Assembly (NCBI GenBank): GCA_002269645.1
Contig: NIVC01004000.1
Location: 1-64,000, forward strand
Source: Macrostomum lignano
Taxonomy: Eukaryota
Direction of reading: 5' to 3'
DNA length: 64,000 nucleotides
Part shown: positions 1-64,000 of the stretch, piece after piece
How positions within the stretch are numbered: the first letter of the stretch is position 1
Layout: every line of letters begins with the position of its first letter
The notes under the pieces: model-generated
What the model was told of the DNA's origin: nothing
Database searches by the model: none
Seen by the model: only the letters and a program-made list of their open reading frames with translations
Made by a program: the position numbers and the translations under genes

Positions 1-3000
1 CGCTGAGAATGTCATTCTCGTTGAACATCTTCCCCTGATAGCGGTGCTCATAGTAGTTCGCTATTCTCTGACGAAGAGCTCTAGGAAGCTTCCGGTAGGC
101 CATGTATTCCTCCACTTGTTTGAACTGTGAATTGCGATAGGATGGCGCCGGTTATTGCTTTGATTAGTTGCTAAATGTAATTAGATGACGCTGGAGTAGT
201 CTATCACCAAATAGGGTTCTGTATACTGTATAGTTATTAAAGGAGAAGCCTGATAACTAACTAAGAAAGGCCTGAAGAACAATTATAGAGGTAGCTAAAG
301 AGTCTTCACCATCCTAATCAGATTTTATTTCCGTTTCTGTTTCATTAAAATTCCTGATTTAAATTCGGAGCACTTTGATGATAAAATATCAGCAATATTT
401 TTCAATGCCTTGCAATATCAATCTGTGACGATGAAGACATTCTCCGGCAGGACACACTTCCCCGGGAAGTGATTAACAGAGCAAGCTAAGATATTGCTAC
501 AACATTGTTAAGACGTTATCCCCCGAGCTCACTTTCTCCCGATACATTCGCTTGGACGTGTCGAAGCTCTGTATCAGTGCCGCGGCGTGGCCGACGAAGA
601 GAGCGTAGCACGACGAGCCGGTCATCATGCTGACGATGGTGATCCAGGCCTCGCTAATGCTGGTTGGCGGGTGCTGACCGTAGCCAATGCTTAACATGTG
701 GCTCATGGCCTTGAACAGAGCCCAGGTGTACTGTCGGAACCAGTGAGCGTCCTACAAGTAAAGATGGTGACAACGCCGTATCAGTTCGGTACTCGTAATG
801 TGAGTATAATGCATTTTCGATGGCGGTAAATCTCAATTAACTCTATATTTAAAATCCTAAAACTAGAGACAATATATAATAACATCTATGCAGCGCAGCA
901 AACAAAGATTAAAACATTCGACAGAAGTTAGGAATAAAGATTATGCATAAGTAGTAATAATTTATCGCTTACAACAAAAATTGGCAGGCAAATGGCAGGA
1001 GTGGAAGACATCTAAAAATTCATGACACCCATATTCTATTCTCTGTATCTACGTGGATGGATGCAGTGTGTAAATGTACTTTAAACTGTACCACCTAAGG
1101 GAGCCTGGTTTGTTGATCAAATGAGTCCGATGCATTCCAATAGCATACCGAACCAATATGGCCCTTCTGTAATTTGCTGTGGAATGCTATCGCCTAAATA
1201 TCTATATATAAATCAATAATTGTAAAAACTTGTTGGTCTACTGAAGAGAACAGCTGAACAAAATTATAGAAATATGTTTTTAATGCAGTGATGGGTACCT
1301 GAATGTTCAGCTTCCTAACCCAGGAGTCTTTGGGAAAGTCCTGTATCGACGGTACAAGAAACTGCAAGCAGCCGTTCCAGTGCGCTAGCAGCAGCATCAG
1401 ACAGACCAGATTGACAACACGAATGAACACGGAGGCTACATTCAACAGCTGAAACGGGGGTTACATTAACGCGAGTGCTTACTGTGGCTTGTGCTTATTT
1501 ATGTCATAGTGCCAGCATATTAATGATGCAGGTGCCTTATTGCACAAAACATAAAGTTAATAACTTTTTCCGACAGTGAAAAGATTGAGTAATTGCATTA
1601 CTTTATGTTTAGTAAATCCAGTCAGTTTAAAAATGCAAACAACGTAACAAAGATTTGTTTAACTAATTCGTTATTAGTCTTAGGCCCAACTTAGGTTTCT
1701 GTGTGCAAAACATTATTTATCTGGGAGCTACAAATCCTAATCTTGTTTCTTTTTTGAAGAAGTTTTAATGCTTTCATTTGGGGTAATTTACCAATCTTAT
1801 ATCATACGGGTCAGTGAAAACTTTTGCTAATTTTTTTAGTATCAACTACTCGAACTGTACTCGGTTTTCGACATAAGATGACATGACATGCTTGGAATCA
1901 AATTAAAAGGATATTCAAATAGATTTAGCACACTTTTTGACTCAGAGTCTTGGCAAAATCATAATTGGATTCTGAACACATGAGCAGTGATGGCAGGTAC
2001 ACTGACTCGTACAGATACAAATGACCACTCTTAAGTCACCTTCAAATTGCAAACGGCCACCCAAGACTGATCAGGGAAGTCTTGCAGTAGCGGGATTAAG
2101 AACTGCAAGCAGGCATTCCAGTGGGCCAGCAGCAGCATCAGCAGTACTAGGTTAAATATGCCTATGAACTTATTTGCTATGTTCAGCAGCTGCAACATAA
2201 GATGGTGAAAGAGTGGAAAAATGTTATGCATAGTTCTAGCCTTTTTACAGTGAATCAGTCATCACAGCTTTGAACAGGATTTTAAATAAAGTTCACTTTG
2301 AAATCGGTCGATAATTTTTCAAAAAACCTTTTTGAAATAATAAGCATTGTGTACATTTGAGAATTTATAGATTTTTTTTATATTTTCTTGTGGTGTGAGT
2401 ACTTTTAGCTGAGGATTTATCGATAATGTTATTTGTTTTCCTGAACTTATCGCCTAGTTAAATTTAGTTAAATCATTGAGTTTTTGCCGACATCCGGTTA
2501 ACGCAGTCAAATTAATTGGTGCTAGTCAGTCATTGCGTCAATTAAATTTAGAGCTGTCGTTTTTTATTCAGTGTTGTTGTTGATTATACCGTTTCGATTT
2601 CAAATTCTACAGAGTCAAATTCGTCAGTATGTAGCTATATGTTGCCATGGAGCAGCTAACAGCGAATGAACATCAACTTACAATTGAATAACCGCCACCT
2701 ACCTAAGTACCTAAGTTACGAAATGATTGATTTTGTTGCATTATGATGCAAAGCAAAGCATGACACGAGAGTGGCAGAAAGATATAGGGTGAGAGGGAGA
2801 CAGGAATACAGGCTGGCTGTAGAGACACAGAAGCTCACTTATTTCTTCGAATTTGAAGTGAAATTGGTAAGCTTTTTTACCCAAGACACATGCGTTTCCT
2901 ACCCGAGCAGAATGCAGTAAAGGTCTGAGCGTCTGAGCTAAGGACGTCTTAATCTTAGCTGACGAATTTCAGTTAGTCAAATTAGAAGTCGGTTGTCTCT

Positions 3001-6000
3001 ACTCTACCAACGACACTAGCTTAATTCTTGCTTGTCGGGAAAAAGGCAACCAAGTTGATAATTTGGCCATAGACATCAGCAAAATAAGGATGCCAGTAGC
3101 AACGTCTTATAGAAATTATGCTGCCTTTCCCGTCTATGTCTCAGTCTCTGGGCAAGGCCAAATCTACTGCTGCCAAATGGGAAGTCTTAACTTGGTTGGC
3201 CTAACTATTAACTTGGCTGACAAAAGAAATACTTTGGCTTCTCTCTGCTGCTTACCTTTGCATTTCATAATCAAGACTTATTTTTTTATATAATCTTCGT
3301 AGCTAGTAGCATTTTAATTCCAACCTCAGAAAAACACTATCGAAGTCTCATTATCGAAGTCAGGCTAACACAAACAGCCAATTAGGCTTGGAGTTATTGC
3401 AAAACTAGGCAGGTTCTAGTATCGGCATCTAGTATGCGCTAAGCGAGCGTGCGAACATCATCCGGTATTCGTGAATTGCCCGGGTCTACCGATTGCAGTG
3501 AACTGCGGCTTCACCTTTAATCCTTCCTTGGTTACCCAAGAGTCGTCTGGGAAGTCGTTGAGAAACGGCACAAGGAATTGGAGGCAAGCGTTCCAGTGGC
3601 CAAGGAGCAGCATTATTAGAATCAGCTTTACTATTCCAAGGCACTTTGTTGCAACTTGCAATAGCTGAAATTTATATTGATTTCTTACGTTACATTTTAG
3701 TGCACTAAATACTGGCGACTCGGAAAATGTAGTAAAATGTTTTATGCAAGTGACATGTGTTAGAAATGTACCAAACCAAAAAACTGCAGTAAACAAGGTG
3801 TTGTTACAGTAATTACAATTGATGAATTATGGGCGTTTAAAAATATCCTGGTATCTGTATGATATTGAGACGCAAAAGAGTTTGCAGCTTTGATAATAAA
3901 ATCCACTCACCTCTTCCCATTGGCTGACATAGCGAACCAATCGCGAGAGCCGTAGCAGTCTTAGCAGGCTGAGCAACTTGGCTAGACGTAGGATCCTCAG
4001 TGCTCGACCTGGATGAGCAAGGATTTGATGGGCTTTGGAGCTGTGCGCTTAAGTTGGTTTAGGTTTATTTCACTTCTACATCAGAGTGAAAAAATGGGGC
4101 ACCATTGGTGCTACTTGTCCTTGACCACTCTCATGGTGAGATATCGGCATATGGCAGCTGTTAAACTCACCCGCATGTACCAGTTGGCTAACATTGCCTC
4201 GCTGATTCAGAGCCAAAAATATATAATCCATTGGAATAGAGGACACTAGATCGAGAAAGAACCACGACTTGACGTAGTGTTGAGCTATCAGCTTTGGATC
4301 CAGTATGATTTCGTCCGCGAAGTCGTTTGTTATTACGCCTGCAATATTTGATAAAATTTAGATGCTTAAATAGGAAGTATAGAGAGCATCATGTCTTTCA
4401 CAGGTGAAGGAAAAGTCTGGAAACAAACCGGTTCGAAAGTTGACGGCAATATCGCTTAAAAAGATGGTGTCGGACAAGCAGTTAAATATGATCCAATGCG
4501 CGCTGAGGTCGTCGTTGAAGAACGATATCGCCACCGGTAGCACAACCAAGTTGGTTATCAGGAGGATCAGCATCAGGAGGTCCCAGTAGAAACTGAGAGT
4601 CACAAAGGAGGAAGCGGTGATGCATTTCCATTGAAGTCTGTCTAAAACTCTTCTTTGCTTAATTTTCAGAATGCGAGAGCTAACTGCAAATGAAATTGTA
4701 CTATTAAATAAAGAACAATGTCTCATGCGCCTTGTCTGTCAGGCTCATTAAAATAATTTTCAAGCGGCTCTGCGGGAGCCGCGTATGTTCGCCTTTGATG
4801 CATGTTTTGCGTAGCTTTCCGCAATGGAAAGAAGTGAAACAAAGAATTCCACCCGGTCCACCCGGCAGCTGGAGGAATGTAGCGAGAGTGAAGTGCCTGA
4901 ATGAGTGGAGGAACTTTCCATAGCTAGATGGTAGGCAAGTTGACAAATAGCACAACAATAGCATCTACATCGGTAGCGATGGAAGTACCCCGTTAAGCAG
5001 CTATGATAAAGAGCCTTGGTGCTGTGTTTTGAAATGGAAATTACCCAACTGTCTAGTAGCCCGCCAACTCTAGACAGGAGAGAAGCGTGATGACGAATGA
5101 TGGACAGTCAGGTTAATTAGGCCCATGGGTTGAGAGAGTGGAAGAGCATTGAAGAGTCGTGACTACAGTGTTCATGCTTTAGTTACTGGAAGCCGAGCCA
5201 AGCATAGTTGCTATACGTGTATAATTAGAGTAAAACTACAAATTGCTTGGACAATTGACTAACAGCCAATGTTAAATAAATACTGACTTCACGCCTTACC
5301 GAAAGTTGCTGCACGGATGAATGATCCATTTGCCAGACTGCTGCTGTCTCTGCTTCTCTTTTAACAGAGCGTTTTTATTGCCAAACAGCTTCATTGCCAG
5401 CTTGTTGTCCGACGGCTGGAAGAAGGCGAAGAACTGCTCTTTCAGGTAGCTGGACGTGCTCTGCTTCTGATCTTCGGGCAATTCACAGCCCGTCTCCAGC
5501 ACTGCAGCATCGTCTAGTTGGCTGTTAGAGTCGCATTTCTCAATGCAATCGGGCTGCATGCATTGCTGCTGTTGCTGCTGTTGCAATCCGTTCGATGGCT
5601 GCTGCAGAGACTGCAGCGAAGGATTCTGCTGGAGAGTCTGCTGCCTTCGAAGGGAGCCAAGGCGGGAGCCGATGCGGGACCTCAGGCTGGGCCAGCGGCG
5701 CACTTTGGAAGAATTCCTGCTTGGACTGTCCTGCTGCTTCTGGCCCTGGGAAGAGTAGCCGGAAAATTCCGTGCACGACTCCATCGATTTTGACGACTTC
5801 CGGTTTGGAGGAGACGCGGAGGTGCACACAGAAGAGGAGGCTGCGGCTGCCGAGTTGGCAGGTGCTGCCACGGATGATGAGGTGTCGAGCGATTTAAAGG
5901 CCCGCATAGCTTTCAAATCCGGACGGCGCGTTCTCGGCTGTGGCTCAGGCGGGGTCTGGGAGTGCTGACCGGAGGTTGCAGCTGACTGCTTGCTCAACAG

Positions 6001-6144
6001 GCGCAGCCCGAAATCATCAACAGGCAGAGACTCGCTGCGGTCTATCAGAGCAGTGGCGCTGTCGGAGTCTGCATGGTTTTGATGGGGTGGGTTTGGACTG
6101 GAGTCTGATTGGCTATAAAAGTCTTGCTTGCAGACCAATCTCAA
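1..6144 (-). CDS. HCN: HCN (Ih) hyperpolarization-activated cyclic-nucleotide-gated channel; multi-exon, 3' part (CNBD) beyond left edge; exact start codon uncertain
   Basis: Exons on minus with GT-AG and matching phases: ~6144(?)-5300 (...[11 protein letters not shown]), 4592-4429 (FYWDLLML...NFRTG), 4338-4171 (...[18 protein letters not shown]), 4008-3911 (S4 [32 protein letters not shown]), one of 3664-3515 / 2189-2040 / 1448-1299 (S5), 751-533 (pore [11 protein letters not shown]6), 124-1 (C-linker [14 protein letters not shown]). The ORF-track start at 6144 is TTG, so the true 5' end is unresolved. Confidence 0.96.
1299..1448 (-). CDS. HCN: HCN alternative S4-S5/S5 exon C (most canonical copy)
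   Basis: tttcag|CTG...CAG|gtaccc, 150 nt, phase 0/0: [50 protein letters not shown]. Confidence 0.93.
2040..2189 (-). CDS. HCN: HCN alternative S4-S5/S5 exon B
   Basis: ttgcag|CTG...AAG|gtgact, 150 nt, phase 0/0: [50 protein letters not shown]. Confidence 0.9.
3515..3664 (-). CDS. HCN: HCN alternative S4-S5/S5 exon A
   Basis: tttcag|CTA...AAG|gtgaag, 150 nt, phase 0/0: [50 protein letters not shown]. Confidence 0.88.
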
Positions 6145-8510
6145 AGTTGACTGGCAATGAAATGAAAAACATAGGAAACTGAATAAGAATTTCGACCCTA
6201 ATAAGATTCAACTGAGATGAAATCTCACTTCGCGAGCGTGCATAAGACTATCGTGAGACTGCATTGAGGATAAATAAATCAAGATGTATGTTATTGTGCA
6301 GGATATTCAAACTACAAGCAACGGAAACGGGTTTCGTGACCGAATCTCCGGTATCAGTTGAGTCCCAGTTTCCAGACGGGTTCATGAATGTTTCCCGACT
6401 AGCAAGCTAGAGGATAAAAGTGTACAGTTCAAGTTTTCGCGCCTGCATGGTGCTCAATATTCGATCAGGCCGAATTGAGACTTATTTATCCTCAACTCAG
6501 CACCATAGTCGCAGAACTATGACAGGCAGTCATCGCTCAGTCAGAGTCAGCAGCGCGAGTTCTGTTAAACTTCGGCTAAATTTGACGGCCCAATTTGAGA
6601 TGCCTCCGCCCGCGGCGAGTGCCACCAGTCAGCTAGGATCTAGATGCGGCTTAGTGCGCATCGAGATGCCGCTACGAGAGTATGCACTGTGCATCAGCTG
6701 GTATTGCATCGGCATAACTTGTTCTTGTGCAGACTTTTCAGTTCTACCGCCTACCAGATAGCTGACTTCATCCAAAAATGTCCTAATACTATTCGTGTAC
6801 TTTTATCATGTCTATGCACTATTAGCGTCAAATATCCATCTACATGTAGTGGCTAATAAATAGCATGAAATTAAAGTCAAACTAGAAACTGATAGCTTCT
6901 TATTTTGACATTCAGTATTTTGAACTTGTTGACTATATGAAAAAATTAACATATTATATTACTAGTACACTACTTATGGAACACTATAATTTTCAGTAGT
7001 ATACCAAGAGAAAAAACGGTCAATTCTTTTAGTTTTGATCATGGAAAATGGCTGCTCGCCTTATACTCGTAGCCACGAATTTAACAGGTATAAAACACGC
7101 CCTTGCGACTCAAAGAGTTAGTAACAAGCGACAAGGACTAATAAAGTTTGTTACACTAAAACAAACAAGGATTGTGATACATGAGTTGATAGGATTAACT
7201 CGAGGACTTCCTGAGTAGATGTTTCTTTCTTCGCAGTTTAGAGTCAAAAGGAACTCGTATAGATCTATAAATAAAAAAACATTCCCAAACAGAAAAAAAT
7301 ATGAGTTCAAAGGCGGAGTCGCTGCAAAAAATCTGACTGCTCATCCTTGAGAATTTACTCAGCACTTACGCCCCCAGTATATCTATAGTGTACGGAGTCA
7401 TCACGTGTTTCTTCGGGCGCATAAATACATATTACATATTAGGCTTTTTTCCGATCCTATTTTGCCTGAGACCGCGATCGAAAATTAGAAGGCCCTCGGG
7501 CTTCCGCCCCGGTCTCACCTGTCTCTCCCTTTGTGTCCCGTATCGTCTTCAAGCCAGGCTATCTGCCCACCCCAATGCGGTCTCTTGTTTCCCCTGTATA
7601 TGCATGCTGTGTGCTCTAGACATCAACTAGTGCACAGATCACTGTCACTCAGATTGCAAATTGGGCTCGGGGTCGAGAGGGTTGACGACTTCATCGGATT
7701 ATATACAGATGAAAGCGAGAGGATCGGGCATGTGGTGAAAAAAATCTTGGGTGTGGAGCTAAGATAGGTTGGATAATTATACCGCAAGGTTACTGCAAAT
7801 AATGGATGTCGCATTAAAGGCATGAATAATTCTATAGCACTGCGCCGAGCCCAGCGCACTCCCGATGGACTTGGTTTCCCTTACTAATTTCCTTTGCCAT
7901 GTATGCATCCTATGTAACGCCAATGGTACCGGCAACCATAAGAATATTGGACTTTTGTAATGCCACTAAGACAAACTCTAAGCTTTCGATCGAGTCAATG
8001 GTGTATCAATTCCGGGTGGCGCTAAAAATCTAAAATCAAAATCATTTTAACAAACTCAATTCTCTAACTAGCCAATGCGTTTCGACAGTTATCTTTGCCC
8101 GCCGATGTTTGTCAACTAGAGGGGTGTTTCTCAGAGCAAATTTTTATCTTAGGTTCCAACGTAGCCCTGAGGTTAGGATACATAGGTGTTTTATGAACCA
8201 GACTCGAAGAGAGAAACAATCGAAATTAAGAGTGACAGTGTTTCATAAAAGAAGAGATAGTCTGTGGTGAACCCCGTCCCGATGTGGACAAGGATTTGTC
8301 CTAAGTCGAATAGAATTGATATTTGACATATCTCAGCTCATCCACTGTGAAGAATATATGACTACAAACATTGACGGTCCGTAGCAATTATCAGACGAGT
8401 GACTTGGCATTTGTCGGCAACTTACACTTCTATTGTCTAGACGAGAAATCCATGATCCCCACCAAGATGGCTCAGTCTTAACTGGCATCGATGTTGGAAG
8501 TGACGATCGG

Positions 8511-8710
8511 TTAGATGTGACGAGGTTACAAGTGACGAGGTTATGTGACGAGGTTAGATGTGACGAGGTTAGAAGTGACGAGGTTAGAAGTGACGAGGTT
8601 AGAAGTGACGAGGTTAGAAGTGACGAGGTTAGAAGTGACGAGGTTAGAAGTGACGAGGTTAGAAGTGACGAGGTTAGAAGTGACGAAGTTAAAGGTGACG
8701 AGGTTAGAAG
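8511..8710. repeat. 15-bp minisatellite (GAAGTGACGAGGTTA), about 13 copies
   Basis: Direct tandem repeats visible; explains ORFs 8333-8755, 8433-8780, 8541-8825 and 8545-8742. Confidence 0.95.
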
Positions 8711-9985
8711 CAATATTGGAACGCACAAACAATTCAGTATAAAGTTCGTGCTCAACTTGGAAGTTAAGGATCAGCCCTAGGACGCAGTTTGTAAAACATC
8801 CACTCCCTTTGATCCATCTTTGCACATTGTGTAATTATTTTAGCGTAGCCTAGAGTTAATAGTTGTAATGTTTATTAACTTATTAGCCGATATCGTTATA
8901 CACAGCGTAATGATCCAATCTGGAACATGGCCATATAGGTAAAAAAAACATCACAATTTGTAGAGTGTCAGGTGTACAGATCTTATGTACTGTAGCCAAT
9001 ATTGAACTTCAAACTTTCTCTAATTGATCTGAATGCCTAACTAAGTTTTTCAAGAATGAGCTTTACTTTTATAAAGCAATAAACGCACAGTAAAGGCGAA
9101 GAATAGATCAAAGGGTGACGTGGGTCTCTACCGAAGCGTACAGAGTGCATCATTTAATCTTTGGAGCAGCTTATAAACTAGTATAGCCTGGCTCCGAAAT
9201 GCACTGCAATAACGCTGGAGCAGTCTATAAATGGCATGGACAATATTTTATAATAGCATATAATACATTTTTGTGTATAATAAATACAAAGCTATCGTAC
9301 AGGATCAATGAGGTTTCTCAGTTCCAGTCTCTTTGTTGCCGGACTTACTATAGATTTATTCTCCTATCTGTTTCCTATCTGTATCTGTTTGTTACAGTTA
9401 TCATTTTGCTACCAAGGTATTATTGATTCTCGAGCTTGTTAATAGATTCAGAGTGTCAGAGGTCGTCACATGCTCTCTCCTAAAATAATAGATTTTCTGT
9501 TGTGACCTCACAACAACTCTGAAGTCGTGTGACGCGCCGTAGCTTTTTTGGAACTTGTCAGTAGGCAGCCAACAGTTTTTACAGCCGAGTGAGCTGAGGG
9601 TAAGTCGGACAGTTTTTTTGTATTTGTCTGACTCCAGACACCCTAGCTTCATCAAAGGCTTCATTGTAACACCTTCTCTACATCCGGTGTCTCCTCTGTT
9701 GTGACTGAAACAGTCGCACAATTCGCATTTGCTTCCTTGAAGCCTTTTTCTTTCCTGTGGCTAACATCATAATTCTATAATCCTTGTTTGTCCCTTTTCT
9801 ACGAGTAAATAAAGAGAAAAAGTTTTTCCAAAGGACAGTTGTCACTTTGATTTAAGATTTGGATTTTAATCTCATCCTTACTTTCAAACTTTCACCCTTT
9901 TAGGCTCTTTACCTCGGTTGTCACGAGCAATAGCTTGAACGTCTTTATCCCTTTCATATATGGTTCTCTTAAACATCTCTAGTAA

Positions 9986-10347
9986 GGGAGTCCGTAGCCC
10001 AGTGGTCAAGCGCGTCGCTCTGATCTGCCAGCGGCCGAGGCTCGAGTCCAAGTGCAGTCACATTAATTGTGGCTGAATTGGAATCTTGGCTTGGCTCTGC
10101 TCGTGCAATTAACGGCCTTGAGGGCCAACCCCCAAGGCACAGTGAAGTGTACATGCCTAACGATAAATAAAGTTAGGGCCGCTGTGCACTCCTGTGTGAG
10201 TGTGCGCCTGTTTGTATGACTGAGTACGTATCCGCGCAAATGTGTGCCTGCTCAGGGGAGTCGGCGGAATGAGCAGCAATGCCTCTCGCCTGTTGTGTGA
10301 CAATGTCACTTAAAGTGCGCCACAGCCCCCTGGCCTCTAATAAAAAA
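9986..10347 (+). mobile_element. tRNA-derived SINE, family 1
   Basis: A-box-like TAGCCCAGTGG, B-box-like GGCTCGAGTCC, A-rich tail; collinear with the copy at 58008-58368. Confidence 0.85.
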
Positions 10348-12908
10348 TGACGTTACTGAGCTCGTGTCTCAGTGAGGCGCATGTATATTGCTGTAGTCAG
10401 GAGAAAATAATCAGTATTCGTGAGCACTCACCACCGTATGGTGCACTGCCAATGGTCTGCTGTCGGATCATTTTTCTCAGCAGAGATCTGTCAGTTCTCG
10501 ACTGCCCTGACCTCGAGGCCGCGGCTCTCGTGTAAATGTGCGCCGGAGACGCCTGCGGCATCATCGGCCTGCAGTCGTCGTATTCGTAGTTTATCATATT
10601 CTATTTTAGCGCGACTGAATATTGCACCAATAATCTCATGCAATATGAATCCAGTTCAGGTTTAAACCAGATTTTCAGCTTTAAAATTTATCACAGTACC
10701 GAGTGGCGCACGCAAGTGGAGACTCCTCGGTAAGACGGGAAAGCAAGCAGTAGAATGAATGCCCAGGAGAAATTCATCCGCTCCTGCTCAGTCCGTGCAG
10801 AATCGTGCAGACGCACTCCAATTGGTTGTGGCGCAGGCTCCGACTCTGGACTGTGGGAATTCTGCACGCGAATGAGCTTTCTGCATGGCCTGCGTGACTG
10901 CGAGGCTCAAGCGAAAGGCATGGCTGAGCAGGGCCGGGACATCCGCTCCCAACAAGTTCTCTCTAGGGGCTGCATCTGGATCTTTTGTCTCTGTTGCTTC
11001 TGAGTGGCTCAATAGGAATTCTAGCTGCCTTGCCTCCCCTTTGTCCCCTCCCCAGGGATGGCTGTGTACAGCACCTCTTCCAGTACGCAATAATCTGAGC
11101 TATGCAGATGTGCGTCTGTATGGGAATGACAATCGACAATCAATAATAGGCATAAAATTAATTGGGCCTTTGAACTCTTCCAATTAAATTTCATACAGCT
11201 ACTCTCTCCACCCGCTCACCATCTCCTCTTACTCTAGTAGCAGCAGCAGTGCAACATTACGCTCGGCTGCTTCGGGCGAAAAAGCATTGATTAGACTAGT
11301 GATTTTCAGTTATGTTGCAAACATTATTGAGAAACTGAAGGCCGCTACTCTGTGAGTGAATAAAAGGCATCACCTGAAAGGTGAGGCAAAGGGCGAGACA
11401 GGAGGGGGGCAGGGAAAGAGATTAAAAGCCGACAAGGGAGATAACGATGATTACAACTTGGCAGTCATGGGCTGAACCTGTCCAGTCGAACAATAATTAC
11501 ATCCCGGATTTGCAGTTGAATTACCTTCGCTGGCTTAATCAGTCGGAGCCATACGCTGCTCTATTTGATTTACTGGGATTTAGTATAGCTCTAGTTTAGT
11601 CCTAGGCGGTAAATCCGTTAGTACCTTGTGACCTTTCAATTTTGAAGCCAAAGTTCTGATGAGCTAACCCTAAAAATTATTTTATAAATACTGTCATACG
11701 AGCGTAGTGAAAGTTTCTATCGATCCTTTCTCAATCCACACCTGGAGGCTTGCGGGCACCCGGGCCGCACTCATGCACACGCTCACACGGGGTGTACAGT
11801 AAAGATTTATTCAAGATTGCACCTGATTGGGCACTCGTTATAAACGCTTTAGCAGTAAATGTTGTGTATATAGTGGCCTGTGTGATTAGTAATAAATGAG
11901 CTACATCCACGCATGAGCACTTGATCTGGCTCTCATCCGCTTCATTCTTTGTTTCCTGGGCTATTTTATTGCTATATGCTTTCCTGCCAAAGCGTGTCAC
12001 TGTGTGGCACAATGCACTATCCGACCCCACAATCTCAGTCCGCAGCTGCTCGGTTCACCTATGTGCTTATTATTCCCCTACTCCCATTAAATCCCCATCC
12101 GGCCCTTCAATTGCCTTGCCCAGCTGCGTGCCTCCAGTCTCTCTGCCGAGGCAGTTGAGGCAGTAAAGCCAAGCCAAGGAGAGCCAGAGCCAGAATCTGG
12201 ATGCGGTTTCTCATTCTATGCACAAATTTACTTTACAGTAGAAACACTCGGCTCATTGTTCAGGTCATTTCTACCGAACCTGAGTAAATAACCATTGGAT
12301 TCCAAGCAATAACCTGCAGTGAGCATGCAGTCGGAGGTCAAATAGGTTGTGTGTGTTGCATGACGCAAAAAAGTTTTTTAGTCGAAGTTTTGCCAGGGGG
12401 TTGTTGTGCAATTCACACCTTTGATCGGCGATTCTTAGGGCACACAGAGTGTACGTGCCTGACGATTAGACAGTCAAAGGAACGCTGTACACCCCGTGTG
12501 AGCGTGTGTATGAGTGCCTGTGTACGGTATTGGCGCGCTTGTTTGCTCTCAGCTTAGAGTTGTCTGAAAATATGAGGGATCTAGAAAGAGTTGCCACTCC
12601 AGTTTCTGGTTGCGAGGTTCCTTGGCCAAGCCTACGAGCTCCGTCTCCACCCGCCTTTGGCCATCGGCACATCCTTTTTCCTAACGTTCTGCGCGCTGAA
12701 CTTCAGGCTGAGGTCAATAGCAAAGGAGAGTTGGACAAAGGAGTATTACTGAGAATGGCCCACTCGTACCCAAGCGCTGACTTATTCAACAATGCCAGCA
12801 CAAAGCGGCTTGGTTTTATTATTCTGCTCAGTGCTTTTGTGCGAAGCTGCCGTCCTCAAATTAGCTTCCTTGTGAGAATTGCACGTAGAAATTACAAACT
12901 AATACATG

Positions 12909-13190
12909 GTAACCTAGTGGTTAGAGCGTCGGACTCACGACTTGAAGGTCGGAGGTTCGATTCCCGATCCCACTTGGAACAATTTGTGTCCTTGAGCAAG
13001 AGACACTTAGCTCTGCATTGCATCAGTTCACACAAAAAATGTAAAATGGGTGCCAGTATCAGCTGGGGTAATTGATGGTGTGTGTGGCGACCCCAAAGTC
13101 CTTTGACTGAACAGCCGTACGCAGCCTTCAGATGCGCCGCGCAATAGCTGCGGCTGAGCTTTCGGTTGCACATCTAGCCCAATTGGGGCA
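12909..13190 (+). mobile_element. tRNA-derived SINE, family 2
   Basis: CTAGTGGTTAGAGCG...GGTTCGATTCC head followed by GTGTCCTTGAGCAAG(AG)ACACTT; homologous to 14000-14275 (minus) and 43916-44145. Confidence 0.85.
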
Positions 13191-13999
13191 GGTGTAATCA
13201 AATGTTATTATTACGGGTGTGCGACCGCTGAGTGCAGAACAAAACATTTTTTTTCAGAAATGCTGAAGTCGCCTGGACGGGAATATAAAATGCTGAATGC
13301 CAAAAATAGCCTCAGCTAAAGCCAGCATCGGTGACTATCTTACATCTTGCACTTAAATGCATTCGAATTCGAACTAAATCAGTTATTCGAGTTCCTAATC
13401 TTCTTCCATCTATGGAATGATAATTTCCCTGTCGGCACTCTGAAAATTTCCCAGGATGACTGGCTTATAGAAAGAGACAAGCGTGACTTTTCATCATTCT
13501 TTTTTTACCCAACCGAGCAAGTTGCCTTCGATAGGAAGACCCGCTCGAGTAGGCGAGCCCCGAGGGCAGTGCTGCTCGGGTTGCCTGTGAAGCTCTCAAG
13601 CCAACCCCTTGAGACCGCTACAATACTGAAGTCTCTTTGACTGACACCCCCTGAAGATGCTGGAGGTTCTGCAGGCTCGCATGGCTCGGCAAAAGGGAAG
13701 CAAAGTAAATGCTGTAGCATCAACTTTTCCATATTATCTATGCGCTCTGAAGTCCCTCTTGTTGAACCGGCTTCTACGAGTATCTACAATTTCACGCAAA
13801 GCTACATGTAGTTGAGAGTGAGTAGACTTTTGACTGCAGGGAAAAATTTCCCCGACTTAATAGCGAAAAAGGCGGTTGGGATTAGTGCGATATGATTTAA
13901 ACCTGTCGCAAGTACCAACTCAAGGACATTTGTACCTACCAACTAGAATGAGAAAGTGCGAGCCTATGAATCAATGTAAACAATTGATTACACCAGCCC

Positions 14000-14275
14000 T
14001 AATGGCCAGATGTGCAACCGACAGCTCAGCCGCAGCTATTGCGCGGCGCATCTGAAAGCTGCGTACGGCTGTTCAGTCCAAGGACTGGGGGGTCGCCACA
14101 CCCTTAATTACCCCAGCTAATTAATGCTGGCACCCATTTTACAGCTGGGTGAACTGCAGCAATGCAGAGTTAAGTGTCTTGCTCAAGGACACAAATTGTG
14201 TCTGAGTGGGTCGAGAATCGAACCCCGGGCGTTCCAGTTGTGAATCCGACGCTCTAACCACTAGACTACAACCCC
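14000..14275 (-). mobile_element. tRNA-derived SINE, family 2, inverted relative to the 12909 copy
   Basis: Reverse complement begins GGGGTTGTAGTCTAGTGGTTAGAGCGTCGG...GGTTCGATTCTCG and aligns along its length with 12909-13190. Confidence 0.87.
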
Positions 14276-14516
14276 TTCTAGTCAGAGCCGTGAAATTCAC
14301 CGATACTTCAATACGAAATGTTAACTTCTCCTTCATTACCTCGTATAAACCAATGTCTTGTGTAGCACAGCAGCCAAAATACATGCTTGGGAATTTTATT
14401 TTTAATCTGTACACCTATTATTGATTATTGAGACATGCAATAGAATTCGAGTAAATGTTGATTATGACGTCAACGCATAGTAATAATTAATTAATTGCCA
14501 TCGAATACAGCAAAAA

Positions 14517-14936
14517 TCACTTCCTCTGGTTACTAGTCGGGACGTTCGTGAACCGCAGGTTGTTATGATAATCTTTGTTCTTCTGCTTGGCCTTCAGCTT
14601 ACGACTGACCCCCTCGTTGGACTCCTCGATGACGCAATTGCAGGGGAATAGTTCGGTCGACCTGCCGGCCTGCCTGCTGCACGCAAAGTAGAGCACCAGA
14701 GTGAGCAAGAACATCAGGTTGATGAGCAGCAGAACAGTGAGGATGCCGTGCTGAAGTCTGTCAGGCGAAATCGACCTCTTCAGAGCGTGTCGCATTGACG
14801 CGAGATTTTGTCTCAACAGCAGTATGTCGATGGGCATTTCCTTGACGTGAGCATTGAAAAATTTTCGCAGCAAGTCTTTGTCGTGCTCGGAGAGTCGCAT
14901 CCAGAGCTTTGAAATATAGTTTTCCGAGTCCGACAT
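14517..14936 (-). CDS. Hypothetical 139-aa single-pass membrane protein
   Basis: ATG at 14936, GC-rich single-exon ORF in AT-rich surroundings; hydrophobic stretch GILTVLLLINLMFLLTLVLYFAC followed by a basic tail; no family recognised. Confidence 0.55.
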   Translation of the reverse strand: MSDSENYISKLWMRLSEHDKDLLRKFFNAHVKEMPIDILLLRQNLASMRHALKRSISPDRLQHGILTVLLLINLMFLLTLVLYFACSRQAGRSTELFPCNCVIEESNEGVSRKLKAKQKNKDYHNNLRFTNVPTSNQRK

Positions 14937-15482
14937 TGTCGCTAAGCTACCGTTTGATTGGGCAGTGTTCAGTTCGATCAATATTGAAGTCTTTAGTTTG
15001 ATAGCGTTTGCATTAAATTGCGAGTACTTATTTATACACTTTCATTGTAATCATTAAATAGTTCATCCTGTTTCTCGATAGCTCGTATAGCCATAGACAT
15101 GTTGGACTTTATTGTCCCGATAAAAGTACATACGGCTGGTATACTGAATACATCTGTATCAAACAACAAAGAAGAAAGTAAACTGATATCCGCAAATCAG
15201 TATCGAGAAAAACAATAATTTATCAATGCCTACTGATTGGCTTTTGGAAAATATTTAATTATAAAGCAGTCCAAAGCGATGTATACATCTAAAATACATC
15301 TTGTTTCGATAATTTGTCAAAGTTCACACTCATAAAAGTGCTCAGAGGAAAATCTATTGCAGGAGAATTCACGTACTCGAGTGATTCAATAAGGAAAACA
15401 GAGGAAATTCGATCAATTTTAGAGTCCATGACATTGGATTGCTCATTTTATATTGGTTGAAACGGCATATCCGCTTTTTTAG

Positions 15483-18400
15483 TTATTGCCTTCCACCGCC
15501 CGTGCGAATGTAGGAGATCGTCGTTGGAACGTGGACCTCCTCGAATGTGCACAAGAATGCGTCTGCGCTCTGCAATGCAGTACATGTAGGTTCGAGCGTG
15601 TAACAATGGGCATAATGCTTTAACAGTCTAGACTACTGGAGTTCGCCCAGTCAAGTAGTCATGCTGGAGTATATTAAGCCTTTCAAACCTTTTCGTCCGG
15701 CAGGCAGGCACCGAGAGCCTGCAACAGGAGTGGCTCATCAACAACGCTGCTCTTGAACTGGGCATAGTCAATGGTACCCTTCTTCTGCGTGTCCTGCGGG
15801 TTGAATGCATGAATTGTGTTTGAAGCTGATGTTGGAACACGTCTATGGCCAAAATACCAGCTATTGAATATAGACCGACACTGTGGAAAGCTTCTTTATA
15901 TATTTAAGAATTTGAGCATTCATTTAAGGCATTTAAGGCCACTACCAATCATATTACTTTCATCTACCTACATGCACCGTCTATGGTCAAAACACCGCGT
16001 CTATGGTCAAAACACCGTCTATGGTCAAAACACCGTCTATGGTCAAAACACCGTCTATGGTCAAAACACCGTCTATGGTCAAAACACCGTCTATGGTCAA
16101 AACACCATCTATGGCCAACTTAAAACTTGTCTATGGTCAAAACACTGTCTATGGTCAAAACACTGTCTATGATCAAAACACCGTCTATGGTCAAAACACC
16201 ATCTATGGCCAACTTAAAATCTTGTCTATGGTCAAAACACCGTCTATGGTCAAAACACCGTCTATGGTCAATGGGACAGGCAAAGGCAGAGCATTAAATT
16301 CAATGCTCTCCCCATACGCGGCTTAGACCATAGACAATTCCAAGTTTAAGATAAGCAATCCATGTTATTCCAGGTTCATCCATGGTTGGCAGGGTCTTGA
16401 ATTAAATGCAAAATTTCCTAAATAATTTTTTTTAAATCTTGCAATTAGGGGGCGCAATGGGCGGTTTCATGACCCACTGAGAATGTCTATGGTAAAAAGA
16501 CCGCGCAATTCAATGACGTCACAAAATTCAAAGACAGGTCTTCTCTAAAGAAAGGAGTGCTTGTATGGACTTACATAATTTTGATTAGTCAAATTTCCTT
16601 TGAATTATTTACTATATCATTAAAGTTTACTAAACAGATAAAGGATATATCTGTTTAATAAATACGTAGATTCCGCCCATCTACGAAGTCGCAATTAATT
16701 ACGCTAACGTCAAATGAAAATTGTCGCTTTAGAATGCGACTTCTGACTTAAGTTTTAATAAAAATTATTGTTATTATTTGTTTGCTCCGTTACTAAAATT
16801 ACTCACAAACTTTTTGAAGACAATCTCCACCAGGTCCCTGACACCCTCGTCGGGATCCTCTTCCACGGGTTGCTGAAATTTAAAGTTTGTTACTGTTTTA
16901 ATACACTGTTTAAACAGGTATTTCTGCTTTAAGTTTCCAGTCTAAAACCATACATGGAATTCTGAATCTGCTTCAAATTTATTCGAAACATTAGCAACAA
17001 TTTGAAAAGATGTTCTTAAATTTTTTTTGTGACAGGCAGTGAATTTTTGCTATTTTTGTGCAAGTTCAATGAATTTAACTTTGCAGTTTAAACAGCCGAT
17101 GTTCAGGTCCATAACGCGTTCATATTAGGAGCATATTGCGCAAGGAAAGTACTTTATCAAGCAAACATGCCGATTAAAATGGCTAATATAGCCGATGATA
17201 ATTAGCATTTTTCACGAGTCTAGGAATTGAATGCCAAAAAGTAACCCATAGCAAATACAATAAATCATTAGTAGGCCATAGGCGCAGTACAACTGGATTG
17301 AATTGAATGAAACTTCTAAGAAAACGAGATTCCAAGTGCAAGTTTAATTTATTATCAAAATTGTGCAAATTGTTCACATCTTGCAATTGCTGCATTCAGA
17401 CATGCGTATGACGTGTGTGTTGAACCATAAAAAATTACAGCAAGTTTGGAACTTTATCTAGCAAATACGAGACAGCACTTACGTAGTCCAGGCTTCCCTA
17501 AGGTGGGTTTGGTAGGATTTGTTAATATAATTGTATAAATTTATAAATTGCAAATCGTAATTTAGGCTTTCGACAGGAATAGATTTGGTAATAACACAGG
17601 GTGAAAAAATCAGAGCCAATTTTATAAATAGCTATATCTGATCGTCTTCTTGCTGAAGTTGATTATTGCGCTAAGTTTAAAGATGTTATCTCGGGTATAG
17701 ATAGAAGCATTTAAATATGTTCAACATAACAGTTCGTAGAAACATTATTTACCATTCAGACGACAATTGAAACCCAAAATCGTTTAAATATAGCTACTCA
17801 CCCTAATCAGAGTTGACTTCAGCAGCTGAAACATCTCGTCCCTGCTGATGACTCCATCCGAGTTGAGATCGTACGCTCGGAATGCAACTGAAACCGCGAG
17901 AAATTGTCAATTTGTTATGATTGGGGGGCAAAATAGGTGCAAATCCTGGGAACTTGTAATCATAACCTCATACTGCATGGCTAAAAGCGGAATTCTTACA
18001 ACTGGTTTTCTCTTCCAATGTGCCTCTGAGAAACGTTGAAATGCCTTTGAGCCACTCTTCCTGACTGATGTTGGAGTCGGAGTCTGTGTCGAAGGCTCGA
18101 AATACTGAAGCGTCATTTTCGCGTGTAAATGTCTGATATATTATGATTTTTGAAAAAATATATCAATTCTAAAAAAAGTTTATTACCTTGGTCCATCATC
18201 AAATCGTCTGTCATGCCGAACGAATTGTGCAAGATGTCCTTGAACTTATTTCTGTCTAGTTTAGCATCATCTGCACCGCCAGTAATGTCTTTGTACATGT
18301 TCAAGAGATGCTCGCATTCCTTTTTTGTAACTGAAATTGTAGGAACTTAATTTTTTTACAAAACTGAATCGTCAGATGGTATCATGATTGAAAATAAAGT

Positions 18401-18826
18401 AACTGCGGAACTTCGGCGTTACTAATGACTGAGATGTACTGCTTTTGATACTCCTACTCGTACCAATTTAATTTGTATCATGCTTTCCCCTCTAAATTAA
18501 TGATGTGTGACATCATAGACCTACATGAGCCAACGGACTAGACCTAATTAAGTGTAATTTATATCTACATCTACTTAATAAGTAGTCAGAGCGAGCAGAA
18601 AGCCAGTCTGGCTGCGTGGCCGTGGGAGTGGGAAAGATCGATCAATCTGATTTCTGCGGCTTTCTGATTTTTACGTGGAATGTCAATGACCACTGCATGT
18701 TTTAGTAGGGGACCACTGCAACTCTAAAATAAAAGTATATATTTTTTCGCATTGTTTCTCACAGTTTGTTTGTGAATGTAGAGCTTCCGCTATTTTTGAA
18801 ATATTCGCTTTTGCTGACGCTTCCAT
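15483..18826 (-). CDS. EFCAB1: Calaxin (EF-hand calcium-binding outer dynein arm docking protein), 7 exons, 218 aa
   Basis: Exons 18826-18763, 18330-18187, 18104-18000, 17887-17802, 16872-16807, 15793-15689, 15569-15483, all GT-AG and in phase. Motifs [46 protein letters not shown] and [11 protein letters not shown] match calaxin as recalled. Confidence 0.93.
15978..16266. repeat. 18-bp minisatellite (GTCTATGGTCAAAACACC) in calaxin intron 5
   Basis: Tandem copies visible; source of the MVKTPS and VYGQNT repeat ORFs. Confidence 0.93.
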
Positions 18827-19735
18827 TGTGAGGTTGTGGTTATCGTATTATCATATACTCGAAAAAAATGATTAAACAGCTTTTAAAAGCTTATATAGCA
18901 AGCGTCAAACGTGAATAAAAAGTGCTTTCAAATATCTCAAGAATTAAACGAACTTGAATTTGCGCTAGTTAAAGTAACTTTAGTGATACAAGAATAAACA
19001 AATGCATTTGTGTCCATATAATATTTACGCAAACTTTACACAGAGACTATCTTATGTTATTTATAGTTTAAAAGTTGATGTCGCAGTAGGTAACTTGTTC
19101 GTCTGAATATTGATATTGGAATATTTTTGACTTTGTAATTATTCTTAGAAACAATGACGAAACTTTAAATTTTAAACGTTGCCGCTATAACTGTACATGC
19201 ATTGATTGTCAGTATCTTGATTTCCTAATAGCATTGTGTATTAGATTATTCTTTTACATGTAATGCTATCCAATATAATTTTTTACGATTTTAGGCTTAT
19301 ATGCTAAAAATTTTACCATACTACTAAATCTCATCTCACCCATCATTTATTTTTATTTCTATGACTAGATTCCAATTATAAATTAAGTTTTCCATTTTTC
19401 GAAAGGGCTGGGACTGGGAGCTATTCTTCATAATCAAAATTTAGCTGCTGTAACTATGTACATGGAGACTAGGCCAAACTTAATCATTTTGTACACTAAC
19501 TGTGTACAGAGGCACGCCTGGCTCCTCTGTACGCCAAGTTGTATGCCAATGGTGTACTCTATGTCCCTCTATACGCCGAGTGAGTCTGGCCTACAAGTAA
19601 AAGAATTTTACTAAACTTTAAAATGTCAATTTTTTGCTTAAAACTATTATTCTTTGTTTCACCTTGGTCTGTTTTCCATGTAAATAGCATTATTATTTCT
19701 AGTTTTGTTTCCTATCTTTGTAAAGGAGCTTTCCT

Positions 19736-20179
19736 GGCAATCCTACACTTCCGTTCGGTAAATTATTTTGACATTGAATTTTGAACAGGCGTGGTAAATA
19801 ACACTGTAACCAAACAAAACTAAAACAGTGGAACATGGTAGCAGTCTATTAGAGCGCATAGTCACTTAGAGTGTGTCTGCAGGTCATTAAGGTGTCTACA
19901 ATGGATAGTAATGTCCAATCCAGTACAGGATAGCCCCAAATGGACATTGGGGATACAGACAATGCCAGAGAAATTCCTCAATGTGTTCTCTCAATCTATT
20001 CAATTAATTTAACTCAAGCAGCTCACAAGCAACAGCTCCCTTAAACTGACACCCCTTTAAACTCTGTTCGCTCAAACTTTTGGCCATAGTCATAGACACA
20101 TTGCCAATCGACGTCATTTGACTCGGTGGTACGAATTCAAATGTGAAAATAATTTACCGAACGGAAGTGTAGGATTGCC
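19736..20179. mobile_element. MITE with GGCAAT termini and 8-bp TSD (Merlin-like), 444 bp
   Basis: 34-bp perfect TIR GGCAATCCTACACTTCCGTTCGGTAAATTATTTT; identical flanks GCTTTCCT at 19728-19735 and 20180-20187. Confidence 0.88.
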
Positions 20180-21532
20180 GCTTTCCTTGGTTGATATTCA
20201 ACTATAAACTCTATACTATACTTAACTTCAAATCTATATTAGCCTATATACTAAAAATAAGTTGTTTTATTATATACACTAAGCCTGAACTTAGCTTTTT
20301 TGTATACCAACTGTGTATACTAATGTTGACACTGAAAGTTCTATAAAAATTGTATGCTATGAATGTTAATAAACAGAAAAAGACTACAATTTTCTATAAG
20401 GAAAAGAAGTATAGAAGTGTAAAGGCTATTTGCCCAACTATGTTTGCTATTAAATATCATGGAATAATATAGACCTATAGTAGCTAGAGCTAGTTCTTTT
20501 GCAAAAAACTTAGAAAAGAGAAATTTCATATAAGAAATATTGGTAAAACTTTGACTATAAAAAACTAAACAAAAAATAAAAGAAAAGCTTATATGTAGCT
20601 ATATTATCATCTGGTTAGGCAATCTTTTGTTTTGAGCATTTAATTATTTTTCTATAGAATTTCATAGTTTCTATTTATTTTAATAGTTAATATAATCATT
20701 AAATCAACTATATAATTGATTTAATGAAGATATTGATACATTTCAATAGATAAATTGTTAATTTTCAACTAATAAAACTAATAAATAAGTGAATAAGCAT
20801 AAAATAAACAATGGTTATCCTGGTATATGTAGGTTAGCATTAGCAACTAGATAGATAATTGAGTTGCATGATTACTTCAGTTATGAGTCTATTGCATCTG
20901 CCCTACATTGACTAACTATTGACTGAGTCTACCTACCTAGCTAATAGTCAAAGACTATATTAGAAACAAATATTCCAAGCCATATCATTTTGTGCCCATT
21001 TAGATGATACATTTCTATTACCTAAATATATCAAAATGCTAAGATTAACATTCATCAATATATTTGATGATATAAAATTTCTTTTATACTATAATTGTCT
21101 ATAAAGCCAAGGGATTAGTAAAGCAACTTCTATTTTTGTACATTTCTTATAACTCAATCAAGGTTGCTATAAAGTAGCATATAAGCTAAGGTTCAACAAA
21201 CTGCAGCCTCAAAGTCTCTATATGACCTTTTAGTACTTTAAAACTTCACTATTATTGCAATCCAGCCTACACAAGTTGAAGGCTTCTATCTCTTATTAGC
21301 TCTCTCTTCTCCTTTCTTTCCTTATACCTCTCTTTTCATCTCTCATCTATCTCCCCCTCTTTTGTGTCTATTCCCCTCTTCTCATCTCTGATCTGGCTCA
21401 AAGTCATGAGCTAGATTATTTGTTTGAATCTTGAGGTAAAATGTTTGCTGACCCCTGATGTAACCAGGCCTAGCAGACACTTAATTTCCATGTCTTAATT
21501 TACAACTTATTTCAGCTCGGCGACGATCTGTT

Positions 21533-22573
21533 ATGGAGGCCGACGAGCAGTTTGACTTTCTATTTAAAATAGTACTAATTGGCGACGCCGGTGTTGGCAA
21601 GTCCTGCGTTGTTCAACGCTTCAAATCTGGAAATTTTCTAGAAAAGCAAAGCAGCACTATTGGCGTAGATTTCACTATGAAGACTCTGGTTGTTGATGGT
21701 GCCAGGATTAAACTGCAAGTATGGGACACTGCTGGACAAGAGAGGTTCAGAACTATCACTCAGTCCTATTACAGATCCGCCAATGCTGTCATACTGGCTT
21801 ACGATATTACCAAGCGGGTATGTCTAATTTGTTGTTTGCTATCAATATTGTCCCTTCTCACCCATCATCCCCTCAGCCATCACCTCAGATATCACCCACC
21901 AGCCATCACCTCAGCCATCACCTCAGCCATCACCTCAGCCATCACCTCAGCCATCACCTCAGCCATCACCTGAGGCTGAGGCTATCACCCTCTTAGCTAT
22001 CACCTCATCAGCCATCACCCCTCAGCCATCACCTCATCAGCCATCACCTCCTCAGCAATCACCTCATCAGCCATCACCTCATCAGCCATCACCTCCTCAG
22101 CCATCACCTCATCAGCCATCACCTCCTCAGCAATCACCCCTCAGCCATCACAGCTATCGCTCCCTCAGCTATCACCTCATCAGCCATCACCTCATCAGCC
22201 ATCACCTCATCAGCCATCACTCATCACTTAACCTGATTTCCAGGAATCATTCGACTCCCTTACCACGTGGATTGATGACGTCAGTCGGTACGCCGGCTCC
22301 GGCATGTGTCAGATTTTAATCGGGTGCAAGAAAGATTTAGAACACCTGCGCGAAGTTCGAGTGACTGACGGAGTTGATTTCGCGGCCAAGATGGCCATGC
22401 TGACCTGCTTGGAGACCTCGGCCAAGGAGAACTCCAATATTGATCAGCTATTCGAGACGTTGGCCGCTGAACTGAAACGCCGACACGATGGCGGCATCTC
22501 CGGCGGTCAGGGCGACACTTCAGCAATTCACCTTAATAGCCGGTCACTTGGCAGTGGCTGGTCCTGTTGCTAG
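21533..22573 (+). CDS. RAB43: Rab GTPase of the Rab43/Rab19 group, 2 exons
   Basis: Exons 21533-21817 and 22244-22573 (phase 0). [38 protein letters not shown] and a C-terminal CC prenylation motif; G4 box reads GCKKD. Confidence 0.88.
21866..22225. repeat. 12/15-bp minisatellite (CAGCCATCACCT[CAT]) in the Rab intron
   Basis: Tandem copies visible. Confidence 0.92.
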
Positions 22574-23899
22574 GGAGATTTGTGTTTTGAATATTATATT
22601 TCAAGAACCACTAGCAGCTAGGGAGCTAAAAGCACAGTTTTTTGAAGGCTTCAGTTAAGTTAAGATAAAATAGTGACTAACCACGGTCAATTCTGCTTAA
22701 CCTGCTACAGACAAAATGGTCTTGGCGCGCTTGTATGTGCTTAGGAGTCAACAGAAAATTAACATTGTATTGAATGTCAGGTAATCTTACGCATTCTCTT
22801 ACCAATCAGTGGTTCTTGTTATTATAGTATACAAATCTTGCCTCTAGGGGAGTCTGTATTTTCGGTTTTTTTTTCTTTCTGAACTGGCAAAATCATGGTA
22901 CAGTGTAAAACTTGTTAACCGGTATTTACTGCATGTCTTGGCCTATTGTTTCTGGGGTTCCGAGCTCTTTTATCTTTAAATCTGCGTGCATTTTTGAGGC
23001 TTTCTGTTTTATACAATTGTCGCAATATTTGCGCTTTGAATTTGCTGATAGGCTGTGAGTAGGCTATTCAAGCATCGACTCAAACTCTTGTTAATTGTAA
23101 AGTATTTAACGTGTCTGACTTTAGTCCCCTTTAGAGAGTGCACGTGTCCGATGATTAGAGAGTCAAAGGGCCACTGTACACACTGTGTGAGCGTGTGTGC
23201 TCAGGAGCCAGCGGTATTGTTATTTACTGATTTCCTCCTGGACTTGCGGTAGTGCAACTCACAACTATATATTTAGCAACCTTCTAGAAGGGATCCTTGA
23301 ATATTTAAACTATCGTTGCAATATAAAATCTTGGATAAATTCTATAAATTTTTCCTGCCTATGTTGTTCTTGTTTAGTTCAGATGCACTAAATGAGCTGC
23401 TCATGGTGCGTCATGCGTGTTTTCCTCTGTTAATGTTATTGTTGTTTGGTTAGTTATTACATAATGCAGATGGAGTATAAATATCTTATAATAATAATTT
23501 GCAATGTCCCTTTCTGTATCACTGATATACTGGAATACTGATATACTGATAAGCGGCTCTTTTACAAAGCGCTCATGTACTCTTTTTTCACAGGTAAAAT
23601 TAGCGTCTTGCTTTTAAAGATATTAAGTTTTGAAAACTGCAACAATCACCTCTGGCTTTCTACAAGCAAAACCATTAAATTGGCATCGTCACTCTGTTTT
23701 ACCGACTCCCGACAGCCTTAGACACAAAATTATTTAAAAAGAAATCAATTCAAGACCGAAGATTGCAGGAAAACTTGAAGAAGCCAAATCCAGTGCGTTT
23801 GCATAGCGAGCAAAAGAGAAAAAGGGGAGGGGGGCGCCCAGCCCCCATCAAGGTCGATAAACAGCTGGCTTTCCTCTTGCCCGCTTGTGTCTGCATTTG

Positions 23900-24450
23900 A
23901 ACTCTCTCCTTACTGCTATCTCATTGGCTGAGCTAGATTGAGCCTGCCCCCTAGGCTGAGTTTCATCGGTCTAACGTTGACCTCTCTCCTTACTGCTATC
24001 TCATTGGCTGAGCTAGATTGGGCCTGCCCCCTAGGCTGAGTTTCATCGGTCTAACGTTGACCTCTCTCCTTACTGCTCTCTCATTGGCTGAGCTAGATTG
24101 GGCCTGTCCCCTAGGCTGAGTTTCATCGGTCTAACGTTGACCTCTCTCCTTACTGCTCTCTCATTGGCTGAGCTAGATTGGGCCTGTCCCCTAGGCGAGT
24201 TTCGTCCGTCTGACTTTGACCTCTCTCCTTACTGCTCTCTCATTGGCTGAGCTAGATTGGGCCTGCCCCCTAGGCTGAGTTTCATCGGTCTAACGCTGAC
24301 CTCTCCTTACTGCTCTCTCATTGGCTGAGCTAGATTGAGCCTGTCCCCTAGGCTGAGTTTCATCGGTCTAACGCTGACCTCTCTCCTTACTGCTCTCTCA
24401 TTGGCTGAGCTAGATTGGGCCTGCCCCCCAGGCTGAGTTTTGTCCGTCTT
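23900..24450. repeat. 80-bp minisatellite, about 7 copies
   Basis: Unit starts recur at 23902, 23982, 24062, 24142 and onward. Confidence 0.93.
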
Positions 24451-25024
24451 GCGTTCACTTGTGCACATCGAGTTAAATGCTTGTTCGATCTTAACCCCAT
24501 TATGCTCCGGAGGCCGCAAACCCCAGACAGAGGAAGGGAAGGCAATTTTAGCTGCCATAGTAAAGTCAAGTGACACTGCGCATATAAACTACTGAAACCT
24601 AAAAGAGGCTCTGCTTTTCTACAACTAATTGCAAGTGACGTATTCAGTTATTATGGTATATTTGTGGTTTGGATGCGTAAGAGTTGCATTCCATATTGTT
24701 TTTTCCGTGTTAATTAGCTCTAAAAACTGTAATTACTAGCCTGATTTATCTATTTTAGATAGTAAAATTGTCTCTTCTCTTGCTCACCTTGTTTGATTCA
24801 CTAATTGCCTGCTGTTTAATAGAGAGAACATATTTTACCGATTTTGTCCAATTTTAGTTATTGTTTTTTTGTTCGTAATTATTGACAGGCACAACTTTCT
24901 GTTCTCCGCATTCCTGTTAATGCAAGGGGGTTGGTTAAACTTATTTATTGTGAAGAATTACCTATTTCTGGCTTATACTTTTTTCAACGGTACCATCCTA
25001 TATACTAAAATGTTATCACTGTAA

Positions 25025-25680
25025 TCACCTAACAGTGTCCCAGATTCTCCTAAAAGACTATATAATCGCCTAACAGTGTCCCAGATTCTCCTAAAAGACT
25101 ATATAATCGCCTAACAGTGTCCCAGATTCTCCTAAAAGACTATATAATCGCCTAATAGTGTCCGAGATTGTACTAATAGACTCTATATAATCGCCTAATA
25201 GTGTTTGATATTCTCCTAATAGACTATATAATCGCCTAACAGTGTCTCAGATTATCCTAATAGACTCTATATAATCGCCTAACAGTGTCCCAGATTCTCC
25301 TAAAAGACTATATAATCGCCTAATAGTGTCCGAGATTGTCCTAATAGACTCTATATAATCGCCTAATAGTGTCTGATATTCTCCTAATAGACTATATAAT
25401 CGCCTAACAGTGTCTCAGATTCTCCTAATAGACTATATAATCGCCTAATAGTGTCTGATATTCTCCTAATAGACTCTAATCGCCTAATAGTGTCTGAGAT
25501 TCTTCTAATAGACTATATAATCGCCTAATAGTGTCCCAGATACTCCTAATGGACTATATAATCGCCTAACAGTGTCCCAGATACTCCTAATGGACTATAT
25601 AATCGCCCAATAGTGTCCCAGATACTCCTACTAGACTCTATAGAATAATATCCTAACAGTGTCCCAGATACTCCTAATGG
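25025..25680. repeat. About 41-bp minisatellite (TAATCGCCTAACAGTGTCCCAGATTCTCCTAAAAGACTATA) upstream of the OSBPL1A-like ATG
   Basis: Tandem degenerate copies visible. Confidence 0.92.
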
Positions 25681-25721
25681 AATCTCTAAATATTCTGATT
25701 AGCTAGCTTAACCTTGCAGCC

Positions 25722-28700
25722 ATGACCGAGTGCCACCAGCCTGAGGCGAAAACGGACTATGCCAACGGCTGCCTGCTAGAGCTGGATGAGCTTCGCGAGC
25801 TGGTGAGCCAGTGCGCCAGAAACAATTCAGTAGACGATTTGCAACAATTGCTCAGCCTCAACCGAGCAATGCCCGGCTTCAGCTTGAACCTACCCAGCTA
25901 CTCCAAGAGCTTCTTTGGTTGGACTCCGCTGCACCTGGCTGCTTTCTTTGGCCACTCTGAGGCCTGCCGATTCCTGCTGGAACATGGCGCCGATGTCGAC
26001 GCCCCAGCCGACAATGGCGACACTCCTTTGCACAAGGCCAGCTATACTGGCCGGTCGTCCGTGGTTCGAATCCTCCTAGACGCCGGCTGCGATGTCCGCC
26101 TGACAAACTACGCCAATCAGACCCCGTCAGATTTGGCTAAAACGCCTGAGGTTGCCGACATGATTGCTGCCGCTGAGATTCACGCTGGCAAACAGCTGGA
26201 GCAGAGATTGCTAGCGGCTGCTCAGGCTGGTGACTGCGGCACCGCGGACCAACTGCTGGGTAATTGAAAGCCTTAGACATTGAGAATCTTCACTAAACAG
26301 ACTTGGGAATTAAGAGAAACCGACTTTACGAATCGTAGGAGCCGCCTCTTAGCAGTTATTCTGATTCCCTGAGTTACCCCTGCGCAGCACCTGACTAACC
26401 CCTGAGTAACCCAAGAGCAGCACCTGACTAACCCCTGAGTAACCCAAGAGCAGCACTTGACTAACCCCTGAGTAACCCAAGAGCAGCACTTGACTAACCC
26501 CTGAGCCGCACCTGACCAACCCCTGAGTAACCCTGAGCAGCACCTGACTAACCCCTGAGCAGCACCTGACCAACCCCTGACTAACCCCTGACTAACCCCT
26601 GAGCAGCACCTGACCAACCCCTGACTAACCCCTGAGCAGCACCTGACCAACCCCTGACTAACCCCTGAGCAGCACCTGACCAACCCCTGACTAACCCCTG
26701 AGCAGCTCCTGACTAACTCCTGACCAACCCCTGACTAACCCCTGAGCAGCACCTGACTAACCCCTGAGCAGCACCTGACTAACCCCTGAGCAGCACCTGA
26801 CTAACCCCTGAGCAGCACCTGACCAACCCCTGAGCAGCACCTGACCAACCCCTGAGCAGCACCTGACCAACCCCTGACCAACCCCTGACTAACCCCTGAG
26901 CAGCACCTGACTAACCCCTGACCAACCCTTGACTAACCCCTGAGCAGCACCTGACTAACCCCTGACCAACCCTTGACTAACCCCTGAGCAGCTCCTGACT
27001 AACCCCTGAGCAGGACATGACCAACCCCTGACTAACCCCTGAGCAGCATCTGACCAACCCCTGAGTAACCCCTAAGCAGCATGTAACCAAGCAGCCTCTG
27101 AGCAGCACTTGATCAACTCTTTAGTAGCCTCTGAGCAGTGTCTGAGCAGTGTCTGAGCATATCCATGCCCCCCCTCTCGCGCAGGCCTGACCTGCCCGCC
27201 AGACCTGCACTGCACAGACCGGTACGGCAACACGCCGCTACACCTGGCTGCCAGATCCAACCGCAGCCAATTAGCAGTACAGTTATTAGAGCGAGGCGCC
27301 GATCCGTCTAAACGAAACCTGGCCGGTTGCTGTCCAGCTGATCTGGCTGTCAGCTCAGCGATGCGCCAGCTGCTCGCCTCGGTGCCCAGCCTACCGTCCC
27401 TGCTGCACCGGGACCCGCCCGCGCCTCGGTCCGGTCTGATGCAGAAGAAAGCCGCCTTCTTGTTGCTAGGCTGGCGGACTATACACGTAGAATTGGACAA
27501 CGCCGAGCTCAGGTATTATCGGGCGTCAAAATCTGGCGGACAGTACAGAGCAACCCAGAGTCTGGCGTTTCAACGGGCATTGAATGGCAGCGTGGTGACC
27601 AGCACGGATGTGCAAGCCGATTGTCTTGTTGTCTGCTTCAGCAATGGCGCCAGGTATTTATTGCATATGCTTATTATAGTGTATATTGGCACTACCCTTA
27701 TCTCTATCTGCCCCTTGTCTCTATCGGCCCCTTATCTCTATCTACCCTTATCTCTATCTACCCTTATCTCTATCTGCCGCTTATATCTATCTACCCTAAT
27801 CTCTATCTGCTCCTTATATCCCTGTCTGCCCCTTATCTCTATATGCTCTTATCTCTATCTAATCTTATCTTTATCTACCCTTATCTCTATCTGCCTCTTA
27901 TCTCTATCTGCCCATTATATCTATCTACCCTTAGCAGAGGAGAGCGGGGAAAAAGACGGGGAAACTGAGTCGCCTCCGAGCTCTTTCCACTGAGTTTAGA
28001 ATTTGAATCGGCATTCAATTTAAAGAATTTCACCGTCTCATTTCGGAGAATCTGGATGTCTCAATTTAATAGAGTATCTCATTATGTCAATCTGGAGACT
28101 CTCAAGACTCAAGTGGAAAGGTAAATATCAATTCTGCAGATCTTTGTCCAGAGAGTCTCAAACCAGAGCAGAAAATCTCAAACCAAACCAGAGAATCTCA
28201 ATCCAGACCAGAGAATCTCAATCCACACCCTCTAGACACACCCTCCGCTGCATGCCGGAGGATGACTCGCCAGTTGCCAGGCAACTGTGGCTCACCGCTA
28301 TTCGGCGTCACATCGAATTCGGCGACCGCCGGTTGGCCACCGACATCGAGGCGGCCGGATCTGCTAGCGACAGCAGCGGCGTAGGCGGCGGTCTGGAAAA
28401 CGGCGGCGGCGGCGGCTTTGTGCCGATCCGGTCAATGGCCGAGTCCGTCCGGGCCGCCGAGGCGCACCAGCAGATTCTGGTTGATCAGGTTGGCACTTAC
28501 AGCTGAGCACTCTGACACAGGCAGTCAATTACAGATGAGCACTCTGACACAGACAGTCAATTACAGCTGAAGCATTCTGACACCGACAGTCAATTACAGC
28601 TCAAGCATTCTGACACAGACAGTCAATTACAGCTCAAGCAGTCTGACACAGACAGTCAATTACAACTGAAACACTCTGACACAGACAGTCAATTACAGCT

Positions 28701-31700
28701 CAAGCATTCTGACACAGACAGTCAATTACAGCTGAAGCATTCTGACACAGACAGTCAATTACAGCTGAAGCATTCTGACACAGACAGTCAATTACAGCTC
28801 AAGCATTCTGACACAGACAGTCAATTACAGCTGAAGCATTCTGACACAGACAGTCAATTACAGCTCAAGCAGTCTGACACAGACAGTCAATTACAGCTGA
28901 AGCACTCTGACACAGACAGTCAATTACAGCTCAAGCATTCTGACACAGACAGTCAATTACAGCTGAAGCATTCTGACACAGACAGTCAATTACAGCTCAA
29001 GCATTCTGACACAGACAGTCAATTACAGCTGAAGCATTCTGACACAGACAGTCAATTACAGCTCAAGCAGTCTGACACAGACAGTCAATTACAGCTGAAG
29101 CACTCTGACACAGACAGTCAATTACAGCTCAAGCATTCTGACACAGACAGTCAATTACAGCTGAAGCATTCTGACACAGACAGTCAATTACAGCTGAAGC
29201 ATTCTGACACAGACAGTCAATTACAGCTCAAGCACTCTGACACAGGCAATTACAGCTCAAGTATTCTGACACAGATAGTCAATTACAGCTCAAGCATTCT
29301 GACACAGACAGTCAATTACAGCTGAAGCATTCTGACACAGACAGTCAATTACAGCTGAAGCATTCTGACACAGACAGTCAATTACAGCTGAAGCACTCTG
29401 ACACAGACAGTCAATTACAGCTGAAGCATTCTGACACAGACAGTCAATTACAGCTGAAGCATTCTGACACAGACAGTCAATTACAGCTGAAGCATTCTGA
29501 CACAGACAGTCAATTACAGCTCAAGCACTCTGACACAGGCAATTACAGCTCAAGTATTCTGACACAGATAGTCAATTACAGCTCAAGCAGTCTGACACAG
29601 ACAGTCAATTACAGCTGAGCACTCTGACACAGGCAGTCACTTACAGCTGAGCAGTCTGACACAGACAGTCAATTACAGCTCAAGCAGTCTGACACAGACA
29701 GTCAATTACAGCTCAAGCAGTCTGACACAGACAGTCAATTACAGCTCAAGCAGTCTGACACAGACAGTCAATTACAGCTGAAGAAGTCTGACACAGACAG
29801 TCAATTACAGCTCAAGCAGTCTGACACAGACAGTCAATTACAGCTGAGCACTCTGACACAGACAGTCAATTACAGCTGATGCAGTCTGACACAGACAGTC
29901 AATTACAGCTCAAGCAGTCTGACACAGGCAGTCAATTACAGCTCAAGCAGTCTGACACAGACAGTCAATTACAGCTGAAGCATTCTGACACAGACAGTCA
30001 ATTACAGCTCAAGCATTCTGACACAGACAGTCAATTACAGCTCAAGCAGTCTGACACAGACAGTCAATTACAGCTGAAGCACTCTGACACAGACAGTCAA
30101 TTACAGCTCAAGCATTCTGACACAGACAGTCAATTACAGCTGAAGCATTCTGACACAGACAGTCAATTACAGCTCAAGCAGTCTGACACAGACAGTCAAT
30201 TACAGCTGAAGCACTCTGACACAGACAGTCAATTACAGCTGAAGCATTCTGACACAGACAGTCAATTACAGCTGAAGCATTCTGACACAGACAGTCAATT
30301 ACAGCTGAAGCATTCTGACACAGACAGTCAATTACAGCTGAGCACTCTGACACAGGCAGTCAATTACAGCTGATGCAGTCTGACACAGACAGTCAATTAC
30401 AGCTCAAGCAGTCTGACACAGACAGTCAATTACAGCTCAAGCAGTCTGACACAGACAGTCAATTACAGCTGAAGCATTCTGACACAGACAGTCAATTACA
30501 GCTCAAGCATTCTGACACAGACAGTCAATTACAGCTCAAGCAGTCTGACACAGACAGTCAATTACAGCTGAAGCACTCTGACACAGACAGTCAATTACAG
30601 CTCAAGCATTCTGACACAGACAGTCAATTACAGCTGAAGCATTCTGACACAGACAGTCAATTATAGCTCAAGCAGTCTGACACAGACAGTCAATTACAGC
30701 TGAAGCACTCTGACACAGACAGTCAATTACAGCTGAAGCATTCTGACACAGACAGTCAATTACAGCTGAAGCATTCTGACACAGACAGTCAATTACAGCT
30801 GAAGCATTCTGACACAGACAGTCAATTACAGCTCAAACACTCTGACACAGGCAATTACAGCTCAAGTATTCTGACACAGATAGTCAATTACAGCTCAAGC
30901 AGTCTGACACAGACAGTCAATTACAGCTGAGCACTCTGACACAGGCAGTCAATTACAGCTGAGCAGTCTGACACAGACAGTCAATTACAGCTCAAGCAGT
31001 CTGACACAGACAGTCAATTACAGCTGAGCACTCTGACACAGGCAGTCAATTACAGCTCAAGCAGTCTGACACAGACAGTCAATTACAGCTCAAGCAGTCT
31101 GACACAGACAGTCAATTACAGCTCAAGCAGTCTGACACAGACAGTCAATTACAGCTGAAGAAGTCTGACACAGACAGTCAATTACAGCTCAAGCATTCTG
31201 ACACAGACAGTCAATTACAGCTGAGCACTCTGACACAGGCAGTCAATTACAGCTCAAGCAGTCTGACACAGACAGTCAATTACAGCTCAAGCAGTCTGAC
31301 ACAGGCAGTCAATTACAGCTCAAGCAGTCTGACACAGACAGTCAATTACAGCTCAAGCAGTCTGACACAGACAGTCAATTACAGCTGAAGCATTCTGACA
31401 CAGACAGTCAATTACAGCTGAAGCAGTCTGACACAGACAGTCAATTACAGCTGAAGCATTCTGACACAGACAGTCAATTACAGCTGAGCACTCTGACACA
31501 GGCAGTCAATTACAGCTGAAGCATTCTGACACAGGCAGTCAATTACAGCTGAAGCATTCTGACACAGGCAGTCAATTACAGCTCAAGCAGTCTGACACAG
31601 ACAGTCAATTACAGCTCAAGCATTCTGACACCATAGCAAACATTTCCTGTACTTCATTAACTCAGTTTAAGTTAAATTTTTTTACGTTTAAGTTAGAATC

Positions 31701-32222
31701 TATTTCAGAATCTTTTAAAAGCGAAAACCCTGCTCAAACTCCCAGGTGGCCGCTGTTGAGTCTTTACTCCGCCTCATCGAACAGCCGCAGTCTCCAAGCG
31801 ACGCCAGCCGCTGCCTGTCCGCTGTACAGCCGAAGCTTCGAGCCTTGTCCAAAAGCTCAGCGGAGGTGGCTGGCGCTCTGTCCAGCTGCCTGGCGCAGAT
31901 CACCCAGCAGGAGGAGCTGCGCCGATCCCGCCTGCACCAGCTCACCGTCAAATGCCGCTTCTTGGAGGACTCGCTCAGCGCGCTGGCCGAGCGCGGCGAC
32001 CACTCCGTTGAAGAGTCGGTGCTGCGCACCTTCACCCAGAGCGAACGGATTCTGCCTGGAGCCGCGTCAGCGTCCGAGCACTACGAAGATGAGACCTTTG
32101 CCGACTGTCTGTCATCTAATGACGGCGACTGCGCATCCGCCCGGGCCGCCAGCGCCGCCGCCTCTTCTGTTGACTTCTATTCGCCATCGCCCAGTCCGCC
32201 TGCTTCGCCTCCGGCCTCTTGA
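25722..32222 (+). CDS. OSBPL1A: ORP1L/OSBPL1A-like ankyrin-PH-coiled-coil-FFAT protein, 4 exons, 578 aa, no ORD domain found
   Basis: Exons 25722-26259, 27185-27653, 28236-28488, 31746-32222, GT-AG and in phase. Ankyrin repeats (GWTPLHLAAFFGH, GDTPLHKASYTGR, GNTPLHLAA), PH domain (LLGWRTIHVELDNAELRYY...RQLWLTAIRRH) and FFAT-like EDETFADCLS occur in ORP1L order. Confidence 0.85.
26365..27110. repeat. Modular 11-nt minisatellite (GACTAACCCCT / GACCAACCCCT / GAGCAGCACCT / GAGTAACCCAA) in intron 1
   Basis: Units visible in variable order. Confidence 0.92.
27690..27935. repeat. Degenerate CT-rich repeat (CCTTATCTCTATCT-like) in intron 2
   Basis: Low-complexity tandem copies after the donor at 27654. 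Confidence 0.85.
28500..31632. repeat. 33-bp minisatellite (ACAGCTGAAGCATTCTGACACAGACAGTCAATT), roughly 95 copies, fills intron 3
   Basis: Near-perfect tandem array; source of the QLKHSDTDSQL ORFs. Confidence 0.97.
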
Positions 32223-32249
32223 TTGTTGCTATGAAGATTCTGTTTCTTT

Positions 32250-33410
32250 GACCCTATTCTATCCTGATCCCATTCTATCCTGATCCCATTCTATCCTGAT
32301 CCTATTCTATCCTGATCCCATTCTATCCTGATCCTATTCTATCCTGATCCCATTCTATCCTGATCCTATTCTATCCTGATCCCATTCTATCCTGATCTCA
32401 TTGTATCCTGATCCTATTCTATCCTGATCCCACTCTATCCTGATCCCATTCTATCCTGATCCCATTCTATCCTGATCCCATTCTATCCTGATCCCATTCT
32501 ATCCTGATCCCATTCTATCCTGATCCCATTCTATCCTGATCCCATTCTATCCTGATCCCATTCTATCCTGATCCCATTCTATTCTAACCCCATTTCTATC
32601 CGGATCCCATTCTATCCTGATCCCATTCTATTCTGATCCCATTCTATCCTGATCCCATTCTATCCGGATCCCATTCTATCCTGATCCTATTCTATCCTGA
32701 TCCCATTATATCCTGATCCCATTATATCCTGATCCCATTCTATCCTGATCCCATTCTATTCTAACCCCATTTCTATCCGGATCCCATTCTATCCTGATCC
32801 CATTCTATCCTGATCCCATTCTATCCTGATCCCATTCTATCCTGATCCCATTTTATCCTGATCCCATTCTATCCTGATCCCATTCTATCCTGATCCCATT
32901 CTATCCTGATCCCATTCTATTCTAACCCCATTTCTATCCTGATCCCATTCTATTCTAACCCCATTTCTATCCGGATCCCATTCTATTCTGATCCCATTCT
33001 ATCCTGATCCCATTCTATCCTGATCCCATTCTACCCTGATCCCATTCTATCCTGATCCCATTCTATTCTAACCCCATTTCTATCCGGATCCCATTCTATT
33101 CTGATCCCATTCTATCCTGATCCCATTCTATCCTGATCCCATTCTATCCTGATTCCATTCTATTCTAACCCCATTTCTATCCTGATCCCATTCTATCCTG
33201 ATCCCATTCTATCCTGATCCCATTCTATCCCGATCCCATTGTATCCTGATCCCATTCTATCCTGATCCCATTCTATCCTGATCCCATTCTATCCTGATCT
33301 CATTGTATCCTGATCCTAAACTATCCTGATCCTTATTCTATCCTGATCATATTCTATCCTGCTCCCATTCTATCCGGATCCCATTCTATCCTGATCCCAT
33401 TCTATCCATA
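32250..33410. repeat. 16-bp minisatellite (ATCCTGATCCCATTCT), about 70 copies
   Basis: Tandem array beginning about 30 nt after the OSBPL1A-like stop codon. Confidence 0.96.
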
Positions 33411-34129
33411 TCCCAGTAAATGTCAAGCTGACTCAAGCACAACGATAGCCGGTGTTCACAAGGATGCGCTTGTACGGCTCTCCAAGTTCTTATTCCAGTT
33501 TAACTTGTCCTAAATTTGTCAACCCAGAAGTCAGTAATTATATTTATATATTTATTAGGCCCCAGCCTATAAATTAAATATTTGGTATTCGATGAGTTCT
33601 TGGGAACTACTTTATTATTGCTCACAATAGACCAAACTGTTCAAATATGTGTACAATTAGTTTATGTTCATAATAAATAATCAGATATATTTAATAGTTT
33701 GTCATCCACAGCACGGTATTGAATATCAAAGCTGAGCCTTGTGCTAAATGCCGAATAGATTGATGTACACAAAAAAGCGTTTTTTTCGGGCTATCTGTGT
33801 GTGTCTTTGTCAACCAATAATACCGATCTATCATCATATCATCAACTGTACAAATGTTTTATTGCATTGTCTTGCAGTTTGCTGCCAAAATTATTTAATT
33901 GTTATTGTCATTGAAACACGAAATTGTAATATAAATTTTATCAATTATGAGTCATCAGTCATGCGATCTAAAAATAGTCTTGACACGATTTTCAGGTGAT
34001 AATTGTTTGTGTTCCACTAATCCAATACCGGAATTTATGCTTTCAACTAGTCTGTAATCTGTTAAATAAGATGGTTAACTGATTTTACAGTTCTGATTTT
34101 ATTTACTGTTTTCTTTGTTGCACTTTTAT

Positions 34130-34468
34130 TTCACTGATGGAATTCACTGACATCCACTTTATGACTGATGGAACTCACTGACATCCACTTTATGACTGAT
34201 AGAACTCACTGACATCCCCTTTATGACTGATGGAATTCACTGACATCCCCTTTATGACTGATGGAATTCACTGACATCCCCTCTATGACTGATGGAACTC
34301 ACTGACATCCCCTTTATGACTGATGGAATTCACTGACACCCACCCCTCTATGACTGATTGAACTCGCTGACCCCCCCCTCTCTATGACTGCTTGAACTCG
34401 CTGACCCCCCTCTATGACTGATTGAACTCGCTGACCCCCCCTCTATGACTGATTGAACTCGCTGACCC
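34130..34468. repeat. Two related minisatellites of about 30-35 bp ending at the acceptor before ZNRD2
   Basis: Units (T)TATGACTGATGGAATTCACTGACATCCCCT and CTCTATGACTGATTGAACTCGCTGACCCCC. Confidence 0.9.
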
Positions 34469-34484
34469 GCAGCCCGGCAGCAGC

Positions 34485-35066
34485 ATGGATTTTCGCAGTC
34501 TACTCCGCGAACAAGCAGCCGCATCTTCATCATCAACTGCCGACAATGGCGACGCCAGCTTCGATGCCGAGTGGCGCCCGCCAACCGAGGCGGAGCAGAA
34601 AGTTTTGAAAGCTCGCCGCGAGCGCTCGGACAAGATCGCCAAACGGATGGGCGAGTACCTGCTCAAAGGCTGGAAAATGCTGGACCACGTGTGCCCCGAC
34701 TGCGGCACCATCCTCATGGAGGTGAGCAACGGCGGTGGCAACTATTGCATCGCCTGTCGCGAGCTCGAGTCCGACGTTAGCAAAGACGACCCGGCTCAGT
34801 CGGAGTCGGCCGCCCGAGTCCACGCCAGAGAGGCCGCCGCAGCCGCCGCCTCCGTTGCCAGCTCGCAGGCGTCATCGCGCAGCCAAACACAGGCTGCCGC
34901 TGGCAAGGACCGAGTCTGTGTTGAAGAGAGACTGCGGGCGGCCACTCTTGACCGGATTGATTACTATCAGGCTCGCCTGCTGGAAAGTTCGGACTGCGCC
35001 AAGACTGATGCCATTGTGAGCACACTGGACCGGCTGCTCGGCCTTCTGAACAGCCTGTCGAAATAA
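34485..35066 (+). CDS. ZNRD2: ZNRD2/SSSCA1 zinc-ribbon protein (autoantigen p27), 193 aa
   Basis: WRPPTEAEQKVLKARRERSDKIAKRMGEYLLKGWKMLDHVCPDCGTILM...YCIAC matches the SSSCA1 N-terminal domain as recalled. Confidence 0.92.
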   Translation: MDFRSLLREQAAASSSSTADNGDASFDAEWRPPTEAEQKVLKARRERSDKIAKRMGEYLLKGWKMLDHVCPDCGTILMEVSNGGGNYCIACRELESDVSKDDPAQSESAARVHAREAAAAAASVASSQASSRSQTQAAAGKDRVCVEERLRAATLDRIDYYQARLLESSDCAKTDAIVSTLDRLLGLLNSLSK

Positions 35067-35736
35067 TTGGAGACTCAATCACTCCTCAATGTTACTCGCT
35101 AGGATTGAGATTGGTCAGAGGGTTCATAGACTTGAGGGCCAGCCGGCAGTGAGTGGGTGTACATGTTTAAAGAGGGGGGGGTGTTTTTTCTTACAAAGTT
35201 AGTCTTCTAAATAACTGGCGACGAAGCACCACCGATGTTCATGTCATCTGGCCAATATTTTGTGCAAAAATATAATTTGCTAATTCAATTTGAGTTCACG
35301 ACTGAGTCATCGCTGAATAAATTCACAATATGCTTTTTTGTATCCGCTGTACTCTGTAAGTGTGTTCTCTTGAACTGGTTTTATTGGATTGACTTGGGAA
35401 TGTTTGAAATATTTGTACTGTGTTGTAATATCATAGTAAATTTCGAGGTAGCTAAAATATAAAAGTTAATATTCTGATTGCATTTATTGCGATTGTGCTG
35501 CATCAGTTTGTTAACCAAATTTGCTTACTTCTTATTTCAAGCTTATTTTCTTTTGATGTATAATAACCTACTGAACCGAGGAACCGAGGTACGCAGTCAC
35601 GCACTCACACACCCGCTCCACGGGGTGTACAGCGGGCCCTTTGTTGACTTTCTAATCGTATTGGCCTTCATTGGTACTACGGCCACTTAACGACTTAAGT
35701 AGCTAATAACTAGACTCAATATTCATGCGCTCTGCA

Positions 35737-36580
35737 AGATGCAATAAGACTGATGTGTAAGATGCAATAAGACTAATGTGTAAGATGCAATAAGACTAAT
35801 GTGTAAGATGCAATAAGACTAATGTGTAAGATGCAATAAGACTAATGTGTAAGATGCAGTAAGACTAATGTGTAAGATGCAATAAGACTAATGTGTAAGA
35901 TGCAATAAGACTGATGTGTAAGATGCAGTAAGACTGATGTGTAAGATGCAATAAGACTAATGTGTAAGATGCAGTAAGACTAATGTGTAAGATGCAGTAA
36001 GACTAATGTGTAAGATGCAATAAGACTAATGTGTAAGATGCAATAAGACTGATGTGTAAGATGCAATAAGACTGATGTGCAAGATGCAATAAGACTGATG
36101 TGCAAGATGCAATAAGACTAATGTGTAAGATGCAATAAGACTAATGTGTAAGATGCAATAAGACTAATGTGTAAGATGCAATAAGACTGATGTGCAAGAT
36201 GCAATAAGACTAATGTGTAAGATGCAATAAGACTAATGTGTAAGATGCAATAAGACTAATGTGCAAGATGCAATAAGACTGATGTGCAAGATGCAATAAG
36301 ACTAATGTGTAAGATACAATAAGACTAATGTGTAAGATGCAATAAGACTAATGTGTAAGATGCAATAAGACTAATGTGTAAGATGCAATAAGACTAATGT
36401 GTAAGATGCAATAAGACTAATGTGTAAGATGCAATAAGACTAATGTGTAAGATGCAATAAGACTAATGTGTAAGATACAGTAAGACTAATGTGTAAGATG
36501 CAATAAGACTAATGTGCAAGATACAATAAGACTAATGTGTAAGATGCAATAAGACTAATGTGCAAGATGTGATAAGACTA
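35737..36580. repeat. 23-bp minisatellite (GATGCAATAAGACTAATGTGTAA), about 36 copies
   Basis: Tandem array visible. Confidence 0.96.
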
Positions 36581-37031
36581 ATCTCGAGCGCTTGTTAGCC
36601 TGGCCTGTTCGCAAGTTCCAAATAATTTTTCATTGCTCGCATCCGGCAAGACTTTGCGAGTCCAGTTTGTGCTTAAAAATGAAACCGACCTCCAAGTGGT
36701 CCTGCTATCCTGACTAGTTCGTGTACAGCTTTATTTTTAGCGGTTTGTATTGGTTTATTTGTTTAAAGAGTTACAGTACGAATTTCTCGGAAACTTTGGG
36801 AAGATTCAAAATAATTGCCTGCTAACTATAGTGTGTTTGAATAAAAATGTTACAGTGTTAAAGGGTTCAAGCTTTGGTAAGATGCTCTAACAGGCTTTGT
36901 TAAACTAAAAAAACTCTTCCATCTCTTATTCTGTCAGAGGAAATGAGCTGCATTTACAAATGGAAATTACATTTGCCCGTCGCGGGTGCTCTGTCGGTTT
37001 GTCACTAAGCGGACGCCGCCAATCAAAGGTC

Positions 37032-37540
37032 TCATATGACAAGCTGGGTGCCTGTTACCTCCGCGTCGACACCGTATATTTTCTGAGCCCCGCTCTTTTT
37101 GCGCTTCTTCATCAGAGCAATCTGGTATGATCGCTGGGCCGCGACCAAGTTTAGAATCTTCTCTTTGCGCTCCTTCATTTTCGCTTTTGCCTCCTTCAAT
37201 TCCTTCTTGTATTGCTCTTCTTTCTTCTTTTGTTCGGCTCTTCGCCGCAACCTCTCGGCGTTGTCACGCTCGCGCTGTTCTTGCGCCAGCCGCTGTTCTA
37301 GCTCATAGTTTGCTTCAACATTCTGCTGAACTGTGGGGCGGGTTCAATGACTGCATCGAATCAGGTCCTACAGATCGCTACTTTTAATATGCTGGTCCAA
37401 TAATAACATAATAGTAACGGCGGCACAACTTTGACTCACTCACCCTGCTGCACAGGAGCCGGTTTTTTGCATCCTTCGCTGTATTGTACAAAAACCGCGA
37501 ACAAGATTGCAGGCAATGCTAGGTATCTGAAAAATGCCAT
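37032..37540 (-). CDS. Orphan secreted cationic coiled-coil protein 1, 2 exons, 131 aa
   Basis: Exons 37540-37444 (MAFFRYLALPAILFAVFVQYSEG-CKKPAPVQQ; G|gtgagt) and 37330-37032 (ccccacag|; E/K/R-rich helix ending KIYGVDAEVTGTQLVI); paralog of the 41336-41884 gene. Confidence 0.8.
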
Positions 37541-38329
37541 TACTTGTTGGCATCCGAAAGGAGCGTTGCCGATAAGATAGATGGGCTTAGCCTCGCAGCT
37601 TTACTTTCCTAGTAAACTACACTTTGACAGCTCGCCCTAGAGTATAGTCTATGGCCTTCTCACTCAGGCTTCAGTGCGCGCGTAAAATTCCACTTATTTA
37701 CTTTTTGTTTCTGGGTAAAAAGATGCAGGGAACCGCGCGGGTGAAGAGTGATTGGAATTCGTCATTCACTCAGCTACATGTTAAAGCCAACAAATGGCAG
37801 CTTGAATCCAACTCGATCTAGCAGCCAAAACACTTTCTCACTCTCAACCACTCGATTGCAAACTAATTGTGACCTATTTAAGCGTGTCTAAAATAACTAC
37901 AAAATGAAACTAAGGGAAGAATTTATAGTCTAGATTAATAAGCTGAGAACTCACAACTCGTCAGGTACCAACATCAGGGTTGACATGACTACGACGTATC
38001 TTCTCCGACCCATCCCATTGGTTCTTCCTCTTCAACCATCATCGGTCTGGCCATCTTCGGTCAACGAGGTAGTTAAAAACTTTGAAAAACTGCAACAGAA
38101 ACCAAGATACCGCACACTGCCCGCATTCACACAGTGCACTGAAATTTACAGTCTCCTGCAGTGGCTCCAAATAAGTTTAAATCTCTAAATCTATAACGCT
38201 GGCACAGGGGGTCAGTGACGCTGGCACAGGGGGGTCAGTGAAGCACCTGCTGGTGGAAAACAGCTGAGTCCATCCTAGCTGCAGACAGTGGGGGGGGGGT
38301 AAGACTGCAAGTTAGAGAGTACAGTGTCC

Positions 38330-39450
38330 GTCAGAGTGGTGGCTGAGCAGCAGGTCGGTGAGCTGGGGCCCGGTGCCCCGTGTGTGGGCACGCAGGCAGA
38401 GGCCGATCAACATCTGGCGTCGTCTCTGCGACCACGCGGGTCCGGGCCGCCAGCTCGGCGTTGCTCACGCGCTCGGGGAACCGGATGCCCAGGGCATTGT
38501 GCATGAGGTGGCGATGGCAGCCCTCCAAGCTCGCCTGACGAGTGGCAGTCATGGGAACAGCTACCAGCAGCCCGTAGGTCAGCACCGTCTCAACTGCCGA
38601 GCGGAATAGGGCGACGTTCAGGCTGTCGGTGGCGAGCCAGTAGTTGAAGATGGAGCGGAGAAGGTGGGAGGCCCACCAGGCTGTGCTTGCGGTTGTTGAC
38701 AATGACATCCGGGTCAGAGACCAGGACACCCCAGATACTTGAACTGGTTGCACAGGGCGATGGTGTTGCTGTCCGGCAGAAGCAGCAGTGGAGAGTTGGC
38801 AATGCCAACATGCAGCACCTCTGCCTTGCCGTAGTTGATGTGGAGCCCCACGCGCTTCCCCTCGTTGGTCCGCCGACTCACCGCCGTCTGCGCAGCTTTG
38901 AGACTGCAGCAGGTCAGCGCCAGGTCGTCGGCGCAGGCGAGGCAGGTCGGCTTGACGCAGGCAAAGCGGGAGCTACGGCGAAGCACCACTTCATAGCCGT
39001 CTTCATCGCGCAGAGCCAACCGCATGACGAAGTCGATCAGGATGACGAATACAAACAGGTGTCGCTTTGCGGAAGTGGTTGTCAATTCAGCTTTAGGGCC
39101 GTGGTCAGTCTAGACGAAAGCGCCTTGGATGAGCTGTAGAGGTCCATGATCGCCTGGACCAGCATCTGAGAAACTCCATGCTGCTGGAGGAGCTACGCAA
39201 TGGCCTGGCCGCCCGGCTGACTGAGTCAAAAGCTTTGCACAAATCTGCAAAAACAATTGACACCGCCTTTTGGCGAGTCTTGCAGGTGTCTATGATGCAC
39301 CGGACCGCAGCGACTTGTTTTTGCTGTTGACCGTCCAGGTTGGAAGCCGTTCTGGATATTGAGAAGCCTCTGGTTGATGATGGGTTGAATGCGGTTTCGA
39401 AGGATGGTGTTAGGACTTTGGCCAGGGTGCACTCCAGGGCGAAGTGACTG
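38330..39450 (-). mobile_element. Degenerate non-LTR retrotransposon reverse transcriptase (RTE-like LINE)
   Basis: Frameshifted RT motifs QNGFQPGRST, FADLCKAFDSVSR, ACADDLAL, GLHINYGKAEVL, CNQFKYLG; related to 51995-52930. Confidence 0.85.
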
Positions 39451-39929
39451 ATATTGACGTACGATATTGACCCACAATATTGACGTACACTGTCGTTTCC
39501 TTTACTCACATTTCGAGTTCATACTAGCAAATATTGACTTAATGTTCCCACTTTTATACCTTCATTTTATTTATTCTAATTGTGTTGTACTTCCGGATGT
39601 GCTTCGCGGATTGCTAGCTGGATTACGCTGGGGTGATTGGCCAGGTGCACGCTGTAGCCGCCTTCAGAGAGCCAGCGCTGAGAAGACTGATCCGACACCA
39701 ACCTTTGTGAACTGTAGTCTGTTCCCCGGCGGTGTGCGTTGTTGTTTTTTTAGAAGCTCATACGACTTGCCTCCCACGCTGGGATTAGCTGCATCGATTG
39801 GGAAAATACCAGCCCACCTGCTACGTGTATCACATTCCTGGGAGTGCAAATCGACAGCACATCCGGTCTAGCTGCTATCCCTGCCGCAGAGCAAGACAGA
39901 TGAGCTGCGGATGTTGCTGCGTGGAGGTT

Positions 39930-40150
39930 TGAGCGCTAAGAGTCTGTCAAAGCTTCAACTTCAAAAGCTGGTGGGCAAAATCGGCTGGTTTTTGCAAGGT
40001 GGCTCGCCCCGCTCGAGTCTTTCTGCGAGCTCGAATTGACGTCACCAACACCATCAATGGGTGTCATCGCCGGATTCCCGTGGCGGGCGAGCTCCGCGTT
40101 CAACTGGACTGGTGGCAGCATGGCCTTCCGCCTTTCCATGCAATCGTCTC
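39930..40150 (+). mobile_element. DIRS/Ngaro-like retrotransposon pol fragment (RT-RNase H connection)
   Basis: VFLRARIDV...HRRIPVAGELRVQLDWW resembles the FLRRLIDL...DL.WW motif of tyrosine-recombinase retroelements as recalled. Confidence 0.5.
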
Positions 40151-40907
40151 TGGTGCTAAAGCCCCTGGTGCTAAAGCCCCTGGTGCTAAAGCCCCTGGTG
40201 CTAAAGCCCCTGGTGCTAAAGCCCCTGGTGCTAAAGCCCCTGGTGCTAAAGCCCCTGGTGCTAAAGCCCCTGGTGCTAAAGCCCCTGGTGCTAAAGCCCC
40301 TGGTGCTAAAGCCCCTGGTGCTAAAGCCCCTGGTGCTGAAGCATTTGGTGCTAAAACCACTGGTGCTAAAGCACTTGGTGCTAAAGCCACTGGTGCTAAA
40401 ACCACTGGTGCTAAAACCACTGGTGCTAAAGCCACTGGTGCTAAAACCACTGGTGCTAAAACCACTGGTGCTAAAGCCACTGGTGCTAAAGCCACTGGTG
40501 CTAAAACCATTGGTGCTAAAGCCACTGGAGCTAAAGCCACTGGTGCTAAAGCCACTGGTGCTAAAGCCACTGGTGCTAAAGCCACTGGTGCTAAAGTCCC
40601 TGGTGCTAAAGCCACTGGTGCTAAAACCATTGGTGCTAAAGCCCCTGGTGCTAAAGCCCCTGGTGCTAAAGCCCCTGGTGCTAAAGCCCCTGGTGCTAAA
40701 GCCCCTGGTGCTAAAGCCCCTGGTGCTAAAGCCCTTGGTGCTAAAGCCCCTGGTGCTAAAGCCCCTGGTGCTAAAGCCCCTGGTGCTAAAGCCCCTGGTG
40801 CTAAAACCACTGGTGCTAAAACCACTGGTGCTAAAGCCACTGGTGCTAAAGCCCCTGGTGCTAAAGCCACTGGTGCTAAAACCACTGGTGCTAAATATCC
40901 TGGTGCT
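40151..40907. repeat. 15-bp minisatellite (TGGTGCTAAAGCCCC), about 50 copies
   Basis: Tandem array; reads GAKAP or VLKPL in two stop-free frames. Confidence 0.96.
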
Positions 40908-41335
40908 GACGCTTCAGCGCCCTCCATAATTAATCCTACCCGGCAGCTTACACTCCTGCAAGCTGAAACCGAGCAGTCCGTGCCAGCGGTAATTGCCATA
41001 GCAGTTTTTTTCTCTCTAATACCACAATAGACAATACAGTGCTGCACAAATAGCTCGTACTTCTCTATCCTCTTGAAAATCGCAATACATCTAATTGAAT
41101 GAGAAATTGCAATAAAACAGGCAATTAAAAATGAGTTAAAACACTGTCCTGTGTATTATTTATAAACCGATCCAGTAAAGTAAACGAAATTAAATTTCCT
41201 GACCAGTAGAACTCTAGAATATTAACAAAACTTCTCAGGCTTTTGTCTTGAGCTGCGCCTTAAACTGTCAATTATCTCGGTTTCGTCCTTAATAAATAAA
41301 ACTGCAGCTGATGGTTGCGGAGCGGTCTCCGCAAT

Positions 41336-41884
41336 CTAGAGGATTATTTGCGTACCAGTGGTGGTGGCCACAATGCCTGCGATCTTCTTCTCGCCTTTCT
41401 TCTTCCGCTGCTCCAGCAGAGACTCCTGCTTGGTGCGCTCGGTTGCTATGGTTTCAAGGAGCTGTTTGTTTCGCTGTCGCATTTTCGCTTTGGCCTCGTC
41501 CAATTTCTTCTTGTATTCTTTTTCTTCTGCCTCCTGCTTTTTCTTCTTTTCGGCTTCGTCAGTTTCCTCTTTCGGCTTTTTCTTTAGCGTGTAAGACTTG
41601 TAGAACTCTTTCACTGTTAATATAGCATGGGGAAAAGTGTGTTTTGTCAGAGTCTGTTCATAAACTGACTGACTTTTTAAGGCTTTGTCATCACGGCTGT
41701 TAATGGCATGAAATTCCCCTCTTATAGTCCTTTTTACTGTTTTTACTGAATGAAAACATGCGGTTGGAATTGCCAACTCACCCTTATTGACCGCCGCTTT
41801 GCATCCGCTGCTATAGTCCGGCAGCACAGCTAGCAGAATGACTGCCAGCAACAGGCATTTCATCGACCATTTCAATAGCACCAT
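41336..41884 (-). CDS. Orphan secreted cationic coiled-coil protein 2 (126 aa spliced; 182 aa if the 168-nt intron is retained)
   Basis: Signal peptide ...LLAVLPDYSSG-CKAAVNK; phase-1 donor G|gtgagt at 41781 and acceptor ttaacag| at 41614. C-terminus EYKKKLDEAKAKMRQR...KKIAGIVATTTGTQIIL aligns with the 37032 gene. Confidence 0.82.
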   Translation of the reverse strand: MVLLKWSMKCLLLAVILLAVLPDYSSGCKAAVNKGELAIPTACFHSVKTVKRTIRGEFHAINSRDDKALKSQSVYEQTLTKHTFPHAILTVKEFYKSYTLKKKPKEETDEAEKKKKQEAEEKEYKKKLDEAKAKMRQRNKQLLETIATERTKQESLLEQRKKKGEKKIAGIVATTTGTQIIL

Positions 41885-42330
41885 TTCAAGCTAATCTGAT
41901 TTGCAGTCCGAGCTTCTTCTTCTAGCCCGCGTCTCGCAAAGTGCACTTTTGTCTACCTAACTATGATTTTCTCAGCCGCTTCTTTACCTGTGAGTGAGCC
42001 CATAGATAGGGTGGCTGCTGTAGACTGTGGGCAATCTTTTAACTATTAACTGTGCATGTTTTATGGCTAGCAAACTCTGCGAGTTCGCAATCGATCAAAA
42101 CGTAAATTTTAACAAAAAAAACTTTGCGAACTTTAGTCCCAGAGATGCCAACCGGAAAAAAACACATGCTAAACTTTCAAAGTCAACCATGCACTTGGAT
42201 GACATTGTTGACTTATCAAGTTTGCAAAGTATCATTGTCATGAACTTAAACAGTATATGCAATGCTTTTGTCAAAGTTCAATCGACTTGAAAAGTTTACA
42301 AAGTACACGCCTGTCTCTACATCCAAGTAC

Positions 42331-43028
42331 CAAGGACGACTTAAGTAGAAGGACGGGAAACCTCGTTTCTTAGAAAATTTTTGAAGGCACTTTTTCCCGA
42401 AAAAATACACTACGGAGATAGGAAATTTTCATTTTTTCAGCACAAAAATTGCTATTACTTTTGATAGGAGGCAGATCCAGTGCTCATCTTTTGATATGTT
42501 GTGCCTTTTTTATTGCTCTATCGATATTTATAAAGCTTTTAGTTCAGAAAATTAGGATTATATGTCAATTTTTTATTCTACGTACATTTCCTGTATCTGA
42601 AAATCACAAAAATGCATGACACAGCTCCAATATTTGCTTTTATGAACCTGTTTTATCATCTCTGTTACGAATATTTGCTAAACAGTCAGTTAAGAATGAT
42701 AAAATAGACTTCTAAAACCAAAGAGCCGAGCCGTGGCATTCTAATGTATTTCAATCACAAGACACGTGGAAATATACGGAGAATAAAAAATTTACATAGA
42801 ATCCTAATTTTCTGAACTAAAAGCTTTGTAAATATCGATAGAGCAATAAAAAAGGCACAACATATCAAAAGATGAGCACTGGATCTGCCTCCTATCAAAA
42901 GTAATAGCAATTTTTGTGCTGAAAAAATGAAAATTTCCTATCTCCGTAGTGTATTTTTTCGGGAAAAAGTGCCTTCAAAAATTTTCTAAGAAACAAGGTT
43001 TCCCGTCCTTCTACTTAAGTCGTCCTTG
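42331..43028. mobile_element. Non-autonomous long-TIR element with CAAGG termini and 8-bp TSD (P-superfamily-like), 698 bp
   Basis: TIRs of about 230 bp, near perfect; identical flanks CCAAGTAC at 42323-42330 and 43029-43036. Confidence 0.9.
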
Positions 43029-43562
43029 CCAAGTACTTGGAAAGTACTTATCGAATGTACTTTACTTAGGCTGTCCTCGCCACGAGGTTCCATTGTTGAC
43101 TTATCAAGTAATTAGCAAGTTTGGTTTGTTTTTTCCTCGGGCAGGCACAACCCCCCTTGGAAGCAGTGTTGCTTTCGCTTTTCTGTGATCTTCCTCTCCA
43201 TGCAGCCACGGTGTGCACATGTACTTTTAACCTGATAAGCAATTAATAGGAAAGTCAAGTAAAGTTTTTCGAAATTCACTGCCGCCACACTTAGTGGAAC
43301 ATGAGTCTGTATTCTGTCTAACTGTAATTGTTGAAAGTGTTTAAGCATTTTTCCAGCATCAGATAAACTAAATACAAAAGTTGCCAATGCTAATGAAACA
43401 ACTACGAGTATAAATGCATTACAGAGGCCTTAAAATGTAGAGGAAATCAAATTGCACTCAATTAACAAATGAAAGCTGGAAAGAAATAGTAAATGTCTGT
43501 CATGGTGTACTAAGCGTAGAGATTGTAAGGTCGTAGCCAACATTTTTGTCCGTGGCCGGCTT

Positions 43563-45309
43563 CTATTTGTATGTGACAGGAGGCGGAGCGCTCTCGCTTT
43601 GCATCCGATTCTTCTTGTTATTTGTGTAGCCCAAACTGACACCACCAATGGTACCGGCGGCAAGCATTCCAGTGCCAACACTGATTCCGGCTGTTTTTGT
43701 CGCACTGGGGCTTTTTTTAGCTGTTTTGCCCACCTTCTCGGCGCTTTGGGCAATATCGGCGGCCGCTTTCGGCGCCTTCTTTCCGCGTCCGAATACTCGA
43801 CCGACGCGCCTGCCAACCGCCTTGACCGCTGCGTGCGAATTAGAAGCGGGTTGGGGTTGCGGCTCTCAGTTTCGGATCAGTGCCTGCCTATACTATAGTT
43901 GTAACAATATTCACAGGGGACTGTAGCCTAGTGGTTCAAGGTCGGGGGTTCGATTCCTGATCCTACTGGAACAATTTGTGTCCTTGAGAAAGACACTTAA
44001 CCTCTGCATAGCTTCAGTTCACCCAGCTGTAAAATGGGTGCCAGCATTAGCTGGGGTAATTGAGGCTGTGTGTGGCGACCCCCCAGTCCTTGGACTGAAC
44101 AGCCGCTGAGATAACTGCGGCTGAGCTGTCGGTTGCACATATTTCCATTACGGCAGCACAAAGTCCCGAGCACATTTAAGTGCGCCAATATCAAAACTTT
44201 TCGGCCTATGATATAAGCATTCTTTCTTTCAGAATTAAATCTTAGCAGCGCATTCGAGGCCACTCGGCAACTCCCCCATACGCCCCCGAACCAAATGGGT
44301 GATTCCCTATGAGCCCTGAATCAATTAACAGGGTGATTCCTCTAGAGGCCTGAACCTACTAGGTGATTCCCTATGAGCCCTGAACCAACTGGGTGATTCC
44401 CTATGAGCCCTGAACCAACTGGGTGATTCCCTATGAGCCCTGAATCAATTAACAGGGTGATTCCTCTAGAGGCCTGAACTTACTAGGTGATTCCCTATGA
44501 GCCCTGAACCAACTGGGTGATTCCCTATGAGCCCTAAATCAATTAACAGGGTGATTCCTCTAGAGGCCTGAACCTACTAGGTGATTCCCTATGAGCCCTG
44601 AACCAACTGGGTGATTCCCTATGAGCCCTAAACCAACTGGGTGATTCCTCATGAGCCCTGAACCAACTGGATGATTCCCCTCATGAGCTCTGAACCAACT
44701 GGGTGATTCCTCATGAGCCCTGAACCAACTGGGTGACTCCTCATGAGCCCTGAACCAACTGGGTGATTCCTCATGAGCTCTGAACCAACTGGGTGATTCC
44801 TCATGAGCTCTGAACCAACTGGGTGATTCCTCATGAGCCCTGAACCAACTGGGTGATTCCTCATGAGCCCTGAACCAACTGGGTGACTCCTCATGAGCCC
44901 TGAACCAACTGGGTGATTCCTCATGAGCCCTGAACCAACCGGGTGATTCCCCCCATGAGCCCTGAACCAACTGGGTGATTCCTCATGAGCCCTGAACCAA
45001 CCGGGTGATTCCCCCCATGAGCCCTGAACCAACTGGGTGATTCCTCATGAGCCCTGAACCAACCGGGTGATTCCCCCCATGAGCCCTGAACCAACCGGGT
45101 GATTCCGCAAGAGCACTACTGTAAACCAATTTTGATACTAATGCCAATTGGGTAATTCTCTTATGCATTATAGTATAATTTCTAATTTTAAGGCACATAA
45201 GCAAGGCTGACTACTTACCACCTTTCAATTTCCTAAAGCAGCCATCGCCAGGTTCGATGAGGATCACCAGCACAATGGTAAATAACAATGCTAATCTTAT
45301 GTAACCCAT
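43563..45309 (-). CDS. Orphan secreted cationic glycine-zipper peptide precursor 1, 2 exons, 118 aa
   Basis: Exons 45309-45219 (MGYIRLALLFTIVLVILIEPGDG-CFRKLKG; G|gtaagt) and 43828-43563 (cacgcag|; AVKAVGRRVGRVFGRGKKAPKAA...GTGMLAAGTIGGVSLGY...TYK*). Confidence 0.82.
43916..44145 (+). mobile_element. tRNA-derived SINE family 2 copy with a deletion in the tRNA head
   Basis: Aligns to 12909-13190 and 14000-14275. Confidence 0.85.
44290..45105. repeat. About 30-bp minisatellite (TGATTCCCTATGAGCCCTGAACCAACTGGG) in the intron of the 45309 gene
   Basis: Tandem copies visible. Confidence 0.93.
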
Positions 45310-45744
45310 TATAGGTCCCAGTTATTCTCTACTCTCTTGTATGACTGCTCTATTGAAGTGATATTTCTACCAAGATGACAACTACAACCGGCAAGTGATG
45401 CATCGAGGCTCAAGTTGCTTTTTTCGGCAATCAAATTTTTAGCGATTTCAAGCATTTAGGTTGATAGTAGATTACCATAGACATGATCTGACTGCCGTAT
45501 AATAATAAAAAAGTCCCTTTATTAAAAAAGTAACAAATTACTGCAGCAAACAACAAGCTCTTATTCACTGCACCAGTATAATTATAATTAGTCGTCTTGC
45601 AGTTTTGTTCGAGATAGAATTAAGTAAAACTTAAGCAAAGACCACCTTTGCAATGCATTTAAATGTTTATATTCGAATAAATGACATTATTACGCTGTGG
45701 TTTATTTTATTCTGATCACCAAGGCGGATGGTGATGGGTGGGTG

Positions 45745-46005
45745 GTTACCAAGGTGGATGATTACCAAGGTGGGTGATTACCAAGGTGGGTGATTACCAA
45801 GGTGGATGATTACCAAGGTGGACGATTACCAAGGTGGGTGATTACCAAGGTGGGTGATTACCAAGGTGGGTGATTACCAAGGTGGGTGATTACCAAGGTG
45901 GGTGATTACCAAGGTGGGTGATTACCAAGGTGGATGATTACCAAGGTGGGTGATTACCAAGGTGGGTGATTACCAAGGTGGGTGATTACCAAGGTGGGTG
46001 ATTAC
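45745..46005. repeat. 16-bp minisatellite (CCAAGGTGGGTGATTA), about 16 copies
   Basis: Tandem copies visible. Confidence 0.94.
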
Positions 46006-46513
46006 GCGACCCGCCAATTAAAGTCGCAGGATGGTAGACAGGCGTGGCAGCGAGGTCCTCGAGTGCAGAGCCATAAGTGGAGAACCAAATAAAAACGAAA
46101 CTTAAGTTAGAAGACTACTGTGCAAGCTTAAAAGAATTGAGTACATAGTCACTATAAGAATATATGAGATATAATCTGTGAAGCACAACTGAAACTGTCT
46201 AAGAAGCTTTATTTATATTATATGTTAAAACTAAAGTCACGAGTCCTCTGCCGATGACATACCGGTAAAAATAACATCCAGTAAAACAAAATTTACAAAA
46301 ACACATTTCAACTGCTCAAAGTGCAATTTTGGCAAACTACGTAGATCTGGATCTAATTTAAAAGAAACTGTGCTGATTTAAAAATAAATTTTAAAAGAAA
46401 AATTTTTGGTAAATTGGCTATATACTTAACAATTGAATACGCAACGAGTATTTCGAGTATAAGAATACCGCAAAGTACACATTATTTCCTTATGCATGTC
46501 TGTGCAGGGTCTC

Positions 46514-47902
46514 TTAGTGGGTGACGTACGAACCGCTGCTCATGCCTTTTTTCTTCTCTTTTTCCCCCACGTACACGGCGCCCCCCAGTGCCGCACCTCC
46601 AACCGTGCCACCAATGAGGAGCGAGCGCGCCGTGCTGAAGCTCTTGGACTTCTTGGCCACCTTGCCAACGTCGTCCGCAGAATTCGCAATGACTTTGGCG
46701 GCTTTTGGGCGTCTGGCTATTTTGAACACCTTGCCGACTCTCTTGAAAGCTGGGGGCGCGAGAAGTTTTGTTAGAATGAAATGAATGAATGCCCAGTGGC
46801 ATTTAGAAAATAATAGCAATAAAAATTGGGATACGCTTCGGCGACATCTTCCCGCAGCCGCAGCCCTGAGGCAATTCTGCATGCAAGCGCGCCTCACACA
46901 GGGTGTACACAAGCGCGCCTCACACAGGGTGTACACAAGCGCGCCTCACACAGGGTGTACACAAGCGCGCCTCACACAGGGTGTACACAAGCGCGCCTCA
47001 CACAGGGTGTACACAAGCGCGCCTCACACAGGGTGTACACAAGCGCGCCTCACACAGGGTGTACACAAGCGCGCCTCACACAGGGTGTACACAAGCGCGC
47101 CTCACACAGGGTGTACACAAGCGCGCCTTACTCGAAATCTAATGGTAAATGTTTTGAAGGCAACTTTTCGCCTTTATATTGGTCTTGTAATTATTTTAAA
47201 CTTTTTTTTAAGTGACAGACCAATTTAACATAAAAAATCGATTAATGCGTCGTTAGAGCAGCATGTGAGGCACAAAATAGTGTGATTAGAACTTTCTCTG
47301 ACACTATTAAGAGACCCAATCACTGTTTTAGTGTTGAAAATCGGGAAATTTCCTATCTCCTTTGTGTATTTTTCCGGTGAAACCGCTGCCTTTAAAACCA
47401 TTTCTGGACGAAAAGCTTTATGAATATCGATAGAGCAATAAAAAAAGGCACAACATATCAAAATATGAACACTGGATCTGCCTCCTATCAAAAGCAATAA
47501 CAATTTTTGTGCTACAAAGATTAAATCCTCTTATCTCTCTAGTGTATTTTTCGGCGAAAAGTTGCCGTCAAAATATTTACCATTAGATTTCGAGTGTTGC
47601 GTTCTTCTACTTAAGTTGTCCTTGGGTGTACAGCGGCCCTTTGACTGTCTAATCATCAGGCATGTACACTTTCTGTGCCCGAATCGCACGACAGCTCCCT
47701 CCCGCGTTGATCTCAGTACGAGCGTGTTAAAAAAGGCCGTATGAATTCGAACAGTCTCAAGTTTTACCAATTTCATTGCCAACTGCAAGACTGACTACTT
47801 ACCACCTTTCAAAGCCTTCAATTTCTTGACACAGCCTTCACCAGGTTCGATGAGGATCACCAGCACAATGCTAAATAGCAATGCTAATCTTATGCATCCC
47901 AT
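46514..47902 (-). CDS. Orphan secreted cationic glycine-zipper peptide precursor 2, 2 exons, 111 aa
   Basis: Exons 47902-47803 (MGCIRLALLFSIVLVILIEPGEG-CVKKLKALKG; G|gtaagt) and 46749-46514 (cccccag|; AFKRVGKVFKIARRPKAA...LLIGGTVGGAALGGAVYVG...VTH*); paralog of the 45309 gene. Confidence 0.84.
46884..47128. repeat. 26-bp minisatellite (CAAGCGCGCCTCACACAGGGTGTACA), 9 perfect copies plus a partial one
   Basis: Exact tandem copies at 46884-47117; the unit contains the TSD and first TIR bases of the adjacent MITE. Confidence 0.96.
47118..47624. mobile_element. Second, more diverged copy of the CAAGG-terminal (P-like) element, left end damaged
   Basis: 47405-47624 aligns to the right TIR of 42331-43028; GGTGTACA flanks both ends (47110-47117 and 47625-47632). 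Confidence 0.78.
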
Positions 47903-48224
47903 TTAGGTTGCAGTTAAGTTATTTTTTAAACAGACACTCCTGTAGGGCTGTTGAAGAACAGATTAAACCGATATTTCTACGAAGATTACGAAAAAGTTTT
48001 GTTGGCAATAAATAAATTTCGTTGGTTTGACAATAAATTGCCATAGACAATTTTAAATTGGCATCTTAAGAAAGACGCCGCTCATCTAAAATGCGATCAG
48101 AAGCAAACAGGAGAAACTGAGAGTAGGTGGGCTTGTTAAAATTGTGTTTTGACACAGCCTATGTCAAATTATTTATTGTAAAAAGCCTACAGCGTCATCA
48201 AAACAGCATGACGTTAGAATCTAA

Positions 48225-49300
48225 GACTTAGAAGAGGAAGGAGAAGATAAGAGGATAGATGAGATGAGAGATTAAAGGAAAGAGGAGATAAGAGTATAGA
48301 TGAGATCAAATATGAAAGGAAAGCGGAGATAAGAGGATAGATAATTTGAGAGATGAAAGGAAAGAGGGGATGAGAGGATAAATGAGATGAGAGATGGAGA
48401 GATGAAAGAAGAAATGAGATGAAAGAAGAGATAAGAGGAAAGAAGAGATGAGAGATGAAAGAAGAGTTGAGGGATGAAAGAAGAGATGAGAGGAAAGAAG
48501 AGATGAGAGGAAAGATAAGATAAGAGGATAGATGAGATGAAGGATGAGAGATGAGAGGAAGAAGAGATAAGAGGATAGATGAGATGAGAGATGAGAGATG
48601 AAAGGAAAGAAGAGATGAGAGGATAAATGAGAGGAGAGATGAAAGAAGAGATGAGATGAAAGAAGAGATAAGAGGAAAGAAGAGATGAGATGAAAAAAGA
48701 GATGAGAGATGAAAGAAGAGTTGAGAGATGAAAGAAGAGATGAGAGTAAAGAAGAGATAAGAGGATAGATGGGATGAGTGATGAGAGATGAGAGGAAGAA
48801 GAGATAAGAGGATAGATGAGATGAGAGATGAGAGATGAAAGGAAAGAAGAGATAAGAGGATAAATGAGAGGAGAGATGAAAGAAGAGATGAGATGAAAGA
48901 AGAGATGAGATGATAGATGAGAGGAGAGATGAAAGAAGGGATGAGATGAAAGAAGAGATGAGATGATAGATGAGAGGAGAGATGAAAGAAGGGATGAGAT
49001 GAAAGAAGAGATGAGAGATGAAAGAAGAGATGAGAGGATAGATGAGATGAGGGATGAGAGATGAGAGGAAAGAAGAGATAAGAGGATAAATGAGATGAGA
49101 GATGAGAGGAAAGAAGAGATAAGAGGATAGATAAGATGAGAAATGAGAGATGAAAGAAAAGAAGAGATGAGATGATAGATGAGAGGAGAGATGAAGAAAG
49201 AAATGAGATGAAAGAAGAGATGAGAGGAAAGAAGAGATGAGAGATGAAAGGAAAGAAAAGAGAGGAGAGAGAGGAGATGAGAGGGGAGATTAGAGAGCGG
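48225..49300. repeat. Purine-rich (GA) low-complexity satellite
   Basis: GAGAT/GAAAG mosaics; source of the spurious 402-aa SSL ORF. Confidence 0.92.
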
Positions 49301-49713
49301 AGGTAGGCCAGATGATTGCTATTGTGAAGTTTCAAAGGACTCGAGGGCCAGATAGAAAGGCAATTCGCAGGTCGCGTGTGGAATCTATCACTTCTTTCGT
49401 CTTCACCTTGAATTAAACCCATGGGATTCTTCCGTCATAGCCGAGCAGTAAACTATTTATGTATTTATTTGTTTAAATAATCTTCAAGTTACAAAAATAG
49501 TATCTACATCAATCGATAGAGAGTAGTTGTATCTATGGTCTGAATTAATTATATGTAGTAATTCTGGATATAGAAAAAAATCTGATTGCCCCAAATAACC
49601 AAGCAAGCTAGCGAAGGCCAATATTGAAATAATATTGATTTTCCAACTAAAACAACAGACCCACACAAATTTCTTCATGTACAAGCTCCAGTAAATGCTC
49701 AGGCAGACTTCTC

Positions 49714-51251
49714 ATGCGAACTCAAAGCTTTATAGCAATTTACTTTATTCTGCTCACGATTGTCAGCCAGTTTCCAAGCGGCGGCCAATGCTGCCCGAAA
49801 GCAGTAAAATCATGTGAGTTTATCGAGTTTATGGAAATAATGCTTTATTATTAATTTGCACATTGAATGTCTGAGAAATTCAATAATTTTATTAGTAGGA
49901 AGTGAAGTCGAGGGAAGCTGTGATTGGTGAGAGCAGGCTGTGATTGGTGAGAGAAGCTGTGATTGGTGAGAGCAGGCTGTGATTGGTGAGAGCAGGCTGT
50001 GATTGGTGAGAGAAGCTGTGATTGGTGAGAGAAGCTGTGATTGGTGAGAGCAGCTGTGATTGGTGAGAGAAGCTGTGATTGGTGAGAGCAGCTGTGATTG
50101 GTGAGAGAAGCTGTGATTGGTGAGAGCAGCTGTGATTGGTGAGAGAAGCTGTGATTGGTGAGAGCAGCTGTGATTGGTGAGAGCAGCTGTGATTGGTGAG
50201 AGAAGCTGTGATTGGTGAGAGCAGCTGTGATTGGTGAGAGCAGGCTGTGATTGGTGAGAGCAGCTGTGATTGGTGAGAGAAGCTGTGATTGGTGAGAGCA
50301 GCTGTGATTGGTGAGAGCAGGCTGTGATTGGTGAGAGCAGCTGTGATTGGTGAGAGCAGGCTGTGATTGGTGAGAGAAGCTGTGATTGGTGAGAGCAGTT
50401 GTGATTGGTGAGAGCAGCTGTGATTGGTGAGAGCAGCTGTGATTGGTGAGAGCAGGCTGTGATTGGTGAGAGCAGCTGTGATTGGTGAGAGAAGCTGTGA
50501 TTGGTGAGAGCAGCTGTGATTGGTGAGAGCAGGCTGTGATTGGTGAGAGCAGGCTGTGATTGGTGAGAGCAGCTGTGATTGGTGAGAGCAGCTGTGATTG
50601 GTGAGAGCAGCTGTGATTGGTGAGAGAAGCTGTGATTGGTGAGAGCAGCTGTGATTGGTGAGAGCAGGCTGTGATTGGTGAGAGCAGGCTGTGATTGGTG
50701 AGAGCAGCTGTGGTTGGTGAGAGTAGCTGTGATTGCTACAATTTATTCAATCCTTGTTTGCAGTGAAATCGCGAGCGAAATCGTTTTTTAAGCTGAAATC
50801 TGCTAAGAAAGCCGGCGACGCGCCGGGCAACGCAAACAGGAAGTCCAGCGTTACCGACATGGATAATCCCGGGTGTAAAAATCCCTTTTTTCCCTGCAAC
50901 GAGGGCGGCCTGGTGAAATCCGTGGGTAAAAAGGCCGGTGCGGCTCAAAAGGGGAAATCAAAAAAGTCCGCCGACTTGGATAATCCCGGCTGCCAGAATC
51001 CGTTTCTGCCCTGCAAAAAGAGCGGAGGCTTCTTTAAAAGAGCGGGCGGGGCTATCGGTCCACACAAAAAGAAAATCGGCTTCATAGGTGCTGGCGCTGC
51101 CACAACCGGCTTGGCCGCTACTGGAGCTGCTGGCATTGCTCTATCCAAATCCGGAAAAAGTGATCCGACAGCTCAAACAATTGATCCCGACAGAACGGGT
51201 CTCGCTGGTGGAGCGAAAGCTTATCTTGGTATTGACAAACAAACCGCGTGA
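49714..51251 (+). CDS. Orphan secreted cationic precursor with two DNPGCxNPFxPC loops, 2 exons, 195 aa
   Basis: Exon 49714-49813 (MRTQSFIAIYFILLTIVSQFPSGGQCCPKAVKS; T|gtgagt) joins in phase to 50764-51251 (tttgcag|). The ORF-track start at 50733 is a TTG inside the intron. Confidence 0.8.
49912..50735. repeat. 19-21-bp minisatellite (GCTGTGATTGGTGAGAGCA[G]) filling most of the intron of the 49714 gene
   Basis: Tandem copies visible. Confidence 0.95.
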
Positions 51252-51994
51252 ACATTCTAATAAGTTACTGTCAGGATCCGGACTAAGTATGGTCAAGAAT
51301 GAATTTAGCAAAAAAACTGCTGTTGAAGTTTGTTAGCCATTAAGTTAAAGGAAATTATTACAATATGGTTGGCTGACGGCTATTTAATCGGGCCTTTTGG
51401 ACCAGCCTCATTACTAGCAAACAGTAAATACCATTAGCTAATCGAAGACTTTAAATAACCCGTTCACTTCTCAGTCAGCATGTCGTCAAAAGACTCTTTC
51501 TTCTCTGTGTAAAATTAAGCTAAACTATTTTTAAGTGTATGTTAATTATTTGTGCTATTTTTGTTGCTAGTTTTTGTTAGCAAACGAGTATATTGAAAGT
51601 TTTTCTTTTATAAATACATAAATGTATTATTCTGCCTAAACAATCTTTAACTCAGCGTCCAAGCCAAGGAGATGGATGTTACTACAATTTATTTTTACTT
51701 TAACAGTGTACGTGTAACAAGCTAAAATACACGCGAGTATAATGTATTTCATTTCTTACGGGAACCTAATTATAATGCCTTAGCTATTTTGAAGCCCTTT
51801 AAAATTAAAGATCTACAGTTTCCGTTTGTAAAATCTATTTGTACTTTATAATTACATGTACACATATGTACATGTATATGTACTGCATGCACGTGTTCTG
51901 CATGGGTATGATCCAATCATATTCTGTTGGGGCAGCTGAGACTTGCATGGCGCCAAGAAAAAAGTTATGCATTTTCATTGCGTTTCATCAAACA

Positions 51995-52930
51995 GTTTCA
52001 TCAATCTTTGTCGACTTCCTCAAGGCTTTCGACTCGGTGGCCCGCGGTGCGCTCCCTCACGTGCTCCGTACCGCAGTAGCTGATCTTCGCAAACATGGCG
52101 CTGTACCAGGACACGACCGCTGCGGTAGCGACGCCGACGGACCGTCGGACCTGTTCAGCACGACCTCCGGAGTGCTGCAGGCCGTGACACTCTGGCGCCC
52201 TTCTCCTCTTTGTTTTGCTGATGGACTGTGTGCTCAGGAGGCGGCGGCCTGCCGACAGCAGAGAACGGCCTTCTACTGCAAAGGCGACACCAGTCGGCGA
52301 CACCCGGAGAAGAGGCTGTTCCTCCTCGGCTACTAGCTCGGACGACCTCGCCCTGCATGCTGTCTACGACGGCCGAAGGCGCCCCAACGGCTGCTGGATG
52401 GCCTGATTGTGGCGGCTGCAAGGGTCGGCCTCGTCATCAACGCCAAAAATACCGAGGTGCTGACAGTTCCCCACGATCTACCCGCCAAGATAAGACTCAG
52501 AGACGGCACGATGGCCCTGGGACGGTGCACCAAGTGCCGTCAGCCCCTCTACTTTAGCGGGCTGGTGACGGATGTGAGCGACGACCTGGGAGACGGCGCG
52601 GCCGGCAAGGCCTGGGCCGCCTTTCGATCTGTGGGCGGAGCTGCTTTCAGAGGCTCTATTGGACAGCTTTAGGTTCCAATGGCAGCTGTTCCAGGCTGTT
52701 GTCGAGACCGCCCTCGACCCTGTACTGGGCGCTCGAGAGGCAGCTCGATGTGGCGCATACGGCTCTGATTCGTGCCGCGTTCGGCGCCCGCCGCGGCCCT
52801 GGCAGCAAGATGACCGACTCCCCGTACCAGCGAGAGCGCACCTGACGCGGCCTTCTGTCCTGCTGAGCAAGCGACGTCTGCAGCTTGCCGGGCATGTCAT
52901 CCGGGCCGAAGTCTATCTTGACAGCTGAGG
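51995..52930 (+). mobile_element. Degenerate non-LTR retrotransposon RT (RTE-like LINE)
   Basis: FVDFLKAFDSVARGAL, AAARVGLVINAKNTEVL, RLQLAGHVIRAE across frameshifts. Confidence 0.85.
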
Positions 52931-53809
52931 TTGCATGTGGATGTCATGTGCACAAGTACGTACATGTGCTTACACAGTATCCATCTGTTACATTTACGTT
53001 ACGCATTAGAACCCACGAGAAGCGCATCAGCGCGTTGGCGAATATTTATTTTTGCATAGACTTTGTTGCCATGCATCTAGAAACTTTAGAGTTAAAATTT
53101 AATCTGATCTAATTCAAAATCCAAGCAAAATATTTTTATCTACATGTATGTAAACATTATGAACTTCGACCCTTCATCAGTTCCTTGCCTGATTTGATTG
53201 CAATAAAATTGTCGTTATACGAGTACGAGCTAAAATAATCTTCGCGGCTCGCGCACTCTTTGAATGCATACCTTTTGCGGTTCTTTATTAAAGAATAATT
53301 AATTATTTGGAATTGTAGACGGCCATAAGCAGCATATGCACGATAGATAGCGCGTACTTCATCATAGTCTTGTCTGAATTCTTTAATTGATTGGCAAAAC
53401 TAGACGTGTTAACTTACTACTACTACTACTACCCAATACATGCAGTGTGAATCTAGTATTAGTAATGTATAGCCGGTGCTATTGTTCTCAGCCATGTATT
53501 AAGCCTAAGGCAAGAATCCATGACATTTAGGAAGTTAAAGTAAACTATAATACTATTATATAAGCCTAGTCTAGTCAAAGTGTGTATATGCACCTTGAAT
53601 TTTGAAATTATACCCTAAGGCTTAAATTAGGCCTAAATTGGGTTTGGGTGTAGTTTAAGTGTAGCCATAGGACTAGTCTCACAACCTATTCTAATTTTTC
53701 TTTTTTTAAAGCCTCATTTGCATTCAATCAAAAAAACACAAGCCAAGAAGTCAAAGCATTCTCTGAGTCTAAACACAAGAAAAGACATGCCTATAGGCCT
53801 ATTCTAGGT

Positions 53810-54103
53810 GGCAATGGATGGCTAGAGTTCCGGCACCGGAACCCATTTTCTAACAGCTAGGGATCCGGCAGTGCCGTATAGAAGCATATAAAGACTGGTA
53901 AGAACATATCTTAAGAAGTCTGAATATTAGAAGCATCTCATCCCAAATCTTATCATATCATCTTAAATTTTAATCTAGAACAAAATCTCAATATCAGCCA
54001 CCTATAGAAAGAAAAATATAATGTTCCATCTATATTATAATGGCACTACCGGATCCGTAGCCATTAGAAAATGGGTTCCGGTGCCGGAACTCTAGCCATT
54101 GCC
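53810..54103. mobile_element. MITE with GGCAAT termini (Merlin-like), 294 bp
   Basis: About 60-bp imperfect TIR containing GGCTAGAGTTCCGGCACCGGAACCCATTTTCTAA; flanks ATTCTAGGT and ATTCTAGGC (9 bp, one mismatch). Confidence 0.75.
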
Positions 54104-54916
54104 ATTCTAGGCCCTATTCCTAATTTTCTAAAATCAGAGAAAGTGCACTCTGAGCCTTAAAGTTGCACCTTGAAATGACATTCAAGGTACAATTTTGCAT
54201 TTGTTTCTCACAAAAAACCCAGGCTAGGCCCTCTAAATTAAGATAAAATTAGATTTAATCACATTCATGCTTTAAAATGTATTAATTAGGCCTAGGCCCT
54301 ACTTAAACTAAAGTTAAAGTGTACAATATTTAAATTAATATTGCATTACTAGGCCTATAGCAAACTATTTCAATGATCAAAGATATAATCTTTTCAGTGG
54401 TTTTGTAATAGAAAATGGAACAAATTTTTCATGCAGGTTTTCCCTTAATGAAAGTTTTAGGCACTTAAATTTTATAGGCCTAGTATAGGCAACTTTTTAT
54501 CAGTTTTTCTATAATCTAAATATACTAAATCTTTAAGTCTAAGGTTTGTTTGTTTGTATGCTTGTCCATAATGCTCTAGTTTTTTTTATAAAATCCTAGT
54601 CTCAGAATTCTAGAAATCTTTTTTATTATTCTTTAATGTTTGTATAGTGCTCTATAGGAAAAAGTTATAAAACATTGCCTCTTCCTTCTGGCAGCTGCTC
54701 TAGCAAACAAACATACATGGAAAGCGCCTAATAATACCTCTGTGGAAAGGCGTATACACTTGTCATTTATAATGCTTAGAGATGTTCCAAGATTTTGATT
54801 CTGATTTTCTTAAATTTGGAACTTTTATGAGTGAATTACAATTTCAAAATATTTAAAAGTCAAAATTTTGTCGTGTCTAAAAAGTGGCAAAAATAAACTA
54901 ATTTCTGTTACATATA

Positions 54917-55470
54917 CGAGGGTCATCCCAAAAGTTTCAGCAAACACCTACTAATTTTCAACAAACGAGTGTCAGAACAATGAACATGTCAAAAACCTTC
55001 AAAATAACTTCTATTGACTTGAATTGTGCGCTCTTAGCAGCCAGGCAACTTCTGAACGCTATCAGCAGCGCTGGATTCGCATAGGTCTTTTGCAATATGG
55101 CCGACCTTGCTGAACAGGTCATCCAGGCAATGGAAATGATGCCCTCGGAGCTGGTTCTTAAGCTTCGGAAAAAGGTCAAAATTGTAGGGACTGAGGTCTA
55201 GGGAGTAAGGAGGATGAGGCAGCACCTCCCACTGGTAGTCCCGCAGTAGGTCCTGCACAATGCAGGCTGTGTGCAAACTGGCATTGTCGTGCAGAAGGAG
55301 TGGACCAAGTTCCAGGGTCTGTGGCCACTTTTTGCATAAGGCAGGCCAAAGATGGTGAATAATGAAGCTCTGGTAGTATTGTTGGTTGATGTTTTGGCCC
55401 TCAGGAATGCAGTGGATGAGAATAATGCCAAAGCTGTTGTAGCATGCGATGATCACCATCTTGTCGGCTC
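54917..55470 (-). mobile_element. Mariner transposon 3' remnant
   Basis: TA|CGAGGGTCATCCCAAAAGTT terminus; ORF 55034-55459 with LLHDNA, HPPYSLDLSP and LFPKLK motifs. Confidence 0.9.
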
Positions 55471-55735
55471 CCTTGGTGCGCCAAGTTTCAATTGTACTAA
55501 AGTTTGTTTTTCTAAATTTTGATTACAGAAAGGCAGAAAATATCAATTTTGATTTTGGAAAGTTATCAAATTTCAATTTCAATAGAAAATGCTCCTTTAG
55601 AACATCTCTAATAATGCTAAAGCATAGTACAATAATTTGACTATTCTAAAGTGCATGTCCATGGGTTTTCAACATTTATTCCAATAGGGGTGTAGTGTAG
55701 TACTCTATGTATATGGCTTTGATTTTAATATATAA

Positions 55736-57635
55736 GAAGTGTTTCAAAATTAACAAGAATTTTGTTATAACTTATCAACTTGAAAATTCATGCAATAATT
55801 TTTCTAATATTCATGTAACATACTGCTTTAGTTCTGGCTCTATAAGCCAATACTCAACAGTAGCATCCTGTGTGAAAATCTAAACCTCAAGATAAACAAC
55901 TATAATTTTTTGTTTATAGAAAAGTGAATAAGTTAAACATGTTTACTGTGTAAAAAAACTAGTGCCTCCATCTATTTTTTAACAATTTCAAAATGTTCCA
56001 CAAAGCTGTCATTGAGCTAAATATATTTCTTATACAATATAGCTGCTTGTCAACATTCTCTTCCCAGAAGCTCATAGGCAAGAAATAAAAATATTTGTTG
56101 GCCTCCACTACAAGTTTCTCATGACTGGTGAAGGCACAACCTTGCATAGGCTTCTTCATTCACAAGTGAAAGTTAGCAATGGGGAGGTCTGGTAAATAAG
56201 CGGATAATTGAGCAGCTAAAAGCCAAGCTCTTCCACTTTCTTTATGGTGGCTGCAGCAATATGAGGGTGAACATTGTCCCATAGGATGAAAGTCCTAGCA
56301 TGTATAATGTGGCGCTTCCTTGTTAAACTCCTTGTTAAAATTTGAAGACCTTGTGCAAACAAGCTGATCTTGCAAGTAAGTGGAATTGATAGTCTTTTCT
56401 GGCAGATAGTTGACTATCAGAATACCACAGGCATCAAACCACATAGTGCACATGATGTTGCACGTCCAAGCCAACTTCATTGGCTTTGTGTATGGCTGAT
56501 AGCCCCCAGTGGCATAGGGAGGGGGGGATCAGGGGGGATGTATCCCCCCCCCCGAAGAAGAGCCTGACCAAAACTTTTTTGTTGCACTTTTTCGCTATAC
56601 ATGCTACCATGTGAGCACTTTTACCTTGGTGTATCCCCCCGTAGGAAATTCACCTTGGTGTATCCCCCCCGTAGGAAATTCCTGGCTACGCCCCTGATAG
56701 CCCCTAGGCCCCCACTGCATTGACTGTTGCTTAGTGAGTGGGTTGAACATTGGCAGCTGCATCTTATCCATGATGATAAAAAGTTGTTTAAGCTCTTCAT
56801 CACTAACTTGTTGCCACACCCACAAGTTTTCCATAGCACATTGAACTTGCTACCTTTTTGCTCCAGGGTCAACTCATGCAGCACCCACTTAGCATAGACC
56901 AATTGATCTCCTTGACCTTGAAGATGTGGCTCATAGAAGTGATGGAAAGGTAACAAACCTTAATTTTATGCATTGTAATAAATGAATTGGTGCAAAGATA
57001 ATCATAGGCAATTTCCTTGCTTTTATTGCCTGTTGACCATGCAGTGAGGACCAAACTTTGGTGCATCACCACATCCTATTGCACCCTTGTAGAATGCCTT
57101 GCAGTGAGCATAAACCCATGCAGTGATCTCCAAAGGGTTGGTTTAGGTCCCAAGTGGTTTTGTATAGCCTCTTTCCAAGTTAGACCAGACTGGCAATAAA
57201 ATGTCATTGGCCTATCCTTTGATCTAATTTCTGTGTGATCTTTTGGATGCTCTCACTTGTAACTTTAAGGCACTTTGATTAGTCCAGTCACTGAGCTAAA
57301 CATTTGCAAATTGGCATGACACTGCAGTTTAAAACAAAAAATCAAATCAGCTTTGTCTATAAATAATGGAAGAAGGAGCCAGCACTAAGAGCCAGCTTTA
57401 AAATTCAAGAATTTTTTTATAGTCTCCAGACCATAGACAAGATACATAATTTTTTTATCTCTAAGTTCAGACTTTTACGCAGGATACTACTTGTTTTGAA
57501 TTGGCTTATAGAGCTGAAACTGAAGCTATGTATTTCATGAATATTTGAAAAATTGTTGTGTGAAAACTTCAAGTTGATAAGTTCATCTGTTCAAAAGTTA
57601 TAACACAAAATTCTTGTTACTTTTGAATCACCCCG
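55736..57635 (-). mobile_element. Decayed mariner-family element with degenerate TIRs
   Basis: Inverted similarity between 55736-55820 and 57540-57635 (GGGTGATTCAAAAGTAACAAGAATTTTG); transposase fragments NPLTKQQSMQW and MWFDACGILIVNYLPEKTINSTY. Confidence 0.72.
56507..56696. mobile_element. hAT-like MITE (190 bp) nested in the decayed mariner
   Basis: Termini CAGTGGCATAGG and CTACGCCCCTG; exact 8-bp TSD ATAGCCCC at 56499-56506 and 56697-56704. Confidence 0.85.
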
Positions 57636-58007
57636 CATGCTCATATTTCAAAGCTCTGATATTGAAAATAGACAAGAATTGTATTTATAATATGTGGTAG
57701 GAAATATCAGAAGCAATTTTATTTGGTATTAGCTTTTTTAATATTCAAGATTTGGCCTATACAGTATGCACCTTTCATTGTCAAATAGTTTTATTATGTT
57801 TGGCATTGTCAGATCTATAGACATTAGTAATATAAACTTTATAGTGCTAATAATTTTATGTTTACTTCGTCATTTCTATGTTAATATCAATTTAATAAAC
57901 CCAATAAAAATAAGTTGGCTTGGCCATGAGGCACTAACTCATGTCATGTGGCCCTTGGCTTAGTTGAGTTGATTATTATAAATATTCAATTGTTAGGCTT
58001 AGCTAAT

Positions 58008-58368
58008 GGGGGCCATAGCCCAGCGGTAGCGCAGCTGCTCTAGTGTGCCAGAGACCCAGGCTCGATTCCAAGTGCAGTCACATTAATTTGGGGCTAAAAT
58101 GGAATCTTGGCTTGGCTCTGCTTATGCAATTAATGGCCTTGAGAGCCAACCCCCCAAGGCGCAATGAAGTGTACATACGTAATGATAATATAAAGTCAGG
58201 GCTGCTGTACACTCCTGTGTGAGTTTGTGCCTGCGTACGTATCCGCGCGCTTGTATGCCTGCTCAGGGGAGTTGGCGGAATGGGCAGTAATGCCTCTCGC
58301 CGGTTGTGTGCCAATGTCGCTTAAAGTGTGCCAGGGTGCACACAACCTCCCTGCCACTAATAAAAAAA
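58008..58368 (+). mobile_element. tRNA-derived SINE, family 1
   Basis: GGGGCCATAGCCCAGCGGTAG...GGCTCGATTCC head and A-rich tail; collinear with 9986-10347. Confidence 0.87.
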
Positions 58369-58567
58369 GGCTTAGCTATTTTAGATTCTTTAGTAAATGA
58401 AAATATTTTAATAGCTTTTTAAAATATAGTCAGTTAATGAAAAATACATGAAGTGTTGCTGGATAATCCAGAGGTTAAATAAGTTCTGATTAATTATAAC
58501 TAATTATGCTATTAAAGTATTGCAATAACATTACATTGCAGCCTTTGACCTTATTTATTAGTAAGGA

Positions 58568-59951
58568 ATGGAAAACTGTCAGCCATCGGTGGTGAGGCAG
58601 CTGTCAAAGGAAGTGAAGGAACTGCTGCTTCATCCACCAGAAGGCATTAGAATTGTGTTCAATGAATCCAACCTCGCAGACATCCAGGCCTATATTGATG
58701 GTCCTGTTGACACACCCTACGCTGGCGGCAGTTTTCACATCAAGCTGCATCTGGGTTCCAACTATCCTAATGAGCCGCCGAAGGGCTACTTTATCACTAA
58801 GATATTTCATCCGAATATTGCACCTCAGACTGGGGAGATCTGTGTTAACACGCTCAAACGGGATTGGACACCGGACACCGGGCTTAAGAAGCTTCTCCTA
58901 GTGATTAAATGCCTGCTCATTGTGCCTAATCCCGAGTCAGCCTTAAATGAAGATGCTGGCCGACTTTTGCTAGAAGAGTACTCTGAGTACTTTGCTCGGG
59001 CTCGACTCTACACGGAGATTCACGCGTTAAAGTGTACAGAAGGCGGCGACTCTGCTGCTATGTGAGTTTAAGTAATCATCATAGTCTATTCAGTTATGAT
59101 TTTAAGTCTAAGCATATTTCCCAAATCCCAAACCTAATCTCCAAATCCATAGCATAATCCTCAAATCCCAAATCTAATCCTCAAATCCCAAACATACTCC
59201 CAAATCCCAAACTTAACCCCAAATCCCTAGCATAATCATCAAATCCCAAAACGAATTCTCAAATTTCAAACCTAATCTCCAAATCCCTAGCGTAATCCTC
59301 AAATCCCAAACCTAACCCCAAATCCCAAAATCCCAAATATAAGTCACCAGCTTAAAAAAGCCATCTCAAATCCCAAACCTTAATCCCAAATCCCAAATCT
59401 AATCCACAAATCCCAAACCTAATCCCTAAATCCCAAGCCTAATCTCCAAATCCCAGACCTGATCTTCAAATCCATAGCATAATCCTGAACTCCCAAATCT
59501 AATCCGCAAATCCCAAACCTAACCCCAAATCCCTAGCATAATCCTCAAATCCTAAACCTAACCCCAAACTCCAAAATCCCAAATCTAAGTCACCAGCTTA
59601 AAAATCCATCTCAAATCCAAAACATTAATCCCAAAATCCAAAATCTAAGTCACCAGCTTAAAAATCCATCTCAAATCCCAAACCTTAATCCCAAAATCTC
59701 AAATCTAAGTCAGCAGCTTAAGAATCCATCTCAAATCCCAAACCTTAATCCCAAATCCAAAATTTAAGTCACCAGCTTAAAAATCCATCTCAAATCCCAA
59801 ACCGCCGTCCAGCCTGAAGGATTCCAACGAGAACGGATCTGGCAGCGACAGCTCAAAGAAGCCCTCTGCAGCGTCAGCCTCATCAACTGGAACCGCAGCC
59901 GGAGCCAATGCAGCTAAAAGCAAGACTAAAAAGGCGCTGAAACGTTTGTGA
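58568..59951 (+). CDS. UBE2S: Ubiquitin-conjugating enzyme E2 S, 2 exons, 210 aa
   Basis: Exons 58568-59061 and 59813-59951 (phase 2); FHPNI...[29 protein letters not shown], basic tail KTKKALKRL. Confidence 0.95.
59110..59800. repeat. Degenerate AAATCCCAAACCTAATC-type minisatellite in the UBE2S intron
   Basis: Diverged tandem copies visible. Confidence 0.88.
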
Positions 59952-60649
59952 TGCGGTGCGGTCGCTTAAGCGTTCAGCTGAGAATAAATGAACCGCTTTT
60001 ATTAACTTTAAATATCTAAATGGTCCTCGTTGCTTAAAATGACCTGTTACTATTAGTAGTGTGATTTACTTTCATCAAGTGTGTGTACATTTTGTATCAT
60101 TGTTTTAATACAGTAATAAACGTCAATAGCCTATACTTGTACACGGCCGATGCTTTTATTAATTTTTTTACATTCTGCTAACTAAAAGTCTTCGGTATGT
60201 ATTCTAATTTATTTCATTTTATTATTGCGTTTACCTATCTATTTAATAACAATTAAGTTGCGGCTATGCCAATTGTAGCACACAGTGCACAAAAATTAAT
60301 AATGCTTTTGTTAACTCAACTGAGTGGCGTCTTATTTTATTCCAACAACTCATTTTGTACTTGACCAATTGAAAGTAATGCTAGTATGAAATTGATTTTT
60401 CTCATTTTTTACATCCCTTGCTGCACGAGCAAATGCCAATAATTGACCGGTATTTTTTATGACAACAGCTAATATTTGTTTTCCACAACATTCGCAATTA
60501 ATGACTCAACCAATATTTGTTTAAAATGTAATAAACTGTAGCACGTATTTTAACGAACTACTTACTGACTGGTTTAATTTATATTACTGTAGTTTAATAC
60601 AATTTATGACCAGTCTGTGCATAGATACTCGTATTTTAGTAGTTTAAAA

Positions 60650-61380
60650 CAGTTCTATTACTCATTCAGTAGTCTGTCATTCCTCCCTCTATGACTCATT
60701 CAGTAGTCTGTCATTCCTCTCTATGACTCATTCAGTAGTCTGTCGTTCCTCTCTCTATGACTCATTCAGTAGTCTGTCATTCCTCCCTCTATGACTCATT
60801 CAGTAGTCTGTCGTTCCTCTCTCTATGACTCATTCAGTAGTCTGTCATTCCTCCCTCTATGACTTATTCAGTAGTCTGTCATTCCTCCCTCTATGACTCA
60901 TTCAGTAGTCTGTCATTCCTCCCTCTATGACTCATTCAGTAGTCTGTCATTCCTCTCTCTATGACTCATTCAGTAGTCTGTCATTCCTCTCTATGACTCA
61001 TTCAGTAGTCTGTCATTCCTCTCTCTATGACCCATTCAGTAGTCTGTCCTTCCTCTCTCTATGACCCATTCAGTAGTCTGTCCTTCCTCTCTCTATGACC
61101 ATTCAGTAGTCTGTCATTCCTCTCTCTATGACTCATTCAGTAGTCTGTCATTCCTCTCTCTATGACCATTCAGTAGTCTGTCCTTCCTCTCTCTCTATGA
61201 CCCATTCAGTAGTCTGTCATTCCTCTCTCTATGACTCATTCAGTAGTCTGTCATTCCTCCCTCTATGACTCATTCAGTAGTCTGTCATTCCTCTCTCTAT
61301 GACTCATTCAGTAGTCTGTCATTCTTTCCTCTATGACTCATTCAATGGTCTGACACCACTCTATGACTCATTCAGTCCTC
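60650..61380. repeat. About 34-bp minisatellite (CTATGACTCATTCAGTAGTCTGTCATTCCTCTCT) between UBE2S and EARS2
   Basis: Tandem copies visible. Confidence 0.94.
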
Positions 61381-61537
61381 TGGGGTATCACTCTCTCCCT
61401 CTCTGTAGTACTATTCAGCTCTAGTCCTAATAAGCCATTTCATAAGTCATTAGTAAAGCACTAGCAACCATGCATTAAATTATAGTTTTCTAAATATCTT
61501 GCATGCGAAAATCTACTGGAATTATTGGCCACATCAG

Positions 61538-62012
61538 CCGCCTGCGGCTCTGCTCAAGCAGCGGAGGCGGCGGCTGCCGCGAGCCTCAGCCGTAGTGGTT
61601 CGTTTTGCACCTTCACCCACCGGTCGCATGCACGTTGGCGGAGCTCGTACAGCTCTAGTAAATTTTGCCTTCGCCAAACGGCATAGCAACGGCCGGTTTC
61701 TATTACGCCTAGAGGATACGGATGCTAAGCGTTGCAAACCGGAAGCTGCTAGCGATATATTAGAGTCATTGGATTGGCTAGGACTGAGGCCGGACAATGC
61801 AGACTCAGTGCCGGTTCAGTCTAACAGGCTGGACAAATACAGAGACGCCGCTGCTAGGCTAGTGGATAGCGGCCTGGCCTATCCGTGCTTCTGCTCCGAG
61901 CACCGGCTGGAGCTCTTGCGTCGGCACCAACGGGCCGCCGGGCAGACGCCCGGCTACGATGGCAAATGCCGATTGTTGACGGCTGACGAGCGACAGCAGC
62001 TGATGGCGGCTG
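61538..62012 (+). CDS. EARS2: Mitochondrial glutamyl-tRNA synthetase, first visible coding exon; rest of gene apparently beyond the window
   Basis: VRFAPSPTG, HVGG (HIGH motif), FLLRLEDTD, AYPCFCS, YDGKCR; acceptor catcag| at 61537 and donor G|gtcagt at 62013; no in-frame ATG upstream within the exon. Confidence 0.9.
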
Positions 62013-62419
62013 GTCAGTTGACAATTTAATCATCTGTAACACCTCGTTGAAAATGTTACAGTGACAAGAATTTCTGAAAAGTCATTGCAAACGACTTTCT
62101 AGTGACTCTGGGGAGACTCCTGTGACTTAATTACGATTCAGATGTGTCTTGATACGACGGTAGAGGCGACTGCTGCGTGACAAGCCCGTCACTTGAGTTG
62201 TAGAATCGTAAACTAGCAATCTTTGCCCCCCGATGGGGGACATCTGGATAGAACTCTCTGACTCTCTCTCTCTCTCTCTCTCTGACTCTCTCTGACTCTG
62301 ACTCTCTGACTCTGTAACGTATACAAAGCGCTACAGTGGCTTAAGCGCTTTAGCGACTGGAGAATGCCGCTGAAACGCCGCTGTGACTCTAATTTATCAA
62401 GCGACTCAAATGCGCTTCA

Positions 62420-63520
62420 GACACAACTCAGTGACTCAATAGCGACTCTATCACATTCAGACACAACTCAGTGACTCAATAGCGTCTCTATCACATTCAG
62501 ACACAACTCAGTGACTCAATAGCGACTCTATCACATTCAGACACAACTCAGTGACTCAATAGCGACTCTATCACATTCAGACACAACTCAGTGACTCAAT
62601 AGCGACTCATCACATTCAGACACAACTCAGTGACTCAATAGCGACTCTATCACATTCAGACACAACTCAGTGACTCAATAGAGACTCTATCACATTCAGA
62701 CACAACTCAGTGACTCAATAGCGACTCTATCACATTCAGACACAACTCAGTGACTCAATAGCGACTCTATCACATTCAGACACAACTCAGTGACTCAATA
62801 GCGACTCTATCACATTCAGACACAACTCATGACTCAATAGCGACTCTATCACATTCAGACACAACTCAGTGACTCAATAGCGACTCTATCACATTCAGAC
62901 ACAACTCAGTGACTCAATAGCGTCTCTATCACATTCAGACACAACTCAGTGACTCAATAGCGACTCCATCACATTCAGACACAACTCAGTGACTCAATAG
63001 CGACTCCATCACCTTCAGACACAACTCAGTGACTCAATAGCGACTCTATCACATTCAGACACAACTCAGTGACTCAATAGCGACTCTATCACATTCAGAC
63101 ACAACTCAGTGACTCAATAGCGACTCTATCACATTCAGACACAACTCAGTGACTCAATAGCGACTCTATCACATTCAGACACAACTCAGTGACTCAATAG
63201 CGATCTATCACATTCAGACACAACTCAGTGACTCAATAGAGACTCTATCACATTCAGACACAACTCAGTGACTCAATAGCGACTCTATCACATTCAGACA
63301 CAACTCAGTGACTCAATAGCGACTCTATCACATTCAGACACAACTCAGTGACTCAATAGCGACTCTATCACATTCAGACACAACTCAGTGACTCAATAGC
63401 GACTCATCACATTCAGACACAACTCATTGACTCAATAGCGACTCTATCACATTCAGACACAACTCATTGACTCAATAGCGACTCTATCACATTCAGACAC
63501 AACTCAGTGACTCAATAGCG
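62420..63520. repeat. 40-bp minisatellite (CAGACACAACTCAGTGACTCAATAGCGACTCTATCACATT), about 27 copies, in the EARS2 intron
   Basis: Near-perfect tandem array. Confidence 0.96.
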
Positions 63521-64000
63521 CCAACGATTCTTGGGACGACTCTTTCGCGACTCTGATTCAACAACTCACGTGACGCACTTGTGACGCAACAGTCGCCTCT
63601 CTGTCGCATCAATTGCGAAAGCACAAAAACAGAAGAATTTATTAAGCATTGGCAACAGTCTTTGAAGATCTTCGAAAAAGCAGAACAGCTGATTTGATTC
63701 CGTGCGCGGCCACTTTCATTTCGGGATTGTGTGCTCGAGAAATTAGAAATCAAAGACCCGCTGTACACCCTATGTAAGCCTGTGTATGAGTGCGTGCCCG
63801 CGTACAGTGGCTTACCGGTAGCTTGTATGTGCCCAGGGAGTCAGCGGATTGGGTAGAATTGCCTCAATGCCCCTCCTGCAATTACCTAATATGTATAGAA
63901 TAATTAGCTGGGCCACTCAGGCATATATGCTTAGTAAAAACAGCTTTCTACTGTCAGTTCGGTAGCAAAGAAGATACAGAAGCTATTTTATAAAAATAAA

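Follow-up and report, generated by a model that had tools for sequence, protein, structure and literature searches.

Three Tandem S5 Exons, Probably Mutually Exclusive, in an HCN (Ih) Gene of a Macrostomid Flatworm

Introduction

The selection of one exon from a set of homologous neighbors is a familiar device in voltage-gated channel genes, where the IS4a/IS4b pair of Drosophila cacophony is accompanied by comparable mutually exclusive exons such as c/d and k/l of para, exon 5N/5A of the vertebrate Nav channels and exon 8/8a of CaV1.2. The gating of HCN channels rests on a loose, non-domain-swapped contact among S4, the foot of S5 and the C-linker. As for the means by which one exon is chosen, pairing between a docking site and selector sequences is known from Dscam, and also from 14-3-3xi and srp.

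Within the HCN family, splice variants are documented for the Ih genes of arthropods. The Drosophila Ih variants described in PMC4382183 diverge at the N-terminus and in two loops, S3-S4 and S4-S5, and PMC3344876 reports at least 12 isoforms. The published descriptions of arthropod Ih that were surveyed contain loop-length variants and no S5 swap, and no description of a three-way S5 exon swap in an HCN gene was found in the literature searched. Herein, an HCN gene with three tandem S5 exons is described, and its features are compared with these systems.

The HCN Gene and Its Exons

The window, the 64-kb stretch of DNA that was analyzed as a whole, carries on its minus strand an HCN gene in which an S4 exon and a pore exon flank three cassettes. 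The exons outside the cassettes, in the order of transcription, are the following.

5300..6144, minus strand: N-terminal coding exon with a Q/S-rich N-terminus and Ion_trans_N, recognized by its ORF, Pfam and tblastn to the M. lignano models P0032/P0131; its 3' end is at 5300 (donor GTAAGG), and its 5' limit is simply the end of the open frame
4429..4592, minus strand: constitutive S1-S2 exon (FYWDLLML...NFRT), donor GTTTGT, 93% identical to the M. lignano exon
4171..4338, minus strand: constitutive S2-S3 exon (...LVHA), donor GTGAGT, placed by comparison with M. lignano
3911..4008, minus strand: constitutive S4 exon, identical to M. lignano in 100% of its amino acids, with a strong donor (GTGAGT) at 3910
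533..751, minus strand: constitutive exon for the pore helix, SIGYG filter and S6, donor GTGAGC
1..124, minus strand: start of the C-linker exon, which runs off the window

When the flanking exons were searched against the PDB with phmmer, HCN1/3/4 were matched at E 1e-60 to 1e-62 (about 1e-62 for HCN1 and HCN4), CNG at 1e-14 and KAT1/hERG at 1e-9, so that HCN is clearly the nearest family. Moreover, the HCN-specific N-terminal motif Ion_trans_N (PF08412) was detected at E 6.7e-24 in the exon 6144-5300, and the core traits of an HCN channel are present, including a six-helix voltage-gated-like core, an S4 that is long and rich in Arg/Lys, and a GYG pore, the selectivity filter being SIGYG. The C-linker begins at 124-1, where the window ends, and the cyclic-nucleotide-binding domain lies outside it; this domain is carried in full by the M. 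lignano model P0251. The window gene is 93-98% identical to the HCN genes of M. lignano, a flatworm. An arthropod origin is ruled out by this identity.

The Three S5 Cassettes

3515..3664, minus strand: cassette A, tttcag/CTA...AAG/gtgaag, 50 aa, donor GTGAAG without G at +5
2040..2189, minus strand: cassette B, ttgcag/CTG...AAG/gtgact, 50 aa, donor GTGACT without G at +5
1299..1448, minus strand: cassette C, of the canonical type, tttcag/CTG...CAG/gtaccc, 50 aa, donor GTACCC without G at +5

Each cassette is 150 nt long, in phase 0/0, with an open frame, an AG acceptor and a GT donor, and the coordinates, strand and splice sites given in the original prediction of three tandem exons between the S4 and pore exons were all recovered. 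Its amino-acid identities, which had been counted by hand as 56-64%, were reproduced exactly by alignment (A/B 32/50, A/C 28/50, B/C 32/50). The nucleotide identity between cassettes amounts to 92-96 of 150, with third codon positions near random (18-19 of 50), and the tblastn matches from cassette to cassette within the window (E 1e-14 to 1e-18) are far beyond chance. A tblastn search with each cassette disclosed no fourth copy in the 64 kb, the next best match having E > 0.02. The inter-cassette introns, of 1325 and 591 nt, show no similarity to one another, as the earlier reading of the flanking introns had suggested.

In every cassette the S5 helix is encoded in full, together with the S4-S5 turn and the initial portion of the extracellular turret. 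In an AlphaFold model built with cassette B, a loop at 145-147 is followed by a helix at 148-178 (pLDDT 76-88 there), which places the whole of S5 inside the cassette; together with the HCN1/HCN4 matches, this upholds the identification of a triplicated S4-S5/S5 exon in an HCN channel. None of the cassettes has lost any of the S5 contact motifs (HWNxCLQFLxP...FPxDSW).

The cassette donors, formerly described as weak beside the flanking GTGAGT and GTGAGC, are indeed suboptimal, in contrast to the uniformly strong constitutive donors; across the window and M. lignano none of 6 has G at +5, while 9 of 9 constitutive donors have it (Fisher's exact test, about 2e-4).

Conservation and Distribution

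Three or more further loci of M. lignano retain all of the cassettes in the order A-B-C, as seen in L001, in L010 and in the models P0131/P0252 of a second gene. The dN/dS comparison proposed with the original prediction was run as pN/pS against the M. lignano loci. Cassette A is 74% identical to its counterpart in L001/L010 (pN 0.15, pS 0.82), while B and C are 84% (pN 0.11) and 88% (pN 0.06) identical to theirs. Overall, pN is low for all three (0.06-0.15) at pS of 0.43-0.83, where synonymous sites are saturated, and the introns are unalignable between the window and L001. Judging from these substitution patterns, A, B and C are all under purifying selection. A and B, whose degradation in relatives had been named as evidence against the prediction, are intact in L001, L010 and gene 2.

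Outside Macrostomum, five neodermatan loci carry a single cassette, which is of the B type; cassette B of the window is 68-78% identical to it in four loci and 65% identical in the fifth (L003). These sole-cassette loci indicate that a B-type cassette is functional on its own. Tandem S5 cassettes, two per locus, were found in one annelid locus and in many arthropod-like contigs, in which the two lie 24-63 nt apart. The uniqueness of the S5 swap, which had been implied earlier, thus does not extend to two-cassette tandems, while the three-way swap in HCN stands as the arrangement for which no description was found in the literature searched.

A tentative evolutionary scheme, which is put forward as conceivable rather than likely, would regard the canonical and variant S5 pair as an ancient splicing module, spiralian or at least pan-flatworm in age, that switches one HCN gene between an Arg-bearing, tightly closing isoform and an Arg-less, loosely coupled one. 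Macrostomids would have expanded the module to three exons under RNA pairing, and parasitic flatworms would have dropped the canonical exon, leaving Arg-less HCN only.

Intron Pairing and the Choice of Cassette

The explanation that is considered likely as a whole is that this HCN (Ih) gene of a macrostomid flatworm contains three mutually exclusive exons, one of which enters each mRNA between the S4 and pore exons. It had been argued at the outset that exclusivity is not enforced by the reading frame and needs an active mechanism, and the 150-nt copies agree with this: double inclusion stays in frame, leaving no enforcement by frame or NMD. A steric block by a short intron is excluded by the introns of 1325 and 591 nt, and U2/U12 incompatibility finds no AT-AC or GTATCC donor among the cassette donors. 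The introns were searched for the docking and selector sequences postulated in the original prediction, and the following candidates were obtained in the window.

836..859, minus strand: weak, AT-rich candidate for the docking site, located in the last intron (between C and the pore exon) at 84-108 nt upstream of the latter
2275..2291, minus strand: candidate for selector 1, lying 85-102 nt upstream of cassette B within the A-B intron
1547..1561, minus strand: candidate for selector 2, lying 98-113 nt upstream of cassette C within the B-C intron
1145..1162, minus strand: 5' arm, at 137-154 nt downstream of cassette C, of a strong stem that forms within the last intron
775..792, minus strand: 3' arm of the same stem, situated where the branch point would be expected, at 24-41 nt upstream of the pore exon

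The docking site is predicted to pair with 2291-2275 over 17 bp (1 mismatch, -17.4 kcal/mol) and with 1561-1547 over 15 bp (2 G-U, -12.9 kcal/mol), and the two pairings use overlapping arms of the docking site. The hub score of 29 exceeds the 24.8 ± 1.8 of shuffled sequences only marginally, with 44 of 1000 shuffles reaching 29. The stem 1162-1145/792-775 (18 bp, -26.0 kcal/mol) is the second-best in the whole S4-to-pore interval, and it may place the donor of C near the acceptor of the pore exon.

In locus L001 of M. lignano, a single site of the last intron (20785-20803) finds a pairing partner in each of the inter-cassette introns, namely 17730-17748 (-30.6 kcal/mol) and 18328-18344 (-26.7 kcal/mol), the second and third best stems in 5 kb. 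The hub score is 39 against 27.6 ± 1.7, and none of 500 shuffles reaches 39; the pairing motif occurs only three times in 29 kb, with similarity limited to a 19-nt core. The evidence for RNA pairing is thus strong in the M. lignano locus and only marginal in the window. The window and L001 introns share no element, the candidates of the former being unrelated in sequence to those of M. lignano, and what they have in common is the layout only, with a docking site in the last intron and selectors in introns 1 and 2. L001 and L010 are 97% identical with unchanged pairing elements, which makes them uninformative for covariation. Neither the window nor L001 has a pairing hub in the first intron, and no selector for cassette C was found, an intron-internal stem being detected instead.

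On this basis, the weak donors would leave the cassettes dependent on activation, and the docking site of the last intron would pair either with the selector of the A-B intron or with that of the B-C intron. The chosen pairing would loop out the downstream cassettes and bring the selected donor beside the acceptor of the pore exon, whereas C would be used when no long-range pairing forms. Looping by itself leaves the skipping of A when B is chosen unexplained.

The strongest competitor, which is nevertheless rather doubtful, holds that trans-acting splicing factors set both choice and exclusivity at the weak donors and that the complementary intron elements are incidental, with no role for RNA pairing. 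The weak donors suit any model of regulated exons, the hub of the window is marginal, the two-cassette annelid locus has no significant inter-intron stem (15 of 100), and the skipping of an upstream cassette lies beyond what looping alone explains. Incidental complementarity is nonetheless hard to reconcile with L001, where two independent selector sites share one 19-nt docking site and the motif is found nowhere else in the 29 kb, or with the recurrence of that intron layout in the best hub of the window.

Cassette Use in Gene Models

Two M. lignano gene models, P0251 and P0032, belong to the Mlig_3_7 assembly; StringTie/TACO/TransDecoder were applied to RNA-seq to produce its GenBank annotation (PMC5730564). 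Model P0251 (938 aa, contig NIVC01000344.1, no accession) reads QWEE/A/EAHWF, that is, S4-A-pore with A alone. Considering the annotation method of the assembly, the 5'-partial ORF of the model and its choice of the most divergent cassette, P0251 would appear to be derived from a transcript. Model P0032 reads QWEE/C, with S4 joined directly to C, and then runs into the intron; no B-only model occurs among the Macrostomum models. The use of one cassette per transcript in M. lignano is thus probably supported at the level of models, and mutual exclusivity, as originally proposed, finds backing for A and C with no Macrostomum counterpart for B.

It is very improbable that only C is truly used, with A and B being relics of duplication or pseudo-exons that are seldom spliced. 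Of the three, C comes nearest to the HCN channels of other phyla, and P0032 joins S4 straight to it; against this, in at least four loci and over saturated synonymous divergence, A and B have retained their frame, length, AG/GT sites and low pN, the B type is the sole S5 exon of the five parasitic-flatworm loci, and the full-length P0251 carries A alone, so that exclusive splicing of C, the outcome named earlier as contrary to the prediction, is not what the models display. Scarcely any credence is given to the inclusion of all three cassettes together as three S5-like helices, for although the frame would be preserved, a tripled S5 would keep the parity of membrane topology and the UniProt models P0131, P0252 and P0253 string together A, part of B and C, those models start B internally as an ab initio predictor would, the models of the RNA-seq-annotated assembly hold one cassette each, the full contact motifs of each cassette fit the same structural slot, and complete orthologue models outside Macrostomum all have one S5.

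Gating Residue and Functional Significance

The reading of three alternative S5 versions acquires a functional dimension from cassette position 10, which is occupied by R in C, as in every other phylum sampled, and by G in A, in B and in the Neodermata; at position 26, G is replaced by A in the same groups. C retains the R and the G that are invariant in other phyla. In the alignment with HCN1, query residue k matches HCN1 residue 250+k as far as E283. The Arg of C is the equivalent of HCN1 R297/HCN2 R339; in A and B it is replaced by Gly, and a Lys stands three positions before. The post-S6 Asp of QSFD in the pore exon 533..751 is the equivalent of HCN1 D401.

The R297-D401 salt bridge of HCN1 stabilizes the closed state (PMC11189445), and R339E in HCN2 gives a minimum open probability of 43% at a coupling cost of 1.2 kcal/mol (PMC11050684). 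Because C keeps the salt-bridging Arg and A and B carry Gly, the isoforms should differ in closed-state stability and in sensor-to-gate coupling. A and B resemble these mutants in naturally having no such Arg at the cytoplasmic end of S5 while the Asp partner is kept; unlike them, they carry a natural Gly, the Lys and about 20 other changes rather than a single charge reversal.

One gene would thus hold three interchangeable versions of the S4/S5-foot/C-linker interface, kept across saturated synonymous divergence and differing at a position where mutation leaves the mammalian channel leaky, so that the comparison of three isoforms would amount to a ready-made structure-function experiment. 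Since transgenesis is possible in M. lignano (PMC5730564), the candidate elements make RNA-pairing exon choice testable outside arthropods. Furthermore, the sampled HCN channels of parasitic flatworms all have the variant cassette only and differ from host channels at a gating-critical site.

Comparison with Known Systems

Like IS4a/IS4b of cacophony, the cassettes are tandem homologous exons of equal length and phase, of which one would be chosen to swap a membrane segment and tune gating; unlike the exon swaps of voltage-gated channels, they belong to an HCN gene of a flatworm, encode the S4-S5 turn with the whole of S5 and offer three choices instead of two. Arthropod Ih (DmIh, AMIH, PIIH) shares the gene family and the spliced protein region. 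The arthropod-type cassettes, 24-63 nt apart, would constitute a short-intron steric arrangement, in contrast with the window introns of 0.6-1.3 kb.

The proposed layout resembles that of Dscam exon 4/9 and 14-3-3xi, and the candidate docking site is positioned, as in Dscam exon 4/9, downstream of the exon cluster. The present case departs from Dscam1 in concerning a non-arthropod gene with two selectors only, a predicted pairing and elements that differ between the window and M. lignano. What the candidate elements have in common with the docking-selector pairing of the Dscam1 exon clusters, a subject of PMC4691838 and PMC6071210 among others, is a single site in the constitutive intron beside the cluster, a complement in each inter-cassette intron and pairings that overlap and hence exclude each other. 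The M. lignano selectors share the pairing core alone, which fits selectors copied along with their exons, apparently the model favored in PMC6071210.

Organization of the HCN gene and its three S5 cassettes

The exons of the HCN gene, together with three cassette exons encoding the S4-S5 turn and the S5 helix, are located in the window as follows.

About 6144-5300, minus strand: N-terminal exon (Pfam Ion_trans_N, E 6.7e-24)
4592-4429, minus strand: S1-S2 exon
4338-4171, minus strand: S2-S3 exon
4008-3911, minus strand: S4 exon
3664-3515, minus strand: cassette A, 150 nt, open, phase 0/0
2189-2040, minus strand: cassette B, 150 nt, open, phase 0/0
1448-1299, minus strand: cassette C, 150 nt, open, phase 0/0
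751-533, minus strand: pore/S6 exon
124-1, minus strand: start of the C-linker exon, where the window ends

The original prediction of three tandem 150-nt phase-0/0 exons with AG acceptors and GT donors between the S4 and pore exons was borne out in every detail, with (t)ttcag or ttgcag immediately 5' of each cassette and GT immediately 3' of it. The computed amino-acid identities between the cassettes (32, 28 and 32 of 50) match the 28-32 of 50 counted by hand, and their third codon positions are near random, with 18-19 of 50 identical in pairwise comparison. A tblastn search of the 64-kb window gave no fourth cassette, duplicates of other HCN exons were absent from the window, and no tRNA or Rfam element was found in the region. 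AlphaFold was used to model the protein of the window gene with cassette B on a 27-sequence alignment (mean pLDDT 73; 76-88 within the cassette). In this model the cassette corresponds to residues 145-194 and comprises, in order after S4, a turn of three residues, a helix of 31 residues (S5) and the initial 16 residues of the turret.

A query of S4, cassette C and the pore retrieved the structures of human and rabbit HCN1/3/4 with E values near 1e-62, much better than those for CNG, KAT1 and hERG. An arthropod affinity of the gene was ruled out, since its nearest proteins are from flatworms and its constitutive exons are 93-98% identical to those of M. lignano gene 1 (185/199 and 112/114), with gene 2 similarly close. 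Judged by these identities, the window gene is that of a macrostomid flatworm and is either a further paralogue or an orthologue; for gene 3 of M. lignano (P0013), no genomic locus is on record. The selectivity-filter region reads SIGYGQHPP in the macrostomids (window 751-533; gene 1 locus 21223-21441), while the filter is SIGYGR in parasitic flatworms versus CIGYGR in most HCN channels.

Upstream of the gene, positions 8489-63520 are crowded with minisatellites: over 20 arrays unrelated to one another, whose units measure 15-80 nt and recur up to 96 times, including those at 28497-31631 (33-nt unit), 32256-33415 (16-nt unit) and 62416-63520 (40-nt unit). They explain both the blocks of extreme GC/AT skew and the long ORFs of repetitive sequence at 39999-41047 and 48214-49422.

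Conservation of the cassettes in Macrostomum

Cassettes A, B and C were found in the same order between the S4 and pore exons of M. lignano gene 1 (L001, NIVC01000689.1) and of its 97%-identical duplicate (L010, NIVC01000344.1), and all three are also present in the UniProt models of M. lignano gene 2 (P0131, P0252 and P0253). Synonymous sites are saturated between the window and L001, and intron footprinting of the same pair found nothing alignable more than 6 nt from the exon edges. Nevertheless, the cassettes have kept their length, reading frame and splice sites, and the non-synonymous differences amount to pN 0.15 (A), 0.11 (B) and 0.06 (C), with values of 0.00 to 0.085 in the constitutive exons. 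A decaying exon would not survive such divergence. The dN/dS-type comparison proposed with the original prediction hence spoke in its favor (pN 0.06-0.15 vs pS 0.43-0.83), and the possibility that A and B are degraded in relatives is contradicted by their intact state in L001, L010 and gene 2.

The weakness of the cassette donors, likewise noticed earlier, extends to both loci. The donors are GTGAAG, GTGACT and GTACCC in the window and GTGACA, GTGAAT and GTAGAG in L001; the +5 G is missing from all six and present in all nine constitutive donors of the two genes, which indicates that weak donors are a conserved property.

Gene models with a single cassette

In the model P0032 (PAA78447.1, on L001), the S4 exon is spliced straight to cassette C with A and B skipped, after which the model runs into the next intron. 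The full-length model P0251 (938 residues, on L010) reads QWEE, cassette A and EAHWFRQ in succession, thereby skipping B and C, and falls in the same 90% cluster as P0032. The GenBank annotation of the M. lignano assembly was derived from RNA-seq with StringTie, TACO and TransDecoder rather than ab initio (PMC5730564). This method, the 5'-partial ORF and the use of the most divergent cassette suggest that P0251 originated from transcripts. Thus, A-only and C-only isoforms are supported in M. lignano at the level of gene models. The A-only model argues against the possibility that only C is ever spliced in; a B-only counterpart was not found among the Macrostomum models. However, the TACO isoform fraction was set to 0.75 in the annotation (PMC5730564), a setting expected to remove minor isoforms. 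A short-context homologue search with cassette A returned no Macrostomum isoform.

In the three gene 2 models, A is followed by a truncated B and then by C, an arrangement that would give a channel with three S5 helices and is almost certainly an ab initio artefact. Such models are possible because the cassettes are in frame, and they bear out the earlier remark that exclusivity is not enforced by the reading frame.

Cassette types and age of the duplication

Exactly one cassette lies between S4 and the pore in each of the five neodermatan loci sampled (Paragonimus, two Schistosoma mekongi paralogues, Spirometra and Hydatigera). Four of these cassettes are nearest to B (68-78%), followed by A (56-67%) and C (54-56%), while that of S. 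mekongi L003 is as near to A as to B (64-65%). Cassette position 10 is always Arg, and position 26 always Gly, in C and in all other phyla sampled; A, B and all Neodermata sampled carry Gly and Ala there, respectively, and Lys7 and Leu16 split in the same way. A neighbour-joining tree of the 50-residue cassettes recovered A, B and Neodermata together with a bootstrap of just 57% on 50 columns, so that the grouping rests mainly on the shared derived residues. In the simplest history compatible with these residues, the canonical and variant cassettes would already have existed together before the macrostomid/neodermatan split, after which Neodermata would have lost the canonical cassette and macrostomids duplicated the variant.

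The sampled trematode, cestode and monogenean HCN paralogues (L002, L003, L004, L008, L009 and P0132-P0146) possess the variant cassette only, with Gly for the HCN1 R297 equivalent and Ala for that of G313. Several of these records are named 'anaphase-promoting complex subunit Hcn1', an annotation mix-up. In two proteins from Logan assemblies (P0274 and P0275), the cassette shares 79-80% identity with B and has Lys7, Leu16 and HWNAC but retains Arg10; it may be intermediate between the canonical and flatworm-variant types.

Tandem S5 cassettes in other protostomes

One canonical cassette each was identified in the leech Helobdella and the nemertean Tubulanus. The tube-worm Lamellibrachia satsuma (L011, JAHXPS010006218.1) harbors two 150-nt cassettes, of which the upstream one (9977-10126) is a variant with HWNAC, Lys7 and still Arg10, and the downstream one (13543-13692) is canonical. 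The upstream donor, GTATCC, resembles the U12 type, and no significant stem was detected between the two introns of this locus.

When cassette B was searched against 1.84 billion representative proteins, the best 15 matches (P0254-P0268) were short ORFs reading through two tandem cassettes; the ten whose sources were looked up comprise eight ENA metagenome contigs, the Lamellibrachia gene model P0263 and the JGI entry P0264. Ecdysozoan HWSGC cassettes occur in 13 of the 15; their in-frame spacers measure 24-63 nt, apart from one of 132 nt, and HWSGC-type pairs are therefore probably separated by introns too short to splice. Several second cassettes in arthropod-type contigs lack Arg at position 10. 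Taken together, the L. satsuma locus and these ORFs show that tandem S5 exons are recurrent in protostome HCN genes and not peculiar to the window. Among the matches listed, annotated insect and tick isoforms showed no S5 swaps, one cassette being common to all.

Predicted consequences for channel gating

By structure-match numbering, cassette position 10 is equivalent to HCN1 R297 (HCN2 R339), and HCN1 D401 corresponds to the Asp in the QSFD encoded by the pore exon. The R297-D401 salt bridge stabilises the HCN closed state (PMC11189445), and the HCN2 R339E mutation brings the minimum open probability up to about 43% and weakens the coupling between sensor and gate by 1.2 kcal/mol (PMC11050684). 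Of the three cassettes, only C retains this Arg; in A and B it is replaced by Gly, and a Lys occupies the position one helical turn before it. On the basis of this residue, A and B channels are predicted to close less tightly, or to activate at other voltages, than C channels.

Alternative splicing around S4-S5 of Drosophila Ih has been described as loop-length variation (PMC4382183). Our literature search, whose reach ended short of the original arthropod Ih papers, returned no report of an HCN gene in which S5 exons are exchanged, of mutually exclusive HCN exons or of HCN in flatworms. The interest of the system lies in the toggled gating residue, the depth of conservation and a host animal open to transgenesis. 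In other voltage-gated channels, the exchange of membrane segments through mutually exclusive exons is well known.

Candidate mechanism of cassette choice

Three mechanisms of exclusivity were rejected: steric hindrance, given inter-cassette introns of 1325 and 591 nt; U12-type splice-site incompatibility, as no U12-type sites occur at the window cassettes; and nonsense-mediated decay, as the frame is kept on double inclusion. Exclusivity might instead be achieved if a docking site in the last intron (C to pore) paired with a selector in either the A-B or the B-C intron.

In L001, a 19-nt candidate docking site (20785-20803, GACGCTTCGAAATTTGCCA) lies in the last intron, 420 nt upstream of the pore exon, and is complementary to 17730-17748 in the A-B intron (-30.6 kcal/mol) and to 18328-18344 in the B-C intron (-26.7 kcal/mol), pairings that rank second and third among the stems of the 5-kb interval. 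Elsewhere in 29 kb the motif is absent, and the likeness of the three sites ends at the 19-nt pairing core, which rules out transposon copies. Since an RNAduplex energy scan was swamped by GC-rich noise and uninformative for the window, hubs were scored as the best docking-intron position covered by ungapped stems to both inter-cassette introns, with dinucleotide shuffles as controls. The L001 hub scored 39 versus 27.6 +/- 1.7 in shuffles and was reached by 0 of 500. The top-scoring stem of the locus is a perfect 16-18 bp inverted repeat within the A-B intron (17130-17147 and 17254-17271, 108 nt apart), possibly a small foldback element.

The best hub of the window has the same layout, with 859-836 of the last intron pairing with 2291-2275 (-17.4 kcal/mol) and 1561-1547 (-12.9 kcal/mol); these pairings are AT-rich and weak, the hub score was matched by 44 of 1000 shuffles, and the L001 motif does not occur in the window. 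Complementary docking and selector candidates stand out clearly from shuffles in L001 and barely do so in the window, and we infer their role in cassette choice strongly for M. lignano and weakly for the window gene. The last intron of the window also contains a strong 18-bp stem (1162-1145 with 792-775, -26 kcal/mol), one arm of which lies shortly after C and the other where the branch point for the pore exon is expected. Sequences weakly resembling its first arm (CAGTTCGGTA-like) are found downstream of A (about 3505-3480) and B (about 1866-1845).

Neither the window nor L001 showed a hub in the intron between S4 and A, the position that would correspond to the docking site of Dscam exon 6. 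In the Dscam exon 4 and 9 clusters, the docking site is downstream, and the candidate docking site of the macrostomid HCN genes resembles theirs in lying downstream of the cassettes. The candidate elements also fit the proposal that selectors are duplicated together with their exons.

Follow-up and report, generated by a model that had tools for sequence, protein, structure and literature searches.

The best-described relatives of the gene reported here are the vertebrate HCN channels 1 through 4 and the sea-urchin channel spHCN, which share one architecture, i.e., an Ion_trans_N domain, six transmembrane spans, a long basic S4, a GYG filter and a C-linker. Alternative S5 exons are not known from vertebrate HCN genes. 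It is a matter of ongoing debate how the HCN voltage sensor acts on the gate with inverted polarity. Among the few residue pairs which have repeatedly been implicated in keeping the channel shut is R339-D443 of mouse HCN2 (HCN1 R297-D401; the spHCN counterpart is R367-D471), an inter-subunit salt bridge which stabilizes the closed state (PMC3439648; PMC9085832; PMC11189445). The HCN2 mutant R339E leaks: its minimum open probability is about 43%, and the leak is sensitive to ZD7288. The spHCN mutant R367E leaks, too (PMC11050684). In HCN2, weakening of the contact by a modest 1.2 kcal/mol greatly changes the minimum open probability (PMC11050684). Three residues ahead of the Arg, i.e., at position -3, spHCN has A364; the mutant A364C forms Cd bridges with C-linker residues 473-479 which lock the channel closed (PMC3434101). 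A natural HCN paralog with incomplete closure is ciHCNb from Ciona intestinalis (PMC3487815).

The stretch of DNA analyzed here (64,000 nucleotides; the window) carries an HCN gene on its minus strand. The N-terminal exon (5300-6150, 5' limit provisional) encodes first a poly-Gln region of low complexity and then the Ion_trans_N motif. The exons for S1-S2 (4429-4592) and S2-S3 (4171-4338) follow, then a constitutive S4 exon (3911-4008) whose donor GTGAGT splices to one of three S5 exons, A, B or C. A constitutive exon (533-751) supplies the pore helix, the filter SIGYG, S6 and, in the motif SFDTS (554-568), the Asp behind S6. The first 41 residues of the C-linker are encoded at 1-124, where the gene leaves the window. 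Consequently the cyclic nucleotide-binding domain falls outside; the M. lignano HCN model P0374, to which the spliced window protein is 92% identical, continues into PF00027 cNMP_binding. The spliced protein matches PF08412 Ion_trans_N (E 1e-23) and PF00520 Ion_trans (E 2e-28), both above the gathering scores. Against solved structures phmmer returned HCN1, 3 and 4 at E 1e-134 to 1e-140 (HCN1 3e-140); other families scored far weaker (KCNH 5e-32, CNG 1e-28, KAT1 5e-20). The long S4, with a basic residue at every third position, and the SIGYG filter align with S4 and CIGYG of HCN1. By homology, the locus is an HCN (Ih) channel gene of a Macrostomum-type flatworm, for which opening upon hyperpolarization and a mixed Na/K current are predicted. 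The gene is not to be equated with Ih of D. melanogaster; its nearest relatives are from Macrostomum and other flatworms.

The core is 55-60% identical to the vertebrate channels and spHCN. Ser replaces Cys in the filter. Compared with vertebrates, four residues are missing from the S4-S5 linker, and as a result no Tyr corresponds to HCN2 Y331. The Arg is kept by exon C; the Asp and the adjoining basic pair (DTSKR versus DSSRR) are kept by the shared S6 exon. Exons A and B differ in having Gly in place of Arg, a Lys at -3 and the motif HWNAC.

Exons A (3515-3664), B (2040-2189) and C (1299-1448) are tandem homologs of exactly 150 nt and phase 0 at either end. They are bounded by canonical AG/GT splice sites (A, tttcag|CTA...AAG|gtgaag; B, ttgcag|CTG...AAG|gtgact; C, tttcag|CTG...CAG|gtaccc) and thus have the arrangement, equal length and phase, and splice signals of a mutually exclusive cluster. 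The segment encoded by each exon runs from the last part of the S4-S5 linker through S5 into the beginning of the turret. Pairwise protein identities are 56-64%, and tblastn within the window connects the three with E 1e-14 to 1e-18; a fourth copy of the S5 exon was not found in the window. A preliminary description of this DNA had drawn attention to positions 2040-3664, an interval bounded exactly by the end of B and the start of A, and had claimed that A and B lack the Arg of C. Six-frame translation agrees: the minus strand reads ATKCLG in A (3635-3652) and ANKFIG in B (2160-2177), both with Gly at the R339 site and Lys at -3, and ASVFIR in C (1419-1436), the canonical Arg-type exon. The second change, HWNGC in C (1368-1382) to HWNAC in A (3584-3598) and B (2109-2123), is equally seen in the translation, as is the replacement of the following Asn by Lys in A (VVNLV in C, IVKLI in A). 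Exon B in addition has a Cys in the turret.

The Arg of exon C aligns with human HCN1 R297 in an ungapped block against LASAVVRIFNL when HCN1 structures are searched with phmmer, and SFDTS aligns with SLDSS, i.e., D401, within the longer stretch IQSFDTSKR versus IQSLDSSRR. By numbering, R297 and D401 of HCN1 are R339 and D443 of mouse HCN2. The assignment is unambiguous, and the possibility raised in the preliminary description, that the Arg might align elsewhere, did not materialize. The acidic residue, said there to be kept by the shared S6 exon, is the equivalent of D443, and the closure biology described there for the pair agrees with the literature (PMC3439648; PMC9085832; PMC11189445; PMC11050684). 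At the cytoplasmic start of S5 the salt-bridge Arg is thus present in C and absent in A and B, and the Asp directly behind S6 is common to all isoforms by way of the shared exon. Among 122 aligned representatives of the family this site is Arg in 101 and Gly in 10, and eight of these ten are flatworm proteins. AlphaFold2 monomers of isoforms A and C have a mean pLDDT of about 74, which drops to about 57 at the S4-S5 turn. In these monomer models S4 and S5 form one continuous helix in A (pTM 0.50) and are separated by a turn at residues 196-199 in C (pTM 0.66), but at this low local confidence they are uninformative about the turn.

With a probability of about 0.6, we propose that splicing among the three tandem S5 exons changes how the closed gate is held, and that the Gly types have an altered lock. 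Exon C would supply the Arg which, as in vertebrate and sea-urchin HCNs, bridges to the post-S6 Asp of the neighboring subunit in the closed state. A and B would supply an old, flatworm-wide form of S5 with Gly at the site, a Lys one helical turn earlier and HWN(A)C, and the closed-state lock would be weaker or differently built. The outcome would be a shifted activation range, a larger voltage-independent component, or both. Since R339E is leaky and R339 and D443 form a bridge, the loss of Arg in A and B is, by analogy, a reasonable basis for expecting altered closure. A pairing of Lys(-3) with the acidic face behind S6 and in the C-linker probably softens the effect, and a simple constitutive leak would not be expected from the Gly-type isoforms. 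Any gating effect and the role of Lys(-3) are what we infer here.

Are A and B used at all? An ordered A-B-C cluster exists also on two M. lignano scaffolds (L001 and L005). The orthologs on L001 are A' (16758-16907, 74% amino acid identity; pN 0.15 versus pS 0.82), B' (18094-18243, 84%; omega about 0.07) and C' (19064-19213, 88%; omega about 0.10). Over all three exons pN is 0.06-0.15 against a pS of 0.43-0.82. An alignment of the window with M. lignano covers solely the exons; no similarity of the introns is left, and synonymous sites approach saturation. From this restriction of conservation to the exons, and from a dN far lower than dS, it follows that all three are under selection. One could argue that A, B or both are unused relics of duplication and that C alone is spliced in. 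The one clearly RNA-derived model retrieved, PAA78447.1 from M. lignano, indeed joins S4 straight to C' and skips A' and B', and A and B evolve faster than C. However, the 150-nt reading frames of A and B are open and their splice sites canonical, both here and in the two M. lignano copies, while the introns have lost all detectable similarity; the omega of B is low, and both exons are closer to the functional sole S5 exons of parasitic flatworms than to C. Relic duplicates are an extremely improbable explanation.

A second M. lignano model, the above-mentioned P0374, reads S4-A'-pore; it has no accession and its provenance is unclear. The evidence that A or B is included consists of this model and of conservation. 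Searches of a collection of 5.8 billion proteins brought up none derived from a transcript of the window's own species; the profile search of this collection returned short proteins only and missed P0032, and its silence is uninformative. Presumably one of A, B and C is chosen per mRNA, i.e., their use is mutually exclusive. Two copies spliced in together would be expected to add a transmembrane helix and to invert the pore. Since 150 nt is divisible by three, double inclusion would not be purged by a frameshift. Neither frame-dependent nonsense-mediated decay nor competing RNA pairing nor incompatible splice sites was found as a mechanism enforcing exclusivity; all sites are GT-AG. A conserved intronic docking or selector element was not detected between the introns of the window and of M. 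lignano, and the sole inverted repeat, a 12-nt pair (2007-2018 with 3851-3862), is of chance quality. In the literature searched we found nothing on splicing of flatworm HCNs and no electrophysiology of a flatworm HCN channel.

We retrieved HCN proteins from trematodes (Schistosoma, Clonorchis, Opisthorchis, Fasciola, Paragonimus and Echinostoma), cestodes (Rodentolepis, Hymenolepis and Anoplocephala) and the monogenean Cichlidogyrus, and the Gly form is the only one among them. In the three HCN loci which were read (S. bovis, C. sinensis and R. nana), the sole S5 exon has Gly, Lys(-3) and HWNAC. A motif scan and tblastn with E up to 50 uncovered no hidden Arg-type exon in these loci (L002-L004), which contain two small runs of N, both in L002. 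Every flatworm Gly-type exon seen has Lys at -3, and the post-S6 Asp is invariant in parasite lineages without any Arg-type exon. A turret Cys is common to B, B' and the exons of cestodes, the monogenean and trematode paralog 2. In an exon tree, which was built on 50 residues and is weakly supported, A, B and C were monophyletic in 0 of 500 bootstraps, and A and B grouped with the parasite exons in 52%. Since the Gly form stands alone in the parasites examined and is always accompanied by Lys(-3), the Gly-type S5 is an ancient flatworm module and not a local defect.

These findings bear on the stronger claim that A and B function mainly as background cation conductances with little voltage dependence, and that splicing toggles between pacemaker and leak. 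Linker mutants of Y331 and R339 display a complete constitutive conductance, many linker and S6 mutants are partly constitutively open, the charge reversals R339E and R367E described above leak (PMC11050684), and nature has produced incompletely closing paralogs such as ciHCNb (PMC3487815). By analogy, a leak-versus-pacemaker switch by splicing is plausible. Yet if Gly alone abolished gating, the trematodes, cestodes and the monogenean examined would have no gated Ih at all, although S4, C-linker and nucleotide-binding domain are intact and strongly conserved in these very animals. Conserved Lys(-3) and invariant Asp point to a retained contact. Further, the mutants compared have a vertebrate background and carry charge reversals or substitutions which are not specified; none has a Gly with co-evolved neighbors. 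In its full strength the claim is therefore improbable. In animals which have the Gly form only, this form is to be regarded as the working channel rather than as a special leaky isoform, and the parasite channels, being the sole HCN form, may gate normally.

How far, then, does Lys(-3) make up for the missing Arg? The conserved Lys together with the retained Asp suggests at least partial compensation. Because Lys(-3) is present in every flatworm Gly exon and spHCN A364 bridges to the C-linker, the positive charge may, by analogy, have been moved rather than lost. Taken to its end, this argument has Lys(-3) fully replacing Arg as partner of the post-S6 acidic residue; A, B and C would close equally well, and the choice of exon would tune kinetics, S5 packing (HWNAC; NLVL versus NLVC), the turret with its extracellular Cys, or subunit assembly. 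The lock-closed bridges of A364C (PMC3434101), the Asp kept by parasites which lack an Arg-type exon, the exclusively Gly-type HCNs of Neodermata and the turret Cys shared from B to the trematode paralog 2 exons are all in line with this. On the other hand, Lys(-3) occurs alongside Arg in HCNs of leech, orthonectid and other spiralians; thus the Lys is probably older than the loss of Arg and was not selected as a replacement. Being three residues earlier, it cannot sit where the Arg sits. Thr is found at -3 in P0172, a Gly exon of environmental origin (on a 945-bp contig without a neighboring HCN exon), and in HCN2 the small energetic weakening cited at the outset already shifts the minimum open probability greatly (PMC11050684). 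We consider full compensation possible, if rather unlikely. An altered lock, its effect probably softened by Lys(-3), is the reading we prefer. On the contigs examined for pairs of Arg- and Gly-type exons outside flatworms none was seen: P0172 is without a neighbor, as stated, and there is just one S5 exon on each of L006 and L007, two related contigs of the Arg type.

A broader and more speculative proposal, about which we remain doubtful, is that the closed-state lock was rebuilt early in flatworms, with Arg lost and the charge transferred to Lys(-3). Exon choice in Macrostomum would then switch one gene between the ancestral, Arg-locked pacemaker channel and two channels with an altered lock, whose open probability at rest or voltage range would differ substantially, and parasites would possess the altered form only. 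If true, evolution would itself have dissected and tested HCN electromechanical coupling, and the HCNs of the parasites would differ in structure from those of the host. The gene offers matched isoforms which differ only in the 50 residues around the contact, with and without Arg, and a whole clade of parasitic flatworms has dispensed with the Arg and kept the Asp. Such a set bears on the question of whether the channel needs the bridge, can replace it or can tune it, and on whether splicing physiologically sets the voltage-independent fraction of Ih. As all HCN proteins retrieved from schistosomes, liver flukes and tapeworms have the Gly-type S5 and none of those retrieved from vertebrates does, parasite and host channels differ at this site by a defined residue.

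Ouyang and colleagues (2007, cited in PMC3487815) are reported to have described that arthropod Ih genes are alternatively spliced (Drosophila DMIH and spiny lobster PIIH). As proposed for the window gene, arthropod Ih genes gain channel diversity by alternative splicing of exons for the transmembrane region. In the arthropod proteins we retrieved, the variable part precedes the S5 exon and ends in VSQWEEVYFLNMASV, KTSNLVFKFLNMASV or YIFLIFNQFLNMASV. ASVFM(R/K) and HWSGC are kept throughout, and in none is Arg replaced by Gly. As a functional precedent, ciHCNb has a large voltage-independent component and has kept hyperpolarization sensitivity and the response to cAMP; its behavior has been attributed to a divergent region between transmembrane segments and not specifically to the R339 site (PMC3487815). 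It arose by gene duplication, whereas the variants in the window would arise by exon choice. Counterparts of A and B are present in parasitic flatworms, whose HCN genes have an S5 exon with the same 150-nt, phase-0 limits and the same Lys(-3), Gly and HWNAC. These exons are 56-78% identical to A and B, and B is closest (70-78% at the amino acid level). HCN proteins of Schistosoma fall into three paralog groups, all of the Gly type, and an Arg-type was not retrieved. The parasite loci which were read each have a single S5 exon (n=3), and the window gene combines one Arg-type with two Gly-type exons.

The HCN gene is encoded on the minus strand, from window position 1 to about 6150, and extends past the window start, as judged from minus-strand translation and splice-site reading. 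An N-terminal exon (5300-6150) is followed by the exons for S1-S2 (4429-4592), S2-S3 (4171-4338) and S4 (3911-4008). Next come three alternative S5 exons, A (3515-3664), B (2040-2189) and C (1299-1448), then a shared pore/S6 exon (533-751) and the start of the C-linker exon (1-124), all on the minus strand. A, B and C are each 150 nt long, a multiple of three, are in phase 0 at both ends and have a pyrimidine-rich tract with a terminal AG directly before them and GT directly after them. Their products share 56-64% protein identity; a fourth copy is absent from the 64-kb window. Six-frame translation returned the motifs exactly as first described: ATKCLG and HWNAC in A, ANKFIG and HWNAC in B, ASVFIR and HWNGC in C, and SFDTS in the shared S6 exon. 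The Asn-to-Lys change reported for A is equally real (IVKLI vs VVNLV); it is also seen in Rodentolepis nana and is common among distant HCN-like channels. In B-type exons a Cys of the extracellular turret is conserved (AVCNLK, SRCGLK, KRCKLE, QRCRLK, VKCRLQ, MKCRLR). It is present in window exon B, in the Macrostomum lignano scaffold L001 (18094-18243) and in many parasite exons, and is absent from A, C and trematode paralog 1. Possibly it is a disulfide or redox site which sets the isoforms apart. HWNAC, the Asn-to-Lys change of A and the turret Cys may lend exon choice further functional relevance.

The window from 8489 to 63520 is unusually dense in minisatellite arrays (46 TRF rows in 64 kb, e.g., 28497-31631, 32256-33415, 40150-40907, 48245-49295 and 62416-63520), with units including 33 nt x 96, 16 nt x 72 and 40 nt x 28. 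These arrays account for the extreme GC/AT-skew blocks of the composition profile, and several yield long spurious open reading frames. Other gene fragments were called by eye from ORF translations. On the plus strand are a probable Rab-type small GTPase exon (21533-21800), a probable ankyrin-repeat protein (25722-26267), a probable E2 ubiquitin-conjugating enzyme of the UBC fold (58568-59065) and a probable Glu/Gln-tRNA-synthetase-like N-terminus (61499-62029). Probable mobile-element fragments, likewise called from translations, are a mariner/Tc1-like transposase C-terminal ORF and reverse-transcriptase-like pieces at 55034-55459 (minus), 38331-39509 (minus) and 51839-52336 (plus).

By every feature testable in the window the predicted product is an HCN channel. 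The spliced core of 358 residues matches the solved human HCN1 and HCN4 structures with E about 1e-140, the best KCNH channel with 5e-32, and contains the Pfam domains Ion_trans_N and Ion_trans. The cyclic-nucleotide-binding domain (CNBD) lies outside the window and is present in the M. lignano ortholog P0374. The S5 block of exon C (30 residues) aligns with HCN1 without gaps (HMMER), thus its Arg corresponds to HCN1 R297; SFDTS pairs with SLDSS, which identifies the Asp as D401. The sole alignment gap, four residues, is upstream in the S4-S5 linker and leaves the S5 block unaffected. By numbering, the mouse HCN2 equivalents are R339 and D443, precisely the residues named in the preliminary description, and the biology given there agrees with the literature (PMC3439648, PMC9085832, PMC11189445, PMC11050684). 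A salt bridge R339-D443 was proposed to be important in closure (PMC3439648). It is formed between subunits and "locks the closed channel conformation" (PMC9085832); in HCN1 the R297-D401 pair stabilises the closed, not the open state (PMC11189445).

The proteins nearest to the window product are from M. lignano, a free-living flatworm, followed by those of trematodes and cestodes. Isoform A is 92% identical to P0374 across all 358 residues, and P0374 continues into the CNBD. At the DNA level the window exons are about 70-86% identical to the M. lignano exons; no retrieved M. lignano sequence is identical to the window, which would stem from a related species or be an old duplicate. Scaffold L001 and a second copy, L005 (96% identical to L001), each possess three S5 exons in the order of the window, with intact 150-nt frames and AG/GT sites. 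Protein identities of the window exons to their counterparts A', B' and C' are 74, 84 and 88%, respectively. In a blastn comparison of the window with L001 the exons alone align, and intron similarity was not detected. Between these two loci pN and pS are 0.15 and 0.82 for exon A, 0.11 and 0.66 for B, and 0.06 and 0.43 for C. As pN is far below pS in all three pairs, A, B and C are under purifying selection. Constraint on A and B is somewhat weaker than on C; weaker constraint is common in alternative exons.

The GenBank annotation of the M. lignano assembly is derived from RNA-seq (PMC5730564). In its model PAA78447.1 the S4 exon is joined straight to C', and A' and B' are skipped. In P0374, on the other scaffold, S4, A' and the pore exon are joined; this model has no accession and may lack RNA support. 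Matches in the protein collection included no transcripts of the window's own source. We infer that A, B and C are used mutually exclusively because each encodes a complete S5 helix, and two of them would invert the pore. Conserved intronic pairing between window and M. lignano was not found. A 12-nt inverted repeat, 92% complementary, has one arm in the intron after the S4 exon (3851-3862), and its second arm follows shortly after exon B (2007-2018). It could be a docking/selector pair, and is short enough to have arisen by chance. At the S5 exon cluster several public gene models of flatworm HCN channels are broken. In PAA78447.1 the reading frame runs on into the intron behind C', and what follows of the gene is annotated as a CNBD protein of its own (L001 10001-19315 and 21268-24098); UniRef A0A1I8GLZ6 fuses WEE with the middle part of a C-type exon; P0198, a model from Paragonimus, leaves out the S5 exon entirely.

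How widespread is the Gly type? We tabulated the site over the 120 best homologs and aligned selected ones. Every trematode and cestode HCN protein among these 120 has Gly with HWNAC and a Lys three residues before the Gly (ASKFMG, ANKFIG, AGKFIG); this position is denoted -3. Arg and HW(N/D/S)GC are kept in leech, orthonectid, acanthocephalan, arthropod, echinoderm, cnidarian and vertebrate proteins. Isoform A was further searched exhaustively against 1.84 billion cluster representatives. Among 122 representatives aligned at the site, 101 have Arg, 10 Gly and 11 another residue. Of the ten with Gly, eight score best of all matches, and each of them has Lys(-3), Gly and Ala; they stem from the cestode Anoplocephala, the trematodes Fasciola, Heterobilharzia, Schistosoma, Echinostoma and Opisthorchis, and the monogenean Cichlidogyrus. 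The retrieved Schistosoma proteins form three HCN paralog groups, all with Gly. The loci of S. bovis, Clonorchis sinensis and R. nana each contain a single Gly-type S5 exon with 150-nt phase-0 boundaries; even permissive searches of these loci uncovered no second copy. A short environmental contig (JGI metagenome 3300039238, Ga0438693_1135848, 230-379) has a single-exon ORF, P0172, for an HCN S5 exon. At the Arg site it has Gly, but position -3 is Thr and the second motif reads HWNGC (FITIANTFMGIFNLV...). It is closely similar to Arg-type exons on two other environmental contigs and could be a second, independent Arg/Gly alternative exon from a non-flatworm animal.

In a neighbour-joining tree of the 50-residue exon products (500 bootstraps), which is short and weakly supported, A, B and C grouped together in 0 of 500 bootstraps, and A and B cluster with those of the parasites (52%). 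Exon B is 70-78% identical to parasite exons vs 64% to C. Tree and shared signature indicate that the split into Gly and Arg types predates the divergence of Macrostomorpha and Neodermata. Macrostomum has kept both types in one gene and the parasites the Gly type alone.

Exon choice would exchange the cytoplasmic beginning of S5 and with it the residue which in other closed HCN channels bridges to the post-S6 Asp of the neighbouring subunit. In HCN2 the mutation R339E causes a leak that is sensitive to ZD7288, and the minimum open probability is then about 43%; the spHCN mutant R367E leaks as well (PMC11050684). Since in HCN2 a weakening of the contact by 1.2 kcal/mol is enough to lift this minimum from a very low value to about 43% (PMC11050684), Gly-type and Arg-type isoforms likely differ in closed-state stability. 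Such a difference would show in the activation range, in voltage-independent current or in both. The preliminary description suggested that A and B may be leaky or voltage-shifted, and that splicing could switch between a pacemaker channel and a background cation conductance. Its premise, Gly in A and B at the aligned Arg, stands, and its claim on gating is plausible; the comparative data lower the likelihood that A and B are plain leak channels. In a whole clade in which S4, C-linker and CNBD are otherwise well conserved, HCN occurs in the Gly type only, and the partner Asp is invariant in lineages devoid of the Arg. Further, all flatworm Gly-type exons have Lys(-3), which is a single helical turn from the Gly and faces in roughly the same direction. 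At the corresponding spHCN position, A364, an introduced Cys forms Cd bridges to C-linker residues 473-479, which lock the channel closed (PMC3434101). Might this Lys fully replace the missing Arg? Against this, HCNs of leech, orthonectid and other spiralians have both Lys(-3) and Arg, and the Lys therefore probably predates the loss of Arg; moreover, P0172 combines Gly with Thr at -3. Our best estimate from these alignments is partial compensation: Gly-type isoforms would still gate, with shifted properties.

The window appears to carry an HCN gene in which the closing-gate Arg is optional through splicing; elsewhere in the phylum the version that lacks this Arg is the rule. In a literature search of incomplete coverage we found no paper on flatworm HCN splice variants or on a lineage-wide loss of this Arg. 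For the study of HCN electromechanical coupling the gene provides a clean natural experiment, the significance of which hinges on electrophysiology, and the Arg/Gly site is a defined sequence difference between parasite and host. Alternative splicing of invertebrate Ih genes is known from Drosophila and lobster (cited in PMC3487815). The arthropod proteins retrieved, however, all keep Arg (or Lys) and vary in the part that precedes the S5 exon. Arthropod isoforms (P0027, P0028, P0030, P0057, P0069, P0073, P0074 and others) have VSQWEEVY, KTSNLVFK, SKSNLIFK or YIFLIFNQ before FLNMASVFMR. These differing ends point to exons of the S4 region that are alternative or skipped in insects, a splice hotspot other than that of flatworms. 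Ciona has a natural HCN paralog which does not close fully (PMC3487815); in contrast to the exon choice proposed here, it arose by gene duplication.
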